Shown: one piece after another, positions 1 through 64,000 of the stretch
Layout of the letters: each line of letters opens with the position of its first letter
How positions within the stretch are numbered: position 1 is the stretch's first letter
From: Escherichia coli
GTDB lineage: Bacteria; Pseudomonadota; Gammaproteobacteria; Enterobacterales; Enterobacteriaceae
Reading direction: 5' to 3' (one strand)
Length of the DNA stretch: 64,000 nucleotides
Assembly (NCBI RefSeq): GCF_030013205.1
Contig: NZ_CP122648.1
The notes under the pieces: model-generated
Told to the model about the DNA's origin: nothing
The model's database searches: none
Seen by the model: only the letters and a program-made list of their open reading frames with translations
Translations under genes and position numbers: made by a program

Positions 1-68
1 TAAACGTTATCCGCTTAGCACCGTAATTTTCAGGCGCGAGGGGGCGCGCCAGCATTACTATTGATAAC

Positions 69-377
69 TTACGCTGCGGGTTGTGCTGCAGGTTTTGCCG
101 GTTGCTGATGGCTGTGTTTCTTGGCGTGTTTCTTCGCTGCCTGCGCTTTTTGTTCAGGAGCTTTCTGTTCAGCTTTGGCATTTTTATGATGCTTTTTAGC
201 CGCCTGCGCTTTCTGGGCAGGTGCTGCTTTATGCTGTTTTTTATGATGTGTGGTTTTCGCCGGCGCTGCTTTGGTGGTCGTCGCAGTCGGAGCAGGTGTG
301 GTCGCAGTCTCTGCAGCAAAGGCAGCAGAAGACAGACCCATAGCAGCGGCAACAACCAGAGCTAATACTTTTTTCAT
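69..377 (-). CDS. asr: acid shock protein Asr (periplasmic, Lys/His/Ala-rich repeats)
   Basis: ORF 69..404 translation has a signal peptide then repetitive [12 protein letters not shown]-type motifs matching Asr; likely start is the internal ATG at 377 (MKKVLAL...). Confidence 0.85.
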
Positions 378-757
378 TGTCATACCCTCAATTTGTTTTT
401 TCATTTAACCCCACTGCGGGGCCGTTGAAATAACTATATCCCTGGGAATGGCAGACTTCCGTGAGTGGTTGGTTTCAGCGTGTAACGATATGTACAAACG
501 CTGAATAAATTACAGCGTTGATAATAACGTATTGTGACTTAAGGGAAATTTAGCTACCAATAATAGTAGTCTTGATCAGGTTAACTATTTTACTACTTAC
601 AAAGCGGTAGAATAACTGCGCATCAGTAATAAATGACACACAGCAAAATGAATCCGTTTATTTGGGTACTTATAATCCTGATGACGCTAGATGCGCTGCG
701 GGAATTGGCTGGCGCTTCGTCTATTTTAGGATGGCTATTAACGTTGGTTTGAGCAGG

Positions 758-798
758 CAATAAGTCCGGATGGGTATTTACCGCAGTCCGGACTTATT
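758..798. other. perfect 12-bp inverted repeat hairpin between ynfM 3' end and asr promoter region
   Basis: aataagtccgga ... tccggacttatt separated by 16 nt, followed by a T-run on the + strand. Confidence 0.35.
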
Positions 799-800
799 TT

Positions 801-2054
801 TCAGGCGTGCAGACGACGATGCAAACGCGTCCCGACCAGCAGAGCAATGACCAGCATCAGAGCAATAAATGCGCCGACGCCGTTCCAGCCATAGTTATGC
901 CAGAAAACACCACCCAGCGTCCCGGCAATACTCGACCCCAGATAGTAACTGAACAGATACAGCGAGGAGGCCTGGCCTTTAGCGCGTTTTGCGCGGGGGC
1001 CGATCCAGCTGCTGGCTACTGAGTGGGCTGCGAAGAATCCGGCTGAGAAGAGTAACATTCCGGCAAAGATCAGCCACAGCGAGCTAAATAAGGTCATCAG
1101 TAAACCAAACAGCATAACCCCCGTCGAAAACAACATCACCGGACCGCGCCCATAGCGGGTGGTCATGGTTCCGGCTTTGGGGGAGCTCCATGTACCGGTC
1201 AAATAGGCCAGCGATAATAAGCCAACCACGGCCTGGCTGACATGCCAGGGAGAGAGCATCAACCGATAGCCGATGTAATTAAACAGCGTGACGAACGACC
1301 CCATCAGCAAAAAGCCTTCTGCGAACAATAACGGTAATCCCCGGTCACGCCAGTGCAGACGAAAGTTGATGAATAACGTCTTAGGGCGCAGTGAAGTCGG
1401 GCGAAAATGGCGTGATTCCGGGAGGATTTTCCAGAACATCAACGCCGAGGCCAGCGCGAAACAACCGATTGCCGCCAAAGCAATTCGCCAGTTGAAAAAG
1501 TCCGTGAAGACACCGCTAATTAAGCGTCCGCTCATACCGCCAATTGAGTTGCCGCTGATATACAACCCCATCGAAAAGGCCACGAAACTGGGGTGGATTT
1601 CCTCGCTAAGATAAGTCATGCCAACAGCTGCCACGCCACTTAACGAAAGCCCAATCAAGGCGCGCATAATCAAAATGCCGTGCCAGCTGGTCATCATTGT
1701 CGAAAGTAACGTACAAATGGAGGCCAACAGTAGCGCCGTGACCATCACTGGTTTGCGACCAATGGCATCGGATAGCGGGCCAGTAAACAGCAAACCGATA
1801 GCCAACATCGCCGTTGAAATGGACAGTGAAATACTACTGTTAGCAGGCGTTAAGCCAAACTCCTGCGAAAGCACCGGAAGGATAGGTTGCACACAATAGA
1901 GAAGTGCGAAGGTTGCCAGTCCGGCAGAGAAAAGCGCCAGGGTGACACGCATAAATTGCGGCGTACCGCGTTTAATAAATTGATTTGGCTGAGAAATGCT
2001 TTGCTTGTCAGTGTCGCTTGCCGGAGCGCCATCAACAGTTGTAGTACGGCTCAC
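801..2054 (-). CDS. ynfM: MFS transporter YnfM
   Basis: 417-aa ORF, multi-TM hydrophobic profile, divergent from a LysR regulator as in K-12. Confidence 0.9.
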   Translation of the reverse strand: MSRTTTVDGAPASDTDKQSISQPNQFIKRGTPQFMRVTLALFSAGLATFALLYCVQPILPVLSQEFGLTPANSSISLSISTAMLAIGLLFTGPLSDAIGRKPVMVTALLLASICTLLSTMMTSWHGILIMRALIGLSLSGVAAVGMTYLSEEIHPSFVAFSMGLYISGNSIGGMSGRLISGVFTDFFNWRIALAAIGCFALASALMFWKILPESRHFRPTSLRPKTLFINFRLHWRDRGLPLLFAEGFLLMGSFVTLFNYIGYRLMLSPWHVSQAVVGLLSLAYLTGTWSSPKAGTMTTRYGRGPVMLFSTGVMLFGLLMTLFSSLWLIFAGMLLFSAGFFAAHSVASSWIGPRAKRAKGQASSLYLFSYYLGSSIAGTLGGVFWHNYGWNGVGAFIALMLVIALLVGTRLHRRLHA

Positions 2055-2160
2055 TTGAAATCCTTGCTAAATATGCCTGTGGATCAGGCTTATGAATAGA
2101 TTAGGAAAATCGAATTGTTCTGTCTAATATATTAATAATCTCAAATAAGATGTTTTAAAT

Positions 2161-3054
2161 ATGAATATTGAACTTCGTCATCTGCGTTACTTTGTTGCGG
2201 TTGCAGAAGAGCTGCATTTCGGGCGCGCCGCTGCCCGCCTGAATATTTCGCAACCACCGCTAAGTCAACAGATTCAGGCGCTGGAGCAACAAATTGGTGC
2301 CCGACTGCTGGCACGGACCAATCGCAGTGTATTGCTGACGGCAGCAGGAAAACAGTTTCTTGTAGATAGTCGGCAAATCCTGTCTATGGTGGATGATGCT
2401 GCCGCTCGCGCTGAAAGGCTGCATCAGGGCGAAGCGGGGGAGTTGCGCATTGGTTTTACTTCGTCCGCTCCTTTTATTCGGGCAGTGTCCGATACGTTAT
2501 CGCTGTTTCGCCGTGATTATCCCGATGTCCATTTACAAACCCGCGAAATGAACACTCGCGAGCAAATCGCTCCGCTCATTGAAGGAACGCTGGATATGGG
2601 ATTGCTGCGTAACACAGCGTTACCGGAGACGCTTGAACACGCAGTCATCGTCCATGAACCGCTTATGGCGATGATCCCGCACGATCATCCCCTGGCAAAT
2701 AACCCGAGTGTAACGCTGGCTGAACTGGCGAAAGAACCCTTTGTCTTTTTTGATCCGCACGTCGGGACAGGGCTGTATGACGATATTCTCGGGCTGATGA
2801 GACGTTACAATTTGACGCCCGTCATCACTCAGGAGGTGGGTGAGGCAATGACCATCATCGGTCTGGTTTCCGCCGGTCTGGGTGTTTCAATTTTGCCTGC
2901 GTCATTTAAACGTGTTCAGCTCAACGAAATGCGCTGGGTGCCGATTGCTGAAGAGGATGCGGTTTCTGAAATGTGGTTGGTCTGGCCGAAACATCATGAA
3001 CAAAGTCCGGCTGCGCGTAACTTTCGTATTCATCTGCTGAATGCTCTCAGGTGA
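2161..3054 (+). CDS. ynfL: LysR-family transcriptional regulator YnfL
   Basis: 297-aa ORF with N-terminal LysR HTH (MNIELRHLRYFVAVAEELHFGRAA). Confidence 0.9.
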   Translation: MNIELRHLRYFVAVAEELHFGRAAARLNISQPPLSQQIQALEQQIGARLLARTNRSVLLTAAGKQFLVDSRQILSMVDDAAARAERLHQGEAGELRIGFTSSAPFIRAVSDTLSLFRRDYPDVHLQTREMNTREQIAPLIEGTLDMGLLRNTALPETLEHAVIVHEPLMAMIPHDHPLANNPSVTLAELAKEPFVFFDPHVGTGLYDDILGLMRRYNLTPVITQEVGEAMTIIGLVSAGLGVSILPASFKRVQLNEMRWVPIAEEDAVSEMWLVWPKHHEQSPAARNFRIHLLNALR

Positions 3055-3188
3055 GGGAAATTTCAGCGAAAAAGCCCGAAAAATGTGCTGTTAATCACAT
3101 GCCTAAGTAAAAATTTGACGACACGTATTGAAGTGCTTCACCATAGCCTACAGATTATTTCGGAGCGCGAAAATATAGGGAGTATGCG

Positions 3189-4409
3189 GTGGTTGCTGAA
3201 AATCAGCCTGGGCACATTGATCAAATAAAGCAGACCAACGCGGGCGCGGTTTATCGCCTGATTGATCAGCTTGGTCCAGTCTCGCGTATCGATCTTTCCC
3301 GTCTGGCGCAGCTGGCTCCTGCCAGTATCACTAAAATTGTCCGTGAGATGCTCGAAGCACACCTGGTGCAAGAGCTGGAAATCAAAGAAGCGGGGAACCG
3401 TGGCCGTCCGGCAGTGGGGCTGGTGGTTGAAACTGAAGCCTGGCACTATCTTTCTCTGCGCATTAGTCGCGGGGAGATTTTCCTTGCTCTGCGCGATCTG
3501 AGCAGCAAACTGGTGGTGGAGGAGGCGCAGGAACTGGCGTTAAAAGATGACTCACCATTGCTGGATCGTATCATTTCCCATATCGATCAGTTTTTTATCC
3601 GCCACCAGAAAAAACTTGAGCGTCTGACTTCGATTGCCATTACCTTGCCGGGAATTATTGATACGGAAAATGGTATTGTACATCGCATGCCGTTCTACGA
3701 GGATGTAAAAGAGATGCCGCTCGGCGAGGCGCTGGAGCAGCATACCGGCGTACCGGTTTATATTCAGCATGATATCAGCGCATGGACGATGGCTGAGGCC
3801 TTGTTTGGTGCCTCACGCGGGGCGCGCGATGTGATTCAGGTGGTTATCGATCACAACGTGGGGGCGGGCGTCATTACCGATGGTCATCTGCTACACGCAG
3901 GCAGCAGTAGCCTCGTGGAAATAGGTCACACGCAGGTCGACCCGTATGGGAAACGCTGTTATTGCGGGAATCACGGCTGCCTCGAAACCATCGCCAGTGT
4001 GGACAGTATTCTTGAGCTGGCACAGCTGCGTCTCAATCAATCCATGAGCTCGATGTTACATGGACAACCGTTAACCGTGGACTCATTGTGTCAGGCGGCA
4101 TTGCGCGGCGATCTGCTGGCAAAAGACATCATTACCGGGGTGGGCGCGCATGTAGGGCGCATTCTTGCCATCATGGTGAATTTATTTAACCCACAAAAAA
4201 TACTGATTGGCTCACCGTTAAGTAAAGCGGCAGATATCCTCTTCCCGGTCATCTCAGATAGCATCCGTCAGCAGGCCCTTCCTGCGTATAGTCAGCACAT
4301 TAGCGTTGAGAGTACTCAGTTTTCTAACCAGGGCACGATGGCAGGGGCTGCGCTGGTAAAAGACGCGATGTATAACGGTTCTTTGTTGATTCGTCTGTTG
4401 CAGGGTTAA
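3189..4409 (+). CDS. mlc: ROK-family global repressor Mlc (DgsA)
   Basis: 406-aa ORF; GTG start at 3189; ROK sugar-kinase-like fold with Zn-binding CxCGxxGC motif (CYCGNHGC). Confidence 0.9.
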   Translation: MVAENQPGHIDQIKQTNAGAVYRLIDQLGPVSRIDLSRLAQLAPASITKIVREMLEAHLVQELEIKEAGNRGRPAVGLVVETEAWHYLSLRISRGEIFLALRDLSSKLVVEEAQELALKDDSPLLDRIISHIDQFFIRHQKKLERLTSIAITLPGIIDTENGIVHRMPFYEDVKEMPLGEALEQHTGVPVYIQHDISAWTMAEALFGASRGARDVIQVVIDHNVGAGVITDGHLLHAGSSSLVEIGHTQVDPYGKRCYCGNHGCLETIASVDSILELAQLRLNQSMSSMLHGQPLTVDSLCQAALRGDLLAKDIITGVGAHVGRILAIMVNLFNPQKILIGSPLSKAADILFPVISDSIRQQALPAYSQHISVESTQFSNQGTMAGAALVKDAMYNGSLLIRLLQG

Positions 4410-4533
4410 CATTTTTTAACTGTTCTACCAAAATTTGCGCTATCTCAATTTGGGCCAGGAAAGCATAACTTAGACTTTCAAGGTTAATTATTTTCCTGGT
4501 TTATATTTGTGAAGCATAACGGTGGAGTTAGTG

Positions 4534-5229
4534 ATGCTGAAGCGTTTCTTTATTACCGGTACAGACACTTCTGTAGGGAAAACGGTGGTTTCCCGCGCAT
4601 TGCTACAAGCGTTAGCCTCCCAGGGAAAAACGGTTGCGGGATATAAACCCGTAGCGAAGGGGAGCAAAGAGACACCCGAAGGGCTGCGTAATAAAGATGC
4701 CCTGGTGTTGCAGAGTGTTTCAACCATCGAACTGCCTTATGAAGCAGTTAATCCTATCGCGTTAAGCGAAGAAGAAAGTAGCGTGGCGCACAGTTGCCCA
4801 ATCAATTACACCCTCATTTCAAACGGCCTGGCAAACCTGACCGATAAAGTCGATCATGTGGTGGTAGAAGGGACTGGCGGCTGGCGCAGTCTGATGAATG
4901 ATTTGCGTCCGCTCTCTGAATGGGTGGTGCAGGAACAACTGCCGGTGTTGATGGTTGTCGGTATTCAGGAAGGTTGCATTAACCATGCACTGCTAACAGC
5001 TCAGGCGATCGCCAACGACGGGCTACCGCTCATTGGCTGGGTGGCTAACCGAATCAATCCAGGACTGGCGCATTATGCGGAAATCATTGATGTGCTGGGT
5101 AAAAAACTTCCGGCACCGCTCATTGGTGAACTGCCTTATCTGCCGCGCGCCGAACAGCGTGAACTGGGGCAATACATCCGCTTAGCTATGCTGCGCAGTG
5201 TGCTGGCGGTAGATAGAGTCACGGTGTAA
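4534..5229 (+). CDS. ynfK: dethiobiotin synthetase paralogue YnfK
   Basis: P-loop GTDTSVGKT near N-terminus; ATG at 4534 inside longer ORF 4522..5229; convergent 48-nt overlap with clcB. Confidence 0.85.
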
Positions 5230-6438
5230 AGTCCGCGAAATTACCGACGCAATTACGCAGGCAATCAATAAACCGGGGAGTAGCTGATACTCCCCGGTCA
5301 TTTCACATATCATCAACGTCGACATAATCGGCGCGTGCGTGGTTGCCGCCAACAGTGTCGCCATCCCGGTCAATCCGAGTAAAAGCGTAATTTCTTCGCC
5401 ATCAGGGAACCATAATCCCAGGCTACGACCATACAACATGCCAATGGCAAGACCGATAAATAGCGTCGGTGTAAAGACACCACCGGGCGCGCCAGAACCA
5501 CTACTCGCCAGCACGGCAAACAGTTTACAGAGGAAGATCCCGGCAATGATCATTAACAGTGGCGGGGCGGTTAAAAAGGATTGTACGGTGCTATAGCCGT
5601 TGCCCCACACTGCAGGTGTGAACAGGGAAAGCAGACCCACGATCAACCCGCCCAGTGCCAGTTGCCAGGGCGGCGCAAGTTTGAGACTTACAAATCCACG
5701 ATGACAGGCGTTCATTAACGTTAACAACAGTGGTCCGCACAGACCTGCCAGCACACCTGTACTGATAATCAGCGCATAGTCACGAGCCTGAACCGTCACT
5801 GAGAGTTGTACGCTGTAGAGTAACGCGTCGCTATGATTAATCAGATTGCTAACCAGCAACGCCACGACGGCGGAAATAATCACCGGGCCGAGAGAGGCCA
5901 ACATCATAGTGCCAAACAGCACTTCGGCTATAAATAAACTGCCAGCAAGCGGGGCGCGATAGGCCGCAGCCATTCCCGCCGCAGCTCCACAGGCGATCCA
6001 TAATTTCCACTCCTGGCGTGGCGTAAAACGTTGGACAAAACAGGAGGCGGCAAGGGCAGCTAAAAGAATCATCGCACCTTCGCGACCAATTGCACTGCCG
6101 CTGGTTACTACCAGCAGAGAGGCAAGCGATTTAACCAGGCTTGCTGCGTAATCAAACTGCCCATCGGTTTGCAACGCTTCCATGTAATCGGTCGGCGCAT
6201 GAGGGCGTTGCTGGGTAAATTTCTGCCAGCCCATCAGCAACAAACCCGCCGCCAGTCCGCCGAGCGCCGGAGTTAGCAGCCGTCGCCACGGGGAAAGATT
6301 TGTCGCTGCATTGACCAGACTGCCCGAGTCATTATTGAGGAACAACCACTCCAGTAGCAGCATTGCATGACGAAACCCGGCAACGGCAAAGGCCGCGAGA
6401 ATACCGACGACTGTTGCGATAAGCAGACGGCGGAACAT
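5182..6438 (-). CDS. clcB: ClC-type voltage-gated chloride channel ClcB
   Basis: ORF 5182..6498; probable start at internal Met ([12 protein letters not shown]...) giving 418 aa; polytopic membrane protein with GSGIP/GxFxP-like ClC motifs. Confidence 0.85.
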
Positions 6439-6631
6439 AGTGCGCAGATCCGGATAGATGTGTAGATGATGCATGAGCAGAAATGGGCAATGAAACACGG
6501 GCGACTATTTTGCGGCAAAAGAAGCCAGACGCAAAAGCAGTGCGTGCTTTAAGAGATAAAAAACGTGACACTGTAACGTATTATTGCCGAATTGCGCGTA
6601 ATCGTCACCATCCGGCAATATTACGGTGATC

Positions 6632-7246
6632 CTATCGAAACAGCGATTTAACCGCGACAGGAATTAACAGTTGTGATTGCCATTGCGCCAGCGTTAAGCG
6701 AGCCAGTTCACCCAGTGCACGGTAGAAAGGGTGTTCTGCTTTTTCGATAAAAACGTCAAGAAATCGTGTTGACCACGGAAAAAGGTGCCATGCCAGCAAT
6801 TCTTCGCATTCTGTCTGGCGACCATTCTCCGCCAACCACGCAGCCATCAACAGCAGTGAACCAAAATGATCTTCCGGTTCGTTTTGCTGCATTTCAAACT
6901 GAATGCCTTTCTCGCGCATCCACTGACGAAGTGCCAATGTTGAATCGCCAAACAGCACAGATTCGCGATCCAGCCAGACCGACCCCCACGGCGGTGATGG
7001 CAGAGCCCACGGACCGACAAACAAACGCTGCCAGGCCTGGGCGCGAGTCTCTTCACTCTGTGCCTGAAAAGCCGTCACCAGCGGCGCTAATGACGCTTCT
7101 GGTAGAGGCCACTGAGTTTCCCAGCCGTCACGGGTGAGTACCGCAACCAGAGGTGCGGCTTCCGCACTCTCTGGAGCGTAATAAAACAGCGCGCCCAACA
7201 CGCGCGCCGCGACAGAAAAATTATCTTGCTGTGAAAAATGGGTCAT
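6632..7246 (-). CDS. dmsD: Tat proofreading chaperone DmsD
   Basis: ORF 6632..7255; start at MTHFSQQDNFSVAARVLGALFYY; last gene of ynfEFGH-dmsD operon. Confidence 0.9.
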   Translation of the reverse strand: MTHFSQQDNFSVAARVLGALFYYAPESAEAAPLVAVLTRDGWETQWPLPEASLAPLVTAFQAQSEETRAQAWQRLFVGPWALPSPPWGSVWLDRESVLFGDSTLALRQWMREKGIQFEMQQNEPEDHFGSLLLMAAWLAENGRQTECEELLAWHLFPWSTRFLDVFIEKAEHPFYRALGELARLTLAQWQSQLLIPVAVKSLFR

Positions 7247-7288
7247 TCCTAACATCCTGAAATGTGCGGGGTGCCCCGCACCAATTTG

Positions 7289-8143
7289 TTAACCTGCAAT
7301 AGCCATTCCTACCGTCATGTGCAGGCCATAAAAGAGCACACGCCCGATCATCTCACCGCCAAGTATGAGGATTAGCCCCAGAATAAGTCCGGCAACGTGA
7401 GGTTCACGGCGACGAATGAGCGGACAAAGCCAGCATCCTAGACCTGTGCATAACAATACCACACGCCAGACCTGTAAGGAGGCGTAATCTGGTACCAGTG
7501 CGCTGGCTTGTTGTACGGATGAGTGAATAGACGCCAGAGACAAACCTTGCAGCACAATCACCCCGGCACAAGCGATCAGCGCCAGAACGCTAATGATGGC
7601 AAATGTTGTGGTATTAAATGTAACGCGGGCTGCCCGCAGAATTGTGGCAGCAAGTATTGGACCGCTCAACAATACTGTCAGGAAGAAAGCCAGCGTAGTG
7701 TAACCGTTATACCAGGTTGGCACTGTGTCGATTTGATACACGCAGGTCATCATCCAGACGAAAATGACGCCGAGCGCCATGCTGACAAGTAACCAGAGTT
7801 TCCCCAACGCTTGCGGCATTTTACCGATGACCGCCACCAGCCACCATAATCCGCCAACGGCAAAAAATATGGAACCGGCAGCAATCTCGTTACTCAGACC
7901 AGAAGCTCCGATTCGATTCAGCGAGTTAAACGCCCGCAGTGGGGATCCCAGGTGCATGACAGAGGCAATAAACCCGATGCCCATCAACAGCCAGAGGAAA
8001 AACATGCCACGAACAATGTGCTGACGGTCTGCGTCATTTTTGGCGGCGAACCAGCCAATTCCGCTAACAATCAGCGCGCCTACTACGCATTGACCCAATA
8101 CGGTAAAGATAACCAGTGGCCATTCATGCCATCCATTTCCCAT
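7289..8143 (-). CDS. ynfH: DMSO-reductase-type membrane anchor subunit YnfH (DmsC paralogue)
   Basis: ORF 7289..8383 but real start is the ATG at 8141-8143 (MGNGWHEWPLVIF...), 284 aa, 8 TM-like segments; 1 nt after ynfG stop region. Confidence 0.85.
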   Translation of the reverse strand: MGNGWHEWPLVIFTVLGQCVVGALIVSGIGWFAAKNDADRQHIVRGMFFLWLLMGIGFIASVMHLGSPLRAFNSLNRIGASGLSNEIAAGSIFFAVGGLWWLVAVIGKMPQALGKLWLLVSMALGVIFVWMMTCVYQIDTVPTWYNGYTTLAFFLTVLLSGPILAATILRAARVTFNTTTFAIISVLALIACAGVIVLQGLSLASIHSSVQQASALVPDYASLQVWRVVLLCTGLGCWLCPLIRRREPHVAGLILGLILILGGEMIGRVLFYGLHMTVGMAIAG

Positions 8144-8144
8144 T

Positions 8145-8762
8145 TTACACTTCCTCCGGATTAGCCAGATAACCAGTGGTATCGCCGGTTGGGCGGCTGT
8201 TGGCGTTAGGTTTGATAACGATATTGGGTTTTGTGAAATGCGCGCGCGGCAGTGGCGCGACGGCAGCCAGAGTGCCGTGCTTCTGGCGCAGCTCTTCAAT
8301 TGGACCGAACTCAAGTGCACGCAGCGGGCAGGATTCGACACATATGGGTTGTTTCCCCTCGGCGACGCGCGAATAACAACCATCGCACTTCGTCATGTGC
8401 CCTTTTTCAGCATTGTACTGTGGCGCGCCGTACGGACAAGCCATGTGGCAGTAGCGGCAGCCGATACAAACATCTTCATCAACCACCACAAAGCCATCTT
8501 CACGCTTATGCATTGCGCCGCTGGGGCAGACTTTTGTACATGCGGGGTCATCGCAATGGTTACAGGAGATGGAGAGATAATAAGCGAACACGTTCTGGTG
8601 CCAGACGCCATTATCTTCCTGCCAGTCGCCGCCAGCATATTCATAAATACGGCGGAAACTGACTTCCGGGCCAAGATCTTTAAAATCTTTGCACGCCAGT
8701 TCGCAGGTTTTACAGCCAGTACAGCGGCTGGAATCGATAAAAAATCCATATTGTGTGGTCAT
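8145..8762 (-). CDS. ynfG: 4Fe-4S ferredoxin-type electron-transfer subunit YnfG (DmsB paralogue)
   Basis: 205-aa ORF with four CxxCxxCxxxCP-type cysteine clusters. Confidence 0.9.
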   Translation of the reverse strand: MTTQYGFFIDSSRCTGCKTCELACKDFKDLGPEVSFRRIYEYAGGDWQEDNGVWHQNVFAYYLSISCNHCDDPACTKVCPSGAMHKREDGFVVVDEDVCIGCRYCHMACPYGAPQYNAEKGHMTKCDGCYSRVAEGKQPICVESCPLRALEFGPIEELRQKHGTLAAVAPLPRAHFTKPNIVIKPNANSRPTGDTTGYLANPEEV

Positions 8763-8772
8763 GGGCTACTCC

Positions 8773-11199
8773 TTAAACCTTTTCGATCTGGACAAGATTG
8801 CTGTGCGACGGGTTTCCCTTTGCCAGCGGTGAAGGGCGGTGAGAGGTCAGAATATTGATACTGCCGCCGTGATCGACCCGGTCACCAAACATATCCGCTT
8901 TAAGCCACGCACCTTGCCCGATGGCGGTAACGCCAGGCAGAATACGCGGAGTCACTTTTGCGGCAATCAGCATTTCTCCATTATTGTTAAATACCCGCAC
9001 GGTATCGCCATGACGGATACCGCGTGCCTGAGCATCAATAGGGTTGATCCACACCTCTTGTGGGCAGGCCTGCTGTAACACATCAATATTGCCGTAGCTG
9101 GAGTGGGTACGCGCTTTGTAGTGGAAGCCCGTTAGCTGCAGTGGATAGGTTTTCCGCAGGGGATCGTCCCAGCCATCAAAACCTGGGGTATACGCAGGAA
9201 GGGGATGAATAATTTCATCTTTTTTCAATTCCCAGGTATCCGCAATCGTCGCCAGTCGTTCAGAATAAATTTCGATTTTCCCCGAAGGTGTTTTCAACGG
9301 GTTTGCCTGTGGATCTTCACGGAATGCGCGGAAAGCGACGTAGTGTTCTTCCGGGCATTTTTTCTTAAAGATCCCGGTCGTTTTCATCTCCTCGTAGTCG
9401 GGCATCTCAGGGTTACGTTCCTTCGTTTTCGCATGGAGATATTTGATCCATTCGTGCTGACTGCGGCCTTCAGTAAAGGTTTGATAAACGTCTGGTCCTA
9501 AGCGTTTGGCGACTTCGCTCAGCATCCAGTAGATGGGTTTGCGTTCAAATTTTGCTGAGGTTGCGGGTTGGGCGAGGATCACATAGCCCATATTCCCGGC
9601 AGATTCATGAGAGATAAGGTCTTCTTGCTCTGTTGGCATCAGGTCGGGCAACAGGATATCGCAATACTTAGCCGAGGCAGTCATGAAGTGGTCAATGCCA
9701 ACAATCATCTCGCACTTGCTGTCATCCTGAAGCACCTCATGGGTGTGATTGATGTCGCCATGTTGATTGATCAATGTGTTACTGGCGTAGCACCATAAAA
9801 ACTTGATGGGGACATCCAGTTTTTCTTTTCCACGAACACCATCACGGGTCGCGGTCATTTCCGTACCGTGGTCGATGGCATCTGTCCATGTAAAGACGGA
9901 AATCTGCGTTTTAACAGGATTCTCGAGCATCGGGAACCATTCTACCCCCAGATCCCAGCTACCTTCGCGTACACCTGAGTTGCCGCCGTTTATGCCGACG
10001 TTACCGGTGAGAACGGAAAGCATGGCAATAGCGCGGGACGTTTGTTCGCCGTTGGAGTGTCGTTGTGGCCCCCAACCCTGACAAATATAAGCAGGTTTTG
10101 CTGAACCGATCTCTCGTGCCAACTGGATAATTTTTTCTGCCGGGATGCTGGTGATTTTTGCTGCCCATTCCGGCGTTTTAGCTATGCCGTCAGGCCCTTC
10201 GCCCAGAATATAGGCTTTATAATGCGCGTTACGTGGTGCGTTGGCGGGCAGCGTTTTTTCATCGTAACCAACACAATATTTGTCGAGAAATGGCTGATCG
10301 ACCATGTTTTCAGTAATCAGTACCCAGGCAATCGCACAGGCCAGTGCGCCATCGGTGCCTGGGCGAATTGGCAGCCATTCATCTTCACGCCCGGCAGCAG
10401 TGTCGTTATAACGTGGATCGATGACGATCATGCGTGCGTTTGAACGTTCTCGGGCTTGCTCGACGTAGTAAGTGACACCACCGCCGCTCATCCGGGTTTC
10501 TGCCGGGTTATTTCCGAACATAACGACCAGTTTCGTATTGGCTATATCATCCGGGCTGTTGCCATCATTGGCACCGAACATATAACTCATTGCGGCACTG
10601 ATTTGAGCGGTACTGTAGCTGCCATAGCGACTGAGAAAACCACCGCAAGAGTTCATCAGACGGTACGGGACGTTCGAGTTGGTGATGTTTCCGCCATCTA
10701 CGCCTGTTCCGTACAGGACATGTACAGCCTCATTGCCGTATTCTTTCAGGATCCGCCGAAGATTATCACTGATGGTATCCAGGGCTTCATCCCAACTTAT
10801 CCGTTCAAATTTACCTTCACCGCGCTTGCCGACGCGCTTCATGGGATATTTCAACCTATCAGGATGATTCATCCGTCGGCGGATAGAGCGCCCGCGTAAA
10901 CACGCTCGAACCTGATGATTACCGTAGACGTCGTCACCTGTCGTATCAGACTCCACCCAGTACACGGTGTCATCTTTCACATGCAAACGTAACAGACAGC
11001 GGCTCCCGCAGTTAACGGTGCAGGAACTCCAGACCGCTTTCTCTTCTACCGGTGCCTCTGCCGCTCGGACCATTTGGGAAAATGGCAGAGTGAAAGCACT
11101 GCTTGCCAGCGCGAGACTGCCAAGTGCGGAGGTTTTCATCAGACTTCTACGGCTGATTTCAGCCTTCATGAGCGCCTCTGTGGTATGGATTTTCATCAT
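8773..11199 (-). CDS. ynfF: molybdopterin oxidoreductase catalytic subunit YnfF (DmsA paralogue, Tat signal)
   Basis: ~807-aa ORF with twin-arginine signal (SRRSLMKTSALG) and N-terminal Cys cluster; tandem paralogue of ynfE. Confidence 0.9.
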   Translation of the reverse strand: MMKIHTTEALMKAEISRRSLMKTSALGSLALASSAFTLPFSQMVRAAEAPVEEKAVWSSCTVNCGSRCLLRLHVKDDTVYWVESDTTGDDVYGNHQVRACLRGRSIRRRMNHPDRLKYPMKRVGKRGEGKFERISWDEALDTISDNLRRILKEYGNEAVHVLYGTGVDGGNITNSNVPYRLMNSCGGFLSRYGSYSTAQISAAMSYMFGANDGNSPDDIANTKLVVMFGNNPAETRMSGGGVTYYVEQARERSNARMIVIDPRYNDTAAGREDEWLPIRPGTDGALACAIAWVLITENMVDQPFLDKYCVGYDEKTLPANAPRNAHYKAYILGEGPDGIAKTPEWAAKITSIPAEKIIQLAREIGSAKPAYICQGWGPQRHSNGEQTSRAIAMLSVLTGNVGINGGNSGVREGSWDLGVEWFPMLENPVKTQISVFTWTDAIDHGTEMTATRDGVRGKEKLDVPIKFLWCYASNTLINQHGDINHTHEVLQDDSKCEMIVGIDHFMTASAKYCDILLPDLMPTEQEDLISHESAGNMGYVILAQPATSAKFERKPIYWMLSEVAKRLGPDVYQTFTEGRSQHEWIKYLHAKTKERNPEMPDYEEMKTTGIFKKKCPEEHYVAFRAFREDPQANPLKTPSGKIEIYSERLATIADTWELKKDEIIHPLPAYTPGFDGWDDPLRKTYPLQLTGFHYKARTHSSYGNIDVLQQACPQEVWINPIDAQARGIRHGDTVRVFNNNGEMLIAAKVTPRILPGVTAIGQGAWLKADMFGDRVDHGGSINILTSHRPSPLAKGNPSHSNLVQIEKV

Positions 11200-11256
11200 T
11201 ACTCACTTATTGCTTTTCAAACAAAATGTCATGCCAGAATTTATGGTTGTAGAGGG

Positions 11257-13683
11257 TTATATTTTTTCGATCTCGACCAGATTAGTGTGCTGCGGGTTTC
11301 CCTTCGCCAGTGGTGAAGGGCGCAGAGTGGTTAGCGTATTCACACAGCCGCCGTGGTCGATTTTATCGCCAGACATATTGGCCTCGTGCCAGGCTCCCTG
11401 GCCCATAGCGCTAACCCCAGGGAGAATGCGTGGTGTTACTTTGGCTGGTAGCCGAACTTCGCCACGATGGTTAAACACCCGCACCATATCGCCGTTGGCA
11501 ATCCCACGTTTCTGTGCGTCTATAGGGTTGATCCACACCTCCTGACGGCAGGCAGCCTTCAGGACATCAATGTTGCCGTAGGTCGAGTGAGTACGGGATT
11601 TGTAATGGAAACCAAACAGTTGCAGTGGAAAGGTACTACGTTCAGGGGAGTCCCAGCCTTCAAAGGTTGAGGCATAAACCGGCAGTGGGCTTATCACTTC
11701 ATCTTTTTCCAGTTCCCAGGTACGGGCAATTTCCGCCAGCTTGCTGGAATAAATTTCAATCTTACCGGAAGGCGTTTTAAGTGGATTTGCCTCGGGGTCG
11801 TCACGAAATGCTTTGTAGGCGACAAAATGACCATTAGGATCTTTACGCTTATAGATACCCATTTTTTTCAGTTCGTCGTAAGACGGTAACGCCGGATCTT
11901 TGGCAAGCATTTTGGCGTACAGATGTTGTAACCATTGTTCCTGCGTGCGACCTTCTGTGAACTTTTGATAGACGTCAGGTCCAAGACGTTTCGCGACCTC
12001 ACTCAGGATCCAGTAAATCGGTTTGCGTTCGAATTTTTCGCTGGTGACTGGCTGAAGGAAAATGAGATATCCCATGTTACCGGCGTAGTCGTTAGGAATA
12101 ATATCTTCCTGCTCAACGGTCATCAGGTCTGGCAGCAGAATGTCGGCATATTTTGCCGATGAGGTCATAAAGTTTTCGATGACCACAATCATTTCGCATT
12201 TCGATTCGTCCTGCAGAATTTCATGCGTTTTGTTGATGTCAGAATGCTGATTAACGAGGGTATTTCCCGCGTAGTTCCAGATGAACTTAATGGGCACATC
12301 CAGTTTATCTTTGCCGCGGACGCCGTCGCGGATTGCCGTCATTTGCGGGCCATGATCGATAGCATCTGTCCAGCTGAAGCAGGAGATTGACGTTTTGACC
12401 GGATTATCAAGCACCGGCAGGCGTTCTATGGTAATGGTATAGGTCGATTCACGCGCGCCACTATTTCCGCCGCTGATGCCGACATTGCCCGTCAGAATAG
12501 GCAACATCGCAATAGCGCGTGCAGTCAGCTCGCCGTTTGCCTGGCGTTGCGGTCCCCAGCCCTGACAGATATAAGCGGGTTTTGCTGTGCCAATTTCACG
12601 CGCCAGTTTGATGATACGGTCCACCGGGATACCGGTAATTTGCGAAGCCCACTGCGGCGTTTTCGCTGTTTTGTCGTCTCCTTCACCAAGAATATAGGCT
12701 TTATAGTGACCATTTTTTGGTGCATCTGCGGGTAAGGTTTTTTCGTCATAGCCGACGCAGTATTTATCGAGAAAAGGTTGATCAACGAGATTTTCGTTAA
12801 TCAATACCCAGGCAATACCCGCAACCAGCGCGGCATCGGTGCCCGGGCGAATAGGTAGCCATTCGTCTTCACGACCAGCAGCCGTATCGGTATATCGCGG
12901 ATCGATAACAATCATTTTTGCGTTCGATTTCTCTCGCGCTTTTTCAAGAAGATAAGTGATGCCACCGCCGCTCATGCGGGTTTCTGCCGGGTTGTTACCA
13001 AACATCACGACCAGCTTGCTGTTTTCAATATCCGTGGTGCTGTTGCCATCATTACTGCCGTAGGTGTAGGGCATGGCACAGGAAATTTGCGCGGTGCTGT
13101 AGGAGCCATACTGGTTGAGTGAACCGCCGTAGCAGTTCATCAGGCGTTTGACCGCCGAGGCTGATGGTGAAGAGCGGGTCATATTGCCGCCAACAATCCC
13201 CGAAGAGTACTGAATATATACAGCCTCATTGCCATATTGTTCGACGGTTTTTTTCAGGCTACTGGCGATAGTATCCAGGGCTTCATCCCAGCTAATCCGT
13301 TCGAATTTGCCTTCGCCGCGTTTGCCCACGCGTTTCATTGGGTAATTCAAGCGATCGGGATGATTAATACGCCGACGGATGGAGCGACCGCGCAAACAGG
13401 CACGTACTTGATGATTGCCATACTCGTCGTTGCCGGTGTTGTCAGTTTCCACCCAGGTCACTTCATTATCTTTAACATGCAGACGAAGTGCACAGCGGCT
13501 ACCACAGTTGACGGAACAGGCACCCCAGACCACTTTCTCGCTGGCCTGTTGTACCGCTGCCGCTGCACTGCGCAGGGTGAACGGTAAAGAAAAACCGCCT
13601 GCAGCCAGCGCCAGAGAACCTATCGCGGTAGATTTAACGAGTGTTCTGCGGCTGATGCCCACCATTTGTTCATTTTTGGACAT
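11257..13683 (-). CDS. ynfE: molybdopterin oxidoreductase catalytic subunit YnfE (selenate/DMSO reductase family)
   Basis: 808-aa ORF, twin-arginine signal (SRRTLVKSTAIG), collinear with ynfF along its length. Confidence 0.9.
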   Translation of the reverse strand: MSKNEQMVGISRRTLVKSTAIGSLALAAGGFSLPFTLRSAAAAVQQASEKVVWGACSVNCGSRCALRLHVKDNEVTWVETDNTGNDEYGNHQVRACLRGRSIRRRINHPDRLNYPMKRVGKRGEGKFERISWDEALDTIASSLKKTVEQYGNEAVYIQYSSGIVGGNMTRSSPSASAVKRLMNCYGGSLNQYGSYSTAQISCAMPYTYGSNDGNSTTDIENSKLVVMFGNNPAETRMSGGGITYLLEKAREKSNAKMIVIDPRYTDTAAGREDEWLPIRPGTDAALVAGIAWVLINENLVDQPFLDKYCVGYDEKTLPADAPKNGHYKAYILGEGDDKTAKTPQWASQITGIPVDRIIKLAREIGTAKPAYICQGWGPQRQANGELTARAIAMLPILTGNVGISGGNSGARESTYTITIERLPVLDNPVKTSISCFSWTDAIDHGPQMTAIRDGVRGKDKLDVPIKFIWNYAGNTLVNQHSDINKTHEILQDESKCEMIVVIENFMTSSAKYADILLPDLMTVEQEDIIPNDYAGNMGYLIFLQPVTSEKFERKPIYWILSEVAKRLGPDVYQKFTEGRTQEQWLQHLYAKMLAKDPALPSYDELKKMGIYKRKDPNGHFVAYKAFRDDPEANPLKTPSGKIEIYSSKLAEIARTWELEKDEVISPLPVYASTFEGWDSPERSTFPLQLFGFHYKSRTHSTYGNIDVLKAACRQEVWINPIDAQKRGIANGDMVRVFNHRGEVRLPAKVTPRILPGVSAMGQGAWHEANMSGDKIDHGGCVNTLTTLRPSPLAKGNPQHTNLVEIEKI

Positions 13684-13881
13684 AACTCACTCCCTGTTCT
13701 TTATCGTTATATAAAAGTTTATATATTGAATATTTAGCGCGCTAACAATAGAGGGGGTCTACCTATTTTGGGTTAAGAATTATTAATCCATATCAATAGA
13801 AGGGTATGAGTAATAAGGTGGGATTATGTTGTATGTTCAAATCGCCGGATGTGTCGTATCCGGCGTGCAGTCGATAATGTA

Positions 13882-14187
13882 TTACTGCGGTTCGGCAGGC
13901 GCGCCATCCTGGGTAGACTGCGCGGGAGCAGAGACGTTACCGCTGGTGGTGCGGGTGTAGAGAATTTTATGCGTATCATTAGCGCAATGCCCGACGACCT
14001 GGGAATCAGGCTGATCAACCTGGTCATTGGGTACAATACTTAACGTGAAGCTGCTTTCGGGAACGCCATTATTGATAATGCGCTGTGATATATCGCTCTG
14101 TATGCGCTCACAGGATCCCGGCGCGGCGAGTACCGCGGGTGAGGCGAGGGCGAGCAGAAGCGCGGCACAGCAGGTTGAGAGTTTCAT
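13882..14187 (-). CDS. ynfD: small secreted protein YnfD
   Basis: ORF 13882..14229; probable start at internal Met-Met (MKLSTCCAALLLALASPAVLA signal peptide); start coordinate accurate to about +/-3 nt. Confidence 0.7.
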   Translation of the reverse strand: MKLSTCCAALLLALASPAVLAAPGSCERIQSDISQRIINNGVPESSFTLSIVPNDQVDQPDSQVVGHCANDTHKILYTRTTSGNVSAPAQSTQDGAPAEPQ

Positions 14188-14294
14188 CATAAGCTCCTTA
14201 CGCGAAGATAACTTCTTTAAGCATAGCATTTAACGTGTAAAGTACTGTATTTGCTACTATGATTGAGAATCATCTCTACTCTCTGGTGACTGTT

Positions 14295-15005
14295 GTGAAA
14301 TACAAATTACTGCCATGCTTACTCGCGATATTCCTCACAGGATGTGACCGCACAGAGGTAACACTTTCATTTACCCCTGAGATGGCCAGTTTCTCTAATG
14401 AATTCGATTTTGATCCGCTGCGTGGTCCGGTAAAAGATTTCACTCAGACATTAATGGATGAGCAAGGTGAAGTGACGAAACGTGTTTCGGGGACTTTGTC
14501 GGAAGAAGGCTGTTTTGATTCACTCGAATTACTGGATCTGGAAAATAATACCGTGGTTGCCCTGGTACTGGACGCCAATTATTACCGTGATGCCCAGACA
14601 CTGGAGAAAAGAGTTCGTTTGCAGGGAAAATGCCAGCTAGCAGAATTACCTTCTGCAGGGGTGAGTTGGGAAACCGATGATAATGGCTTTGTGATTAAAG
14701 CCAGCAGCAAACAGATGCAGATGGAATATCGCTATGATGATCAGGGTTATCCGCTGGGTAAAACCACGAAAAGTAACGACAAAACATTATCTGTCAGCGC
14801 TACGCCATCAACGGATCCGATCAAAAAATTAGATTACACAGCGGTTACTTTACTGAATAATCAACGAGTTGGTAATGTAAAACAGAGCTGTGAATATGAC
14901 AGTCACGCCAATCCGGTGGACTGTCAGCTAATCATTGTTGATGAAGGAGTAAAACCCGCCGTCGAACGGGTTTACACCATCAAAAATACTATCGATTATT
15001 ATTAA
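14295..15005 (+). CDS. ynfC: lipoprotein YnfC (UPF0257)
   Basis: Lipobox LTGC after signal peptide; probable GTG start at 14295 (MKYKLLPCLL); ORF track gives a longer ATG start at 14259. Confidence 0.8.
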   Translation: MKYKLLPCLLAIFLTGCDRTEVTLSFTPEMASFSNEFDFDPLRGPVKDFTQTLMDEQGEVTKRVSGTLSEEGCFDSLELLDLENNTVVALVLDANYYRDAQTLEKRVRLQGKCQLAELPSAGVSWETDDNGFVIKASSKQMQMEYRYDDQGYPLGKTTKSNDKTLSVSATPSTDPIKKLDYTAVTLLNNQRVGNVKQSCEYDSHANPVDCQLIIVDEGVKPAVERVYTIKNTIDYY

Positions 15006-15007
15006 TG

Positions 15008-15568
15008 CTATTGTGCGGTCGGCTTCAGGAGAGTCTGACCCGGTGTTTTGTGCTCTGCCAGATACTGATGCTGGAATATGCACATGCGAATGGCATTCCG
15101 ATATTGACCATTAATAAAGAACTCATGCATCAATTCACCTTCAACCGTAAAGCCAAGCTTGCGGTAAATGTGAATCGCTTTTTCATTCTCTTTATCGACG
15201 ATCAGATACAGCTTATAGAGATTGAGAACGGTGAAGCCATAGTCCATTGCTAATTTTGCAGCACGGGTTGCCAGACCTTTCCCCTGATATTCCGGGGAGA
15301 TAATTATCTGAAATTCTGCGCGGCGATGAACATGGTTAATTTCCACCAGCTCCACCAGACCGGCTTTTTCGCCGTCACATTCCACCACAAAGCGCCGTTC
15401 GCTCTGATCGTGAATATGCTTATCGTACAGATCAGAGAGTTCAACAAAGGCTTCGTAGGGTTCCTCAAACCAGTAACGCATCACACTGGCGTTATTGTCG
15501 AGTTGATGTACATAGCGTAAATCTTCACGCTCCAGCGGGCGTAGCTTAACACTGTGGGCGCTTGGCAT
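15008..15568 (-). CDS. speG: spermidine N1-acetyltransferase SpeG
   Basis: 186-aa GNAT-fold ORF matching SpeG N-terminus [41 protein letters not shown]. Confidence 0.9.
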
Positions 15569-15602
15569 AACGTGTCCTTACATTCCTTAAATCAATAACA
15601 GG

Positions 15603-15944
15603 TTAGGGGGTAATAACGCGGCCAGTTCGACGGTCCAGGCAGCGCAAAGTATTTGGCTCCCAGTAGGCATTGATGTTGGCGCTTTGCTCACATTTATCGC
15701 GGTTATCAAAAGCGGCGTCGGCTTTATCCCACTCTTTTTCAGTGCGTTTATTCACTTTCTGACGCAGATTGCGCGTGTCATTCCATTGCTCTTTTTCCAT
15801 AGCGGCGTGCTGGCGGCTTTGTGCACTGTCGCCAGACTCAATCACCAGTTTGTTAGTTTCGGCATGAACAGTTGTGCTCAATGCCATTGCGCAAGGCAGC
15901 AGAAAAGCGAGCAGGCCAATTCGTTTGCTGAGAGTAATTTTCAT
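15603..15944 (-). CDS. ynfB: UPF0482 secreted protein YnfB
   Basis: 113-aa ORF with signal peptide [28 protein letters not shown]. Confidence 0.85.
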
Positions 15945-16078
15945 AATTCATTCCCTGTATGAATGATTAAAGGTGATTCTACACCATCCACTGCGAACGC
16001 AAAACGTACCAGGAGGATGTTTATATTGATGATATTATGTCGTCCTATAACTATACATGATGTCAATAAGTGACAAAG

Positions 16079-16405
16079 ATGATTAAAACAACGTTACTAT
16101 TTTTTGCTACTGCGCTGTGTGAAATTATTGGATGCTTTCTGCCCTGGTTGTGGTTAAAACGAAACGCCAGTATCTGGCTGTTGCTTCCGGCGGGGATTTC
16201 TCTGGCACTGTTTGTCTGGTTGTTAACGTTGCATCCTGCGGCGAGTGGGCGTGTTTACGCGGCTTATGGTGGCGTTTATGTCTGCACGGCGTTGATTTGG
16301 CTGCGTGTTGTGGATGGCGTGAAACTGAGTCTTTATGACTGGACGGGGGCGTTGATTGCGCTTTGCGGCATGTTGATCATTGTTGCGGGCTGGGGGCGCG
16401 CGTAA
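16079..16405 (+). CDS. ynfA: UPF0060 inner-membrane protein YnfA
   Basis: ORF 16070..16405; start at ATG 16079 ([26 protein letters not shown]), 108 aa, 4 TM. Confidence 0.85.
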
Positions 16406-16610
16406 GGACATAAATCCATTTTATCAATAAGATACAAGGAAGTGTCAGCTGACAAAAGATATTCTATTTCATCTTTTGTCAACCATTCACGGCGCAAATA
16501 TACGCCTTTTTTTGTGATCACTCCGGCTTTTTTTGATCTTTATGCTTGTATGGTAGTAGCTCAGTTGCGTAGATTTCATGCATCACGACAAGCGATGCAA
16601 GGAATCGAAC

Positions 16611-17825
16611 ATGAAGATCGTAAAGGCTGAAGTTTTTGTTACCTGTCCGGGGCGTAATTTCGTCACATTAAAAATCACCACTGAGGACGGTATTACGGGC
16701 CTTGGGGATGCCACCCTCAATGGACGTGAGCTTTCCGTGGCCTCTTATTTGCAGGATCACCTTTGTCCGCAGCTTATTGGTCGCGATGCGCACCGTATCG
16801 AAGATATCTGGCAGTTTTTCTATAAAGGTGCTTACTGGCGTCGCGGTCCGGTTACGATGTCGGCCATTTCAGCGGTTGATATGGCGCTGTGGGATATTAA
16901 AGCCAAAGCTGCCAACATGCCGCTTTACCAGTTACTCGGCGGCGCGTCTCGTGAAGGGGTGATGGTTTATTGCCATACCACCGGTCACAGTATTGATGAA
17001 GCTCTGGATGATTATGCTCGTCATCAGGAGCTGGGATTCAAAGCCATCCGCGTGCAGTGCGGAATCCCTGGTATGAAAACCACCTACGGCATGTCGAAAG
17101 GTAAAGGTCTGGCTTATGAACCCGCAACCAAAGGACAGTGGCCGGAAGAGCAGCTGTGGTCGACGGAGAAATACCTCGATTTCATGCCGAAATTGTTTGA
17201 CGCGGTACGTAACAAGTTTGGTTTTAATGAACATTTGCTGCATGACATGCACCATCGCTTAACGCCTATTGAAGCGGCGCGCTTTGGTAAAAGCATTGAA
17301 GATTATCGCATGTTCTGGATGGAAGACCCGACGCCTGCGGAAAACCAGGAATGCTTCCGTCTCATTCGCCAACATACCGTCACACCCATCGCGGTGGGTG
17401 AAGTCTTCAACAGCATCTGGGACTGCAAGCAACTGATTGAAGAGCAACTTATCGATTATATCCGCACCACGCTGACCCATGCAGGCGGAATTACCGGTAT
17501 GCGCCGGATTGCCGATTTTGCTTCGTTGTATCAGGTACGTACTGGCTCACACGGTCCTTCCGATTTGTCACCAGTCTGCATGGCTGCGGCGCTGCACTTT
17601 GATCTGTGGGTCCCCAATTTCGGTGTCCAGGAGTACATGGGTTATTCCGAACAAATGCTTGAAGTCTTCCCGCACAACTGGACTTTCGATAACGGCTATA
17701 TGCATCCGGGAGACAAACCGGGTCTTGGCATCGAATTCGATGAAAAGCTGGCGGCGAAATATCCCTATGAACCTGCTTATCTGCCAGTCGCACGTCTGGA
17801 AGATGGCACGCTGTGGAACTGGTAA
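16611..17825 (+). CDS. rspA: starvation-sensing protein RspA (mannonate dehydratase/enolase superfamily)
   Basis: ORF 16578..17825; ATG at 16611 preceded by AAGGAA; [24 protein letters not shown] enolase-type N-terminus. Confidence 0.9.
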
Positions 17826-17836
17826 GGAGTAAGATA

Positions 17837-18856
17837 ATGAAAAGCATTTTAATTGAAAAACCGAATCAACTGGCAATTATCGAACGCGAAATACCCACCC
17901 CGTCAGCGGGTGAAGTACGAGTAAAAGTGAAACTTGCCGGAATTTGTGGTTCAGATAGCCATATTTATCGTGGGCATAATCCTTTTGCGAAATATCCGCG
18001 CGTCATTGGTCATGAATTCTTTGGCGTCATTGATGCAGTGGGTGAAGGCGTGGAAAGCGCCAGAGTCGGTGAACGCGTTGCTGTCGATCCGGTGGTCAGC
18101 TGTGGGCATTGCTATCCGTGCTCTATAGGTAAGCCGAACGTTTGTACGACACTGGCTGTATTAGGTGTGCACGCTGACGGTGGTTTCAGTGAATATGCCG
18201 TGGTGCCGGCAAAAAATGCGTGGAAAATTCCTGAAGCAGTGGCCGATCAATATGCGGTGATGATCGAACCTTTTACCATTGCGGCTAACGTAACCGGACA
18301 TGGTCAACCGACTGAAAATGATACCGTTCTGGTTTACGGTGCCGGTCCAATCGGCCTGACGATCGTTCAGGTATTAAAAGGCGTCTATAACGTTAAAAAT
18401 GTGATTGTTGCCGATCGCATTGATGAACGACTGGAAAAAGCGAAAGAGAGCGGGGCAGACTGGGCGATTAATAACAGCCAGACACCGCTTGGCGAGATTT
18501 TCGCTGAAAAAGGCATCAAGCCGACATTAATTATCGATGCGGCTTGTCATCCTTCTATCCTGAAAGAGGCTGTAACGCTGGCTTCTCCGGCGGCACGTAT
18601 TGTATTGATGGGGTTCTCCAGTGAACCGTCTGAAGTGATTCAGCAAGGAATTACCGGAAAAGAACTCTCTATTTTTTCTTCACGCTTAAATGCAAATAAA
18701 TTCCCGGTCGTTATCGACTGGTTAAGTAAAGGGTTAATTAAACCAGAAAAATTAATTACCCATATGTTTGATTTCCAGCATGTTGCTGATGCCATTAGTT
18801 TATTTGAACAGGATCAAAAACATTGCTGCAAAGTCTTACTCACTTTTTCTGAATAA
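17837..18856 (+). CDS. rspB: Zn-dependent alcohol dehydrogenase family protein RspB
   Basis: ORF 17813..18856; ATG at 17837 after GGTAAGGAG; GHEFFG and CGHCYPC zinc motifs. Confidence 0.9.
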   Translation: MKSILIEKPNQLAIIEREIPTPSAGEVRVKVKLAGICGSDSHIYRGHNPFAKYPRVIGHEFFGVIDAVGEGVESARVGERVAVDPVVSCGHCYPCSIGKPNVCTTLAVLGVHADGGFSEYAVVPAKNAWKIPEAVADQYAVMIEPFTIAANVTGHGQPTENDTVLVYGAGPIGLTIVQVLKGVYNVKNVIVADRIDERLEKAKESGADWAINNSQTPLGEIFAEKGIKPTLIIDAACHPSILKEAVTLASPAARIVLMGFSSEPSEVIQQGITGKELSIFSSRLNANKFPVVIDWLSKGLIKPEKLITHMFDFQHVADAISLFEQDQKHCCKVLLTFSE

Positions 18857-18913
18857 TACCAATAACGGCGAGTAAGTAGTACGCATCTTACCTCTTTTTT
18901 AGAGATAACCATT

Positions 18914-19024
18914 ATGACAATAGAAAAACACGAAAGAAGCACTAAGGATTTGGTGAAAGCAGCAGTATCGGGATGGCTGGGCACTGCGCTTGAATTTATG
19001 GATTTCAAGAGTCATGCGTGTTAA
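18914..19024 (+). pseudogene. ydfJ: 5' fragment of ydfJ (first ~29 codons) severed by prophage insertion
   Basis: MTIEKHERSTKDLVKAAVSGWLGTALEFMDF then reads into prophage DNA (KSHAC*); the continuation MDFQLYSLGAALVF... is found at 46503. Confidence 0.65.
18992..19006. repeat. prophage attachment-site core repeat, int-proximal copy (gaatttatggatttc)
   Basis: ttatggatttc is repeated at 46501..46511 exactly where the two ydfJ halves break. Confidence 0.55.
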
Positions 19025-19043
19025 CTATTTGATAAATATTAAA

Positions 19044-20339
19044 TTAATTTTTCATTGCTTCGTTATGGGGCATGGTTGGGGCAAACTCGCTTAACTGTGT
19101 ATTTAACAAAGCTACCTGTGCATTATTGTTTTCAGACATCCATTTTCCGTATACCTGAAATACCATTTGCGCATCTGCATGGCCCATCTGGTTTGCTATA
19201 AATGCCGGGTTAGCACCAGCTGTCAGCGACCAGCAGGCATAAGTATGTCTCGACTGATATGATTTTCGATGGCGGAGTCCGGCACGTTTTATCGCTGCGT
19301 CCCACATCTGCCTTATTGAGTCAACGGTAAAATGGTCACCATAATTTTTTACTCTCGCTGACACTTCAGGTTGAAAAACAAAGGTGCATTTTTGTTTTTC
19401 TGTTCTGCCATACTCTCTGAGGTGAACATCAATGATATGCTCTTTGCTCAGTCTCGTTAATGTCATCTGACTCCGGAGAGCGTCGATTGCTGGCTTAATA
19501 AGATGAATGACCCGATTGGTTCCCGCCTGTGTTTTTGGTACCGTGAAACGGTCTTTTGCTAAATTTCTCCTGATCATCATTGTTCCATTTTTCAGATCTA
19601 TGTCCTCCCATCCAAGTGCACACAGCTCACCAGGGCGAACTCCAGTATAAACAGAAACACACCATAAATTTTTTGCTTGCTGATTTCTGCACGCATCGAT
19701 AAGACGGATAAATTCTTCCCGCGAAAGAGGATCCGGAATGGTTCTTGATTCCTTTAATGGCGAGATCCCCTTAAACGGATTATCTGCCAGGTAACCGTTA
19801 TCAACACCAAACTGGAACACGGCGTTAAGATTTGTCATGTAATTATTTACAGTTACAGCCGATCTCCCTGGTTGTGTAACAATATAGTTACTTTTGGGGA
19901 TCTGGTATCCAGTCAGTAACTCTTTACGAACCTCCAGTAATTTTTCTTTATTAATCGATGAGGCAAGATTTTTTTCACCGATTATGCTCAGGATATTTTT
20001 GATGACGGCACGGTATGTGTTGAGTGATGTTTTGGCGACTTCAGTTTCTTTCAGTGCCAGAAATTTTTCAGCCAGTTCTTTTATGGTTAAATCTTGTCGG
20101 GCCTCACCAAATTTTTCCAGATTGCGTGAGGAGGGAAACTGTTTTGCATAGTCGAAAACACCAGTTTTTATTGCGTAACAAACAGAGGAGCGTAGTTCAC
20201 CTGCAACGCGCCTGTTTTTTGCTGTGTCAGGAACCCCCAGATTTTCCCTGACTCTTACGTCTTTATAAACAAACCAGATACGTAATTTCCCTCCATGGTT
20301 TTCCACGCCTGTCGGATATTTCATTTCAACTTCTCTCAT
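19044..20339 (-). CDS. intQ: tyrosine-type phage integrase (apparently intact)
   Basis: 431-aa ORF adjacent to att core, with C-terminal catalytic R...HxxR...Y-type region (RHRKSYQSRHTYACW); internal ATG at 20324 (MKYPTGV) may be the true start. Confidence 0.85.
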   Translation of the reverse strand: MREVEMKYPTGVENHGGKLRIWFVYKDVRVRENLGVPDTAKNRRVAGELRSSVCYAIKTGVFDYAKQFPSSRNLEKFGEARQDLTIKELAEKFLALKETEVAKTSLNTYRAVIKNILSIIGEKNLASSINKEKLLEVRKELLTGYQIPKSNYIVTQPGRSAVTVNNYMTNLNAVFQFGVDNGYLADNPFKGISPLKESRTIPDPLSREEFIRLIDACRNQQAKNLWCVSVYTGVRPGELCALGWEDIDLKNGTMMIRRNLAKDRFTVPKTQAGTNRVIHLIKPAIDALRSQMTLTRLSKEHIIDVHLREYGRTEKQKCTFVFQPEVSARVKNYGDHFTVDSIRQMWDAAIKRAGLRHRKSYQSRHTYACWSLTAGANPAFIANQMGHADAQMVFQVYGKWMSENNNAQVALLNTQLSEFAPTMPHNEAMKN

Positions 20340-20358
20340 TAGTTAGTGTGGCTTTTAG

Positions 20359-20610
20359 TCAAGTAAGATGACGTCTTGGTCTCGCTGATGCCTGGCGCTC
20401 AATCCAGCGATCAATTTCTTCCAGGTTGTAAAAGCATGGACTGTTATCCCATGGCATACCGTCATGAGCGACATGCTTATATTCCCTTCCTTCCATAAAC
20501 GATTTTTCCCGGGCCTTTTTTAACGTACCTTTTTTTATTCCTTTCAGCGCAATTAACTGCTCTTCGGATACCCATTTGCCGGGAGAGACAATCATGATTA
20601 CTTCGCTCAT
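20359..20610 (-). CDS. excisionase-like small DNA-binding protein
   Basis: 83-aa ORF immediately upstream of int in the same orientation; basic N-terminal region. Confidence 0.7.
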   Translation of the reverse strand: MSEVIMIVSPGKWVSEEQLIALKGIKKGTLKKAREKSFMEGREYKHVAHDGMPWDNSPCFYNLEEIDRWIERQASARPRRHLT

Positions 20611-20682
20611 CGATTTCTTTATCTCTTACATCAGACGAGCGCCGGTTGCAGAATACCAGTCACAACCGGCGACAGTTGAACA

Positions 20683-23154
20683 TTAAGAATCAGCCTGACT
20701 CGGGATCAGTTTTTGCCAGATAACTGAAACGTATTTTGCCTGGTAACGGGCGTCATCAAGTGCATTATGGCGCTCACCTTCGAATGGAATAGCCGTTCTG
20801 GCATCGAAGTCTATGGCTTTCCCCAGCTCAACGATTGTGCGTACATCGCGATCGTTGTAGTAACGCCACGGGCAGGGGATCCCCTGCCGTTCGTATGAAC
20901 GGCGCAAAATCGTGTTGTCGAAGTTGGCTCCATTTCCCCAAACCTGAACAAAAAATTCACCGGAGTTTTCGTCGATAAATTCTCGCAATTGTAACAGTGC
21001 ATCATCTAACGGGATTTCATCGGTCATAATGGCAGATTGCGCTTCGCGTGATTGCTTAAGCCACCATTTAATGGTGTCCCGATCAATGACTCCGCCAGCA
21101 GTTTCCAGATCGATAGTCTTACTAAATTCCGGTCCCATATCTCCGGTTTGCGGATCGAAAAATATTGCACCTATTGAGATGATCGGGGCATCAGGATTTT
21201 TTCCCATGGTTTCAAGGTCGATCATTAGATGGTCACACGTCCTGCTGGTGGATGTGATTTCGTGATGACCGTTCACCTTAATTGGGTGATCTGCCGTCTC
21301 GCCAGTTTCATTATCGCTATTGTGATGCTGATTGCCGCCAGTGTTCTCCTTGTGTGGATGTTCAGCGCCTTCCATTTCCTCCGGATCATCTTCCTGAACT
21401 TCAACCTGATACTCTTCATCGAATGTTTCTTGGTATGTTGCGTCGCCCATCACCGCGCCACAATCAGGGCAGTTGCCGCCGCCGGTCTGACCGCAGGCGG
21501 TGCAGACTTTTTCCACTTCCTGTTGCGCTACTGGTTCAGGCTGTTTCGTTTCTGGCTCGTTTTGTAACGCATTTGGACTGTTTTGTTCCGCTTTTTGGTA
21601 GTTCCGTTCCGATTCATGCTGGTTCTGGTTCACAGAATCGCGGGTCTGGAGCCCCTTAACCCATTTCGGATCATTCGGGTCACTAATCCCTTCAACAAAT
21701 TCACCACGTGATGCAGCAAGCAACTTATCGGCGTCAGGCTGGCTGATATTGGCTGCCTGCATAATTTTGTTTACTTCGTCAGCGGTAACTTTTATCGGCT
21801 CTGGTTGTTCTGAATCTTCAGCGGTATCTACATTTTGCGGTAAGCCCGTGTATGTGCCATTTTTTCGGGCAAAATATTCTTCTTTTGTGATTTCAGTGGC
21901 GCCAGCAGCCAGTGCCTTATCCAGACCAGAGAGTTTGTTTGCGCGACCGTATTTTTCTCCGTCCTTATCTGCGAAGAGGAAATAGAACGGCCCCTCACGC
22001 TCTACAGATGGTTCAGCTTCCGGCGCGGTTTCATTTTTTGGGATATCAGATACCTCAGTTTCCACTGCATCAGTTTGTGTTTCTGATGACTGGAGAACAT
22101 CAACAGTGCCCAGGTCTGTTTCTTCATTCTCAAACACGCCCTTTGTCGTCAGGTATTCGCAGATATATTTGTTCAGTGCTACGGGATCTTTGTGAATGTC
22201 GATCGGACGCTCACGGACAAGGCCAAAAATAGTTTGGCGGTCGTAGCGAAGGGCATCAGGCTGTTTGCGCATTGATGCCGAGATACGCTTCCAGTCTTCG
22301 CGGTCGTTGTCGATAACTTCTTTTTTTGCCCAGCGATGGATGCTGCCGTCAATGTTTCCGGCATCCACATCACTAGGCCAGAGAGCGTAGGCCAGTTCGT
22401 CATCCAGTGTTTTCCATGTCTGCTTGTATTCGCGATGAATGGCAGCAATGACCGGGCTGATTTTTCCTGTTGAATTTTCAGTGTACTGTTGATTGGCTCT
22501 GGCGCGGGCGAGATCAACAACAGACGTGTATTTTCCGGTTTCCTTGCGTTCACCTTCGCGACGTTTTTTCCAGATGCGCATCTCTGCCTGAATTTCGGGC
22601 CATTTAGCACCAGGAATACATTTATGCTTAACCCACCCAATGGCGTGCAACTTAAGCTCCGGATACATGGCGTTAACTTCTGGCATTTTCATCAACGCTT
22701 CAACGATATGTCCGTCGAATGTTGCCATGTCTTCCTGCAACAATTCCTGTGCGCTAATAACCATATCAACGGTGATGTTTTCACATGTGTCGAACTTAAC
22801 CATGACAGCGTTCTGTACTTCAGGGGCCAGCTTGTCAAAAGTGACGTTCATCGGATCGGATTCAGTCTCAACCGGGACAAAAGAAGCAGACTCCTCATCC
22901 CAGCGGTTTTCCTGCATATATTCAGCATCCCATGAATCGAGGGCAGGGCGGGGTATGCCAGGTTTATCCTCGCAGACAATAAATTTATAAGCGCAGTCCT
23001 GAGCAGCCGGATAATGTTCCAGGAATTGCCAGTGAAATTTTGCTCGAGCACGGCGTTCGTCGCCAGCTTCAATGGCTGTGGCTACAGCCACAGCGCCTTC
23101 TTCCCTTGTTGCCAGTTCGTCAGGAATAGCGGCGCAAATAAAGACTTTACTCAT
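20683..23154 (-). CDS. ydfE: large prophage exonuclease: acidic low-complexity N-terminal region, CxxC...CxxC zinc ribbon, C-terminal DEDDh 3'-5' exonuclease domain
   Basis: ORF 20683..23190 has a TTG at its top; likely ATG at 23154 (MSKVFICAAIPDE) with GAGG upstream. Motifs MIDLETMG (Exo I), VWGNGANFDNTIL (Exo II), ERHNALDDARYQAKY (Exo III, H-x4-D); CTACGQTGGGNCPDCGAV zinc ribbon. Symbol by synteny with the K-12 fragment next to ydfD, not by sequence match. Confidence 0.75.
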   Translation of the reverse strand: MSKVFICAAIPDELATREEGAVAVATAIEAGDERRARAKFHWQFLEHYPAAQDCAYKFIVCEDKPGIPRPALDSWDAEYMQENRWDEESASFVPVETESDPMNVTFDKLAPEVQNAVMVKFDTCENITVDMVISAQELLQEDMATFDGHIVEALMKMPEVNAMYPELKLHAIGWVKHKCIPGAKWPEIQAEMRIWKKRREGERKETGKYTSVVDLARARANQQYTENSTGKISPVIAAIHREYKQTWKTLDDELAYALWPSDVDAGNIDGSIHRWAKKEVIDNDREDWKRISASMRKQPDALRYDRQTIFGLVRERPIDIHKDPVALNKYICEYLTTKGVFENEETDLGTVDVLQSSETQTDAVETEVSDIPKNETAPEAEPSVEREGPFYFLFADKDGEKYGRANKLSGLDKALAAGATEITKEEYFARKNGTYTGLPQNVDTAEDSEQPEPIKVTADEVNKIMQAANISQPDADKLLAASRGEFVEGISDPNDPKWVKGLQTRDSVNQNQHESERNYQKAEQNSPNALQNEPETKQPEPVAQQEVEKVCTACGQTGGGNCPDCGAVMGDATYQETFDEEYQVEVQEDDPEEMEGAEHPHKENTGGNQHHNSDNETGETADHPIKVNGHHEITSTSRTCDHLMIDLETMGKNPDAPIISIGAIFFDPQTGDMGPEFSKTIDLETAGGVIDRDTIKWWLKQSREAQSAIMTDEIPLDDALLQLREFIDENSGEFFVQVWGNGANFDNTILRRSYERQGIPCPWRYYNDRDVRTIVELGKAIDFDARTAIPFEGERHNALDDARYQAKYVSVIWQKLIPSQADS

Positions 23155-23246
23155 TTGTTTTAACCTCATGACAGATTTAAGGATGAACAAATCCCTGCCA
23201 TTGCTGGCATATAAGAATGAAACCGGATATTTATTACGGAACTGTT

Positions 23247-23438
23247 TTAAAGACCTGCCGGGATTTCGATATTATCCTGGTGAATAACTTTATCGACCGG
23301 GTAACAGTTACCGGGAATTTTCTGTTCGGTTGCTGCAGTCATACACTCCTGCATTGTCCAGTGAACACTGACTGCAATATCAACTGGCTCTCCGGAAACA
23401 AGAAAAACTGTCAGAACAAGCACAAATGCTGAATTCAT
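23247..23438 (-). CDS. ydfD: small lysis protein YdfD
   Basis: Internal start MNSAFVLVLTVFLVSGEPVDIAVSVHWTMQECM (63 aa) within ORF 23247..23492; 4-nt overlap with dicB. Confidence 0.8.
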   Translation of the reverse strand: MNSAFVLVLTVFLVSGEPVDIAVSVHWTMQECMTAATEQKIPGNCYPVDKVIHQDNIEIPAGL

Positions 23439-23623
23439 TGTGCACATCCTTTTGGCATCAGACGTAAACGAGCCAGCATTGAAACAATGCATATTTTATT
23501 TAATAGCTCCCGTTCTTGTTTTCTCTTGTTAATGGCATCTTCAGTAAATACTGGGTTACTGATAGTGACACCAATTTCAAAACAACCTTCAGACGTATTA
23601 ACGTTTGGTAATAACGTTTTCAT
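23435..23623 (-). CDS. dicB: cell-division inhibitor DicB
   Basis: 62-aa internal ORF MKTLLPNVNTSEGCFEIGVTISNPVFTEDAINKRKQERELLNKICIVSMLARLRLMPKGCAQ inside ORF 23435..23728. Confidence 0.85.
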   Translation of the reverse strand: MKTLLPNVNTSEGCFEIGVTISNPVFTEDAINKRKQERELLNKICIVSMLARLRLMPKGCAQ

Positions 23624-23791
23624 TATCGCGTCCTCAACAATGAATTTTGTGATGCAGTGCCTGGTGCCTCCAGGTGACGTTAACCAGTTAACAATTAACG
23701 CCGGATACAGAGAATCCACCCATAACACTGTTTTTGGTTTTAACTGTTCCGCGTGCGCTCAGCCGCATTCACCACATCACAAAATTCACTT

Positions 23792-23849
23792 TAAAAAGGG
23801 CAGCAGAGCAGTCACGGAGTAAAACTGATACCGCCAAACGTCACCAGAA
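23792..23849 (-). ncRNA. dicF: DicF small RNA (ftsZ-targeting)
   Basis: Reverse complement reads TTTCTGGTGACGTTTGGCGGTATCAGTTTTACTCCGTGACTGCTCTGCTGCCCTTTTT, between ydfC and dicB as in K-12. Confidence 0.75.
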
Positions 23850-24190
23850 AATTGATAACAGAGGGCGTTGCAGCGGGGTTGTCACTTAAGCGTATGGTCA
23901 ACCTGACAACCCGGTGTCCTCAACGGGGAAGGAATAACCCCGCCATACTTACCGCCGCGCCATTTCGCGGGTTGCCACAACCGGAAGCGCACGGTCGACG
24001 AAAATTTAACGACAGGCTATCTATGAACCAGCTACCTCGCCGTGCGCTTTCGCGTTATGGTCTGACTTTTCAGGGAAATATCCTTTCAGTAAACTGTCAG
24101 TTCCGGATGCGCACCCGTGTCCGGCGCACGCACTCCACCTCACCCGTGGAGAACTCCTTAATTACTAACCTTAGCTTTGTTGATTAGCTA

Positions 24191-24409
24191 CTAACGCGGG
24201 TATGTAATCATTCTGGCAATGCTTAATGCCGCTGCTTTTTCCAGATTGGTGATATCCTGCTCCAGAGCGGACAGATTTTCAGCCTGCTTAGCCCTGGCTT
24301 CATTAGCCCATTTCAGATCCTGCGCTGCATTAATTTTCTGGCGCATCCACTCATAAAGTTCATCATCGGTATAGTCTGGCGCGATGATGACGGGTTCTCG
24401 TTTCTGCAT
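24191..24409 (-). CDS. ydfC: Qin prophage protein YdfC
   Basis: 72-aa ORF MQKREPVIIAPDYTDDELYEWMRQ...; position between ydfB and dicF. Confidence 0.75.
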   Translation of the reverse strand: MQKREPVIIAPDYTDDELYEWMRQKINAAQDLKWANEARAKQAENLSALEQDITNLEKAAALSIARMITYPR

Positions 24410-24438
24410 ACTGATTCCTCGCGGTGCTGTTTCGCTTA

Positions 24439-24567
24439 TCAGCCGTTAGATTTTGCCGAACTGGAAAGCGCCTGTTTAAACTCACTGAAGCTGAGAGCTT
24501 CTTCGCCTTCGGCAAGGCCTTCGAAGTATTCTTCGTAAGCCTTTTCCATGATTGTGTCGAAATCCAT
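24439..24567 (-). CDS. ydfB: Qin prophage protein YdfB (42 aa)
   Basis: Manual translation of the minus strand: MDFDTIMEKAYEEYFEGLAEGEEALSFSEFKQALSSSAKSNG; below the ORF-track size cutoff; coordinates +/-1 nt. Confidence 0.7.
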   Translation of the reverse strand: MDFDTIMEKAYEEYFEGLAEGEEALSFSEFKQALSSSAKSNG

Positions 24568-24568
24568 A

Positions 24569-24724
24569 TCACTCACCTGAGTTTCTTTCCAGCCAGCGAC
24601 GGGCACCATTTTCGGTTTTAAACGTTTTGCTTTTGGTATACGTCATTGCGGTGAACGTGCCGTCCTGGTTTGGAAACACGCCGTACACCAGAGATTCGTT
24701 GTTGCCAAGATCGATAGTATCCAT
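24569..24724 (-). CDS. ydfA: Qin prophage protein YdfA (51 aa)
   Basis: Internal start MDTIDLGNNESLVYGVFPNQDGTFTAMTYTKSKTFKTENGARRWLERNSGE within ORF 24569..24802. Confidence 0.75.
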   Translation of the reverse strand: MDTIDLGNNESLVYGVFPNQDGTFTAMTYTKSKTFKTENGARRWLERNSGE

Positions 24725-24890
24725 GCTGACCTCATTTCCCCTTAACGCTGGGGTAGCGGAACTGTTTGCTGAGAACACCGTGCGGTGTGTTGATGCAAAC
24801 AAGATTAGCCATGACTAACATATCGGTCAAGTGATTTTGTATGCTATAGCTAACATAATTGATGTGGTAAAAGATAACTCATTGATGATG

Positions 24891-25298
24891 TTATCTTTTA
24901 TTTGTCCGCTGACGGGCTTTTAGTAATTCTTCAAAGAGTTTATTGAAGTTTTTTACTCGAGCTCGCATTTCGGCGAGCTGGGTATCCTGTTCTGATTCTG
25001 GCAGTGCATTAAACAGCTCAAGGAGCTCTAGTTCTTTGGGGGATAAGGCAACTGGCTTCTCAACAGGTGGTGTTGGTTGCTTGTCTTCATCGCCAAATAG
25101 AATCCATGTTGGTGAGCATTGCAATACTTTGCTGAGGGCAAAAAGGTTCTTCCCTGTAGGTTCACTATCACCCCGTTCCCATTGTGATACAGACACATGG
25201 GAGATTTTCAGGGCTTTAGCAAGAGAGCTTTGGGTGTGTTTGAGGTTTTTCCGACGATACCTGATGCGTTCGCCGATAGTTAAATTTTTTGTTTCCAT
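24891..25298 (-). CDS. dicA: prophage repressor DicA (HTH_XRE, P22 C2-like)
   Basis: 135-aa ORF; HTH LKHTQSSLAKALKISHVSVSQWERG; divergent from dicC. Confidence 0.9.
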   Translation of the reverse strand: METKNLTIGERIRYRRKNLKHTQSSLAKALKISHVSVSQWERGDSEPTGKNLFALSKVLQCSPTWILFGDEDKQPTPPVEKPVALSPKELELLELFNALPESEQDTQLAEMRARVKNFNKLFEELLKARQRTNKR

Positions 25299-25332
25299 AG
25301 TTAGCTAATGCTAAATCGTATTGACTATGTTT

Positions 25333-25367
25333 TTGTTAACATCTATCTTGTTAGTTATGACTAACAA
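25333..25367. promoter_or_regulatory. putative operator in dicA-dicC divergent promoter region
   Basis: Palindrome ttgttagt-tatg-actaacaa (25348..25367) plus a related half-site ttgttaac at 25333. Confidence 0.4.
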
Positions 25368-25381
25368 TAAAGGTGTTTTAA

Positions 25382-25612
25382 ATGCTTAAAACTGACGCTC
25401 TTTTGTATTTCGGTTCAAAAACAAAACTTGCACAAGCAGCAGGTATTCGTTTGGCTTCGCTTTATAGCTGGAAAGGGGATTTAGTTCCCGAAGGTCGCGC
25501 GATGCGTCTACAGGAGGCATCTGGCGGGGAGCTTCAGTATGATCCCAAAGTTTATGATGAATATCGTAAGACGAAGCGGGCGGGGCGGTTGAACAATGAA
25601 AATCACTCCTGA
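25382..25612 (+). CDS. dicC: Cro-like regulator DicC
   Basis: 76-aa ORF MLKTDALLYFGSKTKLAQAAGIRLASLYSWKG... Confidence 0.9.
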   Translation: MLKTDALLYFGSKTKLAQAAGIRLASLYSWKGDLVPEGRAMRLQEASGGELQYDPKVYDEYRKTKRAGRLNNENHS

Positions 25613-25919
25613 ACAGGCTCGTGAGGCTCTGGATGCCTGGATATGTCGACCAGGAATGACACAGGAGCAGGCGACGATATTAATCACTGAAGCATTCTGG
25701 GCTTTGAAAGAGCGCCCGAACATCGATGTTCAGCGTGTCACATATGAAGGTGGCGCGATTGATCAGCGAGCGCTTGGCGTTATCTGGTCATCACCTGACG
25801 GAGAAATACGTCGCTACGACAGTCGCCTAAACATAATCTGTCGCGAGTGCCGGAAGAGCGAAGTTATGCAGCGCATACTGGCTTTCTATCAGGGTAATTT
25901 TCAGGACGTGGCGCAGTGA
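25596..25919 (+). CDS. hypothetical prophage early-region protein
   Basis: 107-aa ATG-initiated ORF overlapping the dicC stop by 17 nt; its TGA overlaps the GTG start of the next gene (GTGAGTG). Confidence 0.45.
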   Translation: MKITPEQAREALDAWICRPGMTQEQATILITEAFWALKERPNIDVQRVTYEGGAIDQRALGVIWSSPDGEIRRYDSRLNIICRECRKSEVMQRILAFYQGNFQDVAQ

Positions 25920-26362
25920 GTGCACCGGCAACCATTCTTGATATGTGCTGTGGCAGCCGCATGTTCTGGTTCGATAAGTCTGACGAACGGGCGATATTCA
26001 GCGATATCAGAAAAGAAGGATACACATTACGCAATGGGAGACGCTTGATTATCAGCCCTGACATTATCGCAGATTTTCGTGCATTATCATTTGCAGACGC
26101 ATCTTTTTCGATGGTTGTATTAGACCCTCCGCATCTTGAGAGTGTTGGTGATAACGCCTGGATGGGAAAGAAATATGGACGGCTGAATAAAGATGCCTGG
26201 CGTGATGATTCGCGACAGAGATTTAAAGAAGCCTTTCGGGGGTTGAGGCCGCACGGCGTTCTGATTTTTTAATGGAATGAAACGCAAATACCGGTAAGCC
26301 AGATTCTGGCACTGACAGACAGAAAACCTGTTATCTGTCAACGAACAGGGAAAAAACGATAA
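25916..26362 (+). pseudogene. small SAM-dependent methyltransferase-like gene interrupted by an in-frame TAA
   Basis: LDMCCGS (motif I-like) then VVLDPPH (motif IV-like, DPPY/NPPY class) and LRPHGVLIF; TAA at 26270-26272; same frame stays open 29 more codons (WNETQIPVSQILALTDRKPVICQRTGKKR) with no start codon of its own. Confidence 0.5.
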
Positions 26363-26694
26363 AACCCACTGGATTATTTTTATGAAAGAGGCATCCAGTG
26401 AGTAGATTCGTAAGGCTACAGATACGTATATCTGAATAATTAAATTCAGTTCTGTAAATAAAATTTAATCCTTAACCGGATGGATTTCTGCACCCTCAGA
26501 ACATCAGGAGGCCGCCCGAAAGGGCGGTAGTGAAATGCGAATGTTCAAAATTATTATTGAAACGGGAATAGCTGGTGGAGATTTTGAGGATGTATTCGAA
26601 GTGGACGATGACGCAACACCTGAGGAAATTCATGACGGAGCATAAGAAATTTTCTTTAACTACTGCAATTACTCATACCACGAAATAAAAGACG

Positions 26695-26886
26695 ATGAGG
26701 AAGAACAAAGTGGCTGATTTTTGTTCAGCTAAATATAACATCAGTTTTGAAGAGCGGGATGAACTATTAATGGACTATGGTGAGTTACGCGGTGGAAGTG
26801 CTGCTGATGTCGAATCCTAGCGTGATGACTATGAAGCGGGAAAAACTCCGGTCGAAGCATATTGTGATGAGTGGGGCGATGAATGA
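26695..26886 (+). pseudogene. short acidic ORF with single in-frame TAG
   Basis: MRKNKVADFCSAKYNISFEERDELLMDYGELRGGSAADVES-TAG(26818)-RDDYEAGKTPVEAYCDEWGDE-TGA; downstream segment has no start codon. Confidence 0.35.
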
Positions 26887-27170
26887 GCGAGATTAATTAT
26901 CAGGAAGGGCATGAAACGGCGGGGCAAGCAAAACCAGTGGCATGGCGATATCGCTACGTGAAAAAAGGCGTTACGGACTTTCAGGGGAAGTAGTGGTCTG
27001 GTGACTGGAAATATGTACCGAAAAAAGAGGATTGTAACGACAGGCCGAACTATCAAATTCAGGCCTTATTCACTGCCTCACCAGTCCCAGTTACATCAGA
27101 AGAACTGGTTAAAGCTGTGCACTTTTATGAACAACTAAAACGCGAAAATCCACCAACATCCGGCAACTAG
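26883..27170 (+). pseudogene. short ORF with single in-frame TAG
   Basis: MSEINYQEGHETAGQAKPVAWRYRYVKKGVTDFQGK-TAG(26991)-WSGDWKYVPKKEDCNDRPNYQIQALFTASPVPVTSEELVKAVHFYEQLKRENPPTSGN-TAG; downstream segment lacks a start. Confidence 0.35.
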
Positions 27171-27424
27171 ATTAATGGATTAACTATGTCGGTTAAACGA
27201 CCAGCCAACTGAAAAAGCGGAAACCTGATTACAGGTTGCCAGATAAGGCAATGAGCTACCTGGCGCGGAACGGACTGATAAGTATGGGGAATGTTTTACG
27301 ATGAACCTTTAGACTAAAGAGTTTGTAACGCTATGTAAGTGATTTTTTCTGGTTTAGATATTTATATGTCCGGCCAAATTGAGGTGTGTTTAAATGTAAT
27401 TGCACATTGATTGTAGGAGGAATA

Positions 27425-27604
27425 ATGAAAAACGCATTGCAGTTTTTGTTTGTTGCGTTCTGGTTGTTCGCATCATGTATGCCCATCATCTTCACAGCAA
27501 GGTATATGGAAAAAGTTGATGTTTTGATATTAATATTTGGATATATAAATGCCCTTTTTTTAGGGGTGTTCATGGCGGTCATGTGCATTGAATACTGGCG
27601 GTAA
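27425..27604 (+). CDS. small two-TM membrane protein (59 aa), function unknown
   Basis: ATG at 27425 preceded by AGGAGG 7 nt upstream; MKNALQFLFVAFWLFASCMPIIFTARYMEKVDVLILIFGYINALFLGVFMAVMCIEYWR; very AT-rich codons. Confidence 0.5.
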   Translation: MKNALQFLFVAFWLFASCMPIIFTARYMEKVDVLILIFGYINALFLGVFMAVMCIEYWR

Positions 27605-27938
27605 ATACAGCGAACTCCATTGGTTTAGTTGGATATTTACTGTGCTGGACAAAAACGGTTTGCGGGGAAATCTTAGTTAAGTAGAATGACTGCGGGTGCT
27701 TGAGGCTATCTGCCTCGGGCATGGACACCAACGGCAGATAGAGAAAAGCCCCAGTTAACATTACGCGTCCTGCAAGACGCTTAACATTAATCTGAGGCCA
27801 ATTTCATGCTAGACACATGTAGGTTAGCCTCTTACGTGCCGAAAGGCACGGAGAAGCAGGCTATTGTTAACACCAAGTTGTAATGTCCCCTTTGAACCAT
27901 TCTAAAATGTCCCCAGACAATTCTCTGGGGGATTTTTC

Positions 27939-29252
27939 ATGATCAAAGAGACTGTTACGATGAGTCATAAGGAACTCCACCGACTTCAGATTATTCAGGA
28001 ACAAGCTGCGGCACGCATTGGCATTTCTATTCGGCAGGTTAAACGTCTGGTGCAACGGTATAGAAATGAAGGGCCTTCTGGTCTGGTTTCCCACCGACGT
28101 GGAAAGCGTCCTAATAATTCCTTTTCTACTGAATTCAGAGCAACAGTAATTTCACTCCTCAAAGGCCGTTACGCTGATTTTGGACCTACGTTTGCGTGCG
28201 AAAAATTGCGCGAGATACACGGTTTATCTTTATCCGTTGAAACTCTCAGAAAGTGGATGATAGAAGAGGGGTTATGGCGTGAACGCCGTCGTAAAATTGC
28301 CCGTATATATCAACGCCGCATGCGACGACCATCTTACGGTGAACTGATCCAGATTGATGGCTCACCTCATGACTGGTTTGAAAATCGAGGCCCCAGATGT
28401 ACACTGATCGTTTTCATTGATGATGCCACCAGTGCGTTGATGGCGTTGCGTTTTGTGCCTGCTGAAACAACCCGGGCTTACATGGAAACCCTCCGGGGTT
28501 ACCTTAATGATCATGGCGTACCGCTCGCTCTCTACTCTGATAGACACAGTATATTCAGGGTAAATAACCCAGAGCGGGAAGGTGAGCTGACCCAGTTCAC
28601 TCGTGCGATAAAGACACTGGGCATCGAGCCAATCCATGCCAACAGCCCGCAGGCAAAAGGGCGGGTAGAGCGCGCCAATCAGACACTACAGGACAGGCTG
28701 GTCAAAGAAATGCGGCTTCAGAATATCAGTGATATTGAAACAGCAAATGCATGGTTGCCGACCTTTATTGAAGCCTATAACAACCGGTTCGCTACGTCGC
28801 CTCGTACTACTGATAATGCTCATCTTGATGTGCACCATTCTGAAGAGGAACTGGGTTATATCTTCAGCCTACAGGCGAAGCGCGTTCTGTCTAAAAATCT
28901 CACTTTCCAGTACAAAAGCAGTGCGTTTCAGGTACGCAGTGAGGGCCGGGGATATCGACTTAGGCATTCGGTTGTTACTGTATGCGAGAACTTTGACGGT
29001 GAAATTAACGTTCTGTATGACGGGAAAGCGCTGGGCTGGGAAAAGTATGTTGATGGCCCGGAGCCTATACCACTGGATGATGAAAAGAGTGTCCATGAAC
29101 GAGTGGATAATGCCCGTATTGATTTACGCTCAAAATACTATGTTAAACCTAAAGCTGACCATCCCTGGCTTACGCGCCGAACGCAAAGTCATCAGCAAGT
29201 TAAGCCCCCGAAGTTACCTAAAAAGAAGCCTGATCCCGATAAAAAAGATTGA
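27939..29252 (+). CDS. DDE transposase with N-terminal HTH and integrase-core (rve) domain, IS481/ISNCY-like
   Basis: 437-aa ORF; HTH IGISIRQVKRLVQRY; catalytic-looking residues in LIQIDGSPHD, LALYSDRHSIF and KGRVERANQTLQD; basic Lys/Pro-rich C-terminus. Confidence 0.8.
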   Translation: MIKETVTMSHKELHRLQIIQEQAAARIGISIRQVKRLVQRYRNEGPSGLVSHRRGKRPNNSFSTEFRATVISLLKGRYADFGPTFACEKLREIHGLSLSVETLRKWMIEEGLWRERRRKIARIYQRRMRRPSYGELIQIDGSPHDWFENRGPRCTLIVFIDDATSALMALRFVPAETTRAYMETLRGYLNDHGVPLALYSDRHSIFRVNNPEREGELTQFTRAIKTLGIEPIHANSPQAKGRVERANQTLQDRLVKEMRLQNISDIETANAWLPTFIEAYNNRFATSPRTTDNAHLDVHHSEEELGYIFSLQAKRVLSKNLTFQYKSSAFQVRSEGRGYRLRHSVVTVCENFDGEINVLYDGKALGWEKYVDGPEPIPLDDEKSVHERVDNARIDLRSKYYVKPKADHPWLTRRTQSHQQVKPPKLPKKKPDPDKKD

Positions 29253-29585
29253 AACCAAGATCGATTCGGTTGAGTGCATATCCATTCATAGGGTAGATTC
29301 TTAAGTCGCGTTTCTGGTGTTCATTTTCGGGTGGTTTGTTACTTGTTTTACCGGGGATATGCCAGAAACGCGCTGAGTCAGTCTGGGCGGTGCGCGTAAT
29401 GAGGCGTTATGGTAAATAGCCTATGCTAATGTCCGCTAAGAGCAAGAAGCGGAAGTTGGCAGTTTTGTGGACTGTCCCCACAAAAGTGACTACAGAAATA
29501 GTTGCAATTCATAATTGATCATGGGTTGTCAGTTAAACTCGTGGCGATTTAAATAGACTAATTGGGAGTGCGTCCATTACTTATA

Positions 29586-29635
29586 TCTTGTAATGTTAAC
29601 TATCAGAAATTCTTGTAATGTTAACTATCAGAAAT
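29586..29635. repeat. perfect 25-bp tandem direct repeat x2 (tcttgtaatgttaactatcagaaat)
   Basis: Read directly; each unit contains a GTTAAC palindrome; lies just downstream of the flxA terminator. Confidence 0.85.
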
Positions 29636-29676
29636 GATACAAAGATAATATGTCTTTAAAGAAAAGGCTGATGGCG

Positions 29677-29699
29677 AAAAGTGGCCCGATGAGGGCCAC
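29677..29699 (-). terminator. rho-independent terminator of flxA
   Basis: Minus-strand hairpin GUGGCCC-ucauc-GGGCCAC followed by UUUU, 15 nt after the flxA stop. Confidence 0.5.
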
Positions 29700-29713
29700 A
29701 ATACGGCTGTCAC

Positions 29714-30046
29714 TTAGACGTAAATATCAATGGTGCCAGCGGTATTTGTATCGTCTTTTTTCTCTTCTTTTTTATCAGGCTGAACTGTCGCGTCTTCATT
29801 CTTTTTCTCTGCCTGCTGCCTTAACAACTGCTCCAGTTGAGCCCAGAGGCTTTCAATTTGCTTCTGTACCAATGCAGCCATTTCTTTTTTCTGCTGTGTC
29901 GTCATCCCCTCTTCCGATGAGATTTTCCCAAGCTTTTCAGTCAGCACCTGAATTTGTCTTGTGATTTTGGCTATTTCTGATGTTCCTTCCGGGGCGGAGT
30001 TGTTTGAAATAACGGTTGAGGTATTTCCCTGAATTGTGACAGACAT
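29714..30046 (-). CDS. flxA: FlxA (FliA-regulated protein, coiled-coil, Lys/Glu-rich C-terminus)
   Basis: 110-aa ORF MSVTIQGNTSTVISNNSAPEGTSEIAKITRQIQVLTEKLG... Confidence 0.9.
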   Translation of the reverse strand: MSVTIQGNTSTVISNNSAPEGTSEIAKITRQIQVLTEKLGKISSEEGMTTQQKKEMAALVQKQIESLWAQLEQLLRQQAEKKNEDATVQPDKKEEKKDDTNTAGTIDIYV

Positions 30047-30069
30047 AGATTTCTCCTTTTAAAAAAGCA

Positions 30070-30096
30070 CTATCGGCATGCACAAAAAAATCTTTA
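30070..30096 (-). promoter_or_regulatory. sigma-28 (FliA) class promoter for flxA
   Basis: Minus strand reads TAAAGATT-N11-GCCGATAG, matching consensus TAAAGTTT-N11-GCCGATAA, about 25-50 nt upstream of the flxA ATG. Confidence 0.6.
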
Positions 30097-30248
30097 ATCG
30101 TATTTCTTGTGTCATTAATTGTTTGATGTTCAGATTGTTTTCCTCGCGGGCTGGCGCGCCTCAGAAAGTAAAGCTTGTTGACAGGGGTAAACGTTCGGCA
30201 ATAATTTTCTGCCGCATGCGGGTGTTGCATAAAACGTGTTACGTTCCT

Positions 30249-30554
30249 TTATCGACAGGTCAGGTCACCGCTCACCCGCCGACGAGAAAGCAACACTGAC
30301 ATGCTAAAGCAAAAAATAGATGAATAAGTTGAGTTGTGCATATGTAGCCTGACCGTCACAAAGTATATGGTGTCTGTACCAGTAAGATGATGGCCGGACT
30401 CTTTAAAAACGAGCTGACCTGCACAATACAGGATGGACTTAGCAATGGCTGCTCCTGGCACAAAGCGGACAGTGATCACCGTTCTTACGACTACTTTCTG
30501 ACTTCCTTCGTGACTTGCCCTAAGCATGTTGTAGTGCGATACTTGTAATGACAT
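30249..30554 (-). CDS. ydfV: hypothetical prophage protein (ydfV position)
   Basis: 101-aa ORF between flxA and relB, divergent from relB as in K-12; symbol by position and length only. Confidence 0.45.
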   Translation of the reverse strand: MSLQVSHYNMLRASHEGSQKVVVRTVITVRFVPGAAIAKSILYCAGQLVFKESGHHLTGTDTIYFVTVRLHMHNSTYSSIFCFSMSVLLSRRRVSGDLTCR

Positions 30555-30578
30555 TTGTAATTACAAGAGGTGTAAGAC

Positions 30579-30818
30579 ATGGGTAGCATTAACCTGCGTA
30601 TTGACGATGAACTTAAAGCGCGTTCTTACGCCGCGCTTGAAAAAATGGGTGTAACTCCTTCTGAAGCGCTTCGTCTCATGCTCGAGTATATCGCTGACAA
30701 TGAACGCTTGCCGTTCAAACAGACACTCCTGAGTGATGAAGATGCTGAACTTGTGGAGATAGTGAAAGAACGGCTTCGTAATCCTAAGCCAGTACGTGTG
30801 ACGCTGGATGAACTCTGA
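30579..30818 (+). CDS. relB: RelB antitoxin (RHH)
   Basis: 79-aa ORF MGSINLRIDDELKARSYAALEKMGVTPSEALRLMLEYIADNERLPF... Confidence 0.95.
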   Translation: MGSINLRIDDELKARSYAALEKMGVTPSEALRLMLEYIADNERLPFKQTLLSDEDAELVEIVKERLRNPKPVRVTLDEL

Positions 30819-31105
30819 TGGCGTATTTTCTGGATTTTGACGAGCGGGCACTAAAGGAATGGCGAAAGCTGGGCTCGACGGTACGTGAACAGTTGAAAAA
30901 GAAGCTGGTTGAAGTACTTGAGTCACCCCGGATTGAAGCAAACAAGCTCCGTGGTATGCCTGATTGTTACAAGATTAAGCTCCGGTCTTCAGGCTATCGC
31001 CTTGTATACCAGGTTATAGACGAGAAAGTTGTCGTTTTCGTGATTTCTGTTGGGAAAAGAGAACGCTCGGAAGTATATAGCGAGGCGGTCAAACGCATTC
31101 TCTGA
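30818..31105 (+). CDS. relE: RelE mRNA interferase toxin
   Basis: 95-aa ORF MAYFLDFDERALKEWRKLGSTVREQLKKKLVEVLESPRIEANKLRG...; start overlaps relB stop (ATGA). Confidence 0.95.
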   Translation: MAYFLDFDERALKEWRKLGSTVREQLKKKLVEVLESPRIEANKLRGMPDCYKIKLRSSGYRLVYQVIDEKVVVFVISVGKRERSEVYSEAVKRIL

Positions 31106-31176
31106 ACCAAAGCATGACATCTCTGTTTCGCACCGAAGGTGACACTTCTGCTTTGCGTTGACAGGAGAAGCAGGCT

Positions 31177-31332
31177 ATGAAGCAGCAAAAGGCGATGTTA
31201 ATCGCCCTGATCGTCATCTGTTTAACCGTCATAGTGACGGCACTGGTAACGAGGAAAGACCTCTGCGAGGTACGAATCCGAACCGGCCAGACGGAGGTCG
31301 CTGTCTTCACAGCTTACGAACCTGAGGAGTAA
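31177..31332 (+). CDS. hokD: Hok-family membrane toxin HokD (RelF)
   Basis: Manual translation: MKQQKAMLIALIVICLTVIVTALVTRKDLCEVRIRTGQTEVAVFTAYEPEE (51 aa); below the ORF-track cutoff. Confidence 0.85.
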   Translation: MKQQKAMLIALIVICLTVIVTALVTRKDLCEVRIRTGQTEVAVFTAYEPEE

Positions 31333-31401
31333 GAGACCCGGCGGGGGAGAAATCCCTCGCCACCTCTGATGTGGCAGGCATCCTCAACGCACCCGCACTT
31401 A

Positions 31402-31430
31402 ACCCGCTTCGGCGGGTTTTTGTTTTTATT
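31402..31430 (+). terminator. rho-independent terminator after relBE-hokD
   Basis: cccgc-ttcg-gcggg hairpin followed by tttttgtttttatttt. Confidence 0.6.
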
Positions 31431-31548
31431 TTCAACGCGTTTGAAGTTCTGGACGGTGCCGGAATAGAATCAAAAATACTTAAGTAGCGCGCAGGGATAA
31501 GAGGGATGGTCCCTTAAAGGGGAGAGCTAATTATCCGGAAGGATTCTG

Positions 31549-31800
31549 ATGATGAACATCGAAGAACTGCGTAAAATTTTTTGTGAAGATGGCCTCTATG
31601 CTGTGTGCGTTGAAAATGGAAATCTTGTTAGTCATTACCGCATTATGTGTTTGCGAAAGAATGGGGCTGCGTTAATTAATTTTGTGGATGCTCGGGTCAC
31701 GGACGGATTTATCTTGCGCGAAGGTGAGTTTGTCACTTCATTACAGGCATTGAAAGAGATCGGAATAAAAGCTGGCTTTTCTGCTTTTTCAGGAGAATAA
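31549..31800 (+). CDS. rem: Qin prophage protein Rem
   Basis: 83-aa ORF MMNIEELRKIFCEDGLYAVCVENGNLVSHYRIMCLRKNGAALINFVDARV... Confidence 0.8.
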   Translation: MMNIEELRKIFCEDGLYAVCVENGNLVSHYRIMCLRKNGAALINFVDARVTDGFILREGEFVTSLQALKEIGIKAGFSAFSGE

Positions 31801-31866
31801 ACTCATCTACAATCTTGCGCGGGGCTGAACTCCCGCTGAGTAACACCGTGCCACCGGAGAAAACCG

Positions 31867-32145
31867 ATGGCACGCAACGCAAAATATTACAATTCTGATA
31901 ATTCGCCCGTTCTTGCCTGCACGCACGGGCGGTATTCTCACGCATTCAAGTCTGAATGGTTCCAGCACCCTCCATGCACTGCAGAACAGGCCGAATGGCT
32001 GATTCATTCTTACCGCAGGCGCGGGTTCGAGGTTAAGAAAGCTCTCAGTCTCGACTATCGGCACTGGATAATCTCTGTCAGGCTGCCTTATTCCGAACGC
32101 CCACCACGTGCGTCCCGCACTTTCCAGCAACGGATCTGGAGGTAA
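31867..32145 (+). CDS. hypothetical small prophage protein
   Basis: 92-aa ORF overlapping the ydfU start by 38 nt; no recognisable motif; may be spurious. Confidence 0.3.
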   Translation: MARNAKYYNSDNSPVLACTHGRYSHAFKSEWFQHPPCTAEQAEWLIHSYRRRGFEVKKALSLDYRHWIISVRLPYSERPPRASRTFQQRIWR

Positions 32146-33196
32146 CGTGCGGGTATTACTTAGACCTGTTCTGGTGCCTGAGCTTGGGCTGGTGGTCCTT
32201 AAGCCGGGCCGTGAATCCATACAGATATTTCATAATCCTCGAGTGCTGGTGGAACCGGAACCAAAAAGCATGCGTAATCTGCCATCCGGAGTCGTTCCTG
32301 CCGTTCGCCAGCCGCTGGCGGAAGACAAAACATTGCTGCCGTTTTTTAGTAACGAACTGGTGATTCGTGCTGCTGGCGGCGTTGGCGCATTGTCCGACTG
32401 GCTATTACGTCATGTTACATCCTGCCAGTGGCCTAATGGCGATTACCATCACACTGAAACAGTCATTCACCGTTATGGTACCGGCGCAATGGTGTTGTGC
32501 TGGCACTGCGACAACCAACTGCGTGACCAGACATCGGAATCACTGGAGCTGCTTGCTCAACAAAATCTGACAGCATGGGTGATTGACGTCATCCGTCACG
32601 CAATAAGCGGTACGCAGGAGCGGGAATTATCTTTGGCTGAATTATCCTGGTGGGCGGTCTGCAATCAGGTGGTGGATGCACTACCTGAGGCTGTATCGCG
32701 TCGTTCGCTGGGATTACCAGCGGAAAAAATCTGCTCGGTGTACCGCGAAAGCGACATCGTACCGGGAGAGCAGACCGCCACCAGCATATTGAAACAACGC
32801 ACAAAAAATCTTGCACCGTTGCCTTACGCCCACCAGCAACAAAAATCACCACAGGAAAAGACGGTGGTAAGAATCACCGTTGATCCAGAGTCTCCGGAAT
32901 CTTTCATGAAGCTGCCTAAACGTCGCCGCTGGGTTAAGGAGAAATACACACGTTGGGTTAAGACACAGCCGTGTGCTTGCTGCGGTATGCCAGCCGACGA
33001 TCCGCATCATCTGATTGGTCACGGGCAGGGCGGAATGGGAACAAAAGCACATGATCTCTTTGTGTTGCCTTTGTGCAGAAAGCATCACAACGAGCTGCAT
33101 ACGGATACAGTGGCATTTGAAGATAAGTATGGCTCCCAACTGGAGCTGATATTTCGTTTTATCGATCGCGCGCTGGCAATTGGCGTACTGGCGTAA
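32108..33196 (+). CDS. ydfU: DUF968-family prophage protein YdfU (Cys/His-rich C-terminus)
   Basis: 362-aa ORF; C-terminal CACCGMPADDPHHLIGHGQGGMGTKAHDLFVLPLCRKHHNELH metal-binding-like region. Confidence 0.8.
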   Translation: MRPALSSNGSGGNVRVLLRPVLVPELGLVVLKPGRESIQIFHNPRVLVEPEPKSMRNLPSGVVPAVRQPLAEDKTLLPFFSNELVIRAAGGVGALSDWLLRHVTSCQWPNGDYHHTETVIHRYGTGAMVLCWHCDNQLRDQTSESLELLAQQNLTAWVIDVIRHAISGTQERELSLAELSWWAVCNQVVDALPEAVSRRSLGLPAEKICSVYRESDIVPGEQTATSILKQRTKNLAPLPYAHQQQKSPQEKTVVRITVDPESPESFMKLPKRRRWVKEKYTRWVKTQPCACCGMPADDPHHLIGHGQGGMGTKAHDLFVLPLCRKHHNELHTDTVAFEDKYGSQLELIFRFIDRALAIGVLA

Positions 33197-33209
33197 GTGG
33201 AGAACGAGC

Positions 33210-33962
33210 ATGAACCTTGAAGCCTTACCAAAATATTACTCCCCAAAATCTCCAAAATTGAGCGATGACGCTCCAGCGACAGGCACCGGTTGTTTAACAA
33301 TTACGGATGTAATGGCAGCGCAGGGGATGGTGCAGTCGAAAGCACCACTTGGGTTGGCCTTATTTCTGGCAAAAGTTGGTGTTCAGGACCCTCAGTTTGC
33401 GATTGAAGGCCTGCTAAATTACGCGATGGCACTGGATAACCCGACATTGAACAAATTGAGTGAAGAAATCCGGTTACAGATTATTCCTTACCTCGTGAGT
33501 TTTGCCTTTGCTGATTACTCCAGGTCTGCGGCAAGTAAGGCTCGCTGTGAGCATTGTTCAGGTACGGGATTTTATAATGTATTGCGCGAAGTGGTGAAAC
33601 ACTACAGACGCGGGGAATCTGTAATCAAGGAAGAATGGGTGAAGGAACTATGTCAGCATTGCCATGGTAAGGGCGAAGCCAGCACAGCGTGCAGAGGGTG
33701 TAAGGGTAAAGGGATTGTTCTGGATGAAAAAAGAACCCGGTTTCATGGCGTACCGGTATATAAGATTTGTGGGCGTTGTAATGGAAACCGGTTTAGTCGT
33801 TTACCGACCACGCTGGCACGACGTCATGTCCAGAAGCTGGTACCAGACCTGACCGATTATCAGTGGTATAAGGGGTATGCGGACGTCATTGGTAAACTGG
33901 TAACAAAGTGCTGGCAGGAAGAAGCATACGCGGAAGCGCAATTGAGGAAGGTGACGAGATAA
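33210..33962 (+). CDS. quuQ: late-gene antiterminator Q
   Basis: ORF 33180..33962 begins at TTG; ATG at 33210 (MNLEALPKYY); Cys cluster CEHCSGTGF...CQHCHGKGE...CRGCKGKG...CGRCNG. Confidence 0.85.
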   Translation: MNLEALPKYYSPKSPKLSDDAPATGTGCLTITDVMAAQGMVQSKAPLGLALFLAKVGVQDPQFAIEGLLNYAMALDNPTLNKLSEEIRLQIIPYLVSFAFADYSRSAASKARCEHCSGTGFYNVLREVVKHYRRGESVIKEEWVKELCQHCHGKGEASTACRGCKGKGIVLDEKRTRFHGVPVYKICGRCNGNRFSRLPTTLARRHVQKLVPDLTDYQWYKGYADVIGKLVTKCWQEEAYAEAQLRKVTR

Positions 33963-33993
33963 ATGATTTTTGCTGAAGATGGCGACATGATGT

Positions 33994-34022
33994 TTGCATT
34001 TTTCAAAAAATATGGATAAAAT
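33994..34022 (+). promoter_or_regulatory. candidate late promoter (PR'-like) downstream of Q
   Basis: TTGCAT-N17-TAAAAT about 30 nt after the quuQ stop. Confidence 0.45.
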
Positions 34023-34070
34023 TTTTTCAACGATGGGCTTTGTATACCCGACGTTAAGAAAAAGTAGAAA

Positions 34071-34091
34071 ACCCGCTGATGAGCGGGTTTT
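34071..34091 (+). terminator. tR'-like rho-independent terminator
   Basis: acccgct-gatg-agcgggt hairpin followed by ttttgtgcttt, roughly 50 nt downstream of the candidate late promoter. Confidence 0.55.
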
Positions 34092-34383
34092 GTGCTTTAA
34101 ATGGGGCAATGGTAATGTTGAATCTCATCCCGGGACTCATGTCTGTTAACTTATTATTTAGCTGGTGACTTGGTTATTTGCCTGATGTTTAAAATGTTTT
34201 CTTCCAGTACAATGTCCCTAAACACAATGAGTCTGCTTATTATATTATTAGCAGAGCTATTACGGCCAAAGTACAGCATAAGCTTTTAAAGCCAATCAAC
34301 CAGTCATCAAGACAGACGGGGTTATTCATAAAAACTCTCCATGTGTGATCCGATGGGGCCTGAAATTAAAGCTTTAATATAGC

Positions 34384-34596
34384 TCATGAAAGGTAAACAT
34401 TGGCAGCTGAAGGGCCACGCAGACCATTTATCCGGCAAAATTCCACGCGTAATCCGGTGGTAATTTCTTCTGCATCGCGGAGATTGAGCGCTGAAACATG
34501 AAGCTGGACATCGATACGACCATCGGATGGGGTGATAAGACCCTTGCCGCTTTTGCCGTCAAAGGTTTTGACAATTCCTGTCATTTTACGGGACAA
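34384..34596 (-). CDS. cspF: cold-shock protein CspF
   Basis: 70-aa [44 protein letters not shown]... Confidence 0.9.
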
Positions 34597-34896
34597 AAAA
34601 ATTCCTTAATACTGATAACTTGGCGCACTATACACACGTTCCTGAAGAAAGCTATAGTTTTTTGATGGGGTTGAAGATGGCTGGATGTCTAAAATAAACA
34701 TTGCTTCATATGTTCAACTATGCGTTAATGATTGCGTCGGTTTGAAGAACAGACGATATACGAAGTAGTTTACTAAAGCAGTTCTCATTTCAGGTGTTAT
34801 TCACTTATTCCTTCTTTGAGTCTCTCCAATTAAGTACGAAGTCGTTTCTGTTATGCAAACCATTTATGCCGAAAGGCTCAAGTTAAGGAATGTAGA

Positions 34897-35112
34897 ATGT
34901 CAAATAAAATGACTGGTTTAGTAAAATGGTTTAACGCTGATAAAGGTTTCGGCTTTATTTCTCCTGTTGATGGTAGTAAAGATGTGTTTGTGCATTTTTC
35001 TGCGATTCAGAATGATAATTATCGAACCTTATTTGAAGGTCAAAAGGTTACCTTCTCTATAGAGAGTGGTGCTAAAGGTCCTGCAGCAGCAAATGTCATC
35101 ATTACTGATTAA
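34897..35112 (+). CDS. cspB: cold-shock protein CspB
   Basis: 71-aa [54 protein letters not shown]... Confidence 0.9.
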
Positions 35113-35475
35113 AATTCATCGCTCGTCTGTATACGATAACGAAGAAGGCTGATGCCTGAGTAGAGATACGGACAGAGTAGTGAATATTGGATCTCTTTAA
35201 TAAAAAGTAAGGAGGTCCAATACATGAAACAATGGCTAGCATATTTGGCAAAATCTTAATCAGGAAAAGTATGCTAACCATTGTGGTGAAGTGCAGGTTT
35301 GCTGAATGAATAGTTTTACAGCAGAAGCTAACTGCTGGCATGGCAAAACAAAGTGCGTAAGTGGATGACTCCCACAAAAAGCACCACAATCTCAAACCCG
35401 CTCAGGCGGGTTTTTTATTATCTGCTTTAAATATATTATTAAAATATAAAAAATACTTGTTACTAATAAAATCAA

Positions 35476-35697
35476 TCAGGCTACAGCTTTAAGATTTGTC
35501 TGGAATACTTTGTTGCAATGAGGGCAGATCAAAAGGGCACCTTTTTGTACTCTTGAAAAACTGTGTTCTGACTCTTGGGTGCAGTTTGGGCAGGAACATT
35601 TAACGAGATAATTACGGCGTGATTTTGAGTTTTTACGTTCTGACATAGGCTTTTCCTGTATAAATGGCCGTATACAGTACACTAAATATGAAAACAT
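35476..35697 (-). CDS. small zinc-ribbon protein (CxxC-x18-CxxC)
   Basis: 73-aa ORF; likely start at internal Met (MSERKNSKSRRNYLVKCSCPNCTQESEHSFSRVQKGALLICPHCNKVF). Confidence 0.4.
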   Translation of the reverse strand: MFSYLVYCIRPFIQEKPMSERKNSKSRRNYLVKCSCPNCTQESEHSFSRVQKGALLICPHCNKVFQTNLKAVA

Positions 35698-35865
35698 TTC
35701 TCGTATTATTATTTTATATATGACTTTCTTTCAAAATAATTACCCACATTTTTAATGTGTATGTTTTTTTAGCGCCGTTGAGAACAACGTGTGCTGTCAA
35801 AACTACCCCGTAGACTCCGATCTTTTCAAACATATTGCACCATCCGTGTACATCGGGGTGAGGAT

Positions 35866-36081
35866 ATGAAATCAATGGATAAGTTAACAACAGGTGTTGC
35901 CTATGGCACATCGGCGGGTAATGCTGGTTTCTGGGCATTGCAGTTACTCGATAAAGTAACTCCGTCACAGTGGGCTGCAATCGGTGTGCTGGGTAGCCTG
36001 GTTTTTGGCCTGCTGACGTATCTGACAAATCTTTATTTCAAGATTAAAGAAGACAGGCGTAAGGCTGCGAGAGGAGAGTAA
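35866..36081 (+). CDS. essQ: class II (pin)holin
   Basis: ATG at 35866 after GGTGAGGA; [71 protein letters not shown] (71 aa, two TM, charged C-terminus). Confidence 0.85.
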
Positions 36082-36085
36082 TCCA

Positions 36086-36393
36086 ATGACTCAAGACTAT
36101 GAACTGGTTGTGAAAGGAGTCCGTAATTTTGAGAATAAAGTTACGGTAACTGTAGCCTTACAGGACAAAGAACGCTTTGACGGTGAAATTTTTGACCTGG
36201 ATGTCGCCATGGACCGTGTTGAAGGAGCTGCGCTGGAGTTTTATGAGGCAGCAGCCAGAAGGAGCGTCCGGCAAGTCTTCCTGGAAGTAGCAGAAAAATT
36301 GTCAGAAAAAGTTGAGTCTTATCTGCAGCATCAGTACTCCTTTAAGATTGAAAATCCTGCCAATAAGCACGAGCGTCCTCATCATAAATATCT

Positions 36394-36397
<4 letters not shown>
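36086..36397 (+). CDS. ydfR: Qin prophage protein YdfR
   Basis: 103-aa ORF between holin and lysozyme genes. Confidence 0.8.
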
Positions 36398-37421
<1,024 letters not shown>

Positions 37422-37782
37422 GGTAATATTAAATCGGAACATTTACATCGCGGAATGTAAAATTTAAATAAAAAGGACTCTTCCATGAGCCAAAATTCCT
37501 GAAATCTTAAGGGTAAGATAAAAGGTCTTAATCAGAATGACACGTTTTATTAATAAATAAAGCTATTCTTTCATTGCTGTGTTTTTCTTTACAAAAGTAA
37601 TCCTTGCTATGGGTGGTTAATCATGCGTTAATGGTGTTCTGGTTTGTTACAAATTTATCTGAAGCAGTCATTGTTATAATTTTATTATTTGTACCTCTTG
37701 AGATTTCCTTGTTGGTTTTTCTCTCTGATATTTTTTTCGGACCATTCTGCCCAAGGGCTAATTTCTTCAAAAGGTAATAATT

Positions 37783-37995
37783 ATGTCTAACAAAATGACT
37801 GGTTTAGTGAAATGGTTTAACCCTGAAAAAGGTTTTGGTTTCATCACGCCGAAAGATGGCAGCAAAGATGTGTTTGTCCATTTCTCAGCAATTCAGAGCA
37901 ACGATTTCAAAACATTAACTGAGAATCAGGAAGTTGAATTTGGTATTGAGAACGGACCTAAAGGTCCTGCCGCTGTTCATGTAGTGGCGCTTTGA
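37783..37995 (+). CDS. cspI: cold-shock protein CspI
   Basis: 70-aa [54 protein letters not shown]... Confidence 0.9.
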
Positions 37996-38197
37996 GGTAG
38001 ACAATATTACAAACCATATTCACTTTAGATGCCCGTGTTGTCATGGTTCCCAGTATAGAACATCATCTTTTGATGTTTCTGACATGAATCCTTTCGGGGC
38101 AAAATGTATCTTTTGTAAATCAATGATGATTACATTTGATAATATTTCACAATACTTAAATGCCAGCCGTCTGTCGTTGGATTTGAAAAAGTGAAAA

Positions 38198-38222
38198 TGA
38201 AGGCTCCTTCGGGAGCTTTTTT
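38198..38222 (+). terminator. rho-independent terminator (UUCG tetraloop)
   Basis: gctcc-ttcg-ggagc followed by tttttt. Confidence 0.5.
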
Positions 38223-38266
38223 GCTTGGTGTCTATTCGATGGATACTCACATACTACGGTAACATC

Positions 38267-38497
38267 ATGAAAAAAATCATAGTTTTTTTTAACTCTGAAC
38301 CAGCAGTGGTAGTGCCAGCGATGACTGGAGTTAACACCATCATGCGTGAATATCCAAATGGCGAAAAAACACACCTTACTGTAATGGCCGCAGGGTTTCC
38401 ATCTCTGACCGGAGATCATAAAGTCATTTATGTAGCCGCGGATCGACATGTTACTTCAGAAGAAATTCTGGAAGCAGCAATAAGGCTCTTGAGTTGA
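38267..38497 (+). CDS. hypothetical prophage protein (76 aa)
   Basis: ATG at 38267 (MKKIIVFFNSEPAVVVPAMTGVNTIMREYPNGEK...) inside ORF 38225..38497. Confidence 0.5.
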   Translation: MKKIIVFFNSEPAVVVPAMTGVNTIMREYPNGEKTHLTVMAAGFPSLTGDHKVIYVAADRHVTSEEILEAAIRLLS

Positions 38498-38665
38498 TTT
38501 GATGCTATTGCATTGATAATTCAGGAAAATTCTCTTTGTCTGTTTGTGTAAAATTTAGACTATCGTATGTTGATTATTGCGATGTTTCATCTTATCTTTT
38601 ACACGTTTGCACCATATAATCGACTTACTGTGTAACTGGAAAGTCATAACAGACTAAAAGAGGAA

Positions 38666-38842
38666 ATGATGAATATTGAAAACTTAAAAACAAAAGCAGA
38701 AGCAGATATTTCTGAATATATAACAAAAAAAATTATTGAACTTAAGAAAAAGACCGGGAAAGAAGTTACCAGTATTCAGTTTACCGCACGGGAAAAAATG
38801 ACGGGTCTTGAAAGCTATGATGTCAAGATTAATTTAATCTGA
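38666..38842 (+). CDS. gnsB: Gns-family protein (GnsB-like)
   Basis: Manual translation MMNIENLKTKAEADISEYITKKIIELKKKTGKEVTSIQFTAREKMTGLESYDVKINLI; AGAGGAAATG start context. Confidence 0.8.
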   Translation: MMNIENLKTKAEADISEYITKKIIELKKKTGKEVTSIQFTAREKMTGLESYDVKINLI

Positions 38843-38993
38843 TGTATTCAATAATAAAATTTATCCATAAACCTCGTTTTTACGGGGTTTTGTTATATTT
38901 GAATGGTTCCGAATATCTAAATCACAATTGTTGATGGTTTTTATTAAACCAATGCAGTCCGGCTCAGGAGTGAGAGAAGCCGGACGTTATGGT

Positions 38994-39404
38994 TTAGCGT
39001 GGTAAGATCTGTGTAGTTTTCTGGATGCTTTCAGTAAATAGTAATGAATTATCAAAGGTATAGTAATATCTTTTTTGTTCGTGGATATTTGTAACCCACC
39101 GAAAAACTCCTGCTTTAGCAAGGTTTCTTCTGTATTCCTGAAATGTGATCTCTCTGGATTTCAGCTTATTAGAGGTCGTTTCTATAAGATGCCTATCCTT
39201 TGAAAATTTGACAGACACAATGTTTTTTAGGCCCTTTAATAACACTGTATTATCATTTTTTAATACAATATGAACATTCTCTGTGGCTAAATAGTAAATG
39301 TAATGTGAGACATTGTGACGTTTTAGCTCAGAATAAAACCATTGATAGTTTAAATCGTTTCGAACTTTATCAAATATTTGTTTAAAAATGACTACCTGAT
39401 CCAT
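38994..39404 (-). CDS. ydfO: DUF1398-family prophage protein YdfO
   Basis: ORF 38994..39419; probable start at [23 protein letters not shown] (136 aa). Confidence 0.75.
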
Positions 39405-39461
39405 AGATAAACCTTCCATGTGATATGAGGGGGCGTAGTCTGCACGATTATCTAAATTGCT

Positions 39462-39695
39462 TCAATCTGGTCTGACCTGTTTTCTGAGCAATTCAGTAAT
39501 GTCACTCTTTTCTTTGTTTGCTTCAGAAGAAACTCTTTTTTCTGAGCACAGTCTCCGGCGGCAGGCTTCAATGACCCAGGCTGAGAAATTCCCGGACCCT
39601 TTTTGCTCAAGAGCGATGTTAATTTGTTCAATCATTTGGTTAGGAAAGCGGATGTTGCGGGTTGTTGTTCTGCGGGTTCTGTTCTTCGTTGACAT
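39462..39695 (-). CDS. small RHH/Arc-like DNA-binding protein (YlcI-like)
   Basis: 77-aa ORF MSTKNRTRRTTTRNIRFPNQMIEQINIALEQKGSGNFSAWVIEACRRRL...; sits just upstream of cos and Nu1. Confidence 0.65.
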   Translation of the reverse strand: MSTKNRTRRTTTRNIRFPNQMIEQINIALEQKGSGNFSAWVIEACRRRLCSEKRVSSEANKEKSDITELLRKQVRPD

Positions 39696-39879
39696 GAGGT
39701 TGCCCCGTATTCAGTGTCGCTGATTTGTATTGTCTGAAGTTGTTTTTACGTTAAGTTGATGCAGATCAATTAATACGATACCTGCGTCATAATTGATTAT
39801 TTGACGTGGTTTGATGGCCTCCACGCACGTTGTGATATGTAGATGATAATCATTATCGCTTTACGGGTCCTTTCCGGTG

Positions 39880-39990
39880 ATCCGACAGGTTACGGGGCGG
39901 CGACCTCGCGGGTTTTCGCTATTTATGAAAATTTTCCGGTTTAAGGTGTTTCCGTTCTTCTTCGTCGTAACTTAATGTTTTTATTTAAAA
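39880..39990 (+). other. lambda-type cos site (cosQ-cosN-cosB), cosN GGGCGGCGACCT at 39895..39906
   Basis: ...acaggttacg|gggcggcgacctcgcgggttttcgctatttatgaaaattttccggtttaagg... reproduces the lambda end-join and left-end sequence; Nu1 ATG follows about 190 nt later as in lambda. Confidence 0.85.
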
Positions 39991-40083
39991 TACCCCCTGA
40001 AAAGAAAGGAAACGACAGGTGCTGAAAGCGAGCTTTTTGGCCTCTGTCGTTTCCTTTCTCTGTTTTTGTCCGTGGAATGAGCA

Positions 40084-40629
40084 ATGGAAGTCAACAAAAA
40101 GCAGCTGGCTGACATTTTCGGTGCGAGTATCCGTACCATTCAGAACTGGCAGGAACAGGGAATGCCCGTTCTGCGAGGCGGTGGCAAGGGTAATGAGGTG
40201 CTTTATGACTCTGCCGCCGTTATAAGATGGTATGCCGAAAGGGATGCTGAAATTGAGAACGAAAAGCTGCGCCGGGAAGTTGAAGAACTGCGGCAGGCCA
40301 GCGAGACAGATCTCCAGCCAGGGACTATTGAGTACGAACGCCATCGACTTACGCGTGCGCAGGCCGACGCACAGGAGCTGAAAAATGCCAGAGACTCCGC
40401 TGAAGTGGTGGAAACCGCATTCTGTACTTTCGTGCTGTCGCGGATCGCAGGTGAAATTGCCAGTATTCTCGACGGGATCCCCCTGTCGGTGCAGCGGCGT
40501 TTTCCGGAACTGGAAAACCGACATGTTGATTTCCTGAAACGGGATATCATCAAAGCCATGAACAAAGCAGCCGCGCTGGATGAACTGATACCGGGGTTGC
40601 TGAGTGAATATATCGAACAGTCAGGTTAA
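40084..40629 (+). CDS. nohA: terminase small subunit Nu1 (full length, lambda-like)
   Basis: 181-aa ORF MEVNKKQLADIFGASIRTIQNWQEQGMPVLRGGGKGNEVLYDSAAVIRWYAERD... Confidence 0.95.
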   Translation: MEVNKKQLADIFGASIRTIQNWQEQGMPVLRGGGKGNEVLYDSAAVIRWYAERDAEIENEKLRREVEELRQASETDLQPGTIEYERHRLTRAQADAQELKNARDSAEVVETAFCTFVLSRIAGEIASILDGIPLSVQRRFPELENRHVDFLKRDIIKAMNKAAALDELIPGLLSEYIEQSG

Positions 40630-42088
40630 CAGGCTGCGGCATTTTGTCCGCGCCGGGCTTCGCTCACTGTTCAGGCCGGAGCCACAGACCGCCGTTGAAT
40701 GGGCGGATGCTAATTACTATCTCCCGAAAGAATCCGCATACCAGGAAGGGCGCTGGGAAACACTGCCCTTTCAGCGGGCCATCATGAATGCGATGGGCAG
40801 CGACTACATCCGTGAGGTGAATGTGGTGAAGTCTGCCCGTGTTGGTTATTCCAAAATGCTGCTGGGTGTTTATGCCTACTTCATAGAGCATAAGCAGCGC
40901 AACACCCTTATCTGGTTGCCGACGGATGGTGATGCCGAGAACTTTATGAAAACTCACGTTGAGCCGACCATCCGTGATATTCCTTCGCTGCTTGCGCTGG
41001 CCCCGTGGTATGGCAAAAAGCACCGGGATAACACGCTCACCATGAAGCGTTTCACCAATGGTCGTGGCTTCTGGTGCCTGGGCGGTAAAGCGGCAAAAAA
41101 CTACCGTGAAAAGTCGGTGGATGTGGCGGGTTATGATGAACTTGCTGCTTTTGATGATGATATTGAACAGGAAGGCTCTCCGACGTTCCTGGGTGACAAG
41201 CGTATTGAAGGCTCGGTCTGGCCAAAGTCCATCCGTGGCTCCACGCCCAAAGTGAGAGGCACCTGCCAGATTGAGCGTGCAGCCAGTGAATCCCCGCATT
41301 TTATGCGTTTTCATGTTGCCTGCCCGCACTGCGGGGAGGAGCAGTACCTTAAATTTGGCGATAAAGAGACGCCGTTTGGCCTCAAATGGACGCCGGATGA
41401 TCCCTCCAGCGTGTTTTATCTCTGCGAGCATAATGCCTGCGTCATCCGCCAGCAGGAGCTGGACTTTACTGATGCCCGTTATATCTGCGAAAAGACCGGG
41501 ATCTGGACCCGTGATGGCATTCTCTGGTTTTCGTCATCCGGTGAAGAGATTGAGCCGCCGGACAGTGTGACCTTTCACATCTGGACGGCGTACAGCCCGT
41601 TCACCACCTGGGTGCAGATTGTCAAAGACTGGATGAAAACGAAAGGGGATACGGGAAAACGTAAAACCTTCGTGAACACCACGCTCGGTGAGACGTGGGA
41701 AGCGAAAATCGGCGAACGTCCGGATGCTGAAGTGATGGCAGAGCGGAAAGAGCATTATTCAGCGCCCGTTCCTGACCGTGTGGCTTACCTGACCGCCGGT
41801 ATCGACTCCCAGCTGGACCGCTACGAAATGCGCGTATGGGGATGGGGGCCGGGTGAGGAAAGCTGGCTGATTGACCGGCAGATTATTATGGGCCGCCACG
41901 ACGATGAACAGACGCTGCTGCGTGTGGATGAGGCCATCAATAAAACCTATACCCGCCGGAATGGTGCAGAAATGTCGATATCCCGTATCTGCTGGGATAC
42001 TGGCGGGATTGACCCGACCATTGTGTATGAACGCTCGAAAAAGCATGGGCTGTTCCGGGTGATCCCCATTAAAGGGGCATCCGTCTAA
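40604..42088 (+). pseudogene. terminase large subunit gpA, truncated after about 494 codons
   Basis: Lambda A-like N-terminal region (Walker A-like region, ...[14 protein letters not shown]) ends at a stop at 42086; full-length lambda gpA is about 641 aa. Confidence 0.85.
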
Positions 42089-42149
42089 GGGACGCTTCCT
42101 GAACAACATTAACGCGGTCAGTAAAACAGACTTTGCTGATAAGCGTGGT

Positions 42150-43904
42150 ATGCGTTATGTGCGGGTTAACGCTCCTGCAGGTGCAACATCTGGAAAATAT
42201 TACCCTGTTGTTGTTATGCGTTCTGCTGGCTCAGTAAGCGAACTGGCATCAAGGGTCATTATCACCACGGCACCGCGAACCGCAGGCGATCCGATGAATA
42301 ACTGCGAGTTTAACGGATTTGTTATGCCTGGTGGCTGGACTGACAGGGGGCGTTATGCTTATGGAATGTTCTGGCAATATCAAAACAATGAACGAGCCAT
42401 CCACTCAATAATGATGAGTAATAAGGGCGATGATTTGCGCTCTGTGTTCTATGTTGATGGCGCTGCTTTCCCTGTTTTTGCGTTTATCGAAGATGGCCTG
42501 TCAATATCCGCACCTGGTGCTGATCTCGTTGTTAATGATACGACCTATAAGTTTGGGGCAACAAATCCAGCGACTGAATGTATCGCGGCGGACGTTATCC
42601 TTGATTTTAAGAGTGGGCGTGGTTTTTATGAGTCTCATTCGTTAATCGTTAACGATAACTTGTCGTGCAAAAAACTTTTTGCCACAGACGAAATTGTAGC
42701 GCGTGGTGGTAATCAGATTCGAATGATAGGTGGGGAGTATGGTGCATTATGGCGTAATGATGGCGCTAAAACTTACCTGCTGCTTACCAATCAAGGTGAT
42801 GTTTATGGTGGCTGGAATACATTAAGACCGTTTGCTATTGATAACGCAACCGGCGAACTGGTTATTGGAACCAAACTGTCCGCAAGTCTGAACGGTAATG
42901 CATTAACAGCAACAAAGCTGCAAACGCCAAGACTGGTTTCTGGTGTTGAGTTTGATGGTTCCAAAGATATTACTTTAACCGCCGCGCATGTGGCTGCTTT
43001 TGCCAGAAGGGCAACGGATACATATGCCGATGCGGATGGTGGCGTTCCCTGGAATGCCGAATCAGGCGCTTACAATGTCACCCGCTCTGGCAACAGCTAT
43101 ATTCTGGTTAACTTCTATACCGGAGTCGGAAGTTGCCGGACATTGCAGATGAAGGCGCATTACAGAAATGGAGGTCTGTTCTACCGTTCCTCAAGAGATG
43201 GCTATGGTTTTGAGGAAGACTGGGCAGAAGTTTATACCTCGAAAAATCTTCCACCAGAAAGCTACCCAGTCGGTGCACCAATCCCGTGGCCATCAGATAC
43301 CGTTCCGTCTGGTTATGCCCTGATGCAGGGGCAGACTTTTGACAAATCTGCTTACCCGAAACTTGCAGCCGCTTATCCGTCAGGCGTGATCCCTGATATG
43401 CGTGGCTGGACGATTAAGGGCAAACCTGCCAGTGGTCGGGCCGTATTGTCTCAGGAACAGGACGGCATTAAATCGCACACCCACAGCGCCAGCGCATCCA
43501 GTACGGATTTGGGGACGAAAACCACATCGTCGTTTGATTACGGCACTAAATCCACGAATAACACCGGGGCGCATACCCATAGTGTTAGCGGTACGGCTGC
43601 TTCAGCCGGTGCACATACCCATTCGATAACATTTGTTTCAGGTGGCACCAAAGGTGCTCCGGGAAGTGGATCACCTGATTATTCTAAATACAGTGTTAAC
43701 ACTTCTTCTGCAGGCGCTCATACGCACTCTGTATCGGGTACTGCTGCAAGCGCAGGTGCACACGCACATACTGTAGGTATTGGTGCGCATACGCACTCGG
43801 TTGCGATTGGTTCACATGGACACACCATCACCGTTAACGCTGCTGGTAACGCGGAAAACACCGTCAAAAACATCGCATTTAACTATATTGTGAGGCTTGC
43901 ATAA
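42150..43904 (+). CDS. side tail fibre C-terminal remnant with HxH repeat tip domain
   Basis: 584-aa ORF; frame is open upstream to 42063 without a start; C-terminal [20 protein letters not shown]... repeats; followed by tfa with ATGA-type overlap. Confidence 0.8.
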
Positions 43905-44479
43905 TGGCATTCAGAATGAGTGAACAACCACGGACCATAAAAATTTATAATCTGCTGGCCGGAACTAATGAATTTATTGGTGAAGGTGATGCATATATTC
44001 CGCCTCATACAGGTCTGCCAGCAAACAGTACCGATATTGCACCGCCAGATATTCCGGCTGGCTTCGTGGCTGTTTTCAACAGTGATGAGTCATCGTGGCA
44101 TCTCGTTGAAGATCATCGGGGTAAAACGGTTTATGACGTGGCTTCCGGCGACGCGTTATTTATTTCTGAACTCGGTCCGTTACCGGAAAATGTTACCTGG
44201 TTATCGCCGGAAGGGGAGTTTCAGAAGTGGAACGGCACAGCCTGGGTGAAGGATACGGAAGCAGAAAAACTGTTCCGGATCCGGGAGGCGGAAGAAACAA
44301 AAAACAACCTGATGCAGGTAGCCAGTGAGCATATTGCGCCGCTTCAGGATGCTGCAGATCTGGAAATCGCAACGGAGGAAGAAATCTCGTTGCTGGAAGC
44401 ATGGAAAAAGTATCGGGTATTGCTGAACCGTGTTGATACGTCAACTGCACAGGATATTGAATGGCCAGCACTGCCGTAG
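43904..44479 (+). CDS. tfaQ: tail fibre assembly protein
   Basis: 191-aa [57 protein letters not shown]... Confidence 0.9.
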
Positions 44480-44576
44480 GGTAAAACATATAAATTCTAT
44501 AATTAGATGTATCTTTCCATTTACGGCAAGGAAGGGGGCTTGGAAGACGTAAAGCATCTCACACCGAGATTATTTT

Positions 44577-45167
44577 TTATATGTCAGGTGTCTGAAGTTT
44601 TGCTTTGGCTCTTAAAATGGTTTGCCGCGAGGTTTTGAATTCCCGGGCAATGGCACTTATACTTACACCTGACTTAATTCGTTCGAATACCGCCTGTTTC
44701 TGTTCTTCATTTAACACAGGTGGTCGACCAAAACGTTTCCCTGCGCCGCGGGCACTTACTATCCCGGAATGAGTGCGTTCAAGTAAAAGGTCTCGTTCAA
44801 ATTCAGCGACTGCTGAAATTACTTGCATCATCATTTTTCCTGTTGGACTGGTCAGGTCAATGCCCCCCAATGCTAAGCAATGCACTCTGATACCTGTTTC
44901 GGTCAGTTGTTCCACTGTTTTCCTGATATCCATTGCATTACAACCAAGGCGATCCAGTTTTGTCACAATCAATTGATCACCACATTTCAGGCGAGCAAGC
45001 AACCGGTTAAAACCAGGACGCTCACTGGTTGCTGCTGAGCCGCTAATGTGTTCTTCGATTATTTGCTGAGGTTTGATTTTAAAACCTGCACTTTCGATTT
45101 CCCGGCGTTGATTTTCGGTGGTCTGATCCAGCGTTGATATCCGACAGTAAGCAAAAATTCGAGACAT
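44577..45167 (-). CDS. pinQ: serine recombinase DNA invertase Pin
   Basis: 196-aa [23 protein letters not shown]... with catalytic Ser in YCRIST and C-terminal HTH. Confidence 0.95.
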
Positions 45168-45483
45168 AGTGAGACTCTATACGAAATTGGTGTTCATATC
45201 ATAATGCATCTCAGAAAATAATTATGATTATTTTTGTGCATATTTGTATGTACACGTTCGAAAATAAACGAATGCGTATGCAACCCCGTAATTTTGGTGA
45301 GACCCAAAATCGATTTTGTGAAAAATGGCTTTAACTCGGTTTGTTTTTCGAGTTCCGGGCGGACTCAAGGAAGAAGAATAGTGTTGCGTGTTATTTTAAC
45401 CAGATTTCAAGTTGTTTGGTCGTGGAAAAGTGGAGCAAAATGTTGTTAAAGTGGAAAAATGATAAAAAAGTAAGTTTATTATA

Positions 45484-45717
45484 TTACATTTTACCATTTA
45501 AATTTTGGTTGTCTTTAAGAACTGATATCGCTGTTTGTAATAATTCTTTGTTATCCAGCCATGATTTTTTCTTTATGTTTCCTTCAATGTAATCAAGCAA
45601 TGTTCTGGTATTGATAGGTCTTCCCTGTTTTGCTACTTCCACTACAGCATCCCCTAGGATAATTCTTACTTCAGGAAGCTGCGCAGGGAACCACTTTAGG
45701 GTGTCTTTTGATTTCAT
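45484..45717 (-). CDS. ydfK: Qin prophage protein YdfK
   Basis: ORF 45484..45750; start at MKSKDTLKWFPAQLPEVRIILGDAVVEVAKQG (77 aa). Confidence 0.8.
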   Translation of the reverse strand: MKSKDTLKWFPAQLPEVRIILGDAVVEVAKQGRPINTRTLLDYIEGNIKKKSWLDNKELLQTAISVLKDNQNLNGKM

Positions 45718-46497
45718 GAAGATATTCCTTAAAATATTATTGATTTTCATTGCGATATTGTATGTCTGATTCAGGATATGTTGACTTATACATCGGTTTT
45801 GTCTGGGTTATTGGATATGCCAATCCCTAATTTTATTAGGGCATGACTAAAAATGCTGAATATGATAAGGAGAGATGTGATTATCAGTATGCTGTTCATA
45901 TAGCCTCGAATTAGTAATGTGTTATATATGATATAGTTGACAATTTTTATCTTGGGTGTTCTTAAAGTTCGTAGATAAACATTGTCGTTTCAGGTATACA
46001 GGAATGCTAACAGGTGGCAGCAAAAATCAGGCGGTTTATGGCGCAAGCTGAAGCGGCAACTGCAAACTATCTTATGCAGAGACTCTACACGGATTGGGTT
46101 TAAAAGTATACATAGATAACAGTTTTTATCTGAAAAAGAAAAATATCAAGGTGATATAGCCTATATGCCTTTGATGCGGAGGAATGAATGTGATGGGAGT
46201 GATGTATCTGAATAGTTGAAAAACCGCAGACACGCCTTATGCAAGAACGTGCTGCGGTTGGCTGGTAAATTTTTCGATAGTGTGAGTATTGAATGATTTC
46301 CAGCCGTTCTTGATTTTACGCATAAATCCATGAAAAAACTACTTATCTGTTGGGGAGTTTTTTTGGGGCATATATGGGACAGAAATAGGCCCCAGATAGA
46401 CACTGAGATCGAACTTAGGATGCTTTTTAAAAAATGCAACTATCTGAAAAAACCTAGAAAACGCCAAGGAAACCACAGGATGGGAAAAAACACCTGT

Positions 46498-46511
46498 GAA
46501 TTATGGATTTC
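46498..46511. repeat. prophage attachment-site core repeat, distal copy (gaattatggatttc)
   Basis: Matches 18992..19006 (ttatggatttc identical); coincides with the start of the ydfJ 3' portion. Confidence 0.55.
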
Positions 46512-47786
46512 CAGTTATATTCGCTCGGCGCAGCGTTAGTGTTTCATGAAATATTTTTTCCTGAATCATCAACGGCAATGGCGTTAATTCTGGCAATGGG
46601 AACCTACGGTGCAGGTTATGTGGCGCGTATTGTCGGAGCATTTATTTTCGGCAAAATGGGCGACAGAATCGGGCGTAAAAAAGTGCTCTTTATTACCATC
46701 ACTATGATGGGGATCTGTACTACCTTAATTGGTGTGCTGCCGACCTATGCACAAATTGGTGTGTTTGCGCCAATTTTGCTGGTGACGCTGCGTATTATTC
46801 AGGGGCTGGGGGCAGGCGCGGAAATTTCCGGTGCCGGCACGATGCTGGCGGAATATGCACCAAAAGGTAAGCGCGGAATTATCTCCTCATTTGTTGCTAT
46901 GGGGACTAACTGCGGAACCTTGAGCGCAACGGCAATCTGGGCCTTTATGTTCTTCATTCTCAGTAAAGAGGAACTGCTTGCGTGGGGATGGCGTATACCG
47001 TTCCTGGCGAGCGTTGTCGTGATGGTCTTTGCTATCTGGTTGCGTATGAATCTGAAAGAAAGCCCGGTCTTTGAGAAGGTTAACGACAGCAACCAACCGA
47101 CAGCAAAACCTGCACCTGCTGGTAGCATGTTCCAGAGCAAATCCTTCTGGCTGGCAACAGGGCTGCGTTTTGGTCAGGCTGGTAACTCCGGTTTAATTCA
47201 GACTTTCCTTGCAGGCTATTTAGTGCAGACGTTATTGTTTAACAAAGCAATTCCAACAGATGCATTGATGATCAGTTCGATTCTCGGCTTTATGACCATT
47301 CCGTTCCTTGGTTGGTTATCCGATAAAATAGGTCGCCGGATCCCGTATATTATTATGAATACCTCTGCGATTGTGCTGGCGTGGCCAATGCTTTCTATCA
47401 TCGTAGATAAAAGCTATGCCCCGAGCACCATTATGGTTGCACTGATTGTGATTCATAACTGTGCGGTGCTGGGATTATTTGCTCTGGAAAACATTACCAT
47501 GGCAGAAATGTTCGGCTGTAAAAACCGCTTTACCCGGATGGCGATTTCTAAAGAAATTGGTGGTCTTATCGCTTCCGGTTTTGGTCCTATCCTGGCGGGT
47601 ATTTTCTGCACCATGACGGAATCCTGGTATCCGATCGCCATTATGATCATGGCATATTCAGTGATTGGTTTAATCTCTGCGCTGAAAATGCCAGAAGTGA
47701 GAGACCGTGATTTAAGTGCACTGGAAGATGCCGCGGAAGATCAACCGCGTGTTGTAACAGCTGCGCAACCTTCAAGAAGTCTGTAA
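46503..47786 (+). pseudogene. ydfJ: MFS transporter YdfJ, 3' portion (427 codons) separated from its first ~29 codons by the prophage
   Basis: ORF begins MDFQLYSLGAALVF..., the same MDF at which the 5' fragment at 18914..19003 leaves the ydfJ frame. Confidence 0.8.
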
Positions 47787-47875
47787 ATCCTCCATCCCTT
47801 CTCTTACCGGAGAGGGGATTTTTTATTCATATAACAAAACATGCAGCTTGCCATATTTAAATTTAAGGAATTGTT

Positions 47876-49336
47876 ATGGGAAATAATTTGTTATCAGCAA
47901 AAGCGACGCTCCCTGTTTATGATCGTAATAACCTGGCCCCAAGAATTGTTCATTTAGGCTTTGGCGCATTTCACCGTGCGCATCAGGGCGTGTATGCCGA
48001 TATTCTTGCTACAAAACATTTCAGTGATTGGGGATATTATGAGGTCAATTTAATCGGCGGCGAACAGCAAATTGCCGATTTACAACAGCAAGATAATCTT
48101 TATACCGTTGCGGAAATGTCGGCCGATGCGTGGACGGCTCGCGTCGTTGGCGTCGTTAAAAAAGCCTTGCACGTACAGATAGATGGCTTAGAAACCGTGT
48201 TGGCTGCGATGTGTGAACCGCAAATCGCGATTGTCTCTCTGACAATCACCGAAAAAGGGTATTTCCACTCTCCGGCGACCGGACAGTTAATGCTCGATCA
48301 CCCGATGGTCGCTGCCGACGTGCAAAATCCCCACCAGCCGAAAACTGCAACAGGGGTGATTGTTGAGGCGCTGGCTCGCCGTAAAGCGGCAGGACTTCCC
48401 GCATTTACCGTCATGTCATGTGACAACATGCCAGAAAACGGTCATGTTATGCGTGACGTTGTCACTTCCTACGCGCAAGCTGTTGATGTAAAACTGGCAC
48501 AATGGATCGAAGTAAACGTGACTTTCCCATCAACAATGGTGGACCGTATTGTGCCCGCAGTGACAGAGGATACGCTGGCGAAAATCGAACAACTTACCGG
48601 TGTGCGCGATCCTGCTGGCGTTGCCTGTGAACCTTTCCGCCAGTGGGTAATAGAAGATAACTTTGTTGCCGGACGTCCGGAATGGGAAAAAGCGGGAGCC
48701 GAACTGGTTAGTGATGTGCTGCCTTATGAAGAGATGAAGTTGCGCATGCTCAACGGCAGTCATTCATTCCTGGCGTATCTGGGGTATCTTGCTGGATATC
48801 AGCACATTAATGACTGCATGGAAGATGAACATTATCGTCATGCAGCGTATGCCTTGATGTTGCAGGAACAAGCGCCGACGTTGAAAGTGCAGGGCGTTGA
48901 TTTGCAAGATTACGCTAACCGATTAATTGAACGCTATAGCAACCCGGCGCTACGTCATCGAACCTGGCAGATTGCGATGGATGGCAGCCAGAAATTGCCA
49001 CAGCGGATGTTGGATTCTGTTCGCTGGCATCTGGCGCATGACAGCAAGTTCGATCTGCTGGCGCTGGGCGTCGCAGGTTGGATGCGTTATGTCGGTGGTG
49101 TTGATGAACAGGGAAATCCGATAGAAATCAGTGACCCACTGTTACCTGTTATTCAGAAGGCTGTACAAAGTAGTGCCGAAGGGAAAGCGCGCGTCCAGTC
49201 ATTGCTGGCGATTAAGGCGATCTTTGGTGATGATTTGCCAGACAATAGCTTGTTTACTGCAAAAGTGACGGAAGCGTACTTGTCTTTATTAGCGCATGGT
49301 GCGAAAGCGACCGTTGCGAAATATTCCGTGAAGTAA
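47876..49336 (+). CDS. ydfI: mannitol-dehydrogenase-family oxidoreductase YdfI
   Basis: 486-aa ORF with N-terminal Rossmann GFGAFHRAH motif. Confidence 0.9.
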
Positions 49337-49371
49337 AAAAAGCAATGCCGCCATCGGCGGCATTCACACGC

Positions 49372-49575
49372 TTAGTTCATGCCGAGACGAATCAGGTCCA
49401 GAGGTGCCAGTTTCTCTTCACAACCTTCAACAACTACGGTTTTTCCGCGGCGGACTTGCTCAGCGGTCAGACCTTCAGTATCAATCGACAGGATCTTGCC
49501 AGTGTGACCGGTGCCGCTAACCATAACACGGCTGCCAGTGGTGATTGCGTTACGGTTACGATCGTAGGTCGTCAT
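49372..49575 (-). CDS. ydfZ: small protein YdfZ
   Basis: 67-aa [54 protein letters not shown]... Confidence 0.85.
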
Positions 49576-49751
49576 AGGTGTTTTCTCCTTTCTGATTTAC
49601 AGTCGAAGCCCACGTAACGGGCGCAATATAAATACTCCTGTCGAGTGAAATATTTTTTGTTTTTGATCAAGCTCACATCTTTTTTGATGCATGCATGAGC
49701 CATAAGGCGGGGGGAGAGACTCTCACCCCGAATGGGATGAGAGGAAATGAA

Positions 49752-50438
49752 TTACTCTTCGCTAAACCAGTCGCTGTTTTCCTGGCGGATCTGGCGCACG
49801 GATTCGCTGATTTCCTGCAAATGTTGCGTCATTGCACGTTCTACCGCATCGCCATCACGTTTTTGCAGGGCAGAGAAAATATCAAGATGCTGGCGTAACA
49901 GCATTTCTGGTGGAGAAACGTGGTCGAAACACATATAGCGCACGCGATCAACGGTCGCTTTCAGGTTCTCAATGGTATCCCACGCCAGTTGACAGTCGGC
50001 AATCTGCGTCAGGAGTTGATGGAAGTTGTCATCAAGTTCAAAAAAATCATCCAGTTGCTTGCGCTCAATGGCAATGCGTTGCTGGTGAAGATTTTGTTCC
50101 AGTTGGTAGCACTGGCTTTCGGTAATCATGCTCGCCGCCCGACGCGCCACCGCGCACTCAATGGCCTGACGGATAAAACTGCCGTTGCGCACCTGGGCCA
50201 TGGAAATTTTGTTGACGTAGCTGCCACGCTGCGGACGAATTTGAATCAGGCCGTTTTCCGCCAGTTTAATAAAGGCTTCACGAACCGGCTGGCGTGACAC
50301 ATTGAAACGAACAGAAACTTCTTTTTCCGACAACGGTGTGCCTGGTGCAATCAGGCAATGGACAATGTCGCGACGAAGAATACGATAAATCTGCTGATTG
50401 ACAGGCTGTGTGGGATTAAGTTGCGTTTCGACGGTCAT
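49752..50438 (-). CDS. ydfH: GntR/FadR-family transcriptional regulator YdfH (RspR)
   Basis: 228-aa ORF with N-terminal GntR HTH and FCD-type C-terminal domain. Confidence 0.9.
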
Positions 50439-50526
50439 TCGTTCTTGCTTGTGAGTGAGTTAACTGCATGAGTCTACCACTTTTTTGTGACAAGCAATAA
50501 CCCGGCAGTTACGCCGGGTATAAAAA

Positions 50527-51273
50527 TTACTGACGGTGGACATTCAGTCCGGCATAGCTTTGGGTAACCGGCATCATTTCCAGGGTATTGATATTGACGT
50601 GAGCAGGCAGCGTTGATACCCACCAGACGGCTTCGCTGACATCTTCTGGCGTCAATGCAACGGTATTTTGATAGGTTTTTTCCGCTTTACCGTCATCGCC
50701 TTTAAAGCGGACATTGGAAAACTCGGTGCCACCCACCAGACCCGGTTCGATGTCGGTGACGCGCACCGCCGTACCATGCAGGTCCGTACGCAGATTCAGG
50801 CTAAACTGACGAACAAACGCTTTCGTCGCACCGTAAACGTTACCACCGGCATACGGCCAGCTACCTGCCGTTGAGCCAATGTTAATAATATGACCATGAT
50901 TACGTTCAACCATACCCGGTAAGACGGCGCGCGTCATATATACCAGGCCTTTATTGTTGGTATCAATCATCGTTTCCCAGTCTTCAACGCTGGCTTTATG
51001 CGCAGGCTCCATGCCCAACGCCAGGCCGGCATTATTTACCAGGATATCAATATTGCTCCACTCGGCAGGAAGCGATGCCAGCATCTCTTCAATAGCGGCG
51101 CGGTTGCGAACGTCCAGTTGGGCGATATAAAGATTATCTCCCAGTTCGTCTTTTAACTCCTGCAACCGCTCCTGGCGACGGCCAGTGGCGATAACTTTAT
51201 GCCCTTGTTGAATAAAACGACGAGTAATGCATTCACCAAAACCTGCCGTTGCTCCAGTTACTAAAACGATCAT
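50527..51273 (-). CDS. ydfG: NADP-dependent 3-hydroxy acid dehydrogenase YdfG (SDR)
   Basis: ORF 50527..51288; start MIVLVTGATAGFGE (TGxxxGxG), catalytic YxxxK (YGATKAF). Confidence 0.9.
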   Translation of the reverse strand: MIVLVTGATAGFGECITRRFIQQGHKVIATGRRQERLQELKDELGDNLYIAQLDVRNRAAIEEMLASLPAEWSNIDILVNNAGLALGMEPAHKASVEDWETMIDTNNKGLVYMTRAVLPGMVERNHGHIINIGSTAGSWPYAGGNVYGATKAFVRQFSLNLRTDLHGTAVRVTDIEPGLVGGTEFSNVRFKGDDGKAEKTYQNTVALTPEDVSEAVWWVSTLPAHVNINTLEMMPVTQSYAGLNVHRQ

Positions 51274-51409
51274 CTCACTGTTCCTCAACGCTTTTGTGTG
51301 TCAATAACATAGCACGTGATGCTTAAGAGCGGGTAATACTGGTTTGCAAGATTGCACTCCGTTATCAGTAAGCCTACGCTATGGAACACCTCGCGTTCAG
51401 GAGAAGAAA

Positions 51410-53455
51410 ATGACAACAATGAATCCTTTCCTTGTGCAAAGCACACTGCCGTATCTGGCTCCCCATTTTGATCAAATTGCCAATCATCACTATCGCCCGG
51501 CATTCGATGAGGGAATGCAGCAAAAGCGGGCAGAAATTGCTGCCATCGCGCTTAACCCGCAAACACCTGATTTCAACAATACTATTCTGGCACTGGAACA
51601 AAGCGGAGAATTACTTACCCGCGTTACCAGCGTCTTTTTTGCGATGACTGCGGCGCATACTAATGATGAATTACAGCGTCTTGATGAACAGTTTTCCGCT
51701 GAACTGGCGGAACTGGCTAATGATATCTATCTGAACGGTGAATTATTCGCGCGGGTAGATGCTGTCTGGCAACGCCGTGAATCCCTGGGACTTGATAGTG
51801 AATCCATCCGCCTGGTGGAGGTCATTCATCAACGTTTTGTCCTTGCCGGAGCCAAACTTGCACAAGCTGATAAAGCAAAATTAAAAGTCCTGAATACAGA
51901 AGCTGCGACCCTGACCAGCCAGTTTAACCAGCGGTTACTGGCAGCAAATAAATCCGGCGGTCTGGTTGTGAACGATTTCGCGCAGCTGGCAGGAATGAGT
52001 GAGCAAGAGATTGCGCTGGCGGCAGAGGCGGCTCGCGAGAAAGGTCTGGATAACAAATGGCTGATTCCGTTGCTGAATACCACCCAGCAACCAGCGCTTG
52101 CTGAACTGCGCGATCGCGCGACGCGTGAAAAACTGTTCACTGCGGGCTGGACGCGAGCGGAAAAAAATGATGCCAATGATACCCGCGCTATCATTCAACG
52201 TCTGGTGGAGATCCGCGCGCAGCAGGCGAAACTGCTTGGTTTCCCTCATTATGCCGCATGGAAAATCGCCGATCAGATGGCAAAAACGCCAGAAGCAGCA
52301 CTCAACTTTATGCGGGAAATTGTTCCAGCGGCGCGTCAACGTGCGAGCGATGAATTAGCCTCCATACAGGCGGTTATCGATAAGCAGCAGGGCGGGTTTA
52401 GCGCGCAGCCGTGGGACTGGGCATTTTATGCCGAGCAGGTAAGACGTGAGAAATTCGATCTCGATGAATCGCAGCTCAAGCCATATTTTGAATTAAACAC
52501 GGTGTTGAATGAAGGTGTATTCTGGACCGCGAATCAGCTCTTCGGTATTAAGTTTGTCGAACGTTTTGATATTCCTGTCTACCATCCTGACGTTCGTGTA
52601 TGGGAAATTTTTGATCATAATGGCGTGGGGCTGGCGTTATTTTACGGTGATTTCTTCGCCCGTGATTCAAAAAGCGGCGGTGCATGGATGGGCAATTTTG
52701 TTGAGCAATCAACGCTTAATGAAACGCATCCGGTAATTTATAACGTCTGCAATTATCAGAAACCCGCTGCCGGTGAGCCTGCGTTGTTACTCTGGGATGA
52801 TGTCATAACCTTATTCCATGAATTTGGTCATACGTTGCACGGCCTCTTTGCCCGCCAGCGTTATGCCACACTTTCCGGCACCAACACGCCGCGTGATTTT
52901 GTCGAATTTCCGTCGCAAATCAACGAACACTGGGCAACGCATCCGCAGGTATTCGCTCGCTACGCCCGGCATTATCAGAGCGGGGCAGCAATGCCTGACG
53001 AACTGCAACAGAAAATGCGTAATGCCAGCCTGTTCAATAAAGGGTATGAGATGAGCGAACTGCTTAGCGCCGCACTTCTCGATATGCGCTGGCATTGCCT
53101 GGAAGAAAACGAAGCAATGCAGGATGTCGATGATTTCGAATTGCGGGCGCTGGTGGCAGAAAATATGGATCTTCCCGCTATACCGCCACGCTATCGCAGC
53201 AGTTATTTCGCCCATATTTTTGGTGGCGGATATGCCGCAGGTTATTACGCTTATCTGTGGACGCAAATGTTGGCCGATGATGGTTACCAGTGGTTTGTTG
53301 AGCAGGGCGGATTAACGCGTGAAAATGGGCGGCGTTTTCGCGAGGCGATTCTTTCCAGAGGTAACAGCGAAGATCTGGAACGCCTGTATCGACAATGGCG
53401 CGGTAAGGCACCTCAGATTATGACGATGCTGCAACATCGTGGCTTGAACGTATAA
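51410..53455 (+). CDS. dcp: dipeptidyl carboxypeptidase Dcp (M3 metallopeptidase)
   Basis: ORF 51344..53455; ATG at 51410 (MTTMNPFLVQ); HEFGH zinc motif. Confidence 0.9.
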   Translation: MTTMNPFLVQSTLPYLAPHFDQIANHHYRPAFDEGMQQKRAEIAAIALNPQTPDFNNTILALEQSGELLTRVTSVFFAMTAAHTNDELQRLDEQFSAELAELANDIYLNGELFARVDAVWQRRESLGLDSESIRLVEVIHQRFVLAGAKLAQADKAKLKVLNTEAATLTSQFNQRLLAANKSGGLVVNDFAQLAGMSEQEIALAAEAAREKGLDNKWLIPLLNTTQQPALAELRDRATREKLFTAGWTRAEKNDANDTRAIIQRLVEIRAQQAKLLGFPHYAAWKIADQMAKTPEAALNFMREIVPAARQRASDELASIQAVIDKQQGGFSAQPWDWAFYAEQVRREKFDLDESQLKPYFELNTVLNEGVFWTANQLFGIKFVERFDIPVYHPDVRVWEIFDHNGVGLALFYGDFFARDSKSGGAWMGNFVEQSTLNETHPVIYNVCNYQKPAAGEPALLLWDDVITLFHEFGHTLHGLFARQRYATLSGTNTPRDFVEFPSQINEHWATHPQVFARYARHYQSGAAMPDELQQKMRNASLFNKGYEMSELLSAALLDMRWHCLEENEAMQDVDDFELRALVAENMDLPAIPPRYRSSYFAHIFGGGYAAGYYAYLWTQMLADDGYQWFVEQGGLTRENGRRFREAILSRGNSEDLERLYRQWRGKAPQIMTMLQHRGLNV

Positions 53456-53819
53456 ACACCACCAATGGCTGGCCTGGATTTATCGCCAGACCAGCCTCGT
53501 TATAGCAGTAATTGCAGCAGCTGGGTGAGGGCAAACTTCACCGCTAATGCGAATGCCGTTTCGCAGTCGCCAGCAAAATTACTTTTTTTGTATACCCTTC
53601 CGTTATAATAATTTTCAAATTTATAAATCTGATTGTTCTGAAATATGTTTAAGACTCTTTAATCTTCTTCTTACTTTAGTGAGTTAAATTCTCTTAATAT
53701 TTGACAGCTAGTTGCCTGATTTTAAATGCCTTATAACAATTGGCAGTATTCTTATTTGTCAATTATAAAAATAGCAACCAGACTTAATAAGTCAAACCAA
53801 ACGCAATTAAGGAGTCAGT

Positions 53820-54212
53820 ATGAAATTTCAGGCCATTGTATTAGCAAGTTTTCTTGTCATGCCTTATGCGTTGGCAGATGACCAGGGCGGATTAAAACAG
53901 GATGCAGCGCCACCGCCGCCTCATGCAATAGAAGATGGCTATCGCGGAACCGATGATGCAAAAAAAATGACCGTTGATTTCGCAAAAACCATGCATGATG
54001 GCGCTTCGGTTTCACTACGCGGTAATTTGATTTCTCACAAAGGAGAGGACCGTTACGTTTTTCGCGATAAGAGCGGTGAAATTAATGTTGTTATTCCTGC
54101 GGCAGTCTTTGATGGACGAGAAGTTCAGCCGGACCAGATGATCAACATTAGCGGTAGTCTGGATAAGAAAAGCGCTCCGGCCGTCGTTCGGGTCACTCAT
54201 TTGCAGAAATAA
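53820..54212 (+). CDS. ydeI: BOF (YgiW/YdeI) family periplasmic stress protein YdeI
   Basis: 130-aa ORF with signal peptide [19 protein letters not shown]. Confidence 0.85.
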
Positions 54213-54251
54213 AAATAAATTAGCCTGATGGCCTGAACTACTGGGCCATTA

Positions 54252-54290
54252 GGTTATTGGGTTATTGGGTTATTGGGTTATTGGGTTATG
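54252..54290. repeat. 8-bp microsatellite (GGTTATTG) about 4.75 units
   Basis: aggttattgggttattgggttattgggttattgggttatgc, 40 nt after the ydeI stop, preceded by an atggcc...ggccat hairpin. Confidence 0.85.
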
Positions 54291-54490
54291 CTATTTGTCA
54301 TCCTTTTAATTGCGATAATGCAGGCTTAATTTACAGAATTAAACACTTTTTTATCTGCTGATTTTGTTTCAAATCACAATGTTATCTCAGAGGTGATTCA
54401 TAACTTCGGATTTCTATGAAAATATTGACGTAATTTTGCTTTTCTCTCGTTAGAATAGCGCGCACAAGGAACTGTGAAAAAGGAGTGGCA

Positions 54491-55381
54491 ATGATCAAGA
54501 AGACAACGGAAATTGATGCCATCTTGTTAAATCTCAATAAGGCTATCGATGCCCACTACCAGTGGCTGGTAAGTATGTTTCGCAGCGTAGTCGCGAGAGA
54601 TGCCAGTAAGCCAGAAATAACGGATAACCATTCTTATGGACTGTGCCAGTTTGGTCGGTGGATTGATCATCTGGGACCACTCGATAACGATGAATTACCT
54701 TATGTTCGGCTAATGGATTCTGCCCATCAACATATGCATAACTGTGGTCGGGAATTAATGCTGGCTATTGTTGAAAATCACTGGCAGGACGCGCATTTCG
54801 ACGCCTTTCAGGAAGGGGTGCTTTCTTTTACTGCGGCATTAACCGATTACAAAATTTATTTGCTGACGATCCGTAGCAATATGGATGTTTTGACGGGATT
54901 GCCGGGTCGTCGGGTTCTTGATGAATCCTTTGATCATCAGTTACGCAACGCTGAGCCTCTGAATCTTTATTTAATGTTGTTGGATATTGACCGATTTAAA
55001 TTGGTTAATGATACCTACGGGCATTTAATCGGCGATGTAGTATTACGCACCCTGGCAACTTACTTAGCCAGTTGGACGCGCGATTACGAAACGGTTTATC
55101 GCTACGGTGGCGAAGAATTTATCATTATTGTCAAAGCGGCTAATGATGAAGAAGCATGTCGTGCAGGTATCAGAATTTGCCAGTTAGTCGATAACCATGC
55201 CATCACACATTCTGAAGGGCATATCAACATTACCGTGACAGCAGGTGTGAGTCGCGCATTTCCTGAAGAGCCTCTGGATGTGGTCATTGGAAGAGCGGAC
55301 CGGGCAATGTATGAGGGTAAGCAAACCGGAAGAAATCGCTGTATGTTTATTGACGAACAAAACGTGATTAACCGAGTTTAA
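54491..55381 (+). CDS. dgcZ: zinc-regulated diguanylate cyclase DgcZ (CZB + GGDEF)
   Basis: ORF 54485..55381; RYGGEEF GGDEF-type active site; N-terminal CZB-type His/Cys residues. Confidence 0.9.
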   Translation: MIKKTTEIDAILLNLNKAIDAHYQWLVSMFRSVVARDASKPEITDNHSYGLCQFGRWIDHLGPLDNDELPYVRLMDSAHQHMHNCGRELMLAIVENHWQDAHFDAFQEGVLSFTAALTDYKIYLLTIRSNMDVLTGLPGRRVLDESFDHQLRNAEPLNLYLMLLDIDRFKLVNDTYGHLIGDVVLRTLATYLASWTRDYETVYRYGGEEFIIIVKAANDEEACRAGIRICQLVDNHAITHSEGHINITVTAGVSRAFPEEPLDVVIGRADRAMYEGKQTGRNRCMFIDEQNVINRV

Positions 55382-55429
55382 GCTCCGTTTAACATTCATT
55401 GAGAAAACTGATGCTACTGTGTCAACGAT

Positions 55430-55527
55430 CCGTTATCAGTGCAGGAAAATGCCTGTTAGCGTAAAAGCAAAACACAAATCTATCCATGCAAGCATTCACC
55501 GCCGGTTTACTGGCGGTTTTTTTTCGC
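55430..55527 (+). ncRNA. candidate small RNA ending at an orphan terminator (possibly MgrR)
   Basis: Strong + strand terminator CCGCC-ggtttact-GGCGG-T8 at 55497..55527 with no upstream ORF in the dgcZ-mgtS intergenic region; 5' end not defined. Confidence 0.4.
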
Positions 55528-55599
55528 CGTCATAAAAATCAGGCCCCTTGTACACAGTTGTAACAAGGGGCCGGTTAGGTGAGGGATTATCTCCGTTCA

Positions 55600-55695
55600 T
55601 TAGTCATCCCATTTGTGGCTGAAATACGCGGCCAGAAAACCAGAAAATAAAATTATTCCCAGTACGGCCATAAAAACATTCATATTACCCAGCAT
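55600..55695 (-). CDS. mgtS: small membrane protein MgtS (YneM, 31 aa)
   Basis: Manual translation MLGNMNVFMAVLGIILFSGFLAAYFSHKWDD with GGAGG 7 nt upstream; below the ORF-track cutoff. Confidence 0.8.
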   Translation of the reverse strand: MLGNMNVFMAVLGIILFSGFLAAYFSHKWDD

Positions 55696-55821
55696 TATTT
55701 GCCTCCGTTTATGGTGTGGTGTGTTTCCTCGCTTACCTTAATTTTCATCTCAATGAGAAAGATATTAGCAGAGGTAACCTAAACGAAGGCTGAATTAAAT
55801 TTTTATTGTGTTCGACTTAAA

Positions 55822-57009
55822 TCAACAAAGCGCGGGCTGCCCCCACGGTCTTGCACGAATTCCTTTTAACATAAGCACCCACGCAGCAATGATCACCAAC
55901 GCTAAGATGATAAACAGCGAGAAAGGCGGCAGACTGGTAAGCACTATGCCACTCACTAATGGGTTAATCGCCGCACCAAGCCAGCCTAAAGACTGGGCGG
56001 AAAAATAGCTGGCTTTCATTCCTGGCGGCGCAATATGGTCAATCAACATATACTCGCCCGGCGCATAAATGATTTCACCGACAGTAAATACCGCAGCTGA
56101 CATACCCCACAATAGCAGGCTGTTGCCGGAAAAAATAAAACCAACCAGACCGATGACGAAACAGAGGGTGCCTGCTGTCATCAGCGCGCGGATGTTAGCC
56201 GGGTTAAGGCGGCGGCCCACGGAATATTGCAACGTAACTACCATGGCAGCATTAACCGGAAGAACAACCGCAACCACCTTTTCGGCAAAATCCCCATCAG
56301 CAATCACCATCACATATTGTGAAATGCACGAGGCAAATGCGCCGCTAACAAAGGAAGCCAGAAAACCAGAGCAGGTAAACCACAACAGTGCTTTATCTTG
56401 TAATAAAACTGTCGGCGACCAGGCACTGCCTGTTTCCGTGGCGATGATTTTCTCGCTGCGCTTTACCCAAATTTGAATGAAAAGCATGGGAAACGCGGAA
56501 CAGATAGCTGCCAGCCAGAAGGGCAGATTGATGCTCTGCATCACCAACAACGTGCCGAGCGGCGGACCGATGGTCCAGCCAATGTTTAGCATGGTGTAGT
56601 TGATTGAGAAGATTTTCGTTTTGCTGGTGGAGGAAAGATTGTCGGCAAACCAGGCTTTCAACACGGTAGCAAAAACGGAATAGGCGCAGTTAATAAGGGC
56701 AAAAAAGAGCACCACCAGCGTCACGTTATTCACTAAAGGAATGGCAATAAAACCGCTGGCGAAGGCGGTAATTGCCAGTAACATATAGCGTTTCTTGTCG
56801 AACTTATCCGCCAGGATACCAAAACCGAGGCTAAAAACGACGCCAATAGTGAGCGCAATTGTCATCGCATAACCGATTAGATCGACACTCAGGCTGTACT
56901 GGCGACTCAAGTAAATGGTCATAAACGGCAGCGTAGCGCCGCGTCCGATGGTTAATAACAACGACGAGGCAAGAAGGGCGCTGGTAGAGCGTCGTAGGGA
57001 TAAGTTCAT
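55822..57009 (-). CDS. ydeE: MFS exporter YdeE
   Basis: 395-aa 12-TM ORF MNLSLRRSTSALLASSLLLTIGRGATLPFMTIYL... Confidence 0.9.
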   Translation of the reverse strand: MNLSLRRSTSALLASSLLLTIGRGATLPFMTIYLSRQYSLSVDLIGYAMTIALTIGVVFSLGFGILADKFDKKRYMLLAITAFASGFIAIPLVNNVTLVVLFFALINCAYSVFATVLKAWFADNLSSTSKTKIFSINYTMLNIGWTIGPPLGTLLVMQSINLPFWLAAICSAFPMLFIQIWVKRSEKIIATETGSAWSPTVLLQDKALLWFTCSGFLASFVSGAFASCISQYVMVIADGDFAEKVVAVVLPVNAAMVVTLQYSVGRRLNPANIRALMTAGTLCFVIGLVGFIFSGNSLLLWGMSAAVFTVGEIIYAPGEYMLIDHIAPPGMKASYFSAQSLGWLGAAINPLVSGIVLTSLPPFSLFIILALVIIAAWVLMLKGIRARPWGQPALC

Positions 57010-57203
57010 TTGTCTGTCCGGCAGTGCGTTTCGTTATGTTTTGTTTTAGAGATGTAAAGAAATAGCATGGCAAAAATCCGAAGTATAGCGACTTATTTGC
57101 GCATTAATGCCGTCGTAATCGCCGACTAACGAATCAACTGTTAAAGAAAAGTAAATTCAGCTAAGTTGATTGCTTACAAAAGATGAAATTCAGAGGCGGT
57201 AGA

Positions 57204-58103
57204 ATGTCGCGAAAAGATGGGGTGTTGGCGCTACTGGTAGTGGTCGTATGGGGGCTAAATTTTGTGGTCATCAAAGTGGGGCTTCATAACATGCCACCGC
57301 TGATGTTGGCCGGTTTGCGCTTTATGCTGGTTGCTTTTCCGGCTATCTTTTTTGTCGCACGACCGAAAGTACCACTGAATTTGCTGCTGGGGTATGGATT
57401 AACCATCAGTTTTGCGCAGTTTGCTTTTCTTTTTTGTGCCATTAACTTCGGTATGCCTGCTGGACTGGCTTCGCTGGTGTTACAGGCACAGGCGTTTTTT
57501 ACTATCGTGCTTGGCGTGTTTACTTTTGGTGAGCGACTGCATGGCAAACAATTGGCGGGGATCGCCTTAGCGATTTTTGGCGTACTGGTGTTAATCGAAG
57601 ATAGTCTGAACGGTCAGCATGTGGCGATGTTCGGCTTTATGTTGACCCTGGCGGCAGCATTTAGTTGGGCGTGTGGCAACATCTTCAATAAAAAGATCAT
57701 GTCGCACTCAACGCGTCCGGCGGTGATGTCGCTGGTAATCTGGAGCGCATTAATCCCAATCATTCCCTTCTTTGTTGCCTCGCTGATTCTCGATGGTTCC
57801 GCAACCATGATTCACAGTCTGGTCACTATCGATATGACCACCATCTTGTCTCTGATGTATCTGGCGTTTGTGGCGACAATTGTTGGTTATGGGATCTGGG
57901 GGACGTTACTGGGACGCTATGAAACCTGGCGGGTTGCACCGTTATCGTTACTGGTGCCCGTAGTAGGACTGGCAAGTGCGGCACTATTGTTGGATGAACG
58001 CTTAACGGGTCTACAATTTTTCGGTGCGGTGCTCATTATGACCGGGCTGTATATCAATGTATTTGGCTTGCGGTGGCGTAAAGCGGTAAAGGTTAGAGGC
58101 TAA
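57204..58103 (+). CDS. eamA: cysteine/O-acetylserine exporter EamA (DMT superfamily)
   Basis: ORF 57183..58103; start at MSRKDGVLALLVVVVWGLNFVVIK; two EamA repeats. Confidence 0.9.
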   Translation: MSRKDGVLALLVVVVWGLNFVVIKVGLHNMPPLMLAGLRFMLVAFPAIFFVARPKVPLNLLLGYGLTISFAQFAFLFCAINFGMPAGLASLVLQAQAFFTIVLGVFTFGERLHGKQLAGIALAIFGVLVLIEDSLNGQHVAMFGFMLTLAAAFSWACGNIFNKKIMSHSTRPAVMSLVIWSALIPIIPFFVASLILDGSATMIHSLVTIDMTTILSLMYLAFVATIVGYGIWGTLLGRYETWRVAPLSLLVPVVGLASAALLLDERLTGLQFFGAVLIMTGLYINVFGLRWRKAVKVRG

Positions 58104-58109
58104 ACCATA

Positions 58110-58140
58110 CGCACAGAATGTGATGTCAGCACTCTGTGCG
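58110..58140. terminator. hairpin between convergent eamA and the GntR gene
   Basis: cgcacaga-(15 nt)-tctgtgcg perfect 8-bp stem, flanked by T/A runs. Confidence 0.45.
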
Positions 58141-58147
58141 TCTGCTT

Positions 58148-58846
58148 TTATCGCGGGAAAAAGTACTTTACCTGGAACTCGAAAATATTGCTGTAAAGTA
58201 ACGAATAATCCAGCGGAATAGAGTTACTGTCCACAGCCTGGGTCTGGATTTTAAGTATGGGATCCCGTGGGCTGATCCGTAAAATACTGGCGATTTCTGG
58301 GGTAGGAAAAGTAGGGGAGAAAGTTTCAAAGGTGCCAATGATTTTGATCCCGCATTCGTTCTCAATATACGAAAATTTGGATTTTTGCATATGTGCTACG
58401 GTTAAATCAGGAAAACGTGCCACTGACATCCACGTTTCTTCTAATTGTGCTGCATTATCCTCAATGAATCGCAGTCTCTTTATGTAATAAACCTGCTCAC
58501 CAGTCACTAAATTCAGCTCAGTCGCAATAGGGGGTGAAGCATCCTGCACTTCAAATTTCATAATCTGACTTCCTGCCTCCTTGCCGCTTTTATGCGCAAT
58601 TTCACTGAAGCTGTTCATGTGATCAATGTGTGCAACAAAATTCTTTTTTTGAATATATGTTCCTGAACCATGCTTTCTATGAATAATTCCTTCGCCTTCC
58701 AGCAAGGATAATGCCTTACGCAGGGTATTACGCGAAACATTATAACGAACAGCGAGTTCAGCTTCTGACGGCAACAAATCACCAACATGCCATGAATAGC
58801 CATTGATCTCGGATTTAAGTAAGCGGGCAATCTTTTGAAAAATCAC
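58148..58846 (-). CDS. GntR-family regulator with UTRA effector domain
   Basis: 232-aa ORF; N-terminal HTH (LPSEAELAVRYNVSRNTLRKALSLLEGEGII); divergent from the PTS genes. Confidence 0.8.
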   Translation of the reverse strand: MIFQKIARLLKSEINGYSWHVGDLLPSEAELAVRYNVSRNTLRKALSLLEGEGIIHRKHGSGTYIQKKNFVAHIDHMNSFSEIAHKSGKEAGSQIMKFEVQDASPPIATELNLVTGEQVYYIKRLRFIEDNAAQLEETWMSVARFPDLTVAHMQKSKFSYIENECGIKIIGTFETFSPTFPTPEIASILRISPRDPILKIQTQAVDSNSIPLDYSLLYSNIFEFQVKYFFPR

Positions 58847-59044
58847 TTTTGCACCTTTTAAGAGCCATTGAAAACAAGGAGTTGAGTCCTGATTGGTTTA
58901 TCGTATGGTCGAGTCGTTTAATTATCACCCTGATGTTGAACAACTTTAGTGCTGTATTACTGTGATCAATGTACCAGGACGTATAGCTACTGCGGGATAT
59001 GATATTTACACAATGTAATCTGTTATATACCAGTAAGGGAAAAT

Positions 59045-59356
59045 ATGAAAAAAATATTGTTAGTTTGCGCTGCGGGCATGTCAACCAGTATGCTGGTTAA
59101 ACGTATGATTGATCATGCTAACGCTATTTCACTTGAAGTTAATATTTCCGCATTGGCGATTGCAGAGGCTAAAGGGAAAATTAAAAATAACGAAGTTGAC
59201 GTTGTTTTACTTGGCCCGCAAGTTCGCTTTCAGAAACCAGAGATTGAAGCTGTTGCACAGGGGAAAATGCCTGTAGCTGTTATCGAGATGAAAGACTATG
59301 GCACCATGAACGGACAGGCAGTTCTTGAATTTGCGATGAAACTACTGCAAGAGTAA
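59045..59356 (+). CDS. PTS lactose/cellobiose-family EIIB
   Basis: 103-aa ORF MKKILLVCAAGMSTSMLV with phosphorylatable Cys in the CAAGMSTS loop. Confidence 0.9.
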   Translation: MKKILLVCAAGMSTSMLVKRMIDHANAISLEVNISALAIAEAKGKIKNNEVDVVLLGPQVRFQKPEIEAVAQGKMPVAVIEMKDYGTMNGQAVLEFAMKLLQE

Positions 59357-59470
59357 GAATCTAATATTATTAAACTATTACCTGAACTAACTTTTCACAC
59401 ATCATAAAATGGCTATGGCATACATGCTTTATTGGGATGTATAAATATCCAGAACAACAGGTATAAAAAA

Positions 59471-60793
59471 ATGGGATTAATGACCTCATTCGAACGTGGA
59501 ATGGAACGTTTTCTTGTTCCAGTTGCTATCAAGTTAAACTCACAAAAACATGTTGCAGCGGTGAGAGATGGATTCGTTTTTACGTTTCCAATTATCATGG
59601 CAAGCTCATTAATTATATTAATAAACTTTGCCATATTATCGCCAGACGGCTTTATTGCCGGACTGCTGCATCTGAACAGCGTTTTTCCCAACCTTGAAAA
59701 AGCACAAGCTATTTTTACTCCGGTAATGAATGGCTCTGTAAATATCATGTCAATTATGATTGCTTTCCTGGTCGCCAGAAATATGGCGATTAGCTATGAG
59801 CAAGATGATCTTTTATGCGGATTAACGGCAATAGGCGCATTTTTTATTGTTTATACGCCATATCAGATGATAGATGGGCAAGCATTCCTGACGACCAAAT
59901 ATCTCGGCGCACAGGGGTTGTTTGTTGCTGTTATAGTTGCATTAATCACAAGTGAAATATTTTGTCGCTTAGCTCGAAACCCAAAAATCACCATAACGAT
60001 GCCGGCAGCTGTACCTCCTGCGGTAGCGCGTTCATTTAAAGTTTTATTGCCAATATTTTTTGTCATGGTGTTCTTTTCCGCACTTAATTATTGCCTGACA
60101 CTGATATCCCCGGCAGGATTAAACGATCTTATTTACACATTAATCCAGACGCCGCTCAAACATATGGGAACGAATATCTTTGCGGTAATTATCCTGGGGG
60201 CTGTGGGTAATTTCCTTTGGGTGCTGGGGATCCACGGACCTAATACCACCTCGGCAATTCGAGAAACTGTTTTTTCTGAGGCTAATCTGGAGAATCTCTC
60301 CTGGGCCGCTCAACACGGCACTACCTGGGGCGCGCCATATCCGATTACCTGGACTTCTATTAATGATGCATTCGCCAACTGCGGCGGTTCAGGTATGACG
60401 TTGGGGTTATTGTTGGCTATTTTTATCGCTTCTAAGCGTGCGGAATACCGTGATCTGGCAAAAATGTCGTTTATCCCCGGTATTTTCAATATCAATGAAC
60501 CGGTAATGTTCGGCCTTCCTATTGTACTTAACCCCATCATGATGGTGCCGTTTATTCTGGTTCCCATTGTTAACTGTGCCATTGGTTACTTCTTTGTTTC
60601 GATGGAAATTATTCCACCGGTTGCTTATGCCGTGCCCTGGACTACGCCCGGACCTTTAATTGCTTTCCTCGGAACCGGGGGAAACTGGCTGGCGTTACTG
60701 GTGGGTTTTTTATGTTTAGGTGTGGCGACAATGATCTATTTACCTTTTGTTATTGCCGCCAACAAGGTCAATAACATGACAACTAACGGATAA
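59471..60793 (+). CDS. PTS lactose/cellobiose-family EIIC permease
   Basis: ORF 59432..60793; likely start at ATG 59471 (MGLMTSFERGMERFLVPVAIKL); polytopic membrane protein. Confidence 0.85.
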   Translation: MGLMTSFERGMERFLVPVAIKLNSQKHVAAVRDGFVFTFPIIMASSLIILINFAILSPDGFIAGLLHLNSVFPNLEKAQAIFTPVMNGSVNIMSIMIAFLVARNMAISYEQDDLLCGLTAIGAFFIVYTPYQMIDGQAFLTTKYLGAQGLFVAVIVALITSEIFCRLARNPKITITMPAAVPPAVARSFKVLLPIFFVMVFFSALNYCLTLISPAGLNDLIYTLIQTPLKHMGTNIFAVIILGAVGNFLWVLGIHGPNTTSAIRETVFSEANLENLSWAAQHGTTWGAPYPITWTSINDAFANCGGSGMTLGLLLAIFIASKRAEYRDLAKMSFIPGIFNINEPVMFGLPIVLNPIMMVPFILVPIVNCAIGYFFVSMEIIPPVAYAVPWTTPGPLIAFLGTGGNWLALLVGFLCLGVATMIYLPFVIAANKVNNMTTNG

Positions 60794-60814
60794 TCCCATT
60801 TACACAGGAAGGAG

Positions 60815-61132
60815 ATGTTGATGTTTGCAGATGAAGAACTTGTTATGGAGTTACTGATCAACGCGGGACAGGCACGTTCTGATGCGATGGAAGCCATACG
60901 TTGTGCCGGGCAAAAAGACTGGCAGGGCGCAACTCAGCTAATGGCCAGTTCGGAATTAGCCTGTCTTCAGGCACATAAGATTCAGACCGCGTTAATTAGT
61001 CAGGATGAAGGTTGTGGCAAAATAGAAGTTAATTTAATTCTGGTTCATGCACAGGATCATTTGATGAATGCAATATTATGCCAGGATTTAGCCAGGGAAA
61101 TTATTTCATTAAGAAAAGAGCTCCATGCCTGA
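60815..61132 (+). CDS. PTS lactose/cellobiose-family EIIA
   Basis: 105-aa helical ORF with conserved His (LILVHAQDHLMNA) typical of EIIA-Lac/Cel. Confidence 0.85.
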   Translation: MLMFADEELVMELLINAGQARSDAMEAIRCAGQKDWQGATQLMASSELACLQAHKIQTALISQDEGCGKIEVNLILVHAQDHLMNAILCQDLAREIISLRKELHA

Positions 61133-61184
61133 TTTTTTCCTCCAGTGCGATAGCTGGAGGAAATTATTACACTCTTAAGGATAA

Positions 61185-64000
<2,816 letters not shown>

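Follow-up and report, generated by a model that had tools for sequence, protein, structure and literature searches.

The transposase gene of an insertion sequence (IS) in Escherichia coli is preceded, directly at its start codon, by a hairpin that is real and goes beyond chance. The hairpin was studied in a stretch of 64,000 nt (NZ_CP122648.1, assembly GCF_030013205.1; hereafter the window) together with the left ends of related elements. Predicted folds of these sequences suggest, with moderate confidence, that the hairpin forms the core of a cis-acting leader RNA structure in which the ribosome site of the transposase is buried. A leader hairpin that hides the ribosome site of a transposase is a textbook route to IS quiescence, and such a structure would be a case of ordinary transposon self-restraint. 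What is notable is that the arm opposite the Shine-Dalgarno (SD) sequence is an internal repeat of the transposase-binding type.

Sequence and predicted folding of the hairpin

By direct reading, the stem consists of tCCCCAGA (27910-27917) and TCTGGGGg (27924-27931), that is, seven Watson-Crick pairs and one U-G pair, around the loop CAATTC. On the 3′ side of the stem follow A27932, five T residues and C27938, and then the ATG at 27939-27941. The preliminary description of this stretch had reported the hairpin as ccccaga-caattc-tctgggg with a T-run before the ATG, had given the distance to the ATG at 27939 as 8 nt, and had named GGGGGA in the 3′ arm as the only SD-like stretch. Each of these points is borne out. 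The distance of 8 nt is exact for a stem of 7 bp (27911-27917 with 27924-27930), and GGGGGA is the sole good SD, 6 nt upstream of the ATG; it forms the best anti-SD duplex of the -20 to -3 region (-8.4 kcal/mol).

The 37 nt from 27905 to 27941 fold as RNA at -13.1 kcal/mol (z -2.23), with 3 of 200 dinucleotide shuffles equally stable. The longer span of 71 nt at 27890-27960, whose folding had been put forward as a check, is likewise stable (-20.1 kcal/mol, z -2.51), and the z of the hairpin in the window lies between about -2.2 and -2.9. Keeping the CCCC/GGGG core fixed and shuffling the flanks gave 2.3 % of shuffles as stable as the window sequence. Outward extension by AAAAU (27904-27908) and AUUUU (27932-27936) yields 13 pairs with one bulged G; this longer hairpin, termed P3, is present in both the minimum-free-energy and the centroid structures, and in the predicted fold of the window it is nested inside two outer helices, P1 and P2 (Table 1). 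No Rfam family matched the hairpin itself.

Table 1. Features of the element and of its leader, with positions counted from the first nucleotide of the window
Feature	Position	Strand	Basis
hok 5′ leader/sok region, same orientation as the transposase	27694..27864	+	Rfam and alignment to an intact hok locus
Left end of ISEsa1-type element: tip TGTTAAC and two direct 12-bp repeats	27865..27914	+	Homology boundary; relatives
TAA stops in each of the three frames, 5′ of the hairpin or at its base	27868-70, 27881-83, 27903-05	+	Direct reading
Repeat 1, TGTAATGTCCCC, presumed transposase-binding site 1	27879..27890	+	Repeat search; GTAATGTCCCC invariant in nearly all relatives
Helix P1, 5′ arm CUUUGA, just 3′ of repeat 1	27890..27895	+	Predicted fold
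CAU pairing with the AUG at 27939-27941 (helix P2)	27898..27900	+	Predicted fold
Repeat 2, TAAAATGTCCCC, presumed binding site 2	27903..27914	+	Repeat search; conserved in relatives
Hairpin P3, 5′ arm AAAAU-G-UCCCCAGA	27904..27917	+	Minimum-free-energy and centroid structures
Hairpin P3, loop CAATTC	27918..27923	+	Predicted fold
Hairpin P3, 3′ arm UCUGGGGG-AUUUU, contains the SD	27924..27936	+	Predicted fold
SD sequence GGGGGA	27927..27932	+	Anti-SD duplex energy; predicted unpaired probability 0.08 in read-through RNA
T-run (U5) after the stem	27933..27937	+	Terminator-like site; not conserved outside the enterobacterial clade
Transposase ORF, 437 aa, ISEsa1-type, with 9 aa deleted in frame within the N-terminal HTH region	27939..29252	+	NCBIfam; protein comparison
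Helix P1, 3′ arm UCAAAG, codons 2-4	27943..27948	+	Predicted fold
Non-coding 3′ part common to other ISEsa1 copies	29253..29457	+	Similarity ends at ~29457

The element and its genomic setting

Protein comparison identifies the gene as an ISEsa1-type transposase of the IS1202 family (formerly ISNCY, IS1202 group). The ORF scores 456 bits with the NCBIfam model NF033594 (transpos_ISNCY_2) against a cut-off of 250; the Pfam domains HTH_32, HTH_29 and HTH_28 are above cut-off, and rve_3, at 24.4, is under its cut-off of 26.5. Identity with the plasmid-borne WP_004196353.1 (‘IS1202-like element ISEsa1 family transposase’) extends to 437 of 446 positions (~98 %), the sole difference being a 9-aa in-frame gap, SINRHITQE, in the N-terminal helix-turn-helix region. 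PGAP annotates a pseudogene that starts at the second ATG, 27960, and the 439-aa figure given by ISfinder would imply the same start. For annotation, the present comparison favours the first ATG, 27939, because it has an SD, is present in relatives and adds an N-terminal extension, MxKExITM, that is conserved in homologs. The second ATG is outside the hairpin, and the purine tract upstream of it overlaps helix P1.

The left tip of the IS is placed at 27865, within the start codon of the toxin gene hok, and hok and the transposase run in the same direction. The placement follows from the alignment to an intact hok locus, in which identity continues through GGCTAT and then breaks, hok reading G-AAG-CAG and the window TGTTAAC; flank homology stops at 27864. 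The Rfam sok model (RF01794) gives a full-length match at 27694-27865, at 104 bits where the gathering score is 59. A reading of the left flank as the hok 3′ region was rejected, as both the Rfam match and the intact-locus alignment identify the 5′ leader/sok region. Relatives that have several copies or target duplications show flanks that diverge at the equivalent TGT.

The two 12-bp repeats behind the tip conform to the conserved pattern T-G/A-T/A-AATGTCCCC and are presumed to be transposase-binding sites, which fits the published description of IS1202 ends. Repeat 2 is of particular interest here: the 5′ arm of the hairpin is formed by its C-run, and a -10-like TAAAAT also lies within the repeat. 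The three-frame TAA stops are embedded in conserved end motifs, with TGTTAA/TGTTAG, GTAATG and CTAAAATG/GTAGAAATG recurring in relatives.

On the right, intact relatives terminate in two GGGGACATT-type repeats of the same orientation and then TTGACA. A canonical right inverted repeat of this type is absent anywhere in the window. Of the TGT...ACA ends, the left TGTTAAC is present at 27865, and the ISfinder-listed 15/22 inverted repeat was not located. Target duplications of 15 bp (relatives L093 and L100) and 16 bp (L010) were found in relatives; the window has none, since it lacks the right end. The missing right end and the 9-aa deletion together identify this copy as a decayed fossil, and the structure described here is consequently read as a retained family feature, not as active control in this copy.

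The locus is part of a Qin-like prophage and adjoins flxA, ydfV, relBE and hokD. At a coverage of at least 80 %, this stretch of 2.4 kb occurs in 773 complete E. coli genomes. In a single orientation, copies of the IS lineage lie exactly on the start codon of a type I toxin gene, at five hok/sok loci and one ldr/rdl locus.

Conservation of the hairpin among relatives

Relatives were drawn from enterobacteria (76-94 % protein identity), from other gamma-proteobacteria (53-63 %) and from ~80 metagenomic elements found in a repeat-pair scan. The comparison was made on 34 distinct left ends with ~56-100 % transposase identity, the start codon being fixed from the conserved N-terminus. Every relative examined has the same layout: TGTTArC, 8 nt, GTAATGTCCCC, 14 nt, AATGTCCCC, 20-26 nt with a G-rich SD, and the start codon.

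When the segment that begins with repeat 2 and ends at the start codon is folded, a hairpin is predicted in 34/34, with a mean of -12.8 kcal/mol and a mean z of -2.47. The z is below -1 in 31 of the 34 and below -2 in 23, and in 33 the predicted pairing partner of the SD is the repeat-2 region; the relatives share ancestry, so these counts are not independent events and p-values are inflated. A control set of 34 more distant IS1202-family leaders, mostly without the repeats, gave a mean z of -1.1 and a paired SD in 17. The sense strand is more stable than its reverse complement in 31 of the 34 relatives (-12.8 vs -9.0 kcal/mol), and 59 of the 357 hairpin pairs are G-U. Both the strand bias and the G-U pairs favour a structure at the level of RNA over a DNA palindrome.

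The arms differ between lineages. The stem is CCCCAGA/UCUGGGG in the window, AAAAUGUCCCCG/CGGGGAUAUUUU in L087, CCCCUUG/CAAGGGG in L026 and CCCCUUUU/AGGAGGGG in many GC-rich relatives, and the loop-proximal pairs vary yet stay complementary (AGA/UCU, G/C and UUG/CAA in the first three, respectively). In some clades the SD is sequestered by arms unrelated to the repeat, as in GACCUCC-GAAA-GGAGGUC and an AACCUCC/GGAGGUU variant. In a shuffle confined to the flanks, with the CCCC core and the G residues paired to it left in place, 28 of 32 real sequences are more stable than their shuffled versions.

This core-preserving shuffle replaced a cross-duplex permutation test of the hairpin arms, which was uninformative (3892/10,000; self -9.42 vs cross -9.39) because the CCCC/GGGG core is common to all sequences. 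RNAalifold found no consensus structure when 24 left ends were aligned with MAFFT, because clades differ in the lengths of their loops and in the registers of their helices; folds of single sequences and explicit counts of pairs were used in place of alignment-column methods. On these predictions, the hairpin design has been kept throughout a large subgroup of the family, most of it metagenomic.

Predicted outer helices P1 and P2

Covariation gives moderate support to the predicted outer helix P1. Arms equivalent to those of P1 are altered on both sides in relatives, as in CCUUUGUC/GACAGAGG, CCUGUGUC/GACACAGG, CCUUCGUC/GACGAAGG, CCUUUGGC/GCCAGAGG and UUUCAC/GUGAAA. Duplexes of arms from the same sequence average -11.4 kcal/mol vs -9.5 kcal/mol for cross duplexes (0/10,000 permutations). 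In the pair count, 77 % of positions are paired vs 34-60 % when the arms are slid against each other, and four pairs are changed on both sides. Covariation scores 0.225 in the real sequences vs 0.160 in shuffled data, and 4 of 500 shuffles reached the real value. The register of the family majority is shifted by one relative to that of the window clade; the latter is without family-wide support, and P1 is weak in this clade (-6.1 kcal/mol).

Promoters and the predicted cost for translation

The consequence of the structure would depend on where transcripts begin. For RNA that starts in the hok leader or at the IS tip, opening 27925-27945 is predicted to cost ~20 kcal/mol and the SD has an unpaired probability of 0.08. 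A start at 27893 lowers the predicted cost to 13.9 kcal/mol and leaves the SD at 0.08, and a start at 27915 lowers it to 6.9 kcal/mol with the SD unpaired at 0.61.

No sigma-70 promoter between the IS tip and the ATG reaches consensus, and none matches at 9/12. Two weak candidates are present: the -10-like TAAAAT at 27903-08, which matches at 5/6 with a -35 of only 2/6, and TTGAAC-18-GACAAT. The positions of the two are not conserved. The promoter search found no antisense promoter.

Alternative explanations

In the preliminary description the arrangement was said to block read-through transcription and/or to occlude the ribosome-binding site. Occlusion is the part that is supported, by the SD-repeat pairing, the fold stability and the sense-strand bias among the relatives. 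The block to read-through is weaker; SD occlusion appears better supported than termination because the T-run is confined to the enterobacterial clade.

A hairpin that serves mainly as an intrinsic (Rho-independent) and possibly bidirectional terminator, shielding the transposase from transcription out of the hok leader, is an unlikely alternative. It has the G+C content of stem, the loop and the U-tract expected of such a site (eight pairs, five of them G-C, a 6-nt loop, A-UUUUU-C and the tail ATTTTTCATG), and a scan of 27600-28100 finds it to be the only terminator-like site where 0.4 would be expected from shuffles. An A-tract at 27904-07 mirrors the U-tract, the antisense fold of this element is nearly equal to the sense fold (-13.7 vs -14.1), enterobacterial relatives keep U-rich tails (AUAUUUUUC, AAUUUUUC and AUAUUUC; AUUUUUC in the window), and the left-end terminator of IS200 provides a precedent (PMC4513863). 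However, all non-enterobacterial relatives, and with them the Salmonella relative L093 (GGGGGAAAGAU), keep the hairpin but lack the U-run, and GC-rich relatives have spacers such as GGAGGGGCG-AUG that lack a U-tract; the U-rich spacer may merely reflect host base composition. The U-tract is itself weak, five U residues after an A, and with a gap of only 8 nt between stem and ATG a strong terminator would kill the element's own mRNA unless that mRNA started inside the stem. Termination is possible in ISEsa1 itself and does not appear to be the conserved function.

It is also rather improbable that the hairpin has not been selected for any function and forms only because a G-rich SD lying 10-20 nt behind a C-rich repeat that binds protein must pair with that repeat. 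The equality of self and cross duplex energies shows that the core complementarity is generic, and outside the enterobacterial clade the core-preserving shuffle has a modest effect (mean z -1.18, many near 0). The CCCC/GGGG complementarity could have arisen as a side effect of two motifs under separate constraints. SDs with runs of at least four G residues are atypical. Against an inevitable pairing, such G-run SDs are nearly universal in these relatives, the complementarity of the flanks is above chance in 28 of 32, and other clades have arrived at independent anti-SD solutions; even as a by-product, a predicted occlusion of ~20 kcal/mol would affect translation.

A palindrome acting in DNA, in which repeat 2 and a partial inverted copy form an operator or end site for the transposase and the RNA hairpin is incidental, is very unlikely: the 5′ arm is indeed the conserved 12-bp repeat, the 3′ arm is in several clades an exact inverted copy reaching beyond the SD (GGGGACAT, GGGACAT), and the ISEsa1 3′ region holds a palindrome of the motif (AATGTCCGC...GCGGAAGTT), but the strands are asymmetric, the frequent G-U pairs would be mismatches in duplex DNA, clades with repeat-unrelated arms still sequester the SD, and the canonical right ends of intact relatives have two same-orientation repeats with no inverted third copy.

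Proposed mechanism

Sequestration of the ribosome site in a leader RNA structure thus remains the preferred reading. In transcripts that include the left end of the IS, the G-run of the SD would be paired with the C-run of repeat 2, and the outer helices would pair the AUG with CAU and codons 2-4 with CUUUGA. With the SD, the AUG and codons 2-4 all paired, the ribosome site would be buried and little transposase would be made; we infer from the modelled folds that the hairpin lowers translation. The incoming transcripts of relevance would come from the hok toxin promoter, immediately upstream and in the same orientation. A toxin leader that is constitutively transcribed lies upstream of the element, a position in which insulation would matter. 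Transcripts of the element's own might start inside the 5′ arm and escape, as in IS10/IS50, or might carry the hairpin, as in IS200. In the enterobacterial clade, the hairpin and U-run may in addition terminate some transcripts.

The identity of the 5′ arm with a conserved transposase-binding-type repeat, the pairing of the AUG in the predicted outer helices, the incoming transcription from the hok leader and the fossil state of the copy all go beyond the preliminary description. A more speculative proposal is considered quite improbable: the 12-bp repeats would be read twice, by the transposase on DNA and as anti-SD in RNA, and the leader structure, in a lineage that sits on toxin start codons, could control whether read-through from a toxin promoter leads to transposase. 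Repeat 2 may act in this way on the SD, and the sequence after repeat 1 on codons 2-4. If true, expression of the transposase would be tied to the antisense and processing control of the toxin mRNA.

Comparison with known systems

Members of the IS1202 family have TGT...ACA ends with an extra internal transposase-binding site near each end (Harmer and Hall, PMC10132070). Their large transposases are of the HTH-HTH-DDE type, and in some members of the family insertion is site- and orientation-specific (PMC10132070; bioRxiv 10.1101/2022.12.17.520857). The TGT tip and the internal repeat copy are common to ISEsa1 and the ISAjo2, ISAba32 and ISTde1 groups. In the same literature ISEsa1 is given without detectable target duplication (PMC10132070; bioRxiv 10.1101/2022.12.17.520857), unlike the intact relatives compared here, which have duplications of 15-16 bp. 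These family descriptions, which cover ends, target choice and transposase folds, say nothing of a hairpin, a stem-loop or a structure at the ribosome site (PMC10132070; bioRxiv 10.1101/2022.12.17.520857), and the leader structure proposed here would add a regulatory layer to them. An SD-hiding leader of this sort is newly documented for the IS1202 family, and its kind is known from IS200, IS10 and IS50.

In IS10 and IS50, the extra 5′ sequence of read-through RNA reportedly pairs with the transposase ribosome-binding site, and transcripts from the element's own promoter are said to lack the 5′ arm of the fold-back; the work is that of Davis, Simons and Kleckner in 1985, Krebs and Reznikoff in 1986, and Schulz and Reznikoff in 1991. 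This logic needs a resident promoter that starts inside or after the 5′ arm, for which ISEsa1 offers only the weak candidate TAAAAT.

IS200 is the closest documented case. A stem-loop in the 5′ UTR of its tnpA sequesters a G-rich SD (AAGGGGGU) and blocks 30S binding, and a bidirectional hairpin terminator at its left end protects against impinging transcription (PMC4513863). The likeness lies in the transposase-leader stem-loop that sequesters a G-rich SD; the transposases are unrelated, that of IS200 being an HUH enzyme and that of ISEsa1 of the DDE type. IS200 has two separate inverted repeats, a terminator at nt 12-34 and the SD stem-loop at nt 69-138, and an antisense RNA, art200, whereas in ISEsa1, where no antisense promoter was found, one hairpin would serve both jobs. 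ISEsa1 also differs from IS200 in that the arm that would pair with its SD is itself a repeat of the transposase-binding type.

Insertion at type I toxin genes

ISEsa1-type elements are positioned at the start codons of type I toxin genes, always in the orientation of the toxin, in the window and in five relatives (loci L001, L005, L091 and L100, and the Salmonella locus L093). In the window and four of the relatives, full-length Rfam matches to the sok/hok leader stop at the IS tip. In Salmonella, a match to rdlD (ldr/rdl) lies immediately upstream of the element, and the intact copy is bordered by a 15-bp duplication, CAAGGCGGCTATATG, which takes in the ldr SD and ATG. Likewise, GCGAAATGCCGAAAA is duplicated at the Aliivibrio copy, with the hok ATG within the duplicated stretch. 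The hok leaders diverge from one another by 15–25 %, whereas the ISEsa1 copies are 98–100 % identical; the comparison of these sequences thus suggests repeated, targeted insertion of ISEsa1 at toxin genes. No description of such placement of ISEsa1-type elements at type I toxin start codons was found in the literature searched.

Location of toxin-leader sites, right ends and toxin–antitoxin pairs
Feature	Locus	Position (nt)	Remark
sok/hok leader / IS junction	window	27694–27865	Rfam
Toxin-leader site	L001	1411–1583	
Toxin-leader site	L005	2421–2579	
Toxin-leader site	L091	549–728	
Toxin-gene insertion site	L100	540–706 and 2135–2150	
Toxin-gene insertion site	L093 (Salmonella)	612–677, 712–726 and 2176–2190	
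Intact right end	L010	about 2900–2945	
Intact right end	L093	2140–2175	
Intact right end	L098	1450–1500	
Intact right end	L101	2110–2165	
ParE/RelE-type toxin–antitoxin pair	L004	4006–4528	strand opposite to transposase
ParE/RelE-type toxin–antitoxin pair	L091	2160–2682	strand opposite to transposase

Left end and transposase start

Each of the three frames meets a TAA stop within 41 nt of the IS tip (at 27868–27905 in the window), each time inside the conserved end motifs. The third TAA (27903–27905), in the transposase frame, terminates a 13-codon frame right at the base of the hairpin; this frame begins with a TTG (27864) that the hok/IS junction creates. The second ATG (27960) is taken as the transposase start by PGAP in ATCC 8739 and, as inferred from a length of 439 aa, by ISfinder. 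Given the plasmid annotations of 446 aa, the position of the SD and the conserved MxKExITM extension, the sequence evidence leads us to favour the first ATG (27939).

State of the window copy

The ISEsa1 copy in the window (27939–29457) is a fossil, and the same locus is common to 773 complete E. coli genomes. Its transposase, a pseudogene according to PGAP, has lost 27 nt, in frame, from its HTH region; ydfW is annotated by PGAP inside the 3′ end (29103–29252), and no canonical right inverted repeat was found for this copy. Just past the point where ISEsa1 similarity stops, a palindrome, GTTGGCAGTTTTGTGG/CCACAAAAGTGACTAC (29455–29493), surrounds a third copy of the ACTGTCCCC motif, oriented as at a left end and detected by repeat search; this may be the remnant of another related left end. 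Additionally, a perfect 25-bp tandem repeat, two copies of TCTTGTAATGTTAACTATCAGAAAT (29586–29635), occupies part of the stretch that separates the IS remnant from flxA. Read on the opposite strand, the GTAATGTTAACT within this repeat matches AGTTAACATTAC of the hok leader (27753–27764) at every position.

Right ends of relatives

In relatives of roughly 80 % identity, a ParE/RelE-type toxin–antitoxin pair begins 16 bp past the transposase stop; it is either a passenger within the element or the mark of a truncated right end. The right end of intact relatives reads ...GGGGACATTTCTGnnTTGnGTTGACA, with a perfect outward-facing −35 (TTGACA) as its tip. Were the IS ends joined in a circle, TTGACA would stand 16 nt from the TAATGT in repeat 1 as a junction promoter, and this arrangement hints at copy-out/paste-in transposition. 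RNA from such a promoter would start near 27893, with the hairpin still included in the transcript.

Follow-up and report, generated by a model that had tools for sequence, protein, structure and literature searches.

An unannotated structured segment in an Escherichia coli prophage interpreted as the 5′ regulatory half of a hokD/sok locus severed by an IS1202-family transposon

Upstream of a transposase gene in an Escherichia coli prophage lies a stretch of DNA whose dense secondary structure raises the question of which RNA it encodes and whether it belongs to the mobile element or to the DNA into which the element was inserted. The earlier note on the window (the whole stretch of 64,000 nucleotides that was analysed) described the interval 27605–27900 as a densely structured segment without a credible open reading frame, considered an sRNA, a transposase-regulatory RNA or element-end sites as its possible content, and named as checks a covariance-model search and a homology search for conservation independent of the transposase, a lack of conserved stem pairings among homologues being given as a refuting condition. 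According to our analysis the interval consists of two units, namely hok/sok DNA (27605–27864) and the left terminal repeat of a transposon (27865–27900). The first unit very probably represents the 5′ half, with the regulatory elements, of a type I toxin-antitoxin (TA) locus, hokD/sok, carried by a prophage and, cut off by the transposon, persists as a relic. Its surroundings correspond to a Qin-like lambdoid prophage with the genes dicA, dicC, flxA, relBE, hokD and rem.

The assignment is mainly based on an Rfam covariance-model scan, in which family RF01794 matched the plus strand at about 27694–27865 with 104.1 bits, well above the gathering score of 59 (E-value 1.9e-23), and over the full length of the model (positions 1–157 of 157). 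The family is named ‘sok’, yet its model starts with the bases GGGUGCUUGAGG and ends with AUG, and it therefore represents the sense-strand 5′ leader of the hok mRNA; the Sok gene itself was placed by analogy. A BLAST search of 5,426 complete E. coli genomes revealed the segment in 4,323, those with any leader match carrying a median of 2 and a maximum of 9 copies, and the gene-annotated matches run into a hokD or Hok/Gef gene. In all intact comparators the homology to the window terminates at query base 260, equivalent to position 27864 of the window, and the leader is 98% identical to that of the intact hokD locus of E. coli 95-3322 (L007). Directly 3′ of the leader, from 27865 onwards, the window contains the transposon and not the Hok/Gef coding sequence. 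Every sequence and structural feature by which hok/sok membership was judged is present, the promoters being putative and the toxin gene not being adjacent, which defines a disrupted member of the family and not an intact locus. In the four full-length matches that were inspected, the corresponding DNA is unannotated. The RNA is of an ordinary, already described kind, found here as an unannotated severed copy; a ‘structured’ region is hereby resolved as a known RNA, and genome scans should be prepared to meet type I TA loci cut in half next to mobile elements.

The individual parts of the leader (Table 1) were mapped by aligning the segment to intact leaders and to the R1 hok map from the literature, in which tac (G4–T6) pairs with ucb (A70–C72), the mok Shine-Dalgarno (SD) sequence and ATG occupy positions 104–107 and 116–118, and the hok ATG lies near 176 (PMC9841398). 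The positions in the window agree with this map within about 3 nt, the mok SD and ATG being located at +101 and +113, and the transcript would start near 27694. As in R1, the locus contains tac, a metastable hairpin, the tac/ucb stem, the mok SD and ATG, a hairpin in front of the hok SD, an antisense Sok with stem-loop and U-tail, and an fbi complement, the latter found in the 3′ UTR of the hokD gene of the window. Unlike R1 hok/sok, the locus is split, its toxin coding sequence and 3′ UTR being placed 3.3 kb away and its Sok being devoid of a target in cis. Tac can be folded in two ways, either within the local 5′ hairpin at 27696–27722, which by analogy may correspond to the metastable hairpin known from nascent hok mRNA, or within the tac/ucb stem. 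The 9-bp stem emphasised in the earlier note (CTATCTGCC at 27706–27714 with GGCAGATAG at 27733–27741) is found as described and constitutes the core of the tac-stem; a repeat finder widened it to imperfect arms of 20 nt (27695–27714 and 27733–27752). Likewise, the GNRA-type hairpin GTGCC-GAAA-GGCAC at 27836–27849 is present and belongs to the slightly longer hairpin adjacent to the hok SD. With regard to coding capacity, the segment contains nothing but short ORFs and the truncated mok′ frame (27806–27883) of 25 codons, the stop codon TAA of which (27881–27883) lies inside the IS, in line with the claimed lack of a credible ORF.

Table 1. Features assigned in and around the structured segment (window coordinates; a dot marks features to which no strand applies)
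Feature	Position	Strand	Remarks
Putative hok promoter, weak	27660–27687	+	−35 TTGCGG 27660–27665, spacer 16 nt, −10 TAGAAT 27682–27687; read from the sequence
hok(D) mRNA 5′ leader	27694–27864	+	Truncated exactly at the hok start codon; Rfam RF01794
tac-stem	27694–27752	+	tac 27694–27701 pairs with ucb/anti-SD AAGCCCC 27746–27752; Rfam consensus structure
5′ hairpin	27696–27722	+	tac paired with the sequence just 3′ of it; minimum-free-energy fold
Sok-type antisense RNA gene, about 75 nt	27740–27814	−	Ends placed by analogy with R1 Sok
mok SD and truncated mok′ frame	27794–27883	+	SD GAGG 27794–27797, ATG 27806; read from the sequence
Putative Sok promoter	27821–27849	−	Placed by alignment with homologues
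Hairpin CGUGCC-GAAA-GGCACG	27835–27850	+	Directly 5′ of the hok SD; contains the GNRA hairpin
Left target-duplication copy GGAGAAGCAGGCTAT	27850–27864	.	From the hok SD through the first two bases (AT) of the start codon
IS1202-family (ISEsa1-like) transposon	27865–31163	+	3299 bp; TGT…ACA ends, target duplication
Left terminal inverted repeat (IRL)	27865–27894		TGTCCCC repeats at 27884 and 27908
Hairpin and T-run, terminator-like	27910–27931	+	From a scan; overlaps the SD region of the transposase gene, just 5′ of the ATG (27939)
Transposase gene	27939–29252		437 aa
Variable cargo (flxA)	29458–30451
Right arm	30452–31163		ydfV′, relB 30579–30818, relE 30818–31105, right repeat (IRR) 31134–31163
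Right target-duplication copy GGAGAAGCAGGCTAT	31164–31178	.	Same 15-mer
hokD coding sequence	31177–31332	+	Pfam HOK_GEF 82.9 bits; annotated hokD in identical loci
hokD mRNA 3′ UTR	31381–31424	+	fbi about 31381–31394 (CCUCAACGCACCC), complementary to tac, followed by a terminator hairpin

The dense structure attributed to the segment was found on both strands. The sense leader (27694–27864) folds with −64.5 kcal/mol (z = −4.56), a value that none of 200 shuffled sequences attained, and for the antisense strand (27825–27735) a long hairpin and, after it, a U-rich tail are predicted (z = −4.91). The pairings are also kept and covary in homologues, contrary to the refuting condition set in the earlier note, as analysed with a set of ten leaders including the two distant ones of Pseudocitrobacter (L088) and Citrobacter (L095). 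In these ten leaders the Rfam structure is 77.5% paired compared to 32–46% in controls with the partners slid by 1–3 columns, and double-sided changes occur in 8 pairs, a number reached in 0 of 500 shuffles; since the underlying sample is small (8–10 related sequences), covariation serves as supporting evidence and the Rfam score as the main evidence. Helix 1, the tac-stem, is 82.9% paired in 10 homologues, with both sides changed in 3 pairs. For the SD-adjacent hairpin the inner 4 bp are kept in 8 leaders, compensatory changes are present in 3 pairs, and the covariation score is 0.369 versus 0.108 for shuffles; its outermost G–C pair is unique to the window. The antisense hairpin is maintained in 9 homologues by means of U–G and G–U pairs that would be mismatches if read on the sense strand, and this strand specificity supports a function on the minus strand, as judged from sequence comparison.

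Sok was recognised as an antisense RNA, complementary to the mok translation-initiation region, with a stem-loop and a U-tail, both of which are found on the minus strand. The layout comprises a 5′ single-stranded tail, a long stem-loop (27799–27747) and the tail CUUUUCUCU, so that the sRNA suspected in the segment takes the shape of a Sok-type antisense RNA gene accompanied by the cis-regulatory hok leader. The ttaacatta motifs, TTAACATTA at 27755–27763 and 27781–27789, do exist and form the two arms of the Sok stem-loop; their interpretation as element-end sites has to be abandoned, the real end being located at 27865, inside the interval. R1-type leaders differ in this part by lacking the 18–22-nt extension of the Sok stem (GCGTC…GACGC) found in the window copy.

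A sigma-70 promoter scan of 27300–28000 called neither a hok nor a Sok promoter, and the promoters are thus placed by homology only. The −10 element TAGAAT of the putative hok promoter is kept in the uninterrupted locus of E. coli 95-3322 and lies 7 nt upstream of the start of the Rfam model. The putative Sok promoter is composed of the −35 element GTGCCT (complement of 27844–27849), a 17-nt spacer and the −10 element TAACCT (complement of 27821–27826), from which, in analogy to R1 Sok, transcription on the minus strand would start near 27814. Its placement partly rests on what we take to be the R1 parB sequence and is backed by the R1-like leader of Citrobacter recovered in this analysis. Most homologues have TTGCCT or TTGACC as −35 element, and the exchange of T against G at the first base (TTGCCT to GTGCCT) is unique to the window copy; expression of Sok may consequently be weak or absent. 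On the plus strand, the A-to-C change at 27849 creates both the GTGCCT element and the outermost G–C pair of the SD-adjacent hairpin.

The missing toxin gene is found on the opposite side of the transposon. The hok SD sequence GGAG begins at 27850 and opens the 15-mer GGAGAAGCAGGCTAT, which occurs within the window exactly at 27850 and 31164 only. The corresponding empty site in E. coli 95-3322 reads ‘…GGCAAGGAGAAGCAGGCTATGAAGCAG…’, followed by hokD and rem, and thus has the order leader-GGAGAAGCAGGCTAT-GAAGCAG…hokD-rem with one copy of GGAGAAGCAGGCTAT. Moreover, the 3′ UTR of hokD forms with tac a duplex of −21.5 kcal/mol, the best of 1305 tiles over the 64-kb window, an energy reached by 12 of 1000 shuffles; it also contains a weak isrK-like terminator match. 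Based on the 15-bp duplication and the tac partner in the hokD 3′ UTR, the segment and hokD are therefore considered as two halves of one locus. Very probably, the 3299-bp IS1202-family (ISEsa1-like) transposon landed on the ribosome-binding site and start codon of hok and copied 15 bp of the target. The leader and the Sok gene remained on the left side (27694–27864), and hokD, together with its own SD and ATG and the fbi/terminator part, was moved 3.3 kb to the right (31177–31424), keeping its SD and ATG because the duplication copied both. As a result, hokD now follows relBE immediately, in the arrangement known from K-12 as ‘relBEF’.

As a consequence, the leader and the Sok gene are physically uncoupled from hokD. 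In an intact hok/sok locus, Sok pairs with the leader, stops mok/hok translation and triggers decay by RNase III. At most two products can be expected from the severed segment, a shortened hok leader RNA devoid of toxicity and an orphan Sok, and the segment would be unable to regulate either the transposase or hokD. A transcript from the hok promoter is expected to be a truncated leader without fbi that runs into the IS, and Sok, if still made from the weakened promoter, would lack its target in cis and could act on other hokD-type leaders only. Precisely this residual capability might be kept by selection, the remnant serving as a working orphan antitoxin whose Sok and decoy leader counteract further loci of the hokD type, be they resident in the cell or brought in by phages and plasmids. 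Such a role would be in agreement with the intact Sok stem-loop, tail and core promoter spacing, with the 98–99.7% conservation of the segment among insertion-carrying strains and with the existence of potential targets, given the multiple leader copies per genome. We nevertheless regard it as unlikely, as the −35 substitution is confined to the window copy, the whole segment is deleted in K-12, the high identity among carriers may just reflect recent common descent, and chromosomal Sok RNAs are reported not to have inhibited the R1 hok under study (PMC9841398).

The element responsible for the split of this presumed relic was delineated by its ends, by its transposase and by related copies. 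It has imperfect terminal inverted repeats that match in 15 of 22 and 21 of 30 positions, the right one beginning about 30 nt past the relE stop codon, and subterminal repeats (two TGTCCCC on the left, TGTCACC/ATGTCAT on the right). The transposase matches the NCBIfam model NF033594 (ISNCY_2) with 456 bits (cut-off 250), contains the Pfam domains HTH_32/29/28 and rve_3 (DDE-type with N-terminal HTH) and shares ca. 98% amino-acid identity with proteins that carry the PGAP label ‘IS1202-like element ISEsa1 family’. Members of the IS1202 family are characterised by TGT…ACA ends, imperfect terminal repeats and an inner motif repeated subterminally (PMC10132070 among other sources); accordingly, the element in the window has TGT…ACA ends, imperfect repeats of ca. 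22–30 bp and the subterminally repeated TGTCCCC. The terminator-like hairpin with T-run in front of the transposase gene (Table 1) probably insulates the latter from read-through.

In the Enterobacter plasmid pMS7884B, an element of 12,843 bp is present whose sequence is 99.3–99.7% identical to the left arm of the window element (27865–29457, 1593 bp) and 98.8% identical to its right arm (30452–31163, 712 bp), the latter within a 730-bp alignment that extends to 31181. The cargo of the pMS7884B element comprises ncrYCBA, chrBA and other genes. Enterobacter sp. Ag1 contains an element of 12,843 bp at a non-hok site with a perfect 15-bp duplication and Enterobacter sp. 10-1 (L099) a 1308-bp derivative with a 16-bp duplication. 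The passenger genes are situated between the transposase gene and the relBE-bearing right arm. With sizes of 3299 bp and 12,843 bp these units do not conform to a simple IS of 1.3–1.75 kb that contains a transposase only, and the element behaves as a cargo-carrying (‘transporter’) IS or transposon. The published ISEsa1 entry, with which we compared by description, specifies a length of 1609 bp and no detected target duplication (PMC10132070), in contrast to the mobile unit described here of 3.3–12.8 kb with duplications of 15–16 bp; the latter contradict the ‘no TSD’ statement of that entry and fall into the length range of the ISTde1 subgroup (15–17-bp repeats). The 1609 bp of the entry may represent a genuine minimal IS or roughly the left arm of 1593 bp. 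Two other candidates for the right end, one ca. 1609 bp from the left repeat (29473–29482) and one at the 25-bp tandem repeat (29586–29635), were inspected by eye and discarded in favour of 31163: the terminal repeats match poorly (ca. 9 of 22), a target duplication is missing, and the 25-bp repeat is single-copy in most E. coli (alignments of 1811 bp versus 1836 bp).

The junction in the window, GGAGAAGCAGGCTAT followed by IRL, has counterparts at other hok genes. The IRL is preceded by GGAGAAGAAGCCATG in Pseudocitrobacter (L088), where an Rfam sok match of 81 bits ends at the junction, by GGAGAAGTACGCTATG in Kluyvera (L101) and by GGAGATGTATGGGTCC in Klebsiella and Serratia plasmids (L011, L013). 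The same 16-mer GGAGATGTATGGGTCC follows IRR in another plasmid (L107), which is different from L011. In Citrobacter (L095) the element is inverted, GGAGAAGAAGGCCAT being followed by IRR, and the sok match amounts to 94.7 bits. At the gathering threshold, Rfam gave no match on the plasmid loci L011–L013; in E-value mode, sub-threshold sok matches (36 bits) abutting the IS emerged for L011 and L013 and none for L012. On the coding side, IRR is immediately followed by GGAG and, 13 nt on, by ATG in five different hok genes, the products of which start with MKQQKAML…, MKLPRNTLLW…, MKLPRNAFIW…, MKLPPSNLLW… and MKMPNQPIVL…. At these five junctions the 150 nt inside the element are 99.3–100% identical, whereas the 150 nt outside are only 29–86% identical. 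The fusion of relE-IRR to a hok gene is found in 456 plasmid records of PLSDB. Nine distinct hok-associated sites face five non-hok sites, plus two for a variant IS, in a junction sample that comprises one scan of species-representative genomes and a handful of plasmid records and is not a census. At the nine hok loci the near-identical ends adjoin in one and the same register, which begins with the GGAG of the hok ribosome-binding site. For the non-hok targets (Ag1, L073, L012, L087, L108) no shared motif could be defined. Some of the duplications at these targets begin with GG after (C)GA.

From these comparisons we consider it reasonably probable that ISEsa1-type IS1202-family transposons (3.3–12.8 kb) are site-specific for the hok translation-initiation region. 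The 15–16-bp duplication would then begin with the GGAG of the hok SD, and in most cases relBE would be oriented so as to read into hok; relBE would always reside beside the right end, and nickel/chromate resistance genes would be carried as cargo on clinical Klebsiella and Enterobacter plasmids. Each insertion would uncouple hok from Sok and install the relBE addiction module of the transposon, and one such event would have left behind, as its scars, the ‘relBEF’ operon, ydfW and the hokD without leader of K-12. In the literature consulted, site-specific targeting in the family is described for the 5-bp ISAjo2/ISAba32 subgroup only, which uses dif/pdif sites (PMC10132070 among other sources) and thus provides a precedent for targeting, albeit with a target different from the hok translation-initiation region. 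In the literature searched (IS1202 with hok) we found no report of hok targeting by IS1202-family elements. If true, the IS1202 family would offer a second example, besides dif/pdif, of insertion directed by sequence, and hok genes would be favoured landing places for a family of cargo transposons that reside on plasmids of clinical importance. One addiction module would thereby displace another, with implications for plasmid stability and for the location of metal-resistance cargo.

The association with hok genes could also arise without any choice of target, either from one ancient insertion spread by recombination or from survivorship, the knockout of a toxin being harmless. Hok loci are indeed abundant on the plasmids and prophages that carry the element, and some copies do not have matching flanks, as exemplified by pMS7884B with a membrane-protein ORF on the left and hok on the right, which indicates that recombination between copies does occur. 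However, the register is the same (GGAG at the end of the element, ATG 13 nt on) in five hok genes that are 29–86% identical outside the element, and survivorship would permit insertion anywhere in the roughly 400-bp locus. Furthermore, the duplicated 15–16 bp at the junction differ from site to site, as not expected from recombinational spread, and therefore argue for independent insertions. An association devoid of target choice thus appears quite improbable to us.

Finally, the assumption that the segment is part of the IS, providing a transposase-regulating RNA or transposase-binding sites at the element end, as might be suggested by its position immediately upstream of the transposase gene in the same direction and by the 12-nt AGTTAACATTAC complementary to the 25-bp repeats (29586–29635) inside the element, is hardly tenable and is refuted by the empty-site comparison, because the same leader precedes hok in thousands of genomes without an IS nearby, the left flanks of IS copies elsewhere are unrelated, the target duplication, the terminal repeats and the empty site all place the end at 27865, the IS itself provides a hairpin with T-run that separates the junction from the start of the transposase gene, and the 12-nt match was judged to be a matter of chance (ca. 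0.3 expected in 3 kb, an estimate). The position of the segment outside the element and its occurrence in other genomes without the element also distinguish it from regulatory RNAs of the IS10 RNA-OUT type.

The proposed insertion into hokD is of interest for the interpretation of the K-12 genome. In the relBE-hokD (‘relBEF’) region of the K-12 Qin prophage, flxA, ydfV, relB, relE, hokD and rem are present in the same order as in the window and with identical protein accessions. Unlike in the window, a truncated ydfX is joined in K-12 MG1655 to the position corresponding to ca. 29068, in the 3′ end of the transposase gene, and the region from the methyltransferase to the leader is deleted, K-12 being left without the hok leader, the Sok gene, the left terminal repeat and most of the transposase gene. 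The window keeps the state before this deletion. Pedersen and Gerdes are said to have described in 1999 IS elements near hokA, hokC and hokE of K-12 and a K-12 hokD without upstream control region. The K-12 hokD gene (relF), which is devoid of a sok/mok control region and co-transcribed with relBE, would have acquired this state because the relBE transposon hit its ribosome-binding site and the leader half was later deleted. The window thus offers a concrete history for the oddity of the K-12 relBE-hokD arrangement and indicates where the upstream region of hokD went. The K-12 ORF ‘ydfW’ lies within the leftover 3′ end of the transposase gene.

The sequence at the ends of the transposon, TGTCAACGCAAAGTAGAAATGTCCCC, was found to be almost invariant in a scan of genome contigs (L019–L098), and a second AAATGTCCC is often present about 20 nt further inward. 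Elements with TGTCAACGCAAAGTAGAAATGTCCCC ends occur in Pseudomonadales, Betaproteobacteria, Caulobacteraceae, Planctomycetes, Spirochaetes, Nitrospira and Acidobacteria MAGs, with up to 10 copies per genome; for the end of a mobile element to be conserved so strongly between phyla is unusual.

Among the relatives, one and the same ISEsa1-type transposon of 12,843 bp is found at two unrelated sites, in Enterobacter sp. Ag1 and in pMS7884B (loci L012 and L016), and carries, in this order, the transposase, ncrYCBA, a methyltransferase, chrBA, a hupE-like gene and relBE. The Ag1 copy is flanked by a perfect 15-bp duplication, GGCTTGTGATATCTG. A search for an existing name of this metal-resistance transposon found none. 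Enterobacter sp. 10-1 contains a short 1308-bp derivative with the variant ends TGTTAACGCC…/…GCGTTGACA and the 16-bp duplication TATGCCTGAGCCATCA on both sides, which may represent a non-autonomous, MITE-like copy because it lacks a full transposase.

At the locus targeted in pKpQIL-type Klebsiella plasmids the leader resembles that of hok (Rfam sok, 36 bits), and the ORF MYGSTTYCNFYSH… located 3' of the duplicated GGAGATGTATGGGTCC is not Hok-like; the locus may be either a degenerate hok locus or one encoding a different toxin. In K-12, ydfW lies within the remaining 3'-end stretch of the ISEsa1-like transposase gene, and ydfX is cut at the joint of a deletion to which the hok leader, the left repeat and the greater part of the transposase were lost.

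At the left end of the transposon in the window, a hairpin followed by a T-run resembles the device commonly used by IS elements to block read-through activation by external promoters. Within the cargo, a perfectly duplicated 25-bp unit is present only once in most E. coli copies (alignments of 1811 versus 1836 nt). Its segment GTAATGTTAACT is identical over 12 nt to the Sok stem, which is probably a matter of chance.

Features of the window and of related loci
Feature	Position	Remarks
59-aa hydrophobic ORF, MKNALQFLFVAFWLF…	27425-27604 (+)	just 5' of hok promoter
Hairpin + T-run	27910-27931	IS left end; overlaps likely transposase SD, just 5' of ATG 27939
Perfect tandem duplication, 25-bp unit TCTTGTAATGTTAACTATCAGAAAT	29586-29635	transposon cargo, upstream of flxA
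K-12 ydfW, with truncated ydfX and deletion joint	L102 (MG1655) 2223-2685	leftover transposase stretch, window ~29068-29252
12,843-bp transposon, Ag1 copy	AKXM01000046, 73444-86286	L017/L018
pKpQIL-type target locus	L011 2176-2324; L107 346-420	two plasmids
DicF	23798-23849	Rfam
cspA thermoregulator	34736-35128	Rfam
cspA thermoregulator	37638-38022	Rfam
IS009	44247-44445	Rfam
STnc560	55393-55606	Rfam

The small hydrophobic ORF preceding the hok promoter matches no family in Pfam or NCBIfam, and is retained, unannotated, in comparison locus L002. An isrK gene at 31341-31422 was rejected: the Rfam match is weak (25 bits, below threshold) and the stretch corresponds to the hokD 3' UTR and terminator. 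The further families exceeding their gathering thresholds in the window, namely DicF, two cspA thermoregulator leaders, IS009 and STnc560, are all consistent with a Qin-like prophage.

Follow-up and report, generated by a model that had tools for sequence, protein, structure and literature searches.

The known FliA promoter of flxA in an Escherichia coli cryptic prophage and its predicted counterparts across the FlxA family

Introduction

The first demonstration that flxA depends on FliA (sigma-28) came from Ide & Kutsukake (1997, Gene 199:19); the title of that paper describes the gene as FliA-dependent yet dispensable for motility development. In a ChIP-seq study of K-12, Fitzgerald et al. 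(2014, PLoS Genet, PMC4183435) gave the 28-mer TAAAGATTTTTTTGTGCATGCCGATAGT as the FliA motif for flxA, with a FAT score of 16. Citing the 1997 work, they termed flxA a ‘well-characterized FliA-dependent promoter’; the normalised expression of flxA in their Table 2 was 280 in motile MG1655 vs 2 in the fliA deletion, marked as significant. Zhao et al. (2007, PMC1935009), where the gene is labelled ‘Qin prophage’, found flxA decreased 28.4-fold in a fliA deletion and increased 8.2-fold five minutes after induction of FliA. Genomic SELEX with purified sigma-28 holoenzyme produced a peak in the ydfV/flxA spacer (Shimada et al. 2017, PMC5493296); in a 2024 study (PMC11237407) of hyper-motile mutants altered upstream of flhDC, flxA was up 35-fold, alongside class 3 genes.

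The closest described system is flxAp of the K-12 Qin prophage. The locus analyzed here belongs to a 64-kb stretch of DNA from another E. coli strain, called the window below; its FlxA protein of 110 aa and its entire 202-bp ydfV-flxA spacer, the 28-mer included, are identical to those of K-12 MG1655 (b1566), and its chromosomal place, between rspB and ydfJ, is shared as well. The two prophages differ in what else has been kept: the strain considered here retains a near-intact IS1202-like transposase, integrase, excisionase and exonuclease, whereas in K-12 the DNA corresponding to window positions 25782-29068 is deleted, with only ‘ydfW’ left.

Among other FliA targets, the class 3 flagellar promoters (fliC, tar, motA, flgMN, flgKL) have the same bipartite sigma-28 layout with an 11-nt spacer, and the score of the flxA site is within the range of these validated sites; the -35 element of flgMN, TAAAGATT, is also that of flxA. 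Unlike the genes behind these promoters, flxA is a non-flagellar gene residing on a mobile element and reported to be dispensable for motility. Another gene of a cryptic prophage directly under FliA is ykfB (CP4-6, K-12); its promoter, however, is intragenic (inside yafY) and its regulation is weaker (118 vs 42), while the flxA promoter is intergenic with a ∼140-fold dependence.

Results

The flxA promoter

A preliminary description of this DNA, made from the sequence alone, had placed an almost consensus FliA promoter upstream of flxA at positions 30070-30096. These coordinates proved to be exact: the minus strand reads TAAAGATT TTTTTGTGCAT GCCGATAG, and 14 of 16 positions match TAAAGTTT-N11-GCCGATAA with the 11-nt spacer. 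The promoter and the gene are composed of the following elements.

30096..30089, minus strand: -35 element TAAAGATT, read directly; 7 of 8 matches to TAAAGTTT; the octamer of the published flgMN FliA site
30088..30078, minus strand: spacer TTTTTGTGCAT, 11 nt, which is the spacing in all 52 aligned sites of Table 2 of Fitzgerald et al.
30077..30070, minus strand: -10 element GCCGATAG, 7 of 8 matches to GCCGATAA
30047..30069, minus strand: region from the -10 element to the start codon, holding the inferred transcription start and AAGGAG
30058..30053, minus strand: Shine-Dalgarno sequence AAGGAG, read from the sequence, between the -10 element and the flxA ATG
29714..30046, minus strand: flxA coding sequence, 110 aa (ORF; Pfam PF14282)
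29699..29677, minus strand: intrinsic terminator GTGGCCC-TCATC-GGGCCAC-TTTT (sequence read and RNA fold)

The motif is on the coding strand of flxA, and the ATG comes 23 nt past the end of the -10 element. The two deviations from consensus, G for A at the final position of the -10 element and A for T at position 6 of the -35 element, are both present in validated FliA sites (flgMN, yrfF). Given the usual distance of 7-8 nt after a sigma-28 -10 element, transcription would start at about 30063..30061.

Short bipartite motifs arise randomly, and one could ask if the flxA motif is a chance match devoid of function. An example of what chance provides is the minus-strand site 58922..58948 (TAAAGTTGTTCAACATCAGGGTGATAA, with -10 GGTGATAA), a 3-mismatch match to the consensus upstream of a GntR-family regulator gene: 0.74 such matches are expected per window at three or fewer mismatches, its -10 lacks the CCGA core, and its low matrix score leaves it outside the top scores. 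We rejected this site as a chance match. At two or fewer mismatches, on the other hand, the flxA motif was the sole match on both strands of the 64 kb, with 0.03 expected from dinucleotide shuffles. We also used a FliA position weight matrix made from 24 published ChIP-seq sites (FAT>4, Table 2 of Fitzgerald et al. 2014), with flxA excluded; the flxA site scored 21.8 bits, the top score in the window on either strand (the median training site has 19.8), and none of 300 Markov-1 simulated 64-kb windows had a match that high, the highest being 20.9. Its position and strand fit flxA, a sigma-28 element is conserved across genera (see below), and binding and regulation have been published for the identical K-12 sequence; the notion of a functionless match is already refuted by these published data, and its probability is negligible.

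Could flxA be transcribed mainly from some other promoter, either a sigma-70 promoter or one giving read-through from ydfV, so that its FliA dependence is indirect? The ydfV gene does lie upstream on the same strand. Nevertheless, the FliA ChIP-seq peak has its motif at the flxA site, the purified sigma-28 holoenzyme selects the ydfV/flxA spacer in SELEX, expression of flxA drops ∼140-fold without FliA, and a consensus scan of the minus strand at 29200-30700 detected no sigma-70-like site. We regard an indirect dependence of this kind as extremely unlikely.

Thus, the proposal that FliA drives flxA holds, with spacer and protein equal to those of K-12 and with ChIP-seq, SELEX and fliA-deletion expression data available in K-12 for the same sequence. 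For the same reason (an identical 28-mer, spacer and protein, with published FliA data) the finding was already known; the experiment on FliA dependence that the preliminary description had put forward is one already carried out for the identical K-12 sequence. It was others who demonstrated that FliA binds this sequence and that flxA transcription depends on it; from sequence identity, the same would be expected in the strain considered here. The sigma-28 promoter of flxA is confirmed to be real; it has been known since 1997 and repeatedly re-confirmed genome-wide.

Two other sites in the window may be mentioned. The second-best match to the FliA matrix (TCCAGTCTTCGCGGTCGTTGTCGATAAC, 22290-22317, plus strand) has 18.8 bits, a score reached in ∼4% of simulated windows. 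It is situated antisense within the prophage exonuclease (recE-like) gene, which is absent from K-12 Qin, and it may be an intragenic FliA site of the kind described by Fitzgerald et al. Within the ydfV-flxA spacer, the plus strand carries a near-consensus sigma-70-like promoter at 30178-30205 (TTGACA-16-AATAAT, 11 of 12 matches) directed away from flxA, antisense into ydfV and toward relB. The ydfV product had no match in Pfam, NCBIfam or PHROG.

A self-contained cassette

The terminator hairpin begins 14 nt past the flxA stop codon. The 46-nt region around it folds with -17.3 kcal/mol (z = -3.6), and none of 200 shuffles folded equally well. A consensus terminator scan of the minus strand found nothing; this simple scan missed the hairpin because its T run has only four T. 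With its own promoter, ORF and terminator, flxA is a compact, self-contained monocistronic cassette of ∼420 bp (30096..29677). The neighbouring relBE-hokD-rem-ydfU-ydfT operons run on the other strand, and the G+C content of the cassette is 0.41-0.43 vs ∼0.53 in ydfU. The preliminary description had the cryptic prophage wired into the host motility regulon; this is correct for flxA, a single monocistronic cassette, but not for the prophage as a whole.

Such an arrangement resembles the phage ‘morons’, reportedly described by Hendrix and colleagues as autonomous promoter-gene-terminator insertions in lambdoid phages. As in a moron, promoter and terminator flank a single ORF in opposite orientation and of low G+C; flxA is absent from nearly all related phages, being patchy in related elements while present in unrelated replicons. 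The differences are that the flxA promoter is of sigma-28 rather than sigma-70 type, and that relBE and an IS accompany the cassette in a larger module shared with plasmids.

The mobile module and its transposase

The module and the transposase gene in it have the following positions.

27794..31181, no strand assigned: 3.4-kb mobile module with the IS1202-like transposase, the flxA cassette, ydfV, relB and relE, delimited by plasmid homology
27939..29252, plus strand: ORF of an IS1202-like (ISEsa1-family, ISNCY) transposase, 437 aa, with HTH and rve_3 domains

Over the full 27794..31181 the window has 97.6-97.8% nucleotide identity to the IncFIB/IncFII plasmids NZ_CP096189 and NZ_AP024282 (Enterobacter roggenkampii, E. 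asburiae), and its 29369..31164 part (flxA-ydfV-relBE) has 97.7% identity to a mobilisable Edwardsiella tarda plasmid of 6.5 kb. The 28-mer is identical in the module-bearing Enterobacter and Edwardsiella plasmids, as well as in phage PhiR42_1. With 97.7% identity to IncF plasmids over the IS/flxA/ydfV/relBE block, the relBE locus that Qin carries on the chromosome belongs to a module in circulation among plasmids. The plasmid copies of the module have hok as the neighbour at one end and a small DUF5431 ORF at the other; plasmid pEnt261 has the DUF5431 family annotated at the hok position, too.

The transposase ORF does adjoin flxA, in agreement with the preliminary description, which had set the promoter next to a transposase insertion; still, the ORF is downstream of flxA and convergent with it rather than at the promoter. 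Its end is 462 bp past the stop codon of flxA and ∼820 bp from the promoter, and with this distance and orientation it has no evident bearing on the flxA promoter. In comparison with the ISEsa1-family transposase of an Enterobacter plasmid, 437 of 446 residues are identical, the sole difference being an in-frame deletion of 9 aa in the N-terminal HTH region. In the PGAP/RefSeq annotation this uninterrupted 437-aa ORF is split in two, a pseudogene labelled as C-terminally truncated and a gene of its own, ‘ydfW’; ‘YdfW’ is merely the last 49 codons of the transposase, under a name that comes from the K-12 remnant. A search for inverted repeats at 27600-29600 gave no convincing terminal pair for the IS, and the homology breakpoints suggest termini of the IS close to 27794 and 29368.

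Between flxA and the IS we observed a perfect 25-bp tandem duplication (29586-29635; TCTTGTAATGTTAACTATCAGAAAT twice). Over the aligned stretch K-12 and PhiR42_1 are each 25 bp shorter, and there TCTTGTAATGTTAACTATCAGAAAT is probably present as a single copy.

The prophage around flxA

The prophage is located between rspB and a truncated ydfJ, roughly at window positions 19040-46000 (by the ETEC1748 annotation), which is the position of Qin. The segments 24500-30200 and 40500-45500 are 100% identical to those of porcine ETEC strains, e.g. ETEC1748 (NZ_CP122719.1), and the flxA region is 100% identical in several E. coli chromosomes. A Qin-type region was present in 1282 of 5426 complete E. coli genomes.

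Compared with phage PhiR42_1 (PV340562, 48.7 kb), the window is without 1.6 kb containing an O-like replication gene and without ∼20 kb of head and tail genes; because of these losses the prophage has rightly been called cryptic. At the junction of the 1.6-kb deletion (25780-25782) a YdaT-family gene is fused to a DUF977 gene, with the O-like replication gene gone; at the junction of the ∼20-kb deletion (42087-43263) the large terminase gene is fused to a tail-fibre gene. The 1.6-kb deletion does not occur in ATCC 8739. The deletion in K-12 is larger and has the same left junction as the 1.6-kb deletion of the window, a coincidence that suggests either successive deletions or a recombination hot spot.

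The FlxA family and its promoter

Pfam PF14282 matches FlxA with 53.8 bits (cut-off 26.3; 2.3e-14), and it matches all 43 aligned relatives. A HMMER scan of 1.84 billion representatives returned 48 relatives of FlxA; a scan of species-representative genomes, for which the query was a 6-sequence FlxA subgroup, returned 34 FlxA-family loci, in Enterobacter, Citrobacter, Kluyvera, Kosakonia, Cedecea, Leclercia, Lelliottia, Buttiauxella, Pseudocitrobacter, Pluralibacter, Phytobacter, Superficieibacter, Siccibacter, Pantoea and others.

With start codons chosen under guidance of homology, 36 of 37 FlxA-family loci had a match to the FliA matrix of 11-21 bits, with the -10 element ending 24-34 nt before the ATG; the sole locus without a match was a weak Burkholderiaceae hit. 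Among 1713 background 150-nt windows of the same loci only 0.6% reached 10 bits. Hence a sigma-28 promoter is predicted 23-34 nt from the ATG at every enterobacterial FlxA-family locus examined (>15 genera), including each of the chromosomal loci L008, L010, L020, L022, L025 and L039, and also at five plasmid loci and in phage PhiR42_1. At L025 the predicted -10 element ends 27 nt before the ATG. Divergent plasmid copies (57-66% identity), one of them beside a TraI relaxase gene, bear the motif too.

When 33 upstream regions were aligned with MAFFT, no columns were invariant except CGATA of GCCGATA; the G and C before it, together with a single A in the -35 element, were nearly so, and the spacer and the flanks were unconserved. 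Such a pattern is a clean phylogenetic footprint of the predicted sigma-28 site. On this comparative evidence the sigma-28 promoter is a predicted family-wide feature that travels with flxA-like genes, be they on chromosomes, on plasmids or in a prophage. Our literature search did not find family-wide conservation of the FlxA promoter described, which is absence of evidence only.

The chromosomal flxA-like loci lie just after the valU-lysV cluster, a run of tRNA-Val genes with a tRNA-Lys gene, in five of five non-Citrobacter loci scanned (Enterobacter, Kosakonia, Cedecea, Siccibacter and strain RIT691); in two Citrobacter loci scanned for tRNAs none was nearby. In both loci whose neighbours were examined, gltX was upstream of the tRNAs and a LysR gene was convergent. 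Chromosomal-type flxA was present in 1 of 5426 E. coli genomes.

One could propose that the promoter arose de novo in the prophage, i.e. that a phage gene was recently rewired to the host regulon and domesticated. It is true that flxA resides in a cryptic prophage, and that PHROGs keeps FlxA as a phage protein family. Against this, homologues with 26-66% protein identity all have the sigma-28 motif, set off from the ATG by a similar distance; these homologues are found in chromosomal (valU-lysV/LysR), plasmid (beside TraI) and other contexts; flxA occurs in just 1 of 50 697 phage records, as well as in 32 plasmid records; and plasmid DNA matches the module at 97.7% identity. We consider a de novo origin in the prophage very improbable. 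As the motif is family-wide at a similar distance from the ATG, the promoter would move with the gene rather than represent an adaptation of the prophage.

Discussion

Taken jointly, the results make it very likely that 30096..30070 of the minus strand is a functional class-3-type FliA promoter of the flxA cassette, that this promoter is ancestral to the family and that a mobile module brought flxA to E. coli. The sequence of events would be as follows. FlhDC would switch on fliA, and export of FlgM through completed hook-basal bodies would leave FliA free. Free FliA with RNA polymerase would then act at 30096..30070, with initiation a few nt downstream of GCCGATAG, around 30062. The expected product is a monocistronic flxA mRNA with a short leader, carrying AAGGAG and the 110-aa ORF and ending at the GC-rich hairpin past the stop codon.

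With regard to origin, the sigma-28 promoter would be ancestral to the FlxA family, belonging to the gene and not made by the prophage. E. coli, which is without the chromosomal copy of other Enterobacteriaceae, would have gained a FliA-controlled flxA through the plasmid-like relBE/flxA/IS module; it is the distribution of the module and of the chromosomal copies from which we infer this direction of transfer.

Fold and sequence searches gave no clue to what the protein does. The AlphaFold2 model (mean pLDDT 70), made with the 43-sequence alignment, has a helical hairpin (residues 23-41 and 49-86) between disordered residues 1-18 and 87-106, with Ser/Thr-rich terminal parts. A profile search of the PDB with FlxA matched designed coiled coils only, and a Foldseek search of the PDB with the model gave no match at E ≤ 0.001. 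In NCBIfam, Qin FlxA matched nothing and the chromosomal-type FlxA only sub-threshold coiled-coil noise (including FliJ, 16.5 bits vs a cut-off of 50); PHROGs lists the family as ‘unknown function’.

FlxA was detected in the exoproteome of E. coli cultures, rising with FlgK, FliD, FliC, FlgL and FlgM, in a list that also has the cytoplasmic CheY (PMC6391000, Table 1). At 42 C, a temperature with impaired flagellar export, FlxA protein and mRNA are reported to shift in opposite directions, the statement concerned not specifying which of the two rises (PMC6551532). These observations hint, weakly, at export of FlxA. Together with the conserved sigma-28 promoter and the nature of the protein (small, with disordered ends and a helical hairpin), they lead to a speculation in which FlxA would be a conserved late (class 3) flagellar component, most likely a substrate of flagellar type III export or a partner of one, and the Qin/plasmid copy a mobile xenologue supplying E. 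coli; we think it rather unlikely that this picture is right.

As a result on E. coli, the present one repeats the finding of 1997 and adds nothing new to it, though it is an instance of a genuine alternative-sigma promoter recognisable from sequence alone. A modest new value lies in the sigma-28 promoter as a probable hallmark of the FlxA family, one that would accompany the gene on its moves among chromosomes, plasmids and a prophage. FlxA itself would count as a conserved member of the late flagellar regulon, and one reasonably chosen for work on secretion or interactions.

Follow-up and report, generated by a model that had tools for sequence, protein, structure and literature searches.

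RelE is a ribosome-dependent mRNA endonuclease that is neutralised by RelB, as established for E. coli K-12 proteins identical to those encoded at the locus described here. Northern blots from K-12 revealed one relBEF transcript, and the induced 3' fragments were absent when PrelBEF was deleted (PMC3598666). In the passage of PMC6379469 that cites Ramisetty and Santhosh (2016), relBE is described as having been 'integrated' into an ancestral, longer hokD open reading frame. A complete hok/sok locus, in turn, has its leader directly 5' of hok, an antisense sok gene that overlaps that leader and has its own promoter and, in line with the tac/fbi model (PMC9841398), a 3' fbi element complementary to 5' tac.

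Two groups of mobile elements are also relevant. Members of the IS1202 (ISNCY) family, which includes ISEsa1, the ISTde1 subgroup and the ISAjo2/ISAba32 subgroup that targets dif/pdif, have imperfect inverted repeats of 24-29 bp with TGT ends and produce long duplications of 15-17 bp (PMC10132070; bioRxiv 10.1101/2022.12.17.520857). The duplication-length classes used here as a criterion for the family were 5-6, 15-17 or 27-28 bp. ISEsa1 is listed in ISfinder as 1609 bp long, without a target duplication and without a target (PMC10132070). Tn3-family transposons with built-in toxin-antitoxin systems, in the part of PMC7157771 that describes them, carry the type II pair as a conserved core component rather than as accidental cargo. 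A literature search that covered neither Pedersen and Gerdes (1999) nor Ramisetty and Santhosh (2016) returned no description of transposon boundaries, a duplication or hok targeting. In the 64,000-nucleotide stretch of E. coli DNA analysed here (the window), relB-relE-hokD very probably represents the right-hand junction of a transposon and its hok target, to judge from comparison with interrupted and uninterrupted hok loci, and would be a recurrent arrangement rather than an evolved three-gene module.

The relB-relE-hokD operon

The antitoxin gene relB (30579-30818, plus strand) comes first and encodes 79 aa with a match to Pfam RelB (112.3 bits, E 1e-32, above the cut-off), followed by relE (30818-31105, plus strand), the 95-aa product of which matches ParE_toxin (51 bits, E 2e-13, above the cut-off). 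The TGA of relB and the ATG of relE share one base, and this adjacency and overlap, together with the RHH antitoxin and RelE/ParE-fold domains, place the pair in the RelBE family. The third gene, hokD (relF; 31177-31332, plus strand), encodes a 51-aa membrane toxin with the size (~50 aa), N-terminal transmembrane helix and signature of the Hok/Gef family (HOK_GEF, 82.9 bits, E 1e-23, cut-off 22, residues 6-47 of 51). These identities had been proposed in the initial annotation and are borne out by the open reading frames and Pfam matches; relB, relE and hokD are free of frameshifts and stops as read in the window. Codon 47 of hokD, for Tyr, contains the TACG motif (31315-31318) published as an A-to-I editing site.

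The initial annotation had also described a single operon with a clean terminator inside a prophage, and this description holds. The three genes are co-oriented, as expected from the single transcript in K-12 (PMC3598666), and are followed by one intrinsic terminator on the plus strand (31401-31428), consisting of a hairpin (31401-31418) and a T-run. This terminator would originally have ended the hok mRNA, and its sequence is the same in the relBE-less loci L002 and L003. From relB to the terminator, a scan of both strands found no further promoter-like or terminator-like site. A 12-nt inverted repeat of the relO type (CTTGTAATGACA / TGTAATTACAAG, 30542-30567, arms 92% complementary) ends 12 nt 5' of relB and corresponds to the autoregulatory operator, the established binding site of the RelB2-RelE complex.

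The same locus is annotated relB, relE and hokD inside the cryptic prophage Qin in K-12, and a 1.1-kb stretch (30400-31500) matches E. coli K-12 MG1655, as well as many further strains, at 100% identity. By this identity, the operon is the already known relBEF operon of Qin, and is in itself ordinary textbook material; the arrangement occurs in at least 1161 of 5426 complete E. coli genomes. The distal cistron hokD is transcribed only by read-through, as part of a relBE transcript autorepressed by RelB/RelE, as was found experimentally in K-12 by others. A promoter proper to hokD was considered on account of the hexamer TTGACA (31159-31164) and was rejected: the hexamer belongs to the right inverted repeat of the element described below and lacks a -10 partner, and the published promoter-deletion data agree.

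A hok/sok locus probably split by a transposon

Antisense sok had not been evident in the initial annotation, which suggested examining the strand opposite the 5' region of hokD for a sok promoter and terminator. None is present there. The Rfam sok/hok-leader model gave no match at E<=1 over 29500-32500, while the same model, as a positive control, scored 104-117 bits directly 5' of hok in L002 and L003. No promoter-like or terminator-like site was found on the minus strand over 30300-31600, and the minus strand opposite the hokD Shine-Dalgarno sequence, read by eye, runs into the right inverted repeat with no acceptable -10. Two sub-threshold Rfam matches on the hok terminator region, isrK (25 bits versus 50) and rsmX, were dismissed as terminator-like similarity; the former also occurs in intact loci, where the latter is not listed. 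The observation thus stands for the surroundings of hokD, which lacks both an adjoining leader and an overlapping sok gene, but not for the window as a whole, because a sok-bearing hok leader lies 3.3 kb upstream.

This displaced leader occupies 27694-27864 on the plus strand and is matched by Rfam RF01794 (sok) at 27694-27865 with 104.1 bits (gathering score, 59). It contains tac (GGGTGCTTGAGG, 27694-27705) and the start ATG of mok' at 27806, is 97.9% identical to the intact leader of L003 and is preceded by a putative hok promoter (27660-27693, plus strand; -35 TTGCGG, 27660-27665; -10 TAGAAT, 27682-27687) that aligns with the promoter-like TTGGCG-17-TAGAAT of L003. On the minus strand, the hexamers of a candidate sok promoter, the only one accompanying either half of the locus, can be read as GTGCCT-17-TAACCT (-35, 27849-27844; -10, 27826-27821), the -35 being GTGCCT in the window versus TTGCCT in L003. 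The mok frame is cut to 25 codons and terminates inside the left inverted repeat. Downstream of hokD, an fbi element (CCTCAACGCACCC, 31381-31393, plus strand) was recognised by its complementarity to tac; because the sole exact copy of tac in the window is that at 27694-27705, tac and fbi lie on different transcripts. Compared with a complete hok/sok locus, the hok coding sequence, the 3' UTR with fbi and the terminator are thus retained, whereas hokD is carried on a relBE-driven transcript without tac, ucb, mok or the Sok target. As the Sok target sits in the separated leader, Sok is expected to be unable to act on the hokD transcript, an uncoupling that follows from the anatomy of the locus.

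The boundaries of the intervening DNA are defined by comparison with L002 and L003, intact relatives at the same prophage position that represent the uninterrupted hok/sok of other strains. In a BLAST comparison, L003 2826-3016 is colinear with window 27674-27864 and L003 3001-5034 with window 31163-33196, the two matches overlapping by 16 nt of L003. Homology to the relBE-less loci begins exactly at 31163, 14 nt 5' of the hokD ATG. The element between the hok halves spans 27865-31163 (3299 bp) and is bounded by 28-bp imperfect terminal inverted repeats, TGT...ACA: IRL (TGTTAACACCAAGTTGTAATGTCCCCTT, 27865-27892, plus strand) and IRR (31136-31163, minus strand; reverse complement TGTCAACGCAAAGCAGAAGTGTCACCTT), identified by comparison with one another and identical at 20 of 28 positions. 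IRR is the sole such match to IRL within 27700-31300, and 20 or more matches of 28 were obtained in only 2 of 2000 random 180-nt windows. The element is flanked by two copies of the 15-bp sequence GGAGAAGCAGGCTAT (27850-27864 and 31164-31178), present once in the uninterrupted loci; the right copy supplies the Shine-Dalgarno sequence of hokD and the 'AT' of its ATG. Homology to the relBE plasmid L004 likewise stops at the end of IRR. L004 had given a first hint of the boundary at 31163 and was discarded as such, since its relBE is followed beyond IRR by an IS21-family element, not hok, which points to a secondary rearrangement.

Beside IRL lies a transposase gene (27939-29252, plus strand; 437 aa) that bears the RefSeq names of the ISNCY / IS1202-like ISEsa1 family, scores 456 bits against the equivalog model NCBIfam NF033594 transpos_ISNCY_2 (cut-off 250) and contains the Pfam domains HTH_32/29/28 and rve_3. 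Relative to the 446-aa copies on plasmids, it has an in-frame deletion of nine codons in the N-terminal HTH, and RefSeq annotates it as a pseudogene in an identical strain; the copy in the window is probably immobile. The left and right arms of the element family are conserved and the middle is variable. In the window, this middle holds flxA (29714-30046, minus strand; named by annotation, Pfam FlxA 53.8 bits) and ydfV (30249-30554, minus strand), an open reading frame without a family match that is either a passenger or spurious.

The element agrees with the IS1202 family in its ~440-aa DDE transposase with an N-terminal HTH (~400-500 aa in the family), in its ~28-bp imperfect TGT repeats (~24-29 bp), in its duplication of 15-16 bp, which is of a characteristic length, and in orientation-specific insertion beside a conserved plasmid-borne sequence. 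It differs from the simple, single-gene insertion sequences of 1.3-2 kb in that its mobile unit is 3.3-12.8 kb long, with a fixed relBE right arm. Because the bounded units (3.3, 4.2, 4.6 and 12.8 kb) contain passengers and relBE, it is better regarded as a transporter IS or transposon than as a plain IS. A second, internal IRR at ~1.6 kb from IRL, as expected for the 1609-bp ISEsa1, was sought and rejected, the best match (12/22) being at background. Furthermore, the target here is the hok translation-initiation region and not a Xer site, while ISEsa1 is listed with neither duplication nor target. Tn3-family transposons with a built-in type II pair share with this element, as far as their description in PMC7157771 extends, the place of that pair in the conserved core; the element here is instead DDE IS1202-like, and its toxin-antitoxin pair sits at the extreme right end, reading outward across the inverted repeat into the target gene and capturing a second toxin of another type.

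In the reading that we favour, an IS1202-family transposon with an ISEsa1-like DDE transposase would have inserted in the translation-initiation region of hok, duplicating the 15 bp. Its left arm would comprise IRL and the transposase gene, followed by the passengers flxA and ydfV, and its right arm the relBE promoter/operator, relB, relE and IRR. The hok promoter, tac, the mok start and sok (27660-27864) would have been left on one side, and the hok coding sequence, fbi and the terminator on the other, where the right copy of the duplication would restore the Shine-Dalgarno sequence and the ATG. The description of a unitary toxin module in the initial annotation does not fit this origin, in which relBE and hokD would stem from two different mobile entities, the right arm of a transposon and the 3' half of a prophage hok gene.

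Recurrence at hok loci and alternative origins

The same element family, in units of 3.3 to 12.8 kb, is found on plasmids of Enterobacter, Salmonella and Phytobacter, in the same orientation and position within hok-family loci. These targets include hok/flm-type and pnd-type loci, and a separate duplication of 15-16 bp accompanies each copy. Exact repeats of 15 or 16 bp, of six different sequences, flank 42 loci. The most frequent, GGAGAAGCAGGCTAT, occurs at 36 loci, many of which probably reflect one ancestral event that spread with the prophage. The others are GGAGAAGCAGGCTATG, GGAGAAGAAGGCCAT, GGAGAAGAAGGCCATG, TGGAGGGGCTATGAT, which lies at an IncI pnd locus, and GGAGAAGTCAGCTAT, which flanks a 12,843-bp copy with nickel/chromate resistance; in all six types, the local sequence is the same on the two sides of the element. 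Insertion points are shifted by 1 nt and 2-3 nt among the duplication types. In L007, L009, L013 and L047, the match to the Rfam sok model runs right up to IRL. Among 30 distinct IRL flanks, about 23 are of hok type and 7 are not hok-like; one non-hok copy known from both sides, L023, has only a 6-bp repeat. An intact Hok open reading frame of 51-52 aa, from three Hok subfamilies, follows 55 of 59 IRR ends at a fixed distance. Because the same element is found at the same hok position with its own duplication each time, the joining of relBE to hok appears to be a recurrent product of transposition, which would be orientation-specific and hok-targeted. The mobility of the element is suggested by this comparative anatomy of seemingly independent insertions, and we infer that hok loci provide a conserved landing site on plasmids and prophages, and that relBE acts as an addiction module by which the transposon is stabilised.

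Whether the captured hokD matters biologically is a separate question, and the chance that it is a silent by-product, neither translated nor selected, with relBE the only relevant part, falls only slightly short of even. Published accounts describe the hok loci on the K-12 chromosome, hokD among them, as inactive, and editing to a Cys codon, which is thought to be important for toxicity, reaches only ~6% in hokD mRNA (PMC12214031). Moreover, the activation pathway through tac, mok and Sok is gone, leaving fbi orphaned. Set against this, the duplication preserves the gene's own Shine-Dalgarno sequence and ATG, relF is the portion of the relBEF mRNA that survives toxin-induced cleavage in the greatest amount (PMC3598666), and published work found expression of the HokD coding sequence to be toxic. 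The intactness of the Hok frame at nearly all junctions also argues for a retained function, although it may merely reflect recent insertion. An anti-Shine-Dalgarno role of the right arm, in which UUCUCU in the relE stop region would pair with the hok Shine-Dalgarno sequence and silence hok, was considered and rejected as no better than shuffles: the predicted probability that this sequence is unpaired is 0.16-0.29 in four junction types, and is equalled by 22 to 84 of 200 upstream shuffles.

With respect to origin, a single event of illegitimate or homologous recombination, which older publications call a 'major genetic rearrangement' and from which plasmid copies would descend by recombination between hok loci, is improbable. 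Lambdoid prophages and F-like plasmids do recombine freely, a single duplication sequence is common to most loci, and the mismatched flanks of L047 and L075 reveal that recombination between copies occurs. Such a history does not, however, account for six different exact duplications that each agree at either end with the hok type of their own locus and are offset from one another, for the constant orientation, or for TGT...ACA ends with a family-typical DDE transposase beside IRL. An evolved three-gene prophage module of mixed type II/type I, with sok absent or undetected, is scarcely tenable: co-orientation, a single terminator, the lack of an internal promoter, co-transcription in K-12 (PMC3598666) and wide occurrence among E. 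coli genomes would suit it, but it is already contradicted by the empty-site comparison, in which relBE-less homology resumes precisely at the end of an element bracketed by inverted repeats, a transposase and a 15-bp duplication, with the other hok half and its sok at 27660-27864, and by the joining of the same relBE right arm to three Hok subfamilies.

Recurrent, orientation-specific transposition admits a stronger version, which is possible though on balance doubtful: ISEsa1-type elements would form a family of hok-homing transposons rather than target-less insertion sequences of 1.6 kb. Their transposase would recognise the hok/pnd leader at its conserved 3' end and insert in one orientation at the Shine-Dalgarno sequence and start codon, with the fixed relBE right arm inside the transposition unit. 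The outward-reading relBE would then bring the killer gene already present under the control of RelB/RelE, disabling the hok/sok addiction of the host replicon and giving the transposon a stabilisation module of hybrid type II/type I, and the hok promoter and Sok might govern the transposase. If this were true, the textbook relBEF of K-12 would be a decayed copy of such an element.

Relation to K-12 relBEF and wider implications

The locus shares with relBEF of K-12 Qin its genes, operator and terminator and the downstream prophage genes rem, ydfU and ydfT. It differs in that K-12 lacks window positions 25782-29068, and with them the hok leader with sok, IRL and the greater part of the transposase gene, whereas the window keeps the complete element and both junctions. 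The K-12 gene 'ydfW' corresponds to the last 49 codons of the transposase. These losses in K-12 are ascribed to a later deletion of the 25782-29068 segment, after which only ydfW-flxA-ydfV-relBE-hokD remains. What is new in the window is thus an intact view of how relBE and hokD came together, the operon itself being known.

That relBE would be the outward-reading end of a transposon placed on hok offers an explanation for a hokD without sok, for a relBE without a terminator of its own and for the K-12 fragments ydfW and ydfX. A much-studied toxin-antitoxin locus would then be the end of a transposon with repeated insertions into the hok killer genes that plasmids and prophages carry, and would illustrate how one addiction system can displace or capture another in nature. 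The arrangement bears on the interpretation of mutants, since relBE deletions take away the only promoter of hokD. It also points to target specificity in an IS1202-family branch that is listed without a known target. Finally, the element is relevant to the spread of resistance genes, as a 12.8-kb relative, inserted in the hok locus of an F-type (IncF) conjugative plasmid, carries resistance to nickel and chromate.

The relB-relE-hokD operon and the missing sok

The genes relB (30579-30818), relE (30818-31105) and hokD (31177-31332), all on the plus strand, are intact open reading frames whose products match Pfam RelB (112 bits), ParE_toxin (51 bits) and HOK_GEF (83 bits), each well over the curated cut-off, and the relB stop and relE start overlap as TGATG. 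A relO-type 12-nt inverted repeat (30542-30567) lies directly 5' of relB, and a promoter and terminator scan of both strands of 30300-31600 found a terminator-like hairpin with a T-run at 31401-31418 and no further promoter-like or terminator-like site ahead of it. Across 30400-31500 the sequence shows 100% identity to that of E. coli K-12 MG1655 and of many further strains, and the whole stretch is present in 1161 or more of the 5426 complete E. coli genomes. In K-12 it is annotated as relB, relE and hokD within the cryptic prophage Qin, with flxA and ydfV as neighbours on one flank and rem, ydfU and ydfT on the opposite one. The initial annotation, which had placed these three genes in a prophage as one operon with a clean terminator, is borne out on each point. 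The relBEF operon (hokD being relF) has long been known and the gene trio itself is ordinary; on northern blots of K-12, probes for relB, relE and relF revealed a single full-length transcript, and induced 3' fragments were absent upon deletion of the relB promoter (PMC3598666).

The sok family model of Rfam (RF01794) describes the hok mRNA leader, sok gene and Sok target included, and it found no match at E<=1 in 29500-32500. This negative is meaningful because the same model matches two homologous loci without relBE, L002 (an O157:H7 strain) and L003 (strain 504838), at 104 and 117 bits, with matches that end at the hok ATG. A query restricted to the hokD part was present over at least 80% of its length in 2822 genomes, and wherever relBE was missing the alignment invariably started at query position 64 (window 31163), 14 nt ahead of the hokD ATG; homology to complete hok/sok loci thus breaks just 5' of the Shine-Dalgarno sequence. 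Because the relBE-less loci match the sok model up to the hok ATG, hokD is, as judged from sequence comparison, the 3' part of an ordinary prophage hok/sok locus of hokW-sokW type (PMC8621323). The fbi element CCTCAACGCACCC (31381-31393) is retained in the hokD 3' UTR; it pairs with a 5' element, tac (GGGTGCTTGAGG), in the tac/fbi model of PMC9841398.

The only exact match to tac is at 27694-27705, and when the entire window was scanned with Rfam at the gathering threshold, a sok/hok-leader hit (104 bits) came up at 27694-27865. The earlier statement that no sok-like RNA was evident therefore holds for the surroundings of hokD, where both model and scan were silent, and fails for the window, which carries a sok-bearing hok leader elsewhere. 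Read from the sequence, this leader half contains the hok promoter with hexamers TTGCGG ... TAGAAT, the ATG that starts mok (27806) and, on the minus strand, a sok promoter (-35 GTGCCT, 17 nt, -10 TAACCT) whose -35 element is TTGCCT in intact L003. The leader half is 97.9% identical to L003, colinear through ...GGAGAAGCAGGCTAT at 27864 and divergent beyond. In BLAST alignments, L003 2826-3016 corresponds to window 27674-27864 and L003 3001-5034 to window 31163-33196, and this colinearity identifies the two segments as halves of one hok/sok locus, some 3.3 kb apart with a short shared overlap.

An IS1202-family element carrying relBE

The 3299 bp between the halves (27865-31163) have the anatomy of a DDE transposon. 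The ends, TGTTAACACCAAGTTGTAATGTCCCCTT on the left and TGTCAACGCAAAGCAGAAGTGTCACCTT on the right (other strand), are identical at 20 of 28 positions, a degree of match reached by 2 random 180-nt windows out of 2000, and no second end pair matching at 20/28 was found in 27700-31300. Both ends adjoin the same 15-bp sequence, GGAGAAGCAGGCTAT (27850-27864 and 31164-31178), as an exact direct repeat, and this sequence is present once in the uninterrupted loci. The transposase gene (437 codons, 27939-29252, plus strand) starts 74 nt inside the left end, and its product matches NCBIfam transpos_ISNCY_2 (456 bits, cut-off 250) and Pfam HTH and rve_3 domains; its homologues are named 'IS1202-like element ISEsa1 family transposase' in RefSeq. 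In the remainder, flxA and ydfV occupy the minus strand; after them come the promoter/operator of relBE, relB, relE and the right inverted repeat, which begins 30 nt past the relE stop. Members of the IS1202 family have transposases of ~400-500 aa with an HTH at the N terminus, terminal repeats that are imperfect, 24-29 bp long and open with TGT, and, in one subgroup, unusually long duplications of 15-17 bp (PMC10132070; bioRxiv 10.1101/2022.12.17.520857), and the element fits these properties in transposase size and HTH, repeats and duplication.

The transposase reading frame is uninterrupted, yet lacks, in frame, nine codons (QESINRHIT) of the first helix-turn-helix that are retained in the 446-aa plasmid copies, and the window copy is probably defective. 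Among prophage copies, two size classes are about equally common, one of 3274 bp and another, ~27 bp longer, of 3301-3302 bp. The element is modular, with a conserved left arm (1 to ~1593), a conserved right arm with the relBE region (~2571-3299) and a variable middle.

It had been noted that hokD lacks canonical regulatory parts owing to 'genomic rearrangement' (Pedersen and Gerdes, 1999, cited by PMC12214031), and two articles cite a 2016 paper for integration of plasmid-acquired relBE into an ancestral, longer hokD reading frame (PMC6379469; PMC5120126). In the articles searched, among them some that cite the 1999 and 2016 papers, no description was found of the vehicle of relBE and its inverted repeats, of the 15-16-bp duplication and displaced sok half, or of recurrence at other hok-family loci. 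Because a 2023 family survey gives ISEsa1 a length of 1609 bp and neither a duplication nor a target (PMC10132070), and the literature searched was silent, the element is rated as a new form of known kinds: a putative IS1202-family transporter element with a built-in toxin-antitoxin arm and a hok-specific target.

Insertions at other hok-family loci

Mobility was deduced by comparing copies at ~100 loci from plasmids, species-representative genomes, viral contigs and metagenomes, retrieved with the element or its ends. Copies with both ends have exact duplications of six different sequences, each equal to the local target on both sides: GGAGAAGCAGGCTAT (36 loci, prophage hokD type), GGAGAAGCAGGCTATG (one locus), GGAGAAGAAGGCCAT (L006, Enterobacter IncF plasmid), GGAGAAGAAGGCCATG (two loci, elements of 4237 and 4600 bp), TGGAGGGGCTATGAT (L007, the pnd locus beside trbA of a Salmonella IncI plasmid) and GGAGAAGTCAGCTAT (L009, Phytobacter IncF plasmid). 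The L009 element (1261-14103 of plasmid pMRY16-398_1; 12,843 bp with its own 15-bp duplication) lies in a hok locus beside psiA of the conjugative plasmid and carries ncrABCY (nickel), chrBA (chromate) and a HupE/UreJ gene between transposase and relBE. Many plasmids from Enterobacter, Klebsiella and Phytobacter matched the left arm in the plasmid search.

Among 30 informative and distinct left flanks, 19 are of hok-leader type, four face the end of a further element over a 15-nt spacer of hok type (tandem copies) and seven are not hok-like; the Rfam sok model adjoins the left end in L007, L009, L013 and L047. An intact Hok-family reading frame of 51-52 aa (HokD-like, Hok/Flm-like or PndA-like) follows at a fixed 3' distance at 55 of the 59 right ends with enough sequence, and orientation is constant, transposase toward the leader and relBE toward the hok coding sequence. 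The same insertion thus appears to have occurred repeatedly, although many loci share one ancestral event.

At the tandem junctions in L008 (1885-1955) and L088 (~11665-11759), a right end, a hok-type spacer (GGAGAAGAAGGCCTG or GGAGAAAAAGGCTAT) and a left end succeed one another, as if the regenerated target had been struck a second time. Non-hok left flanks occur in L023 (1345-4645), L010 (3765), L011 (2100), L083, L089/L102, L097 and L099, and may reflect insertion off target or rearrangement at a later time; the only such copy with both ends in the locus is L023, close to two tRNA genes, and its repeat is just 6 bp (CGCCTT). A recurrent target variant with flank ...AAGGAGTTGTATGGGTCC (L063, L072, L075, L082, L085, L086 and L098) has a typical hok leader and Shine-Dalgarno sequence, then TTGTATGGGTCCACC in place of the hok start, with a downstream reading frame of only 12 codons in L075; this flank may be a remnant of another element's end.

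Consequences for hokD and strain comparisons

The hokD Shine-Dalgarno sequence and ATG are kept only through regeneration by the duplication, and the transcript upstream is entirely transposon sequence. From this anatomy and the established hok/sok mechanism it follows that Sok is unable to regulate hokD, since the mok initiation region that it targets lies across the transposon, and that the tac-dependent activation pathway is lost and fbi orphaned. The mok gene is reduced to 25 codons ending within the left repeat, and the hok promoter would now be directed into the transposase gene. For the Shine-Dalgarno sequence, sequestration by the right arm found no support; it is mostly paired in prediction, but no more than with shuffled upstream sequence. 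Expression of the HokD coding sequence is reportedly toxic in K-12.

The relBE genes, autoregulated by RelB and RelE at their operator, would act as the transposon's stabilisation module, and hok loci, enriched on plasmids and prophages, would provide a conserved landing site, in parallel with the ISAjo2 branch of the IS1202 family, which targets pdif sites. In K-12, hokD transcription originates at the relB promoter, and the relF part of the mRNA accumulates once endoribonuclease toxins cut the transcript (PMC3598666). The hokD mRNA undergoes low-level (~6%) A-to-I editing at a TACG motif, here at 31315-31318 in the Tyr47 codon, a TadA site that changes Tyr to Cys (PMC12214031).

K-12 lacks window 25782-29068 and, thus, the leader half, and its 'ydfW' is the final 49 codons of the transposase. 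The extra 3.3 kb relative to MG1655 holds a DUF977 fragment, a frameshifted SAM-methyltransferase gene, the hok leader and the greater part of the transposase gene; at 20203-22388, a differing 2.2-kb stretch stands where K-12 has IS2. Positions 27865-31162 (3298 bases) are 100% identical to swine strain K_EC180, in which RefSeq has the transposase as a pseudogene and leaves the element and sok unannotated; the annotated genes to either side are counterparts of those in the window, and adjoining prophage genes are annotated as pseudogenes. Other Rfam matches over the gathering score in the window were DicF (23798-23849, minus strand, 71 bits), two cspA-type 5' UTR thermoregulators (34736-35128 and 37638-38022, plus strand, 159 and 114 bits), IS009 (44247-44445, plus strand, 222 bits) and STnc560 (55393-55606, plus strand, 280 bits).

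Follow-up and report, generated by a model that had tools for sequence, protein, structure and literature searches.

The 64,000-nucleotide window analysed here, the whole stretch of E. coli DNA under consideration, is the reverse complement of the MG1655 chromosome, such that window position equals 1676451 minus the MG1655 coordinate. The region studied within it is the cryptic, defective Qin prophage of E. coli K-12. The 501 bases from 33900 to 34400 are 100% identical to K-12 (BW25113 and others) and were matched in 1771/5426 complete E. coli genomes. By the K-12 annotation, relB, relE, hokD, rem, ydfU and quuQ (also ydfT) lie in that order on the plus strand ahead of the interval of interest. 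The last of these (33210–33962) encodes a lambda-family Q antiterminator of 250 aa, annotated in the RefSeq K-12 records as an antitermination protein, and nothing is annotated in those records between it and ynfS. Further along, RefSeq places ynfS (34240–34329, minus strand), cspF (34384–34596, minus), cspB (34897–35112, plus) and ynfU (35476–35646, minus), followed by the lysis cassette of essQ (holin), ydfR, rrrQ (lysozyme) and rzpQ (35866–37421, plus). The lysis genes share the strand of the late promoter described below, and essQ–rzpQ is the presumed target of antiterminated transcription. The preliminary description had named cold-shock genes as the next neighbors of the control region and had put the lysis cassette 1.8 kb further on, and the annotation agrees: ynfS is followed by cspF and cspB, and the terminator and the holin start at 35866 are about 1.77 kb apart.

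QuuQ is a member of Pfam family PF03589 (Pfam scan, E = 3.6e-54). It shares 33% identity with lambda Q (BLASTP, E = 2e-40) and matches the solved Q-lambda structures 7UBM and 7UBN (E = 4.6e-36) in an alignment that includes the N-terminal residues. The Q21 (PF06530) and Q82 (PF06323) families were not found in QuuQ, for which the Pfam scan returned only PF03589 and a DnaJ CxxCxGxG domain. Relative to lambda Q, the zinc arm of QuuQ carries a 48-aa insert that adds two CxxCxGxG motifs. The protein thus has four such motifs in a segment resembling the DnaJ zinc domain (33552–33791, residues about 115–194), and lambda Q has two. The long form of Q was found in most family members examined (phi80, HK225, SF6, YeP3, Erwinia phage 59 and KPP5665-2) and the short form in lambda and P22. 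Because the long form is the commoner one in the family, the solved lambda structure represents a reduced zinc arm.

A promoter about 30 nt after quuQ, followed within about 50 nt by an intrinsic terminator, had been proposed for this interval, and the sequence elements of both are present. The quuQ stop codon ends at 33962 and the −35 hexamer TTGCAT (33994–33999, plus) begins 31 bases on. It is separated from the −10 hexamer TAAAAT (34017–34022) by a 17-base spacer, TTTTCAAAAAATATGGA (34000–34016). The TTGCAT-N17-TAAAAT promoter at 33994–34022 has the −35 hexamer and the spacing of phi80 pR', and the consensus scan reads the same promoter as TTTGCA-18-TAAAAT with 9/12 matches. After a 6-base gap, TTTTTC, comes AACGATGGG (34029–34037), made up of AACGAT and GGG. 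These nine bases equal +1 to +9 of lambda pR', the bases that hold lambda's sigma-dependent pause element, and by this homology they are a putative sigma70-dependent pause element in Qin. In lambda, pR' transcription starts at the first A of AACGAT, a −10-like element at which sigma70 holds the polymerase at +16/+17 during Q loading, and the Q-binding element is placed between the −35 and −10 hexamers. By the same reading of the Qin sequence, the transcription start is predicted at 34029 (MG1655 1642422, minus strand), and the spacer, with the stretch TTTTCAAAAAAT between −35 and −10, would be the Q-binding element. A passage of PMC6606751 describes the lambda Q-binding element as embedded in the late promoter.

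Promoter-like hexamer pairs occur at chance level in this 5 kb (10 found vs 8.8 expected). For the composite motif TTG-N20-TAnnnT-N6-AACGATGGG, the 64-kb window has a single occurrence, immediately 3' of the Q gene, and 0/100 shuffles contain it, so that it is the composite motif and not the hexamer pair alone that exceeds chance. A 51-codon ORF with a TTG start (33994–34149, plus) was rejected as a gene; it begins at the −35 hexamer and crosses the terminator. The same ORF is annotated as a hypothetical-protein CDS in phage PhiR42_1 (locus L085, 5285–5440), probably a spurious call. The ATG at 34033–34035 is part of the pause element, and its lambda equivalent reaches a stop after two codons. 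Among the rows listed in the Cappable-seq, SMRT-Cappable-seq, RNET-seq and Kim 2012 supplements, we found no entry near MG1655 1642422 or the older coordinate. A search of paper texts for the Qin late-promoter coordinates returned unrelated numbers only, and a literature search for quuQ/ydfT or the Qin late promoter found no description of the site.

The stem of the proposed terminator begins 45 bases after the −10 hexamer. It is G+C-rich and 10 bp long (34068–34077 paired with 34082–34091) and is closed by the loop GATG, so that the hairpin at 34068–34091 reads AAAACCCGCT-GATG-AGCGGGTTTT, then GTGCTTT. The hairpin is directly succeeded by UUUUGUGCUUU, and the control unit extends slightly beyond 34091, to about 34098. 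Based on the fold, Term-seq and relatives, we assign 34068–34098 (plus) as an intrinsic terminator equivalent to tR'. The hairpin alone folds with −14.8 kcal/mol, and the 72-base leader folds with −30.4 kcal/mol (z = −6.4 vs shuffles). An A run upstream of the stem allows the hairpin to be read also as a minus-strand terminator, and the scan calls it on the minus strand only, because the plus-strand T run is interrupted (tail TTTTGTGCTTT).

An "orphan" 3' end at MG1655 1642356, on the minus strand, appears three times in published Term-seq tables (Adams et al. 2021, PMC7815308). This coordinate is position 34095 on the plus strand of the window, inside the T run (...GGGUUUUGUGC). Two of the three rows give scores of 103,591 and 55,368 (PMC7815308), comparable to or higher than those of the hokD terminator (about 45,000–49,000; PMC7815308), and the tables list no opposite-strand 3' end between 1642300 and 1642499. 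The position of this 3' end indicates that RNA made in the direction of the proposed promoter stops at this terminator in growing K-12. Such an RNA is 67 bases long if it started at 34029; it could also originate upstream, in quuQ.

A second plus-strand 3' end is found in one Term-seq data set at 34263 (MG1655 1642188). It follows an A+U-rich hairpin (34230–34258) and lies antisense to ynfS (region 34213–34273), and some transcription therefore passes the terminator or begins beyond it. Between cspB and ynfU, the scan identified a terminator-like hairpin at 35394–35413 (region 35381–35441) with T runs flanking both sides. Minus-strand RNA, running in the direction of ynfU, has a Term-seq 3' end at 35391, so this hairpin may terminate both ways; on the plus strand, only Q-carrying polymerase would get past it to the lysis genes. 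Elsewhere in the prophage, Rfam cspA thermoregulator matches above the gathering score were found at cspB (34736–35128, plus, 159 bits) and cspI (37638–38022, plus, 114 bits), and the prophage cold-shock genes therefore retain the long structured cspA 5' leader. A weak Rfam match (25 bits vs a gathering score of 50, E = 0.04) to isrK, which in Salmonella Gifsy-1 is an Hfq-binding RNA made from an antiterminated promoter, lies just 3' of hokD at 31341–31422 (plus). It has a strong hairpin and T run at its end, and a hokD-assigned Term-seq 3' end maps within it at 31369.

The general scheme of Q gene, pR', Q-binding element, sigma-dependent pause element, terminator and late genes has been described (PMC9388147). 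The preliminary description recognized in the Qin interval the layout of a Q-utilisation promoter/terminator pair and called for comparison with the lambda qut site. That reading is supported by homology to lambda pR' and phi80 pR' and by the adjoining lambda-family Q. Lambda and Qin align element by element: TTGACT against TTGCAT at −35, a 17-base spacer of TATTGAATAAAATTGGG against TTTTCAAAAAATATGGA, TAAATT against TAAAAT at −10, a 6-base gap of TGACTC against TTTTTC, and AACGATGGG in both. The likeness to the lambda pR'/qut/6S RNA/tR' system thus comprises a PF03589 Q, the promoter geometry, the identical AACGATGGG at +1 to +9, and a cassette that directly follows the Q gene and precedes the lysis genes. 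The two systems differ in leader length (194 bases in lambda, about 67 in Qin), in the zinc-arm insert of QuuQ with its two extra motifs, and in the distance from terminator to holin, which is about 0.4 kb in lambda and is filled by 1.8 kb of cargo in Qin. The Qin spacer, the presumed Q-binding element, equals that of lambda at just 10/17 positions, and lambda has a −35-like TTGACT right before its pause element, whereas Qin does not.

The GenBank-annotated pR' of phi80 (JX871397) reads TTGCAT-N17-TAGATT-N7-AACGCTGGG. Like Qin, it combines a TTGCAT −35 hexamer and a 17-base spacer with a compact leader whose terminator lies about 50 bases after the −10 hexamer, and its Q protein, gp17, is also of the long form with four CxxC motifs. 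It differs in its pause element (AACGCT, seven bases after the −10 hexamer), in its spacer (TTCGCGGAAAAACTGGA), in a Q that is just 36.5% identical to QuuQ (tblastn), and in a holin that lies within 0.35 kb. The Q-binding site of phi80 is annotated at spacer bases 2–8 (JX871397). Phage mEp460 and the Stx2k phage are identical to Qin in the −35 hexamer, the spacer and AACGATGGGC; their terminator lies at the equal position, and more than 2 kb of cargo lies ahead of their late genes. They differ from Qin in a TAAGAT −10 hexamer, in another terminator stem followed by an uninterrupted T run, and in their cargo, which consists of a methylase, or of tRNA genes and stx2, in place of cold-shock genes. 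The Stx2c phages, compared by Q protein alone, have a Q that is 94% identical to QuuQ. By layout, the Qin leader can also be likened to StxS, a short RNA that runs from a late promoter to an immediate terminator in the pR'–tR' interval of Stx1 and Stx2a phages (PMC7547250).

We fetched 80 IMG/VR loci in which Q is 94–100% identical to QuuQ, and AACGATGGG is present after Q in 73 of the 80. Columns were compared in 25 distinct variants, made up of the IMG/VR relatives, mEp460 and phiSTEC1575-Stx2k (Q 93–100% identical). The share of variable columns was 24% in the last 103 bases of the Q coding sequence, 53% from the stop codon to the −35 hexamer, 17% from −35 to −10, 83% in the 6-base gap, 8% from +1 to +13 and 74% from +14 to +40. 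These relatives show no change in the −35 hexamer, in the 12 spacer bases next to it or from +1 to +10, and TTGCATTTTTCAAAAAAT is without variation. By these shares, conservation concentrates on the −35 hexamer, the expected Q-binding part of the spacer and the pause element. The −10 hexamer of the relatives is TAAGAT or TAGGAT. Their terminators have at least five different stems and loops, and the stem with its T run ends between +61 and +65 in 24/26 variants. A stem whose sequence changes while its position holds bears the mark of selection to keep a plus-strand terminator at a set distance. The T run of the relatives is uninterrupted (TTTTTTT), which makes the K-12 terminator a weaker version.

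The same arrangement extends beyond the close relatives. A terminator is found about 30–65 bases after the pause element in P22, phi80, HK225, the Stx2a phage EH1910, YeP3 and Erwinia phage 59. The same spacing holds for most of the distinct sequences obtained from a further 238 loci in three other clades. Exceptions are lambda and SF6, whose leaders are long and of the 6S type. Because the same order recurs across distant members, the compact Qin layout is the family norm. Every Q clade has its own conserved spacer.

The interval from terminator to holin is a variable cargo slot. It contains cspF and cspB in about half of the close relatives with enough sequence and none of the K-12 cargo genes in the remainder. 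The K-12 arrangement recurs unchanged in PhiR42_1, a genome deposited as that of a complete phage. In mEp460 (Q 94% identical), about 2.3 kb of hypothetical genes and a DNA methylase precede the holin, and in the Stx2k phage (Q 93% identical) stx2AB comes after about 2.3 kb of genes and three tRNA genes. It is well established that stx genes are located between Q/pR' and the lysis genes (PMC8065619), and Q-modified polymerase is processive for thousands of base pairs (PMC9388147). Given this precedent and this processivity, the 1.8-kb gap and the hairpin at 35394–35413 are no obstacle to late transcription of the Qin lysis genes. The cold-shock genes, which had been set against a Q site here, are ruled out as an argument, as the cargo in the slot varies among relatives. 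Late transcripts would carry cspB in sense orientation, and ynfS, cspF and ynfU in antisense.

We conclude with considerable confidence that 33994–34098 is the late-gene control cassette of Qin, homologous to lambda pR' with its qut site and to tR', and acting as a lambda-type switch. The cassette is an unannotated, previously undescribed instance of a textbook system; its start, its pause, the binding of QuuQ to the spacer and read-through are predicted from the DNA sequence. Host sigma70 RNA polymerase would initiate constitutively at about 34029. Sigma region 2 would then re-bind the −10-like AACGAT on the non-template strand, and the polymerase would pause after roughly 13–17 bases. Without QuuQ, it would resume and terminate at the hairpin, yielding an RNA of some 67 bases with its 3' end at 34095. 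With QuuQ, the protein would bind the −35/−10 spacer and load onto the paused polymerase, which would then read through this and subsequent terminators, the hairpin at 35394–35413 among them. Read-through would cross the cold-shock cargo and arrive at the lysis genes at 35866–37421. Several observations count against such a late switch: Qin is a defective prophage, its −35 hexamer agrees with the consensus at just 3/6 positions, its plus-strand T run is interrupted, and it lacks the −35-like TTGACT of lambda.

It is improbable, in our judgment, that the cassette now serves mainly as a constitutive small-RNA gene, with a trans-acting, StxS-like regulator of about 67 bases as its product and Q control as a vestige. 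The triple listing of the 34095 3' end is in line with such a gene, as is the predicted RNA, which consists of a 5' stem-loop, an A-rich single-stranded stretch (AAGAAAAAGUAGAAAA) and the terminator hairpin. StxS is a precedent for a pR' by-product RNA that became an Hfq-bound regulator (PMC7547250). In a RIL-seq-derived table (PMC8175672), the node cspF.ydfT.IGR (33963–34239) has 70 chimeric reads and 2 partners, but the table, which gives the node without a strand, assigns it an sRNA probability of 0.0024. The linker from the stem-loop to the terminator is poorly conserved, with the 74% variable columns at +14 to +40, and there is no known target. Nor is there an Rfam family match: a search of 30000–40000 with Rfam 15 at E <= 1 returned none over 33994–34098 and only the cspA thermoregulators and the weak isrK-like match elsewhere. 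A small-RNA function is also compatible with a Q switch, because StxS coexists with one.

We give very little credence to the idea that the hairpin is a mere 3' end shared by the ydfU–quuQ transcript (plus) and a convergent cspF–ynfS transcript (minus), with promoter hexamers arisen by chance: the scan does call a minus-strand terminator, with an A run and a T run flanking the stem, promoter-like sites are no commoner than in shuffled sequence, and Term-seq is silent on the 5' origin of the RNA ending at 34095, yet the −35 hexamer, the first 12 spacer bases and AACGATGGG are invariant where the neighboring intergenic bases vary, AACGATGGG is lambda +1 to +9 in the layout of phi80 and lambda pR', the composite motif is absent from all 100 shuffles, the relatives' longer T run lies on the plus strand (TTTTTTT), which favors plus-strand use, and no minus-strand 3' end is listed within about 200 bases.

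With the cassette read as a lambda-type switch, its leader RNA and a possible conserved 5' hairpin in that RNA are the sole parts that might repay more work. The minimum-energy fold of the leader predicts a 5' stem-loop at 34029–34055 (plus), in which 34029–34032 pair with 34052–34055 and 34034–34037 with 34047–34050. AACG and UGGG, at the start of the Qin leader, have their partner segments CGUU and CCCG at +19 to +27. Across lambda-family late promoters (loci L003–L333, downstream of Q), the pause hexamer is complementary to a stretch 14–34 bases downstream. The partner tracks the hexamer as the hexamer changes: AACGA/UCGUU (in lambda too), AACAG/CUGUU, UAACA/UGUUA, AAGGA/UUCUU, UCGU/ACGA, UCAU/AUGA, UUAU/AUAA, UUGU/ACAA, UAGUG/CACUA and UAAUG/CAUUA.

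At least four contiguous pairs with the segment's own hexamer were found in 94% of 125 unique segments (25 hexamer types), as compared to 36% with a hexamer of another class (maximum 46% in 500 permutations); some hexamer anchors in this test are doubtful, and since the sequences are related these pairing figures are not probabilities. Pairing with the own hexamer exceeded pairing with foreign ones in 18/25 classes. In 94/125 segments, folding is better for the plus-strand RNA than for the reverse complement, an advantage that points to G-U pairs and hence to RNA. In a 22-sequence alignment, a 5-bp helix named by hand is 87% paired, vs 24–46% when the partner is slid, and one of its pairs switches between G-C (12 sequences) and A-U (7). 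When 22 leaders were aligned with MAFFT, RNAalifold predicted no structure. The pause hexamer of the KPP5665-like clade starts just 3–4 bases after the −10 hexamer, so the RNA may start inside the pause hexamer. These pairing patterns suggest a conserved 5' stem-loop in lambda-family leader RNA. In the single lambda pause paper searched for it, such a 5' hairpin is not mentioned.

We put forward only tentatively, and as rather unlikely, the further proposal that this 5' hairpin, which contains the RNA copy of the pause element, is an undescribed control element under selection, and that K-12 constantly makes a structured RNA of about 67 bases (34029–34095), possibly StxS-like. If so, the hairpin might stabilize the RNA or keep its 5' end off terminator folding, or it might sit outside the Q ring as a stopper. 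A textbook system would gain an RNA element if the hairpin proves genuine.

The cassette gives the Qin late promoter, pause signal and terminator their positions in the K-12 genome and accounts for the "orphan" Term-seq 3' end. The compact leader emerges as the usual form in the lambda Q family, with the long 6S RNA of lambda as the exception. Since the same cassette lies upstream of stx2 in the Stx2k phage (Q 93% identical), its properties bear on Shiga toxin expression.
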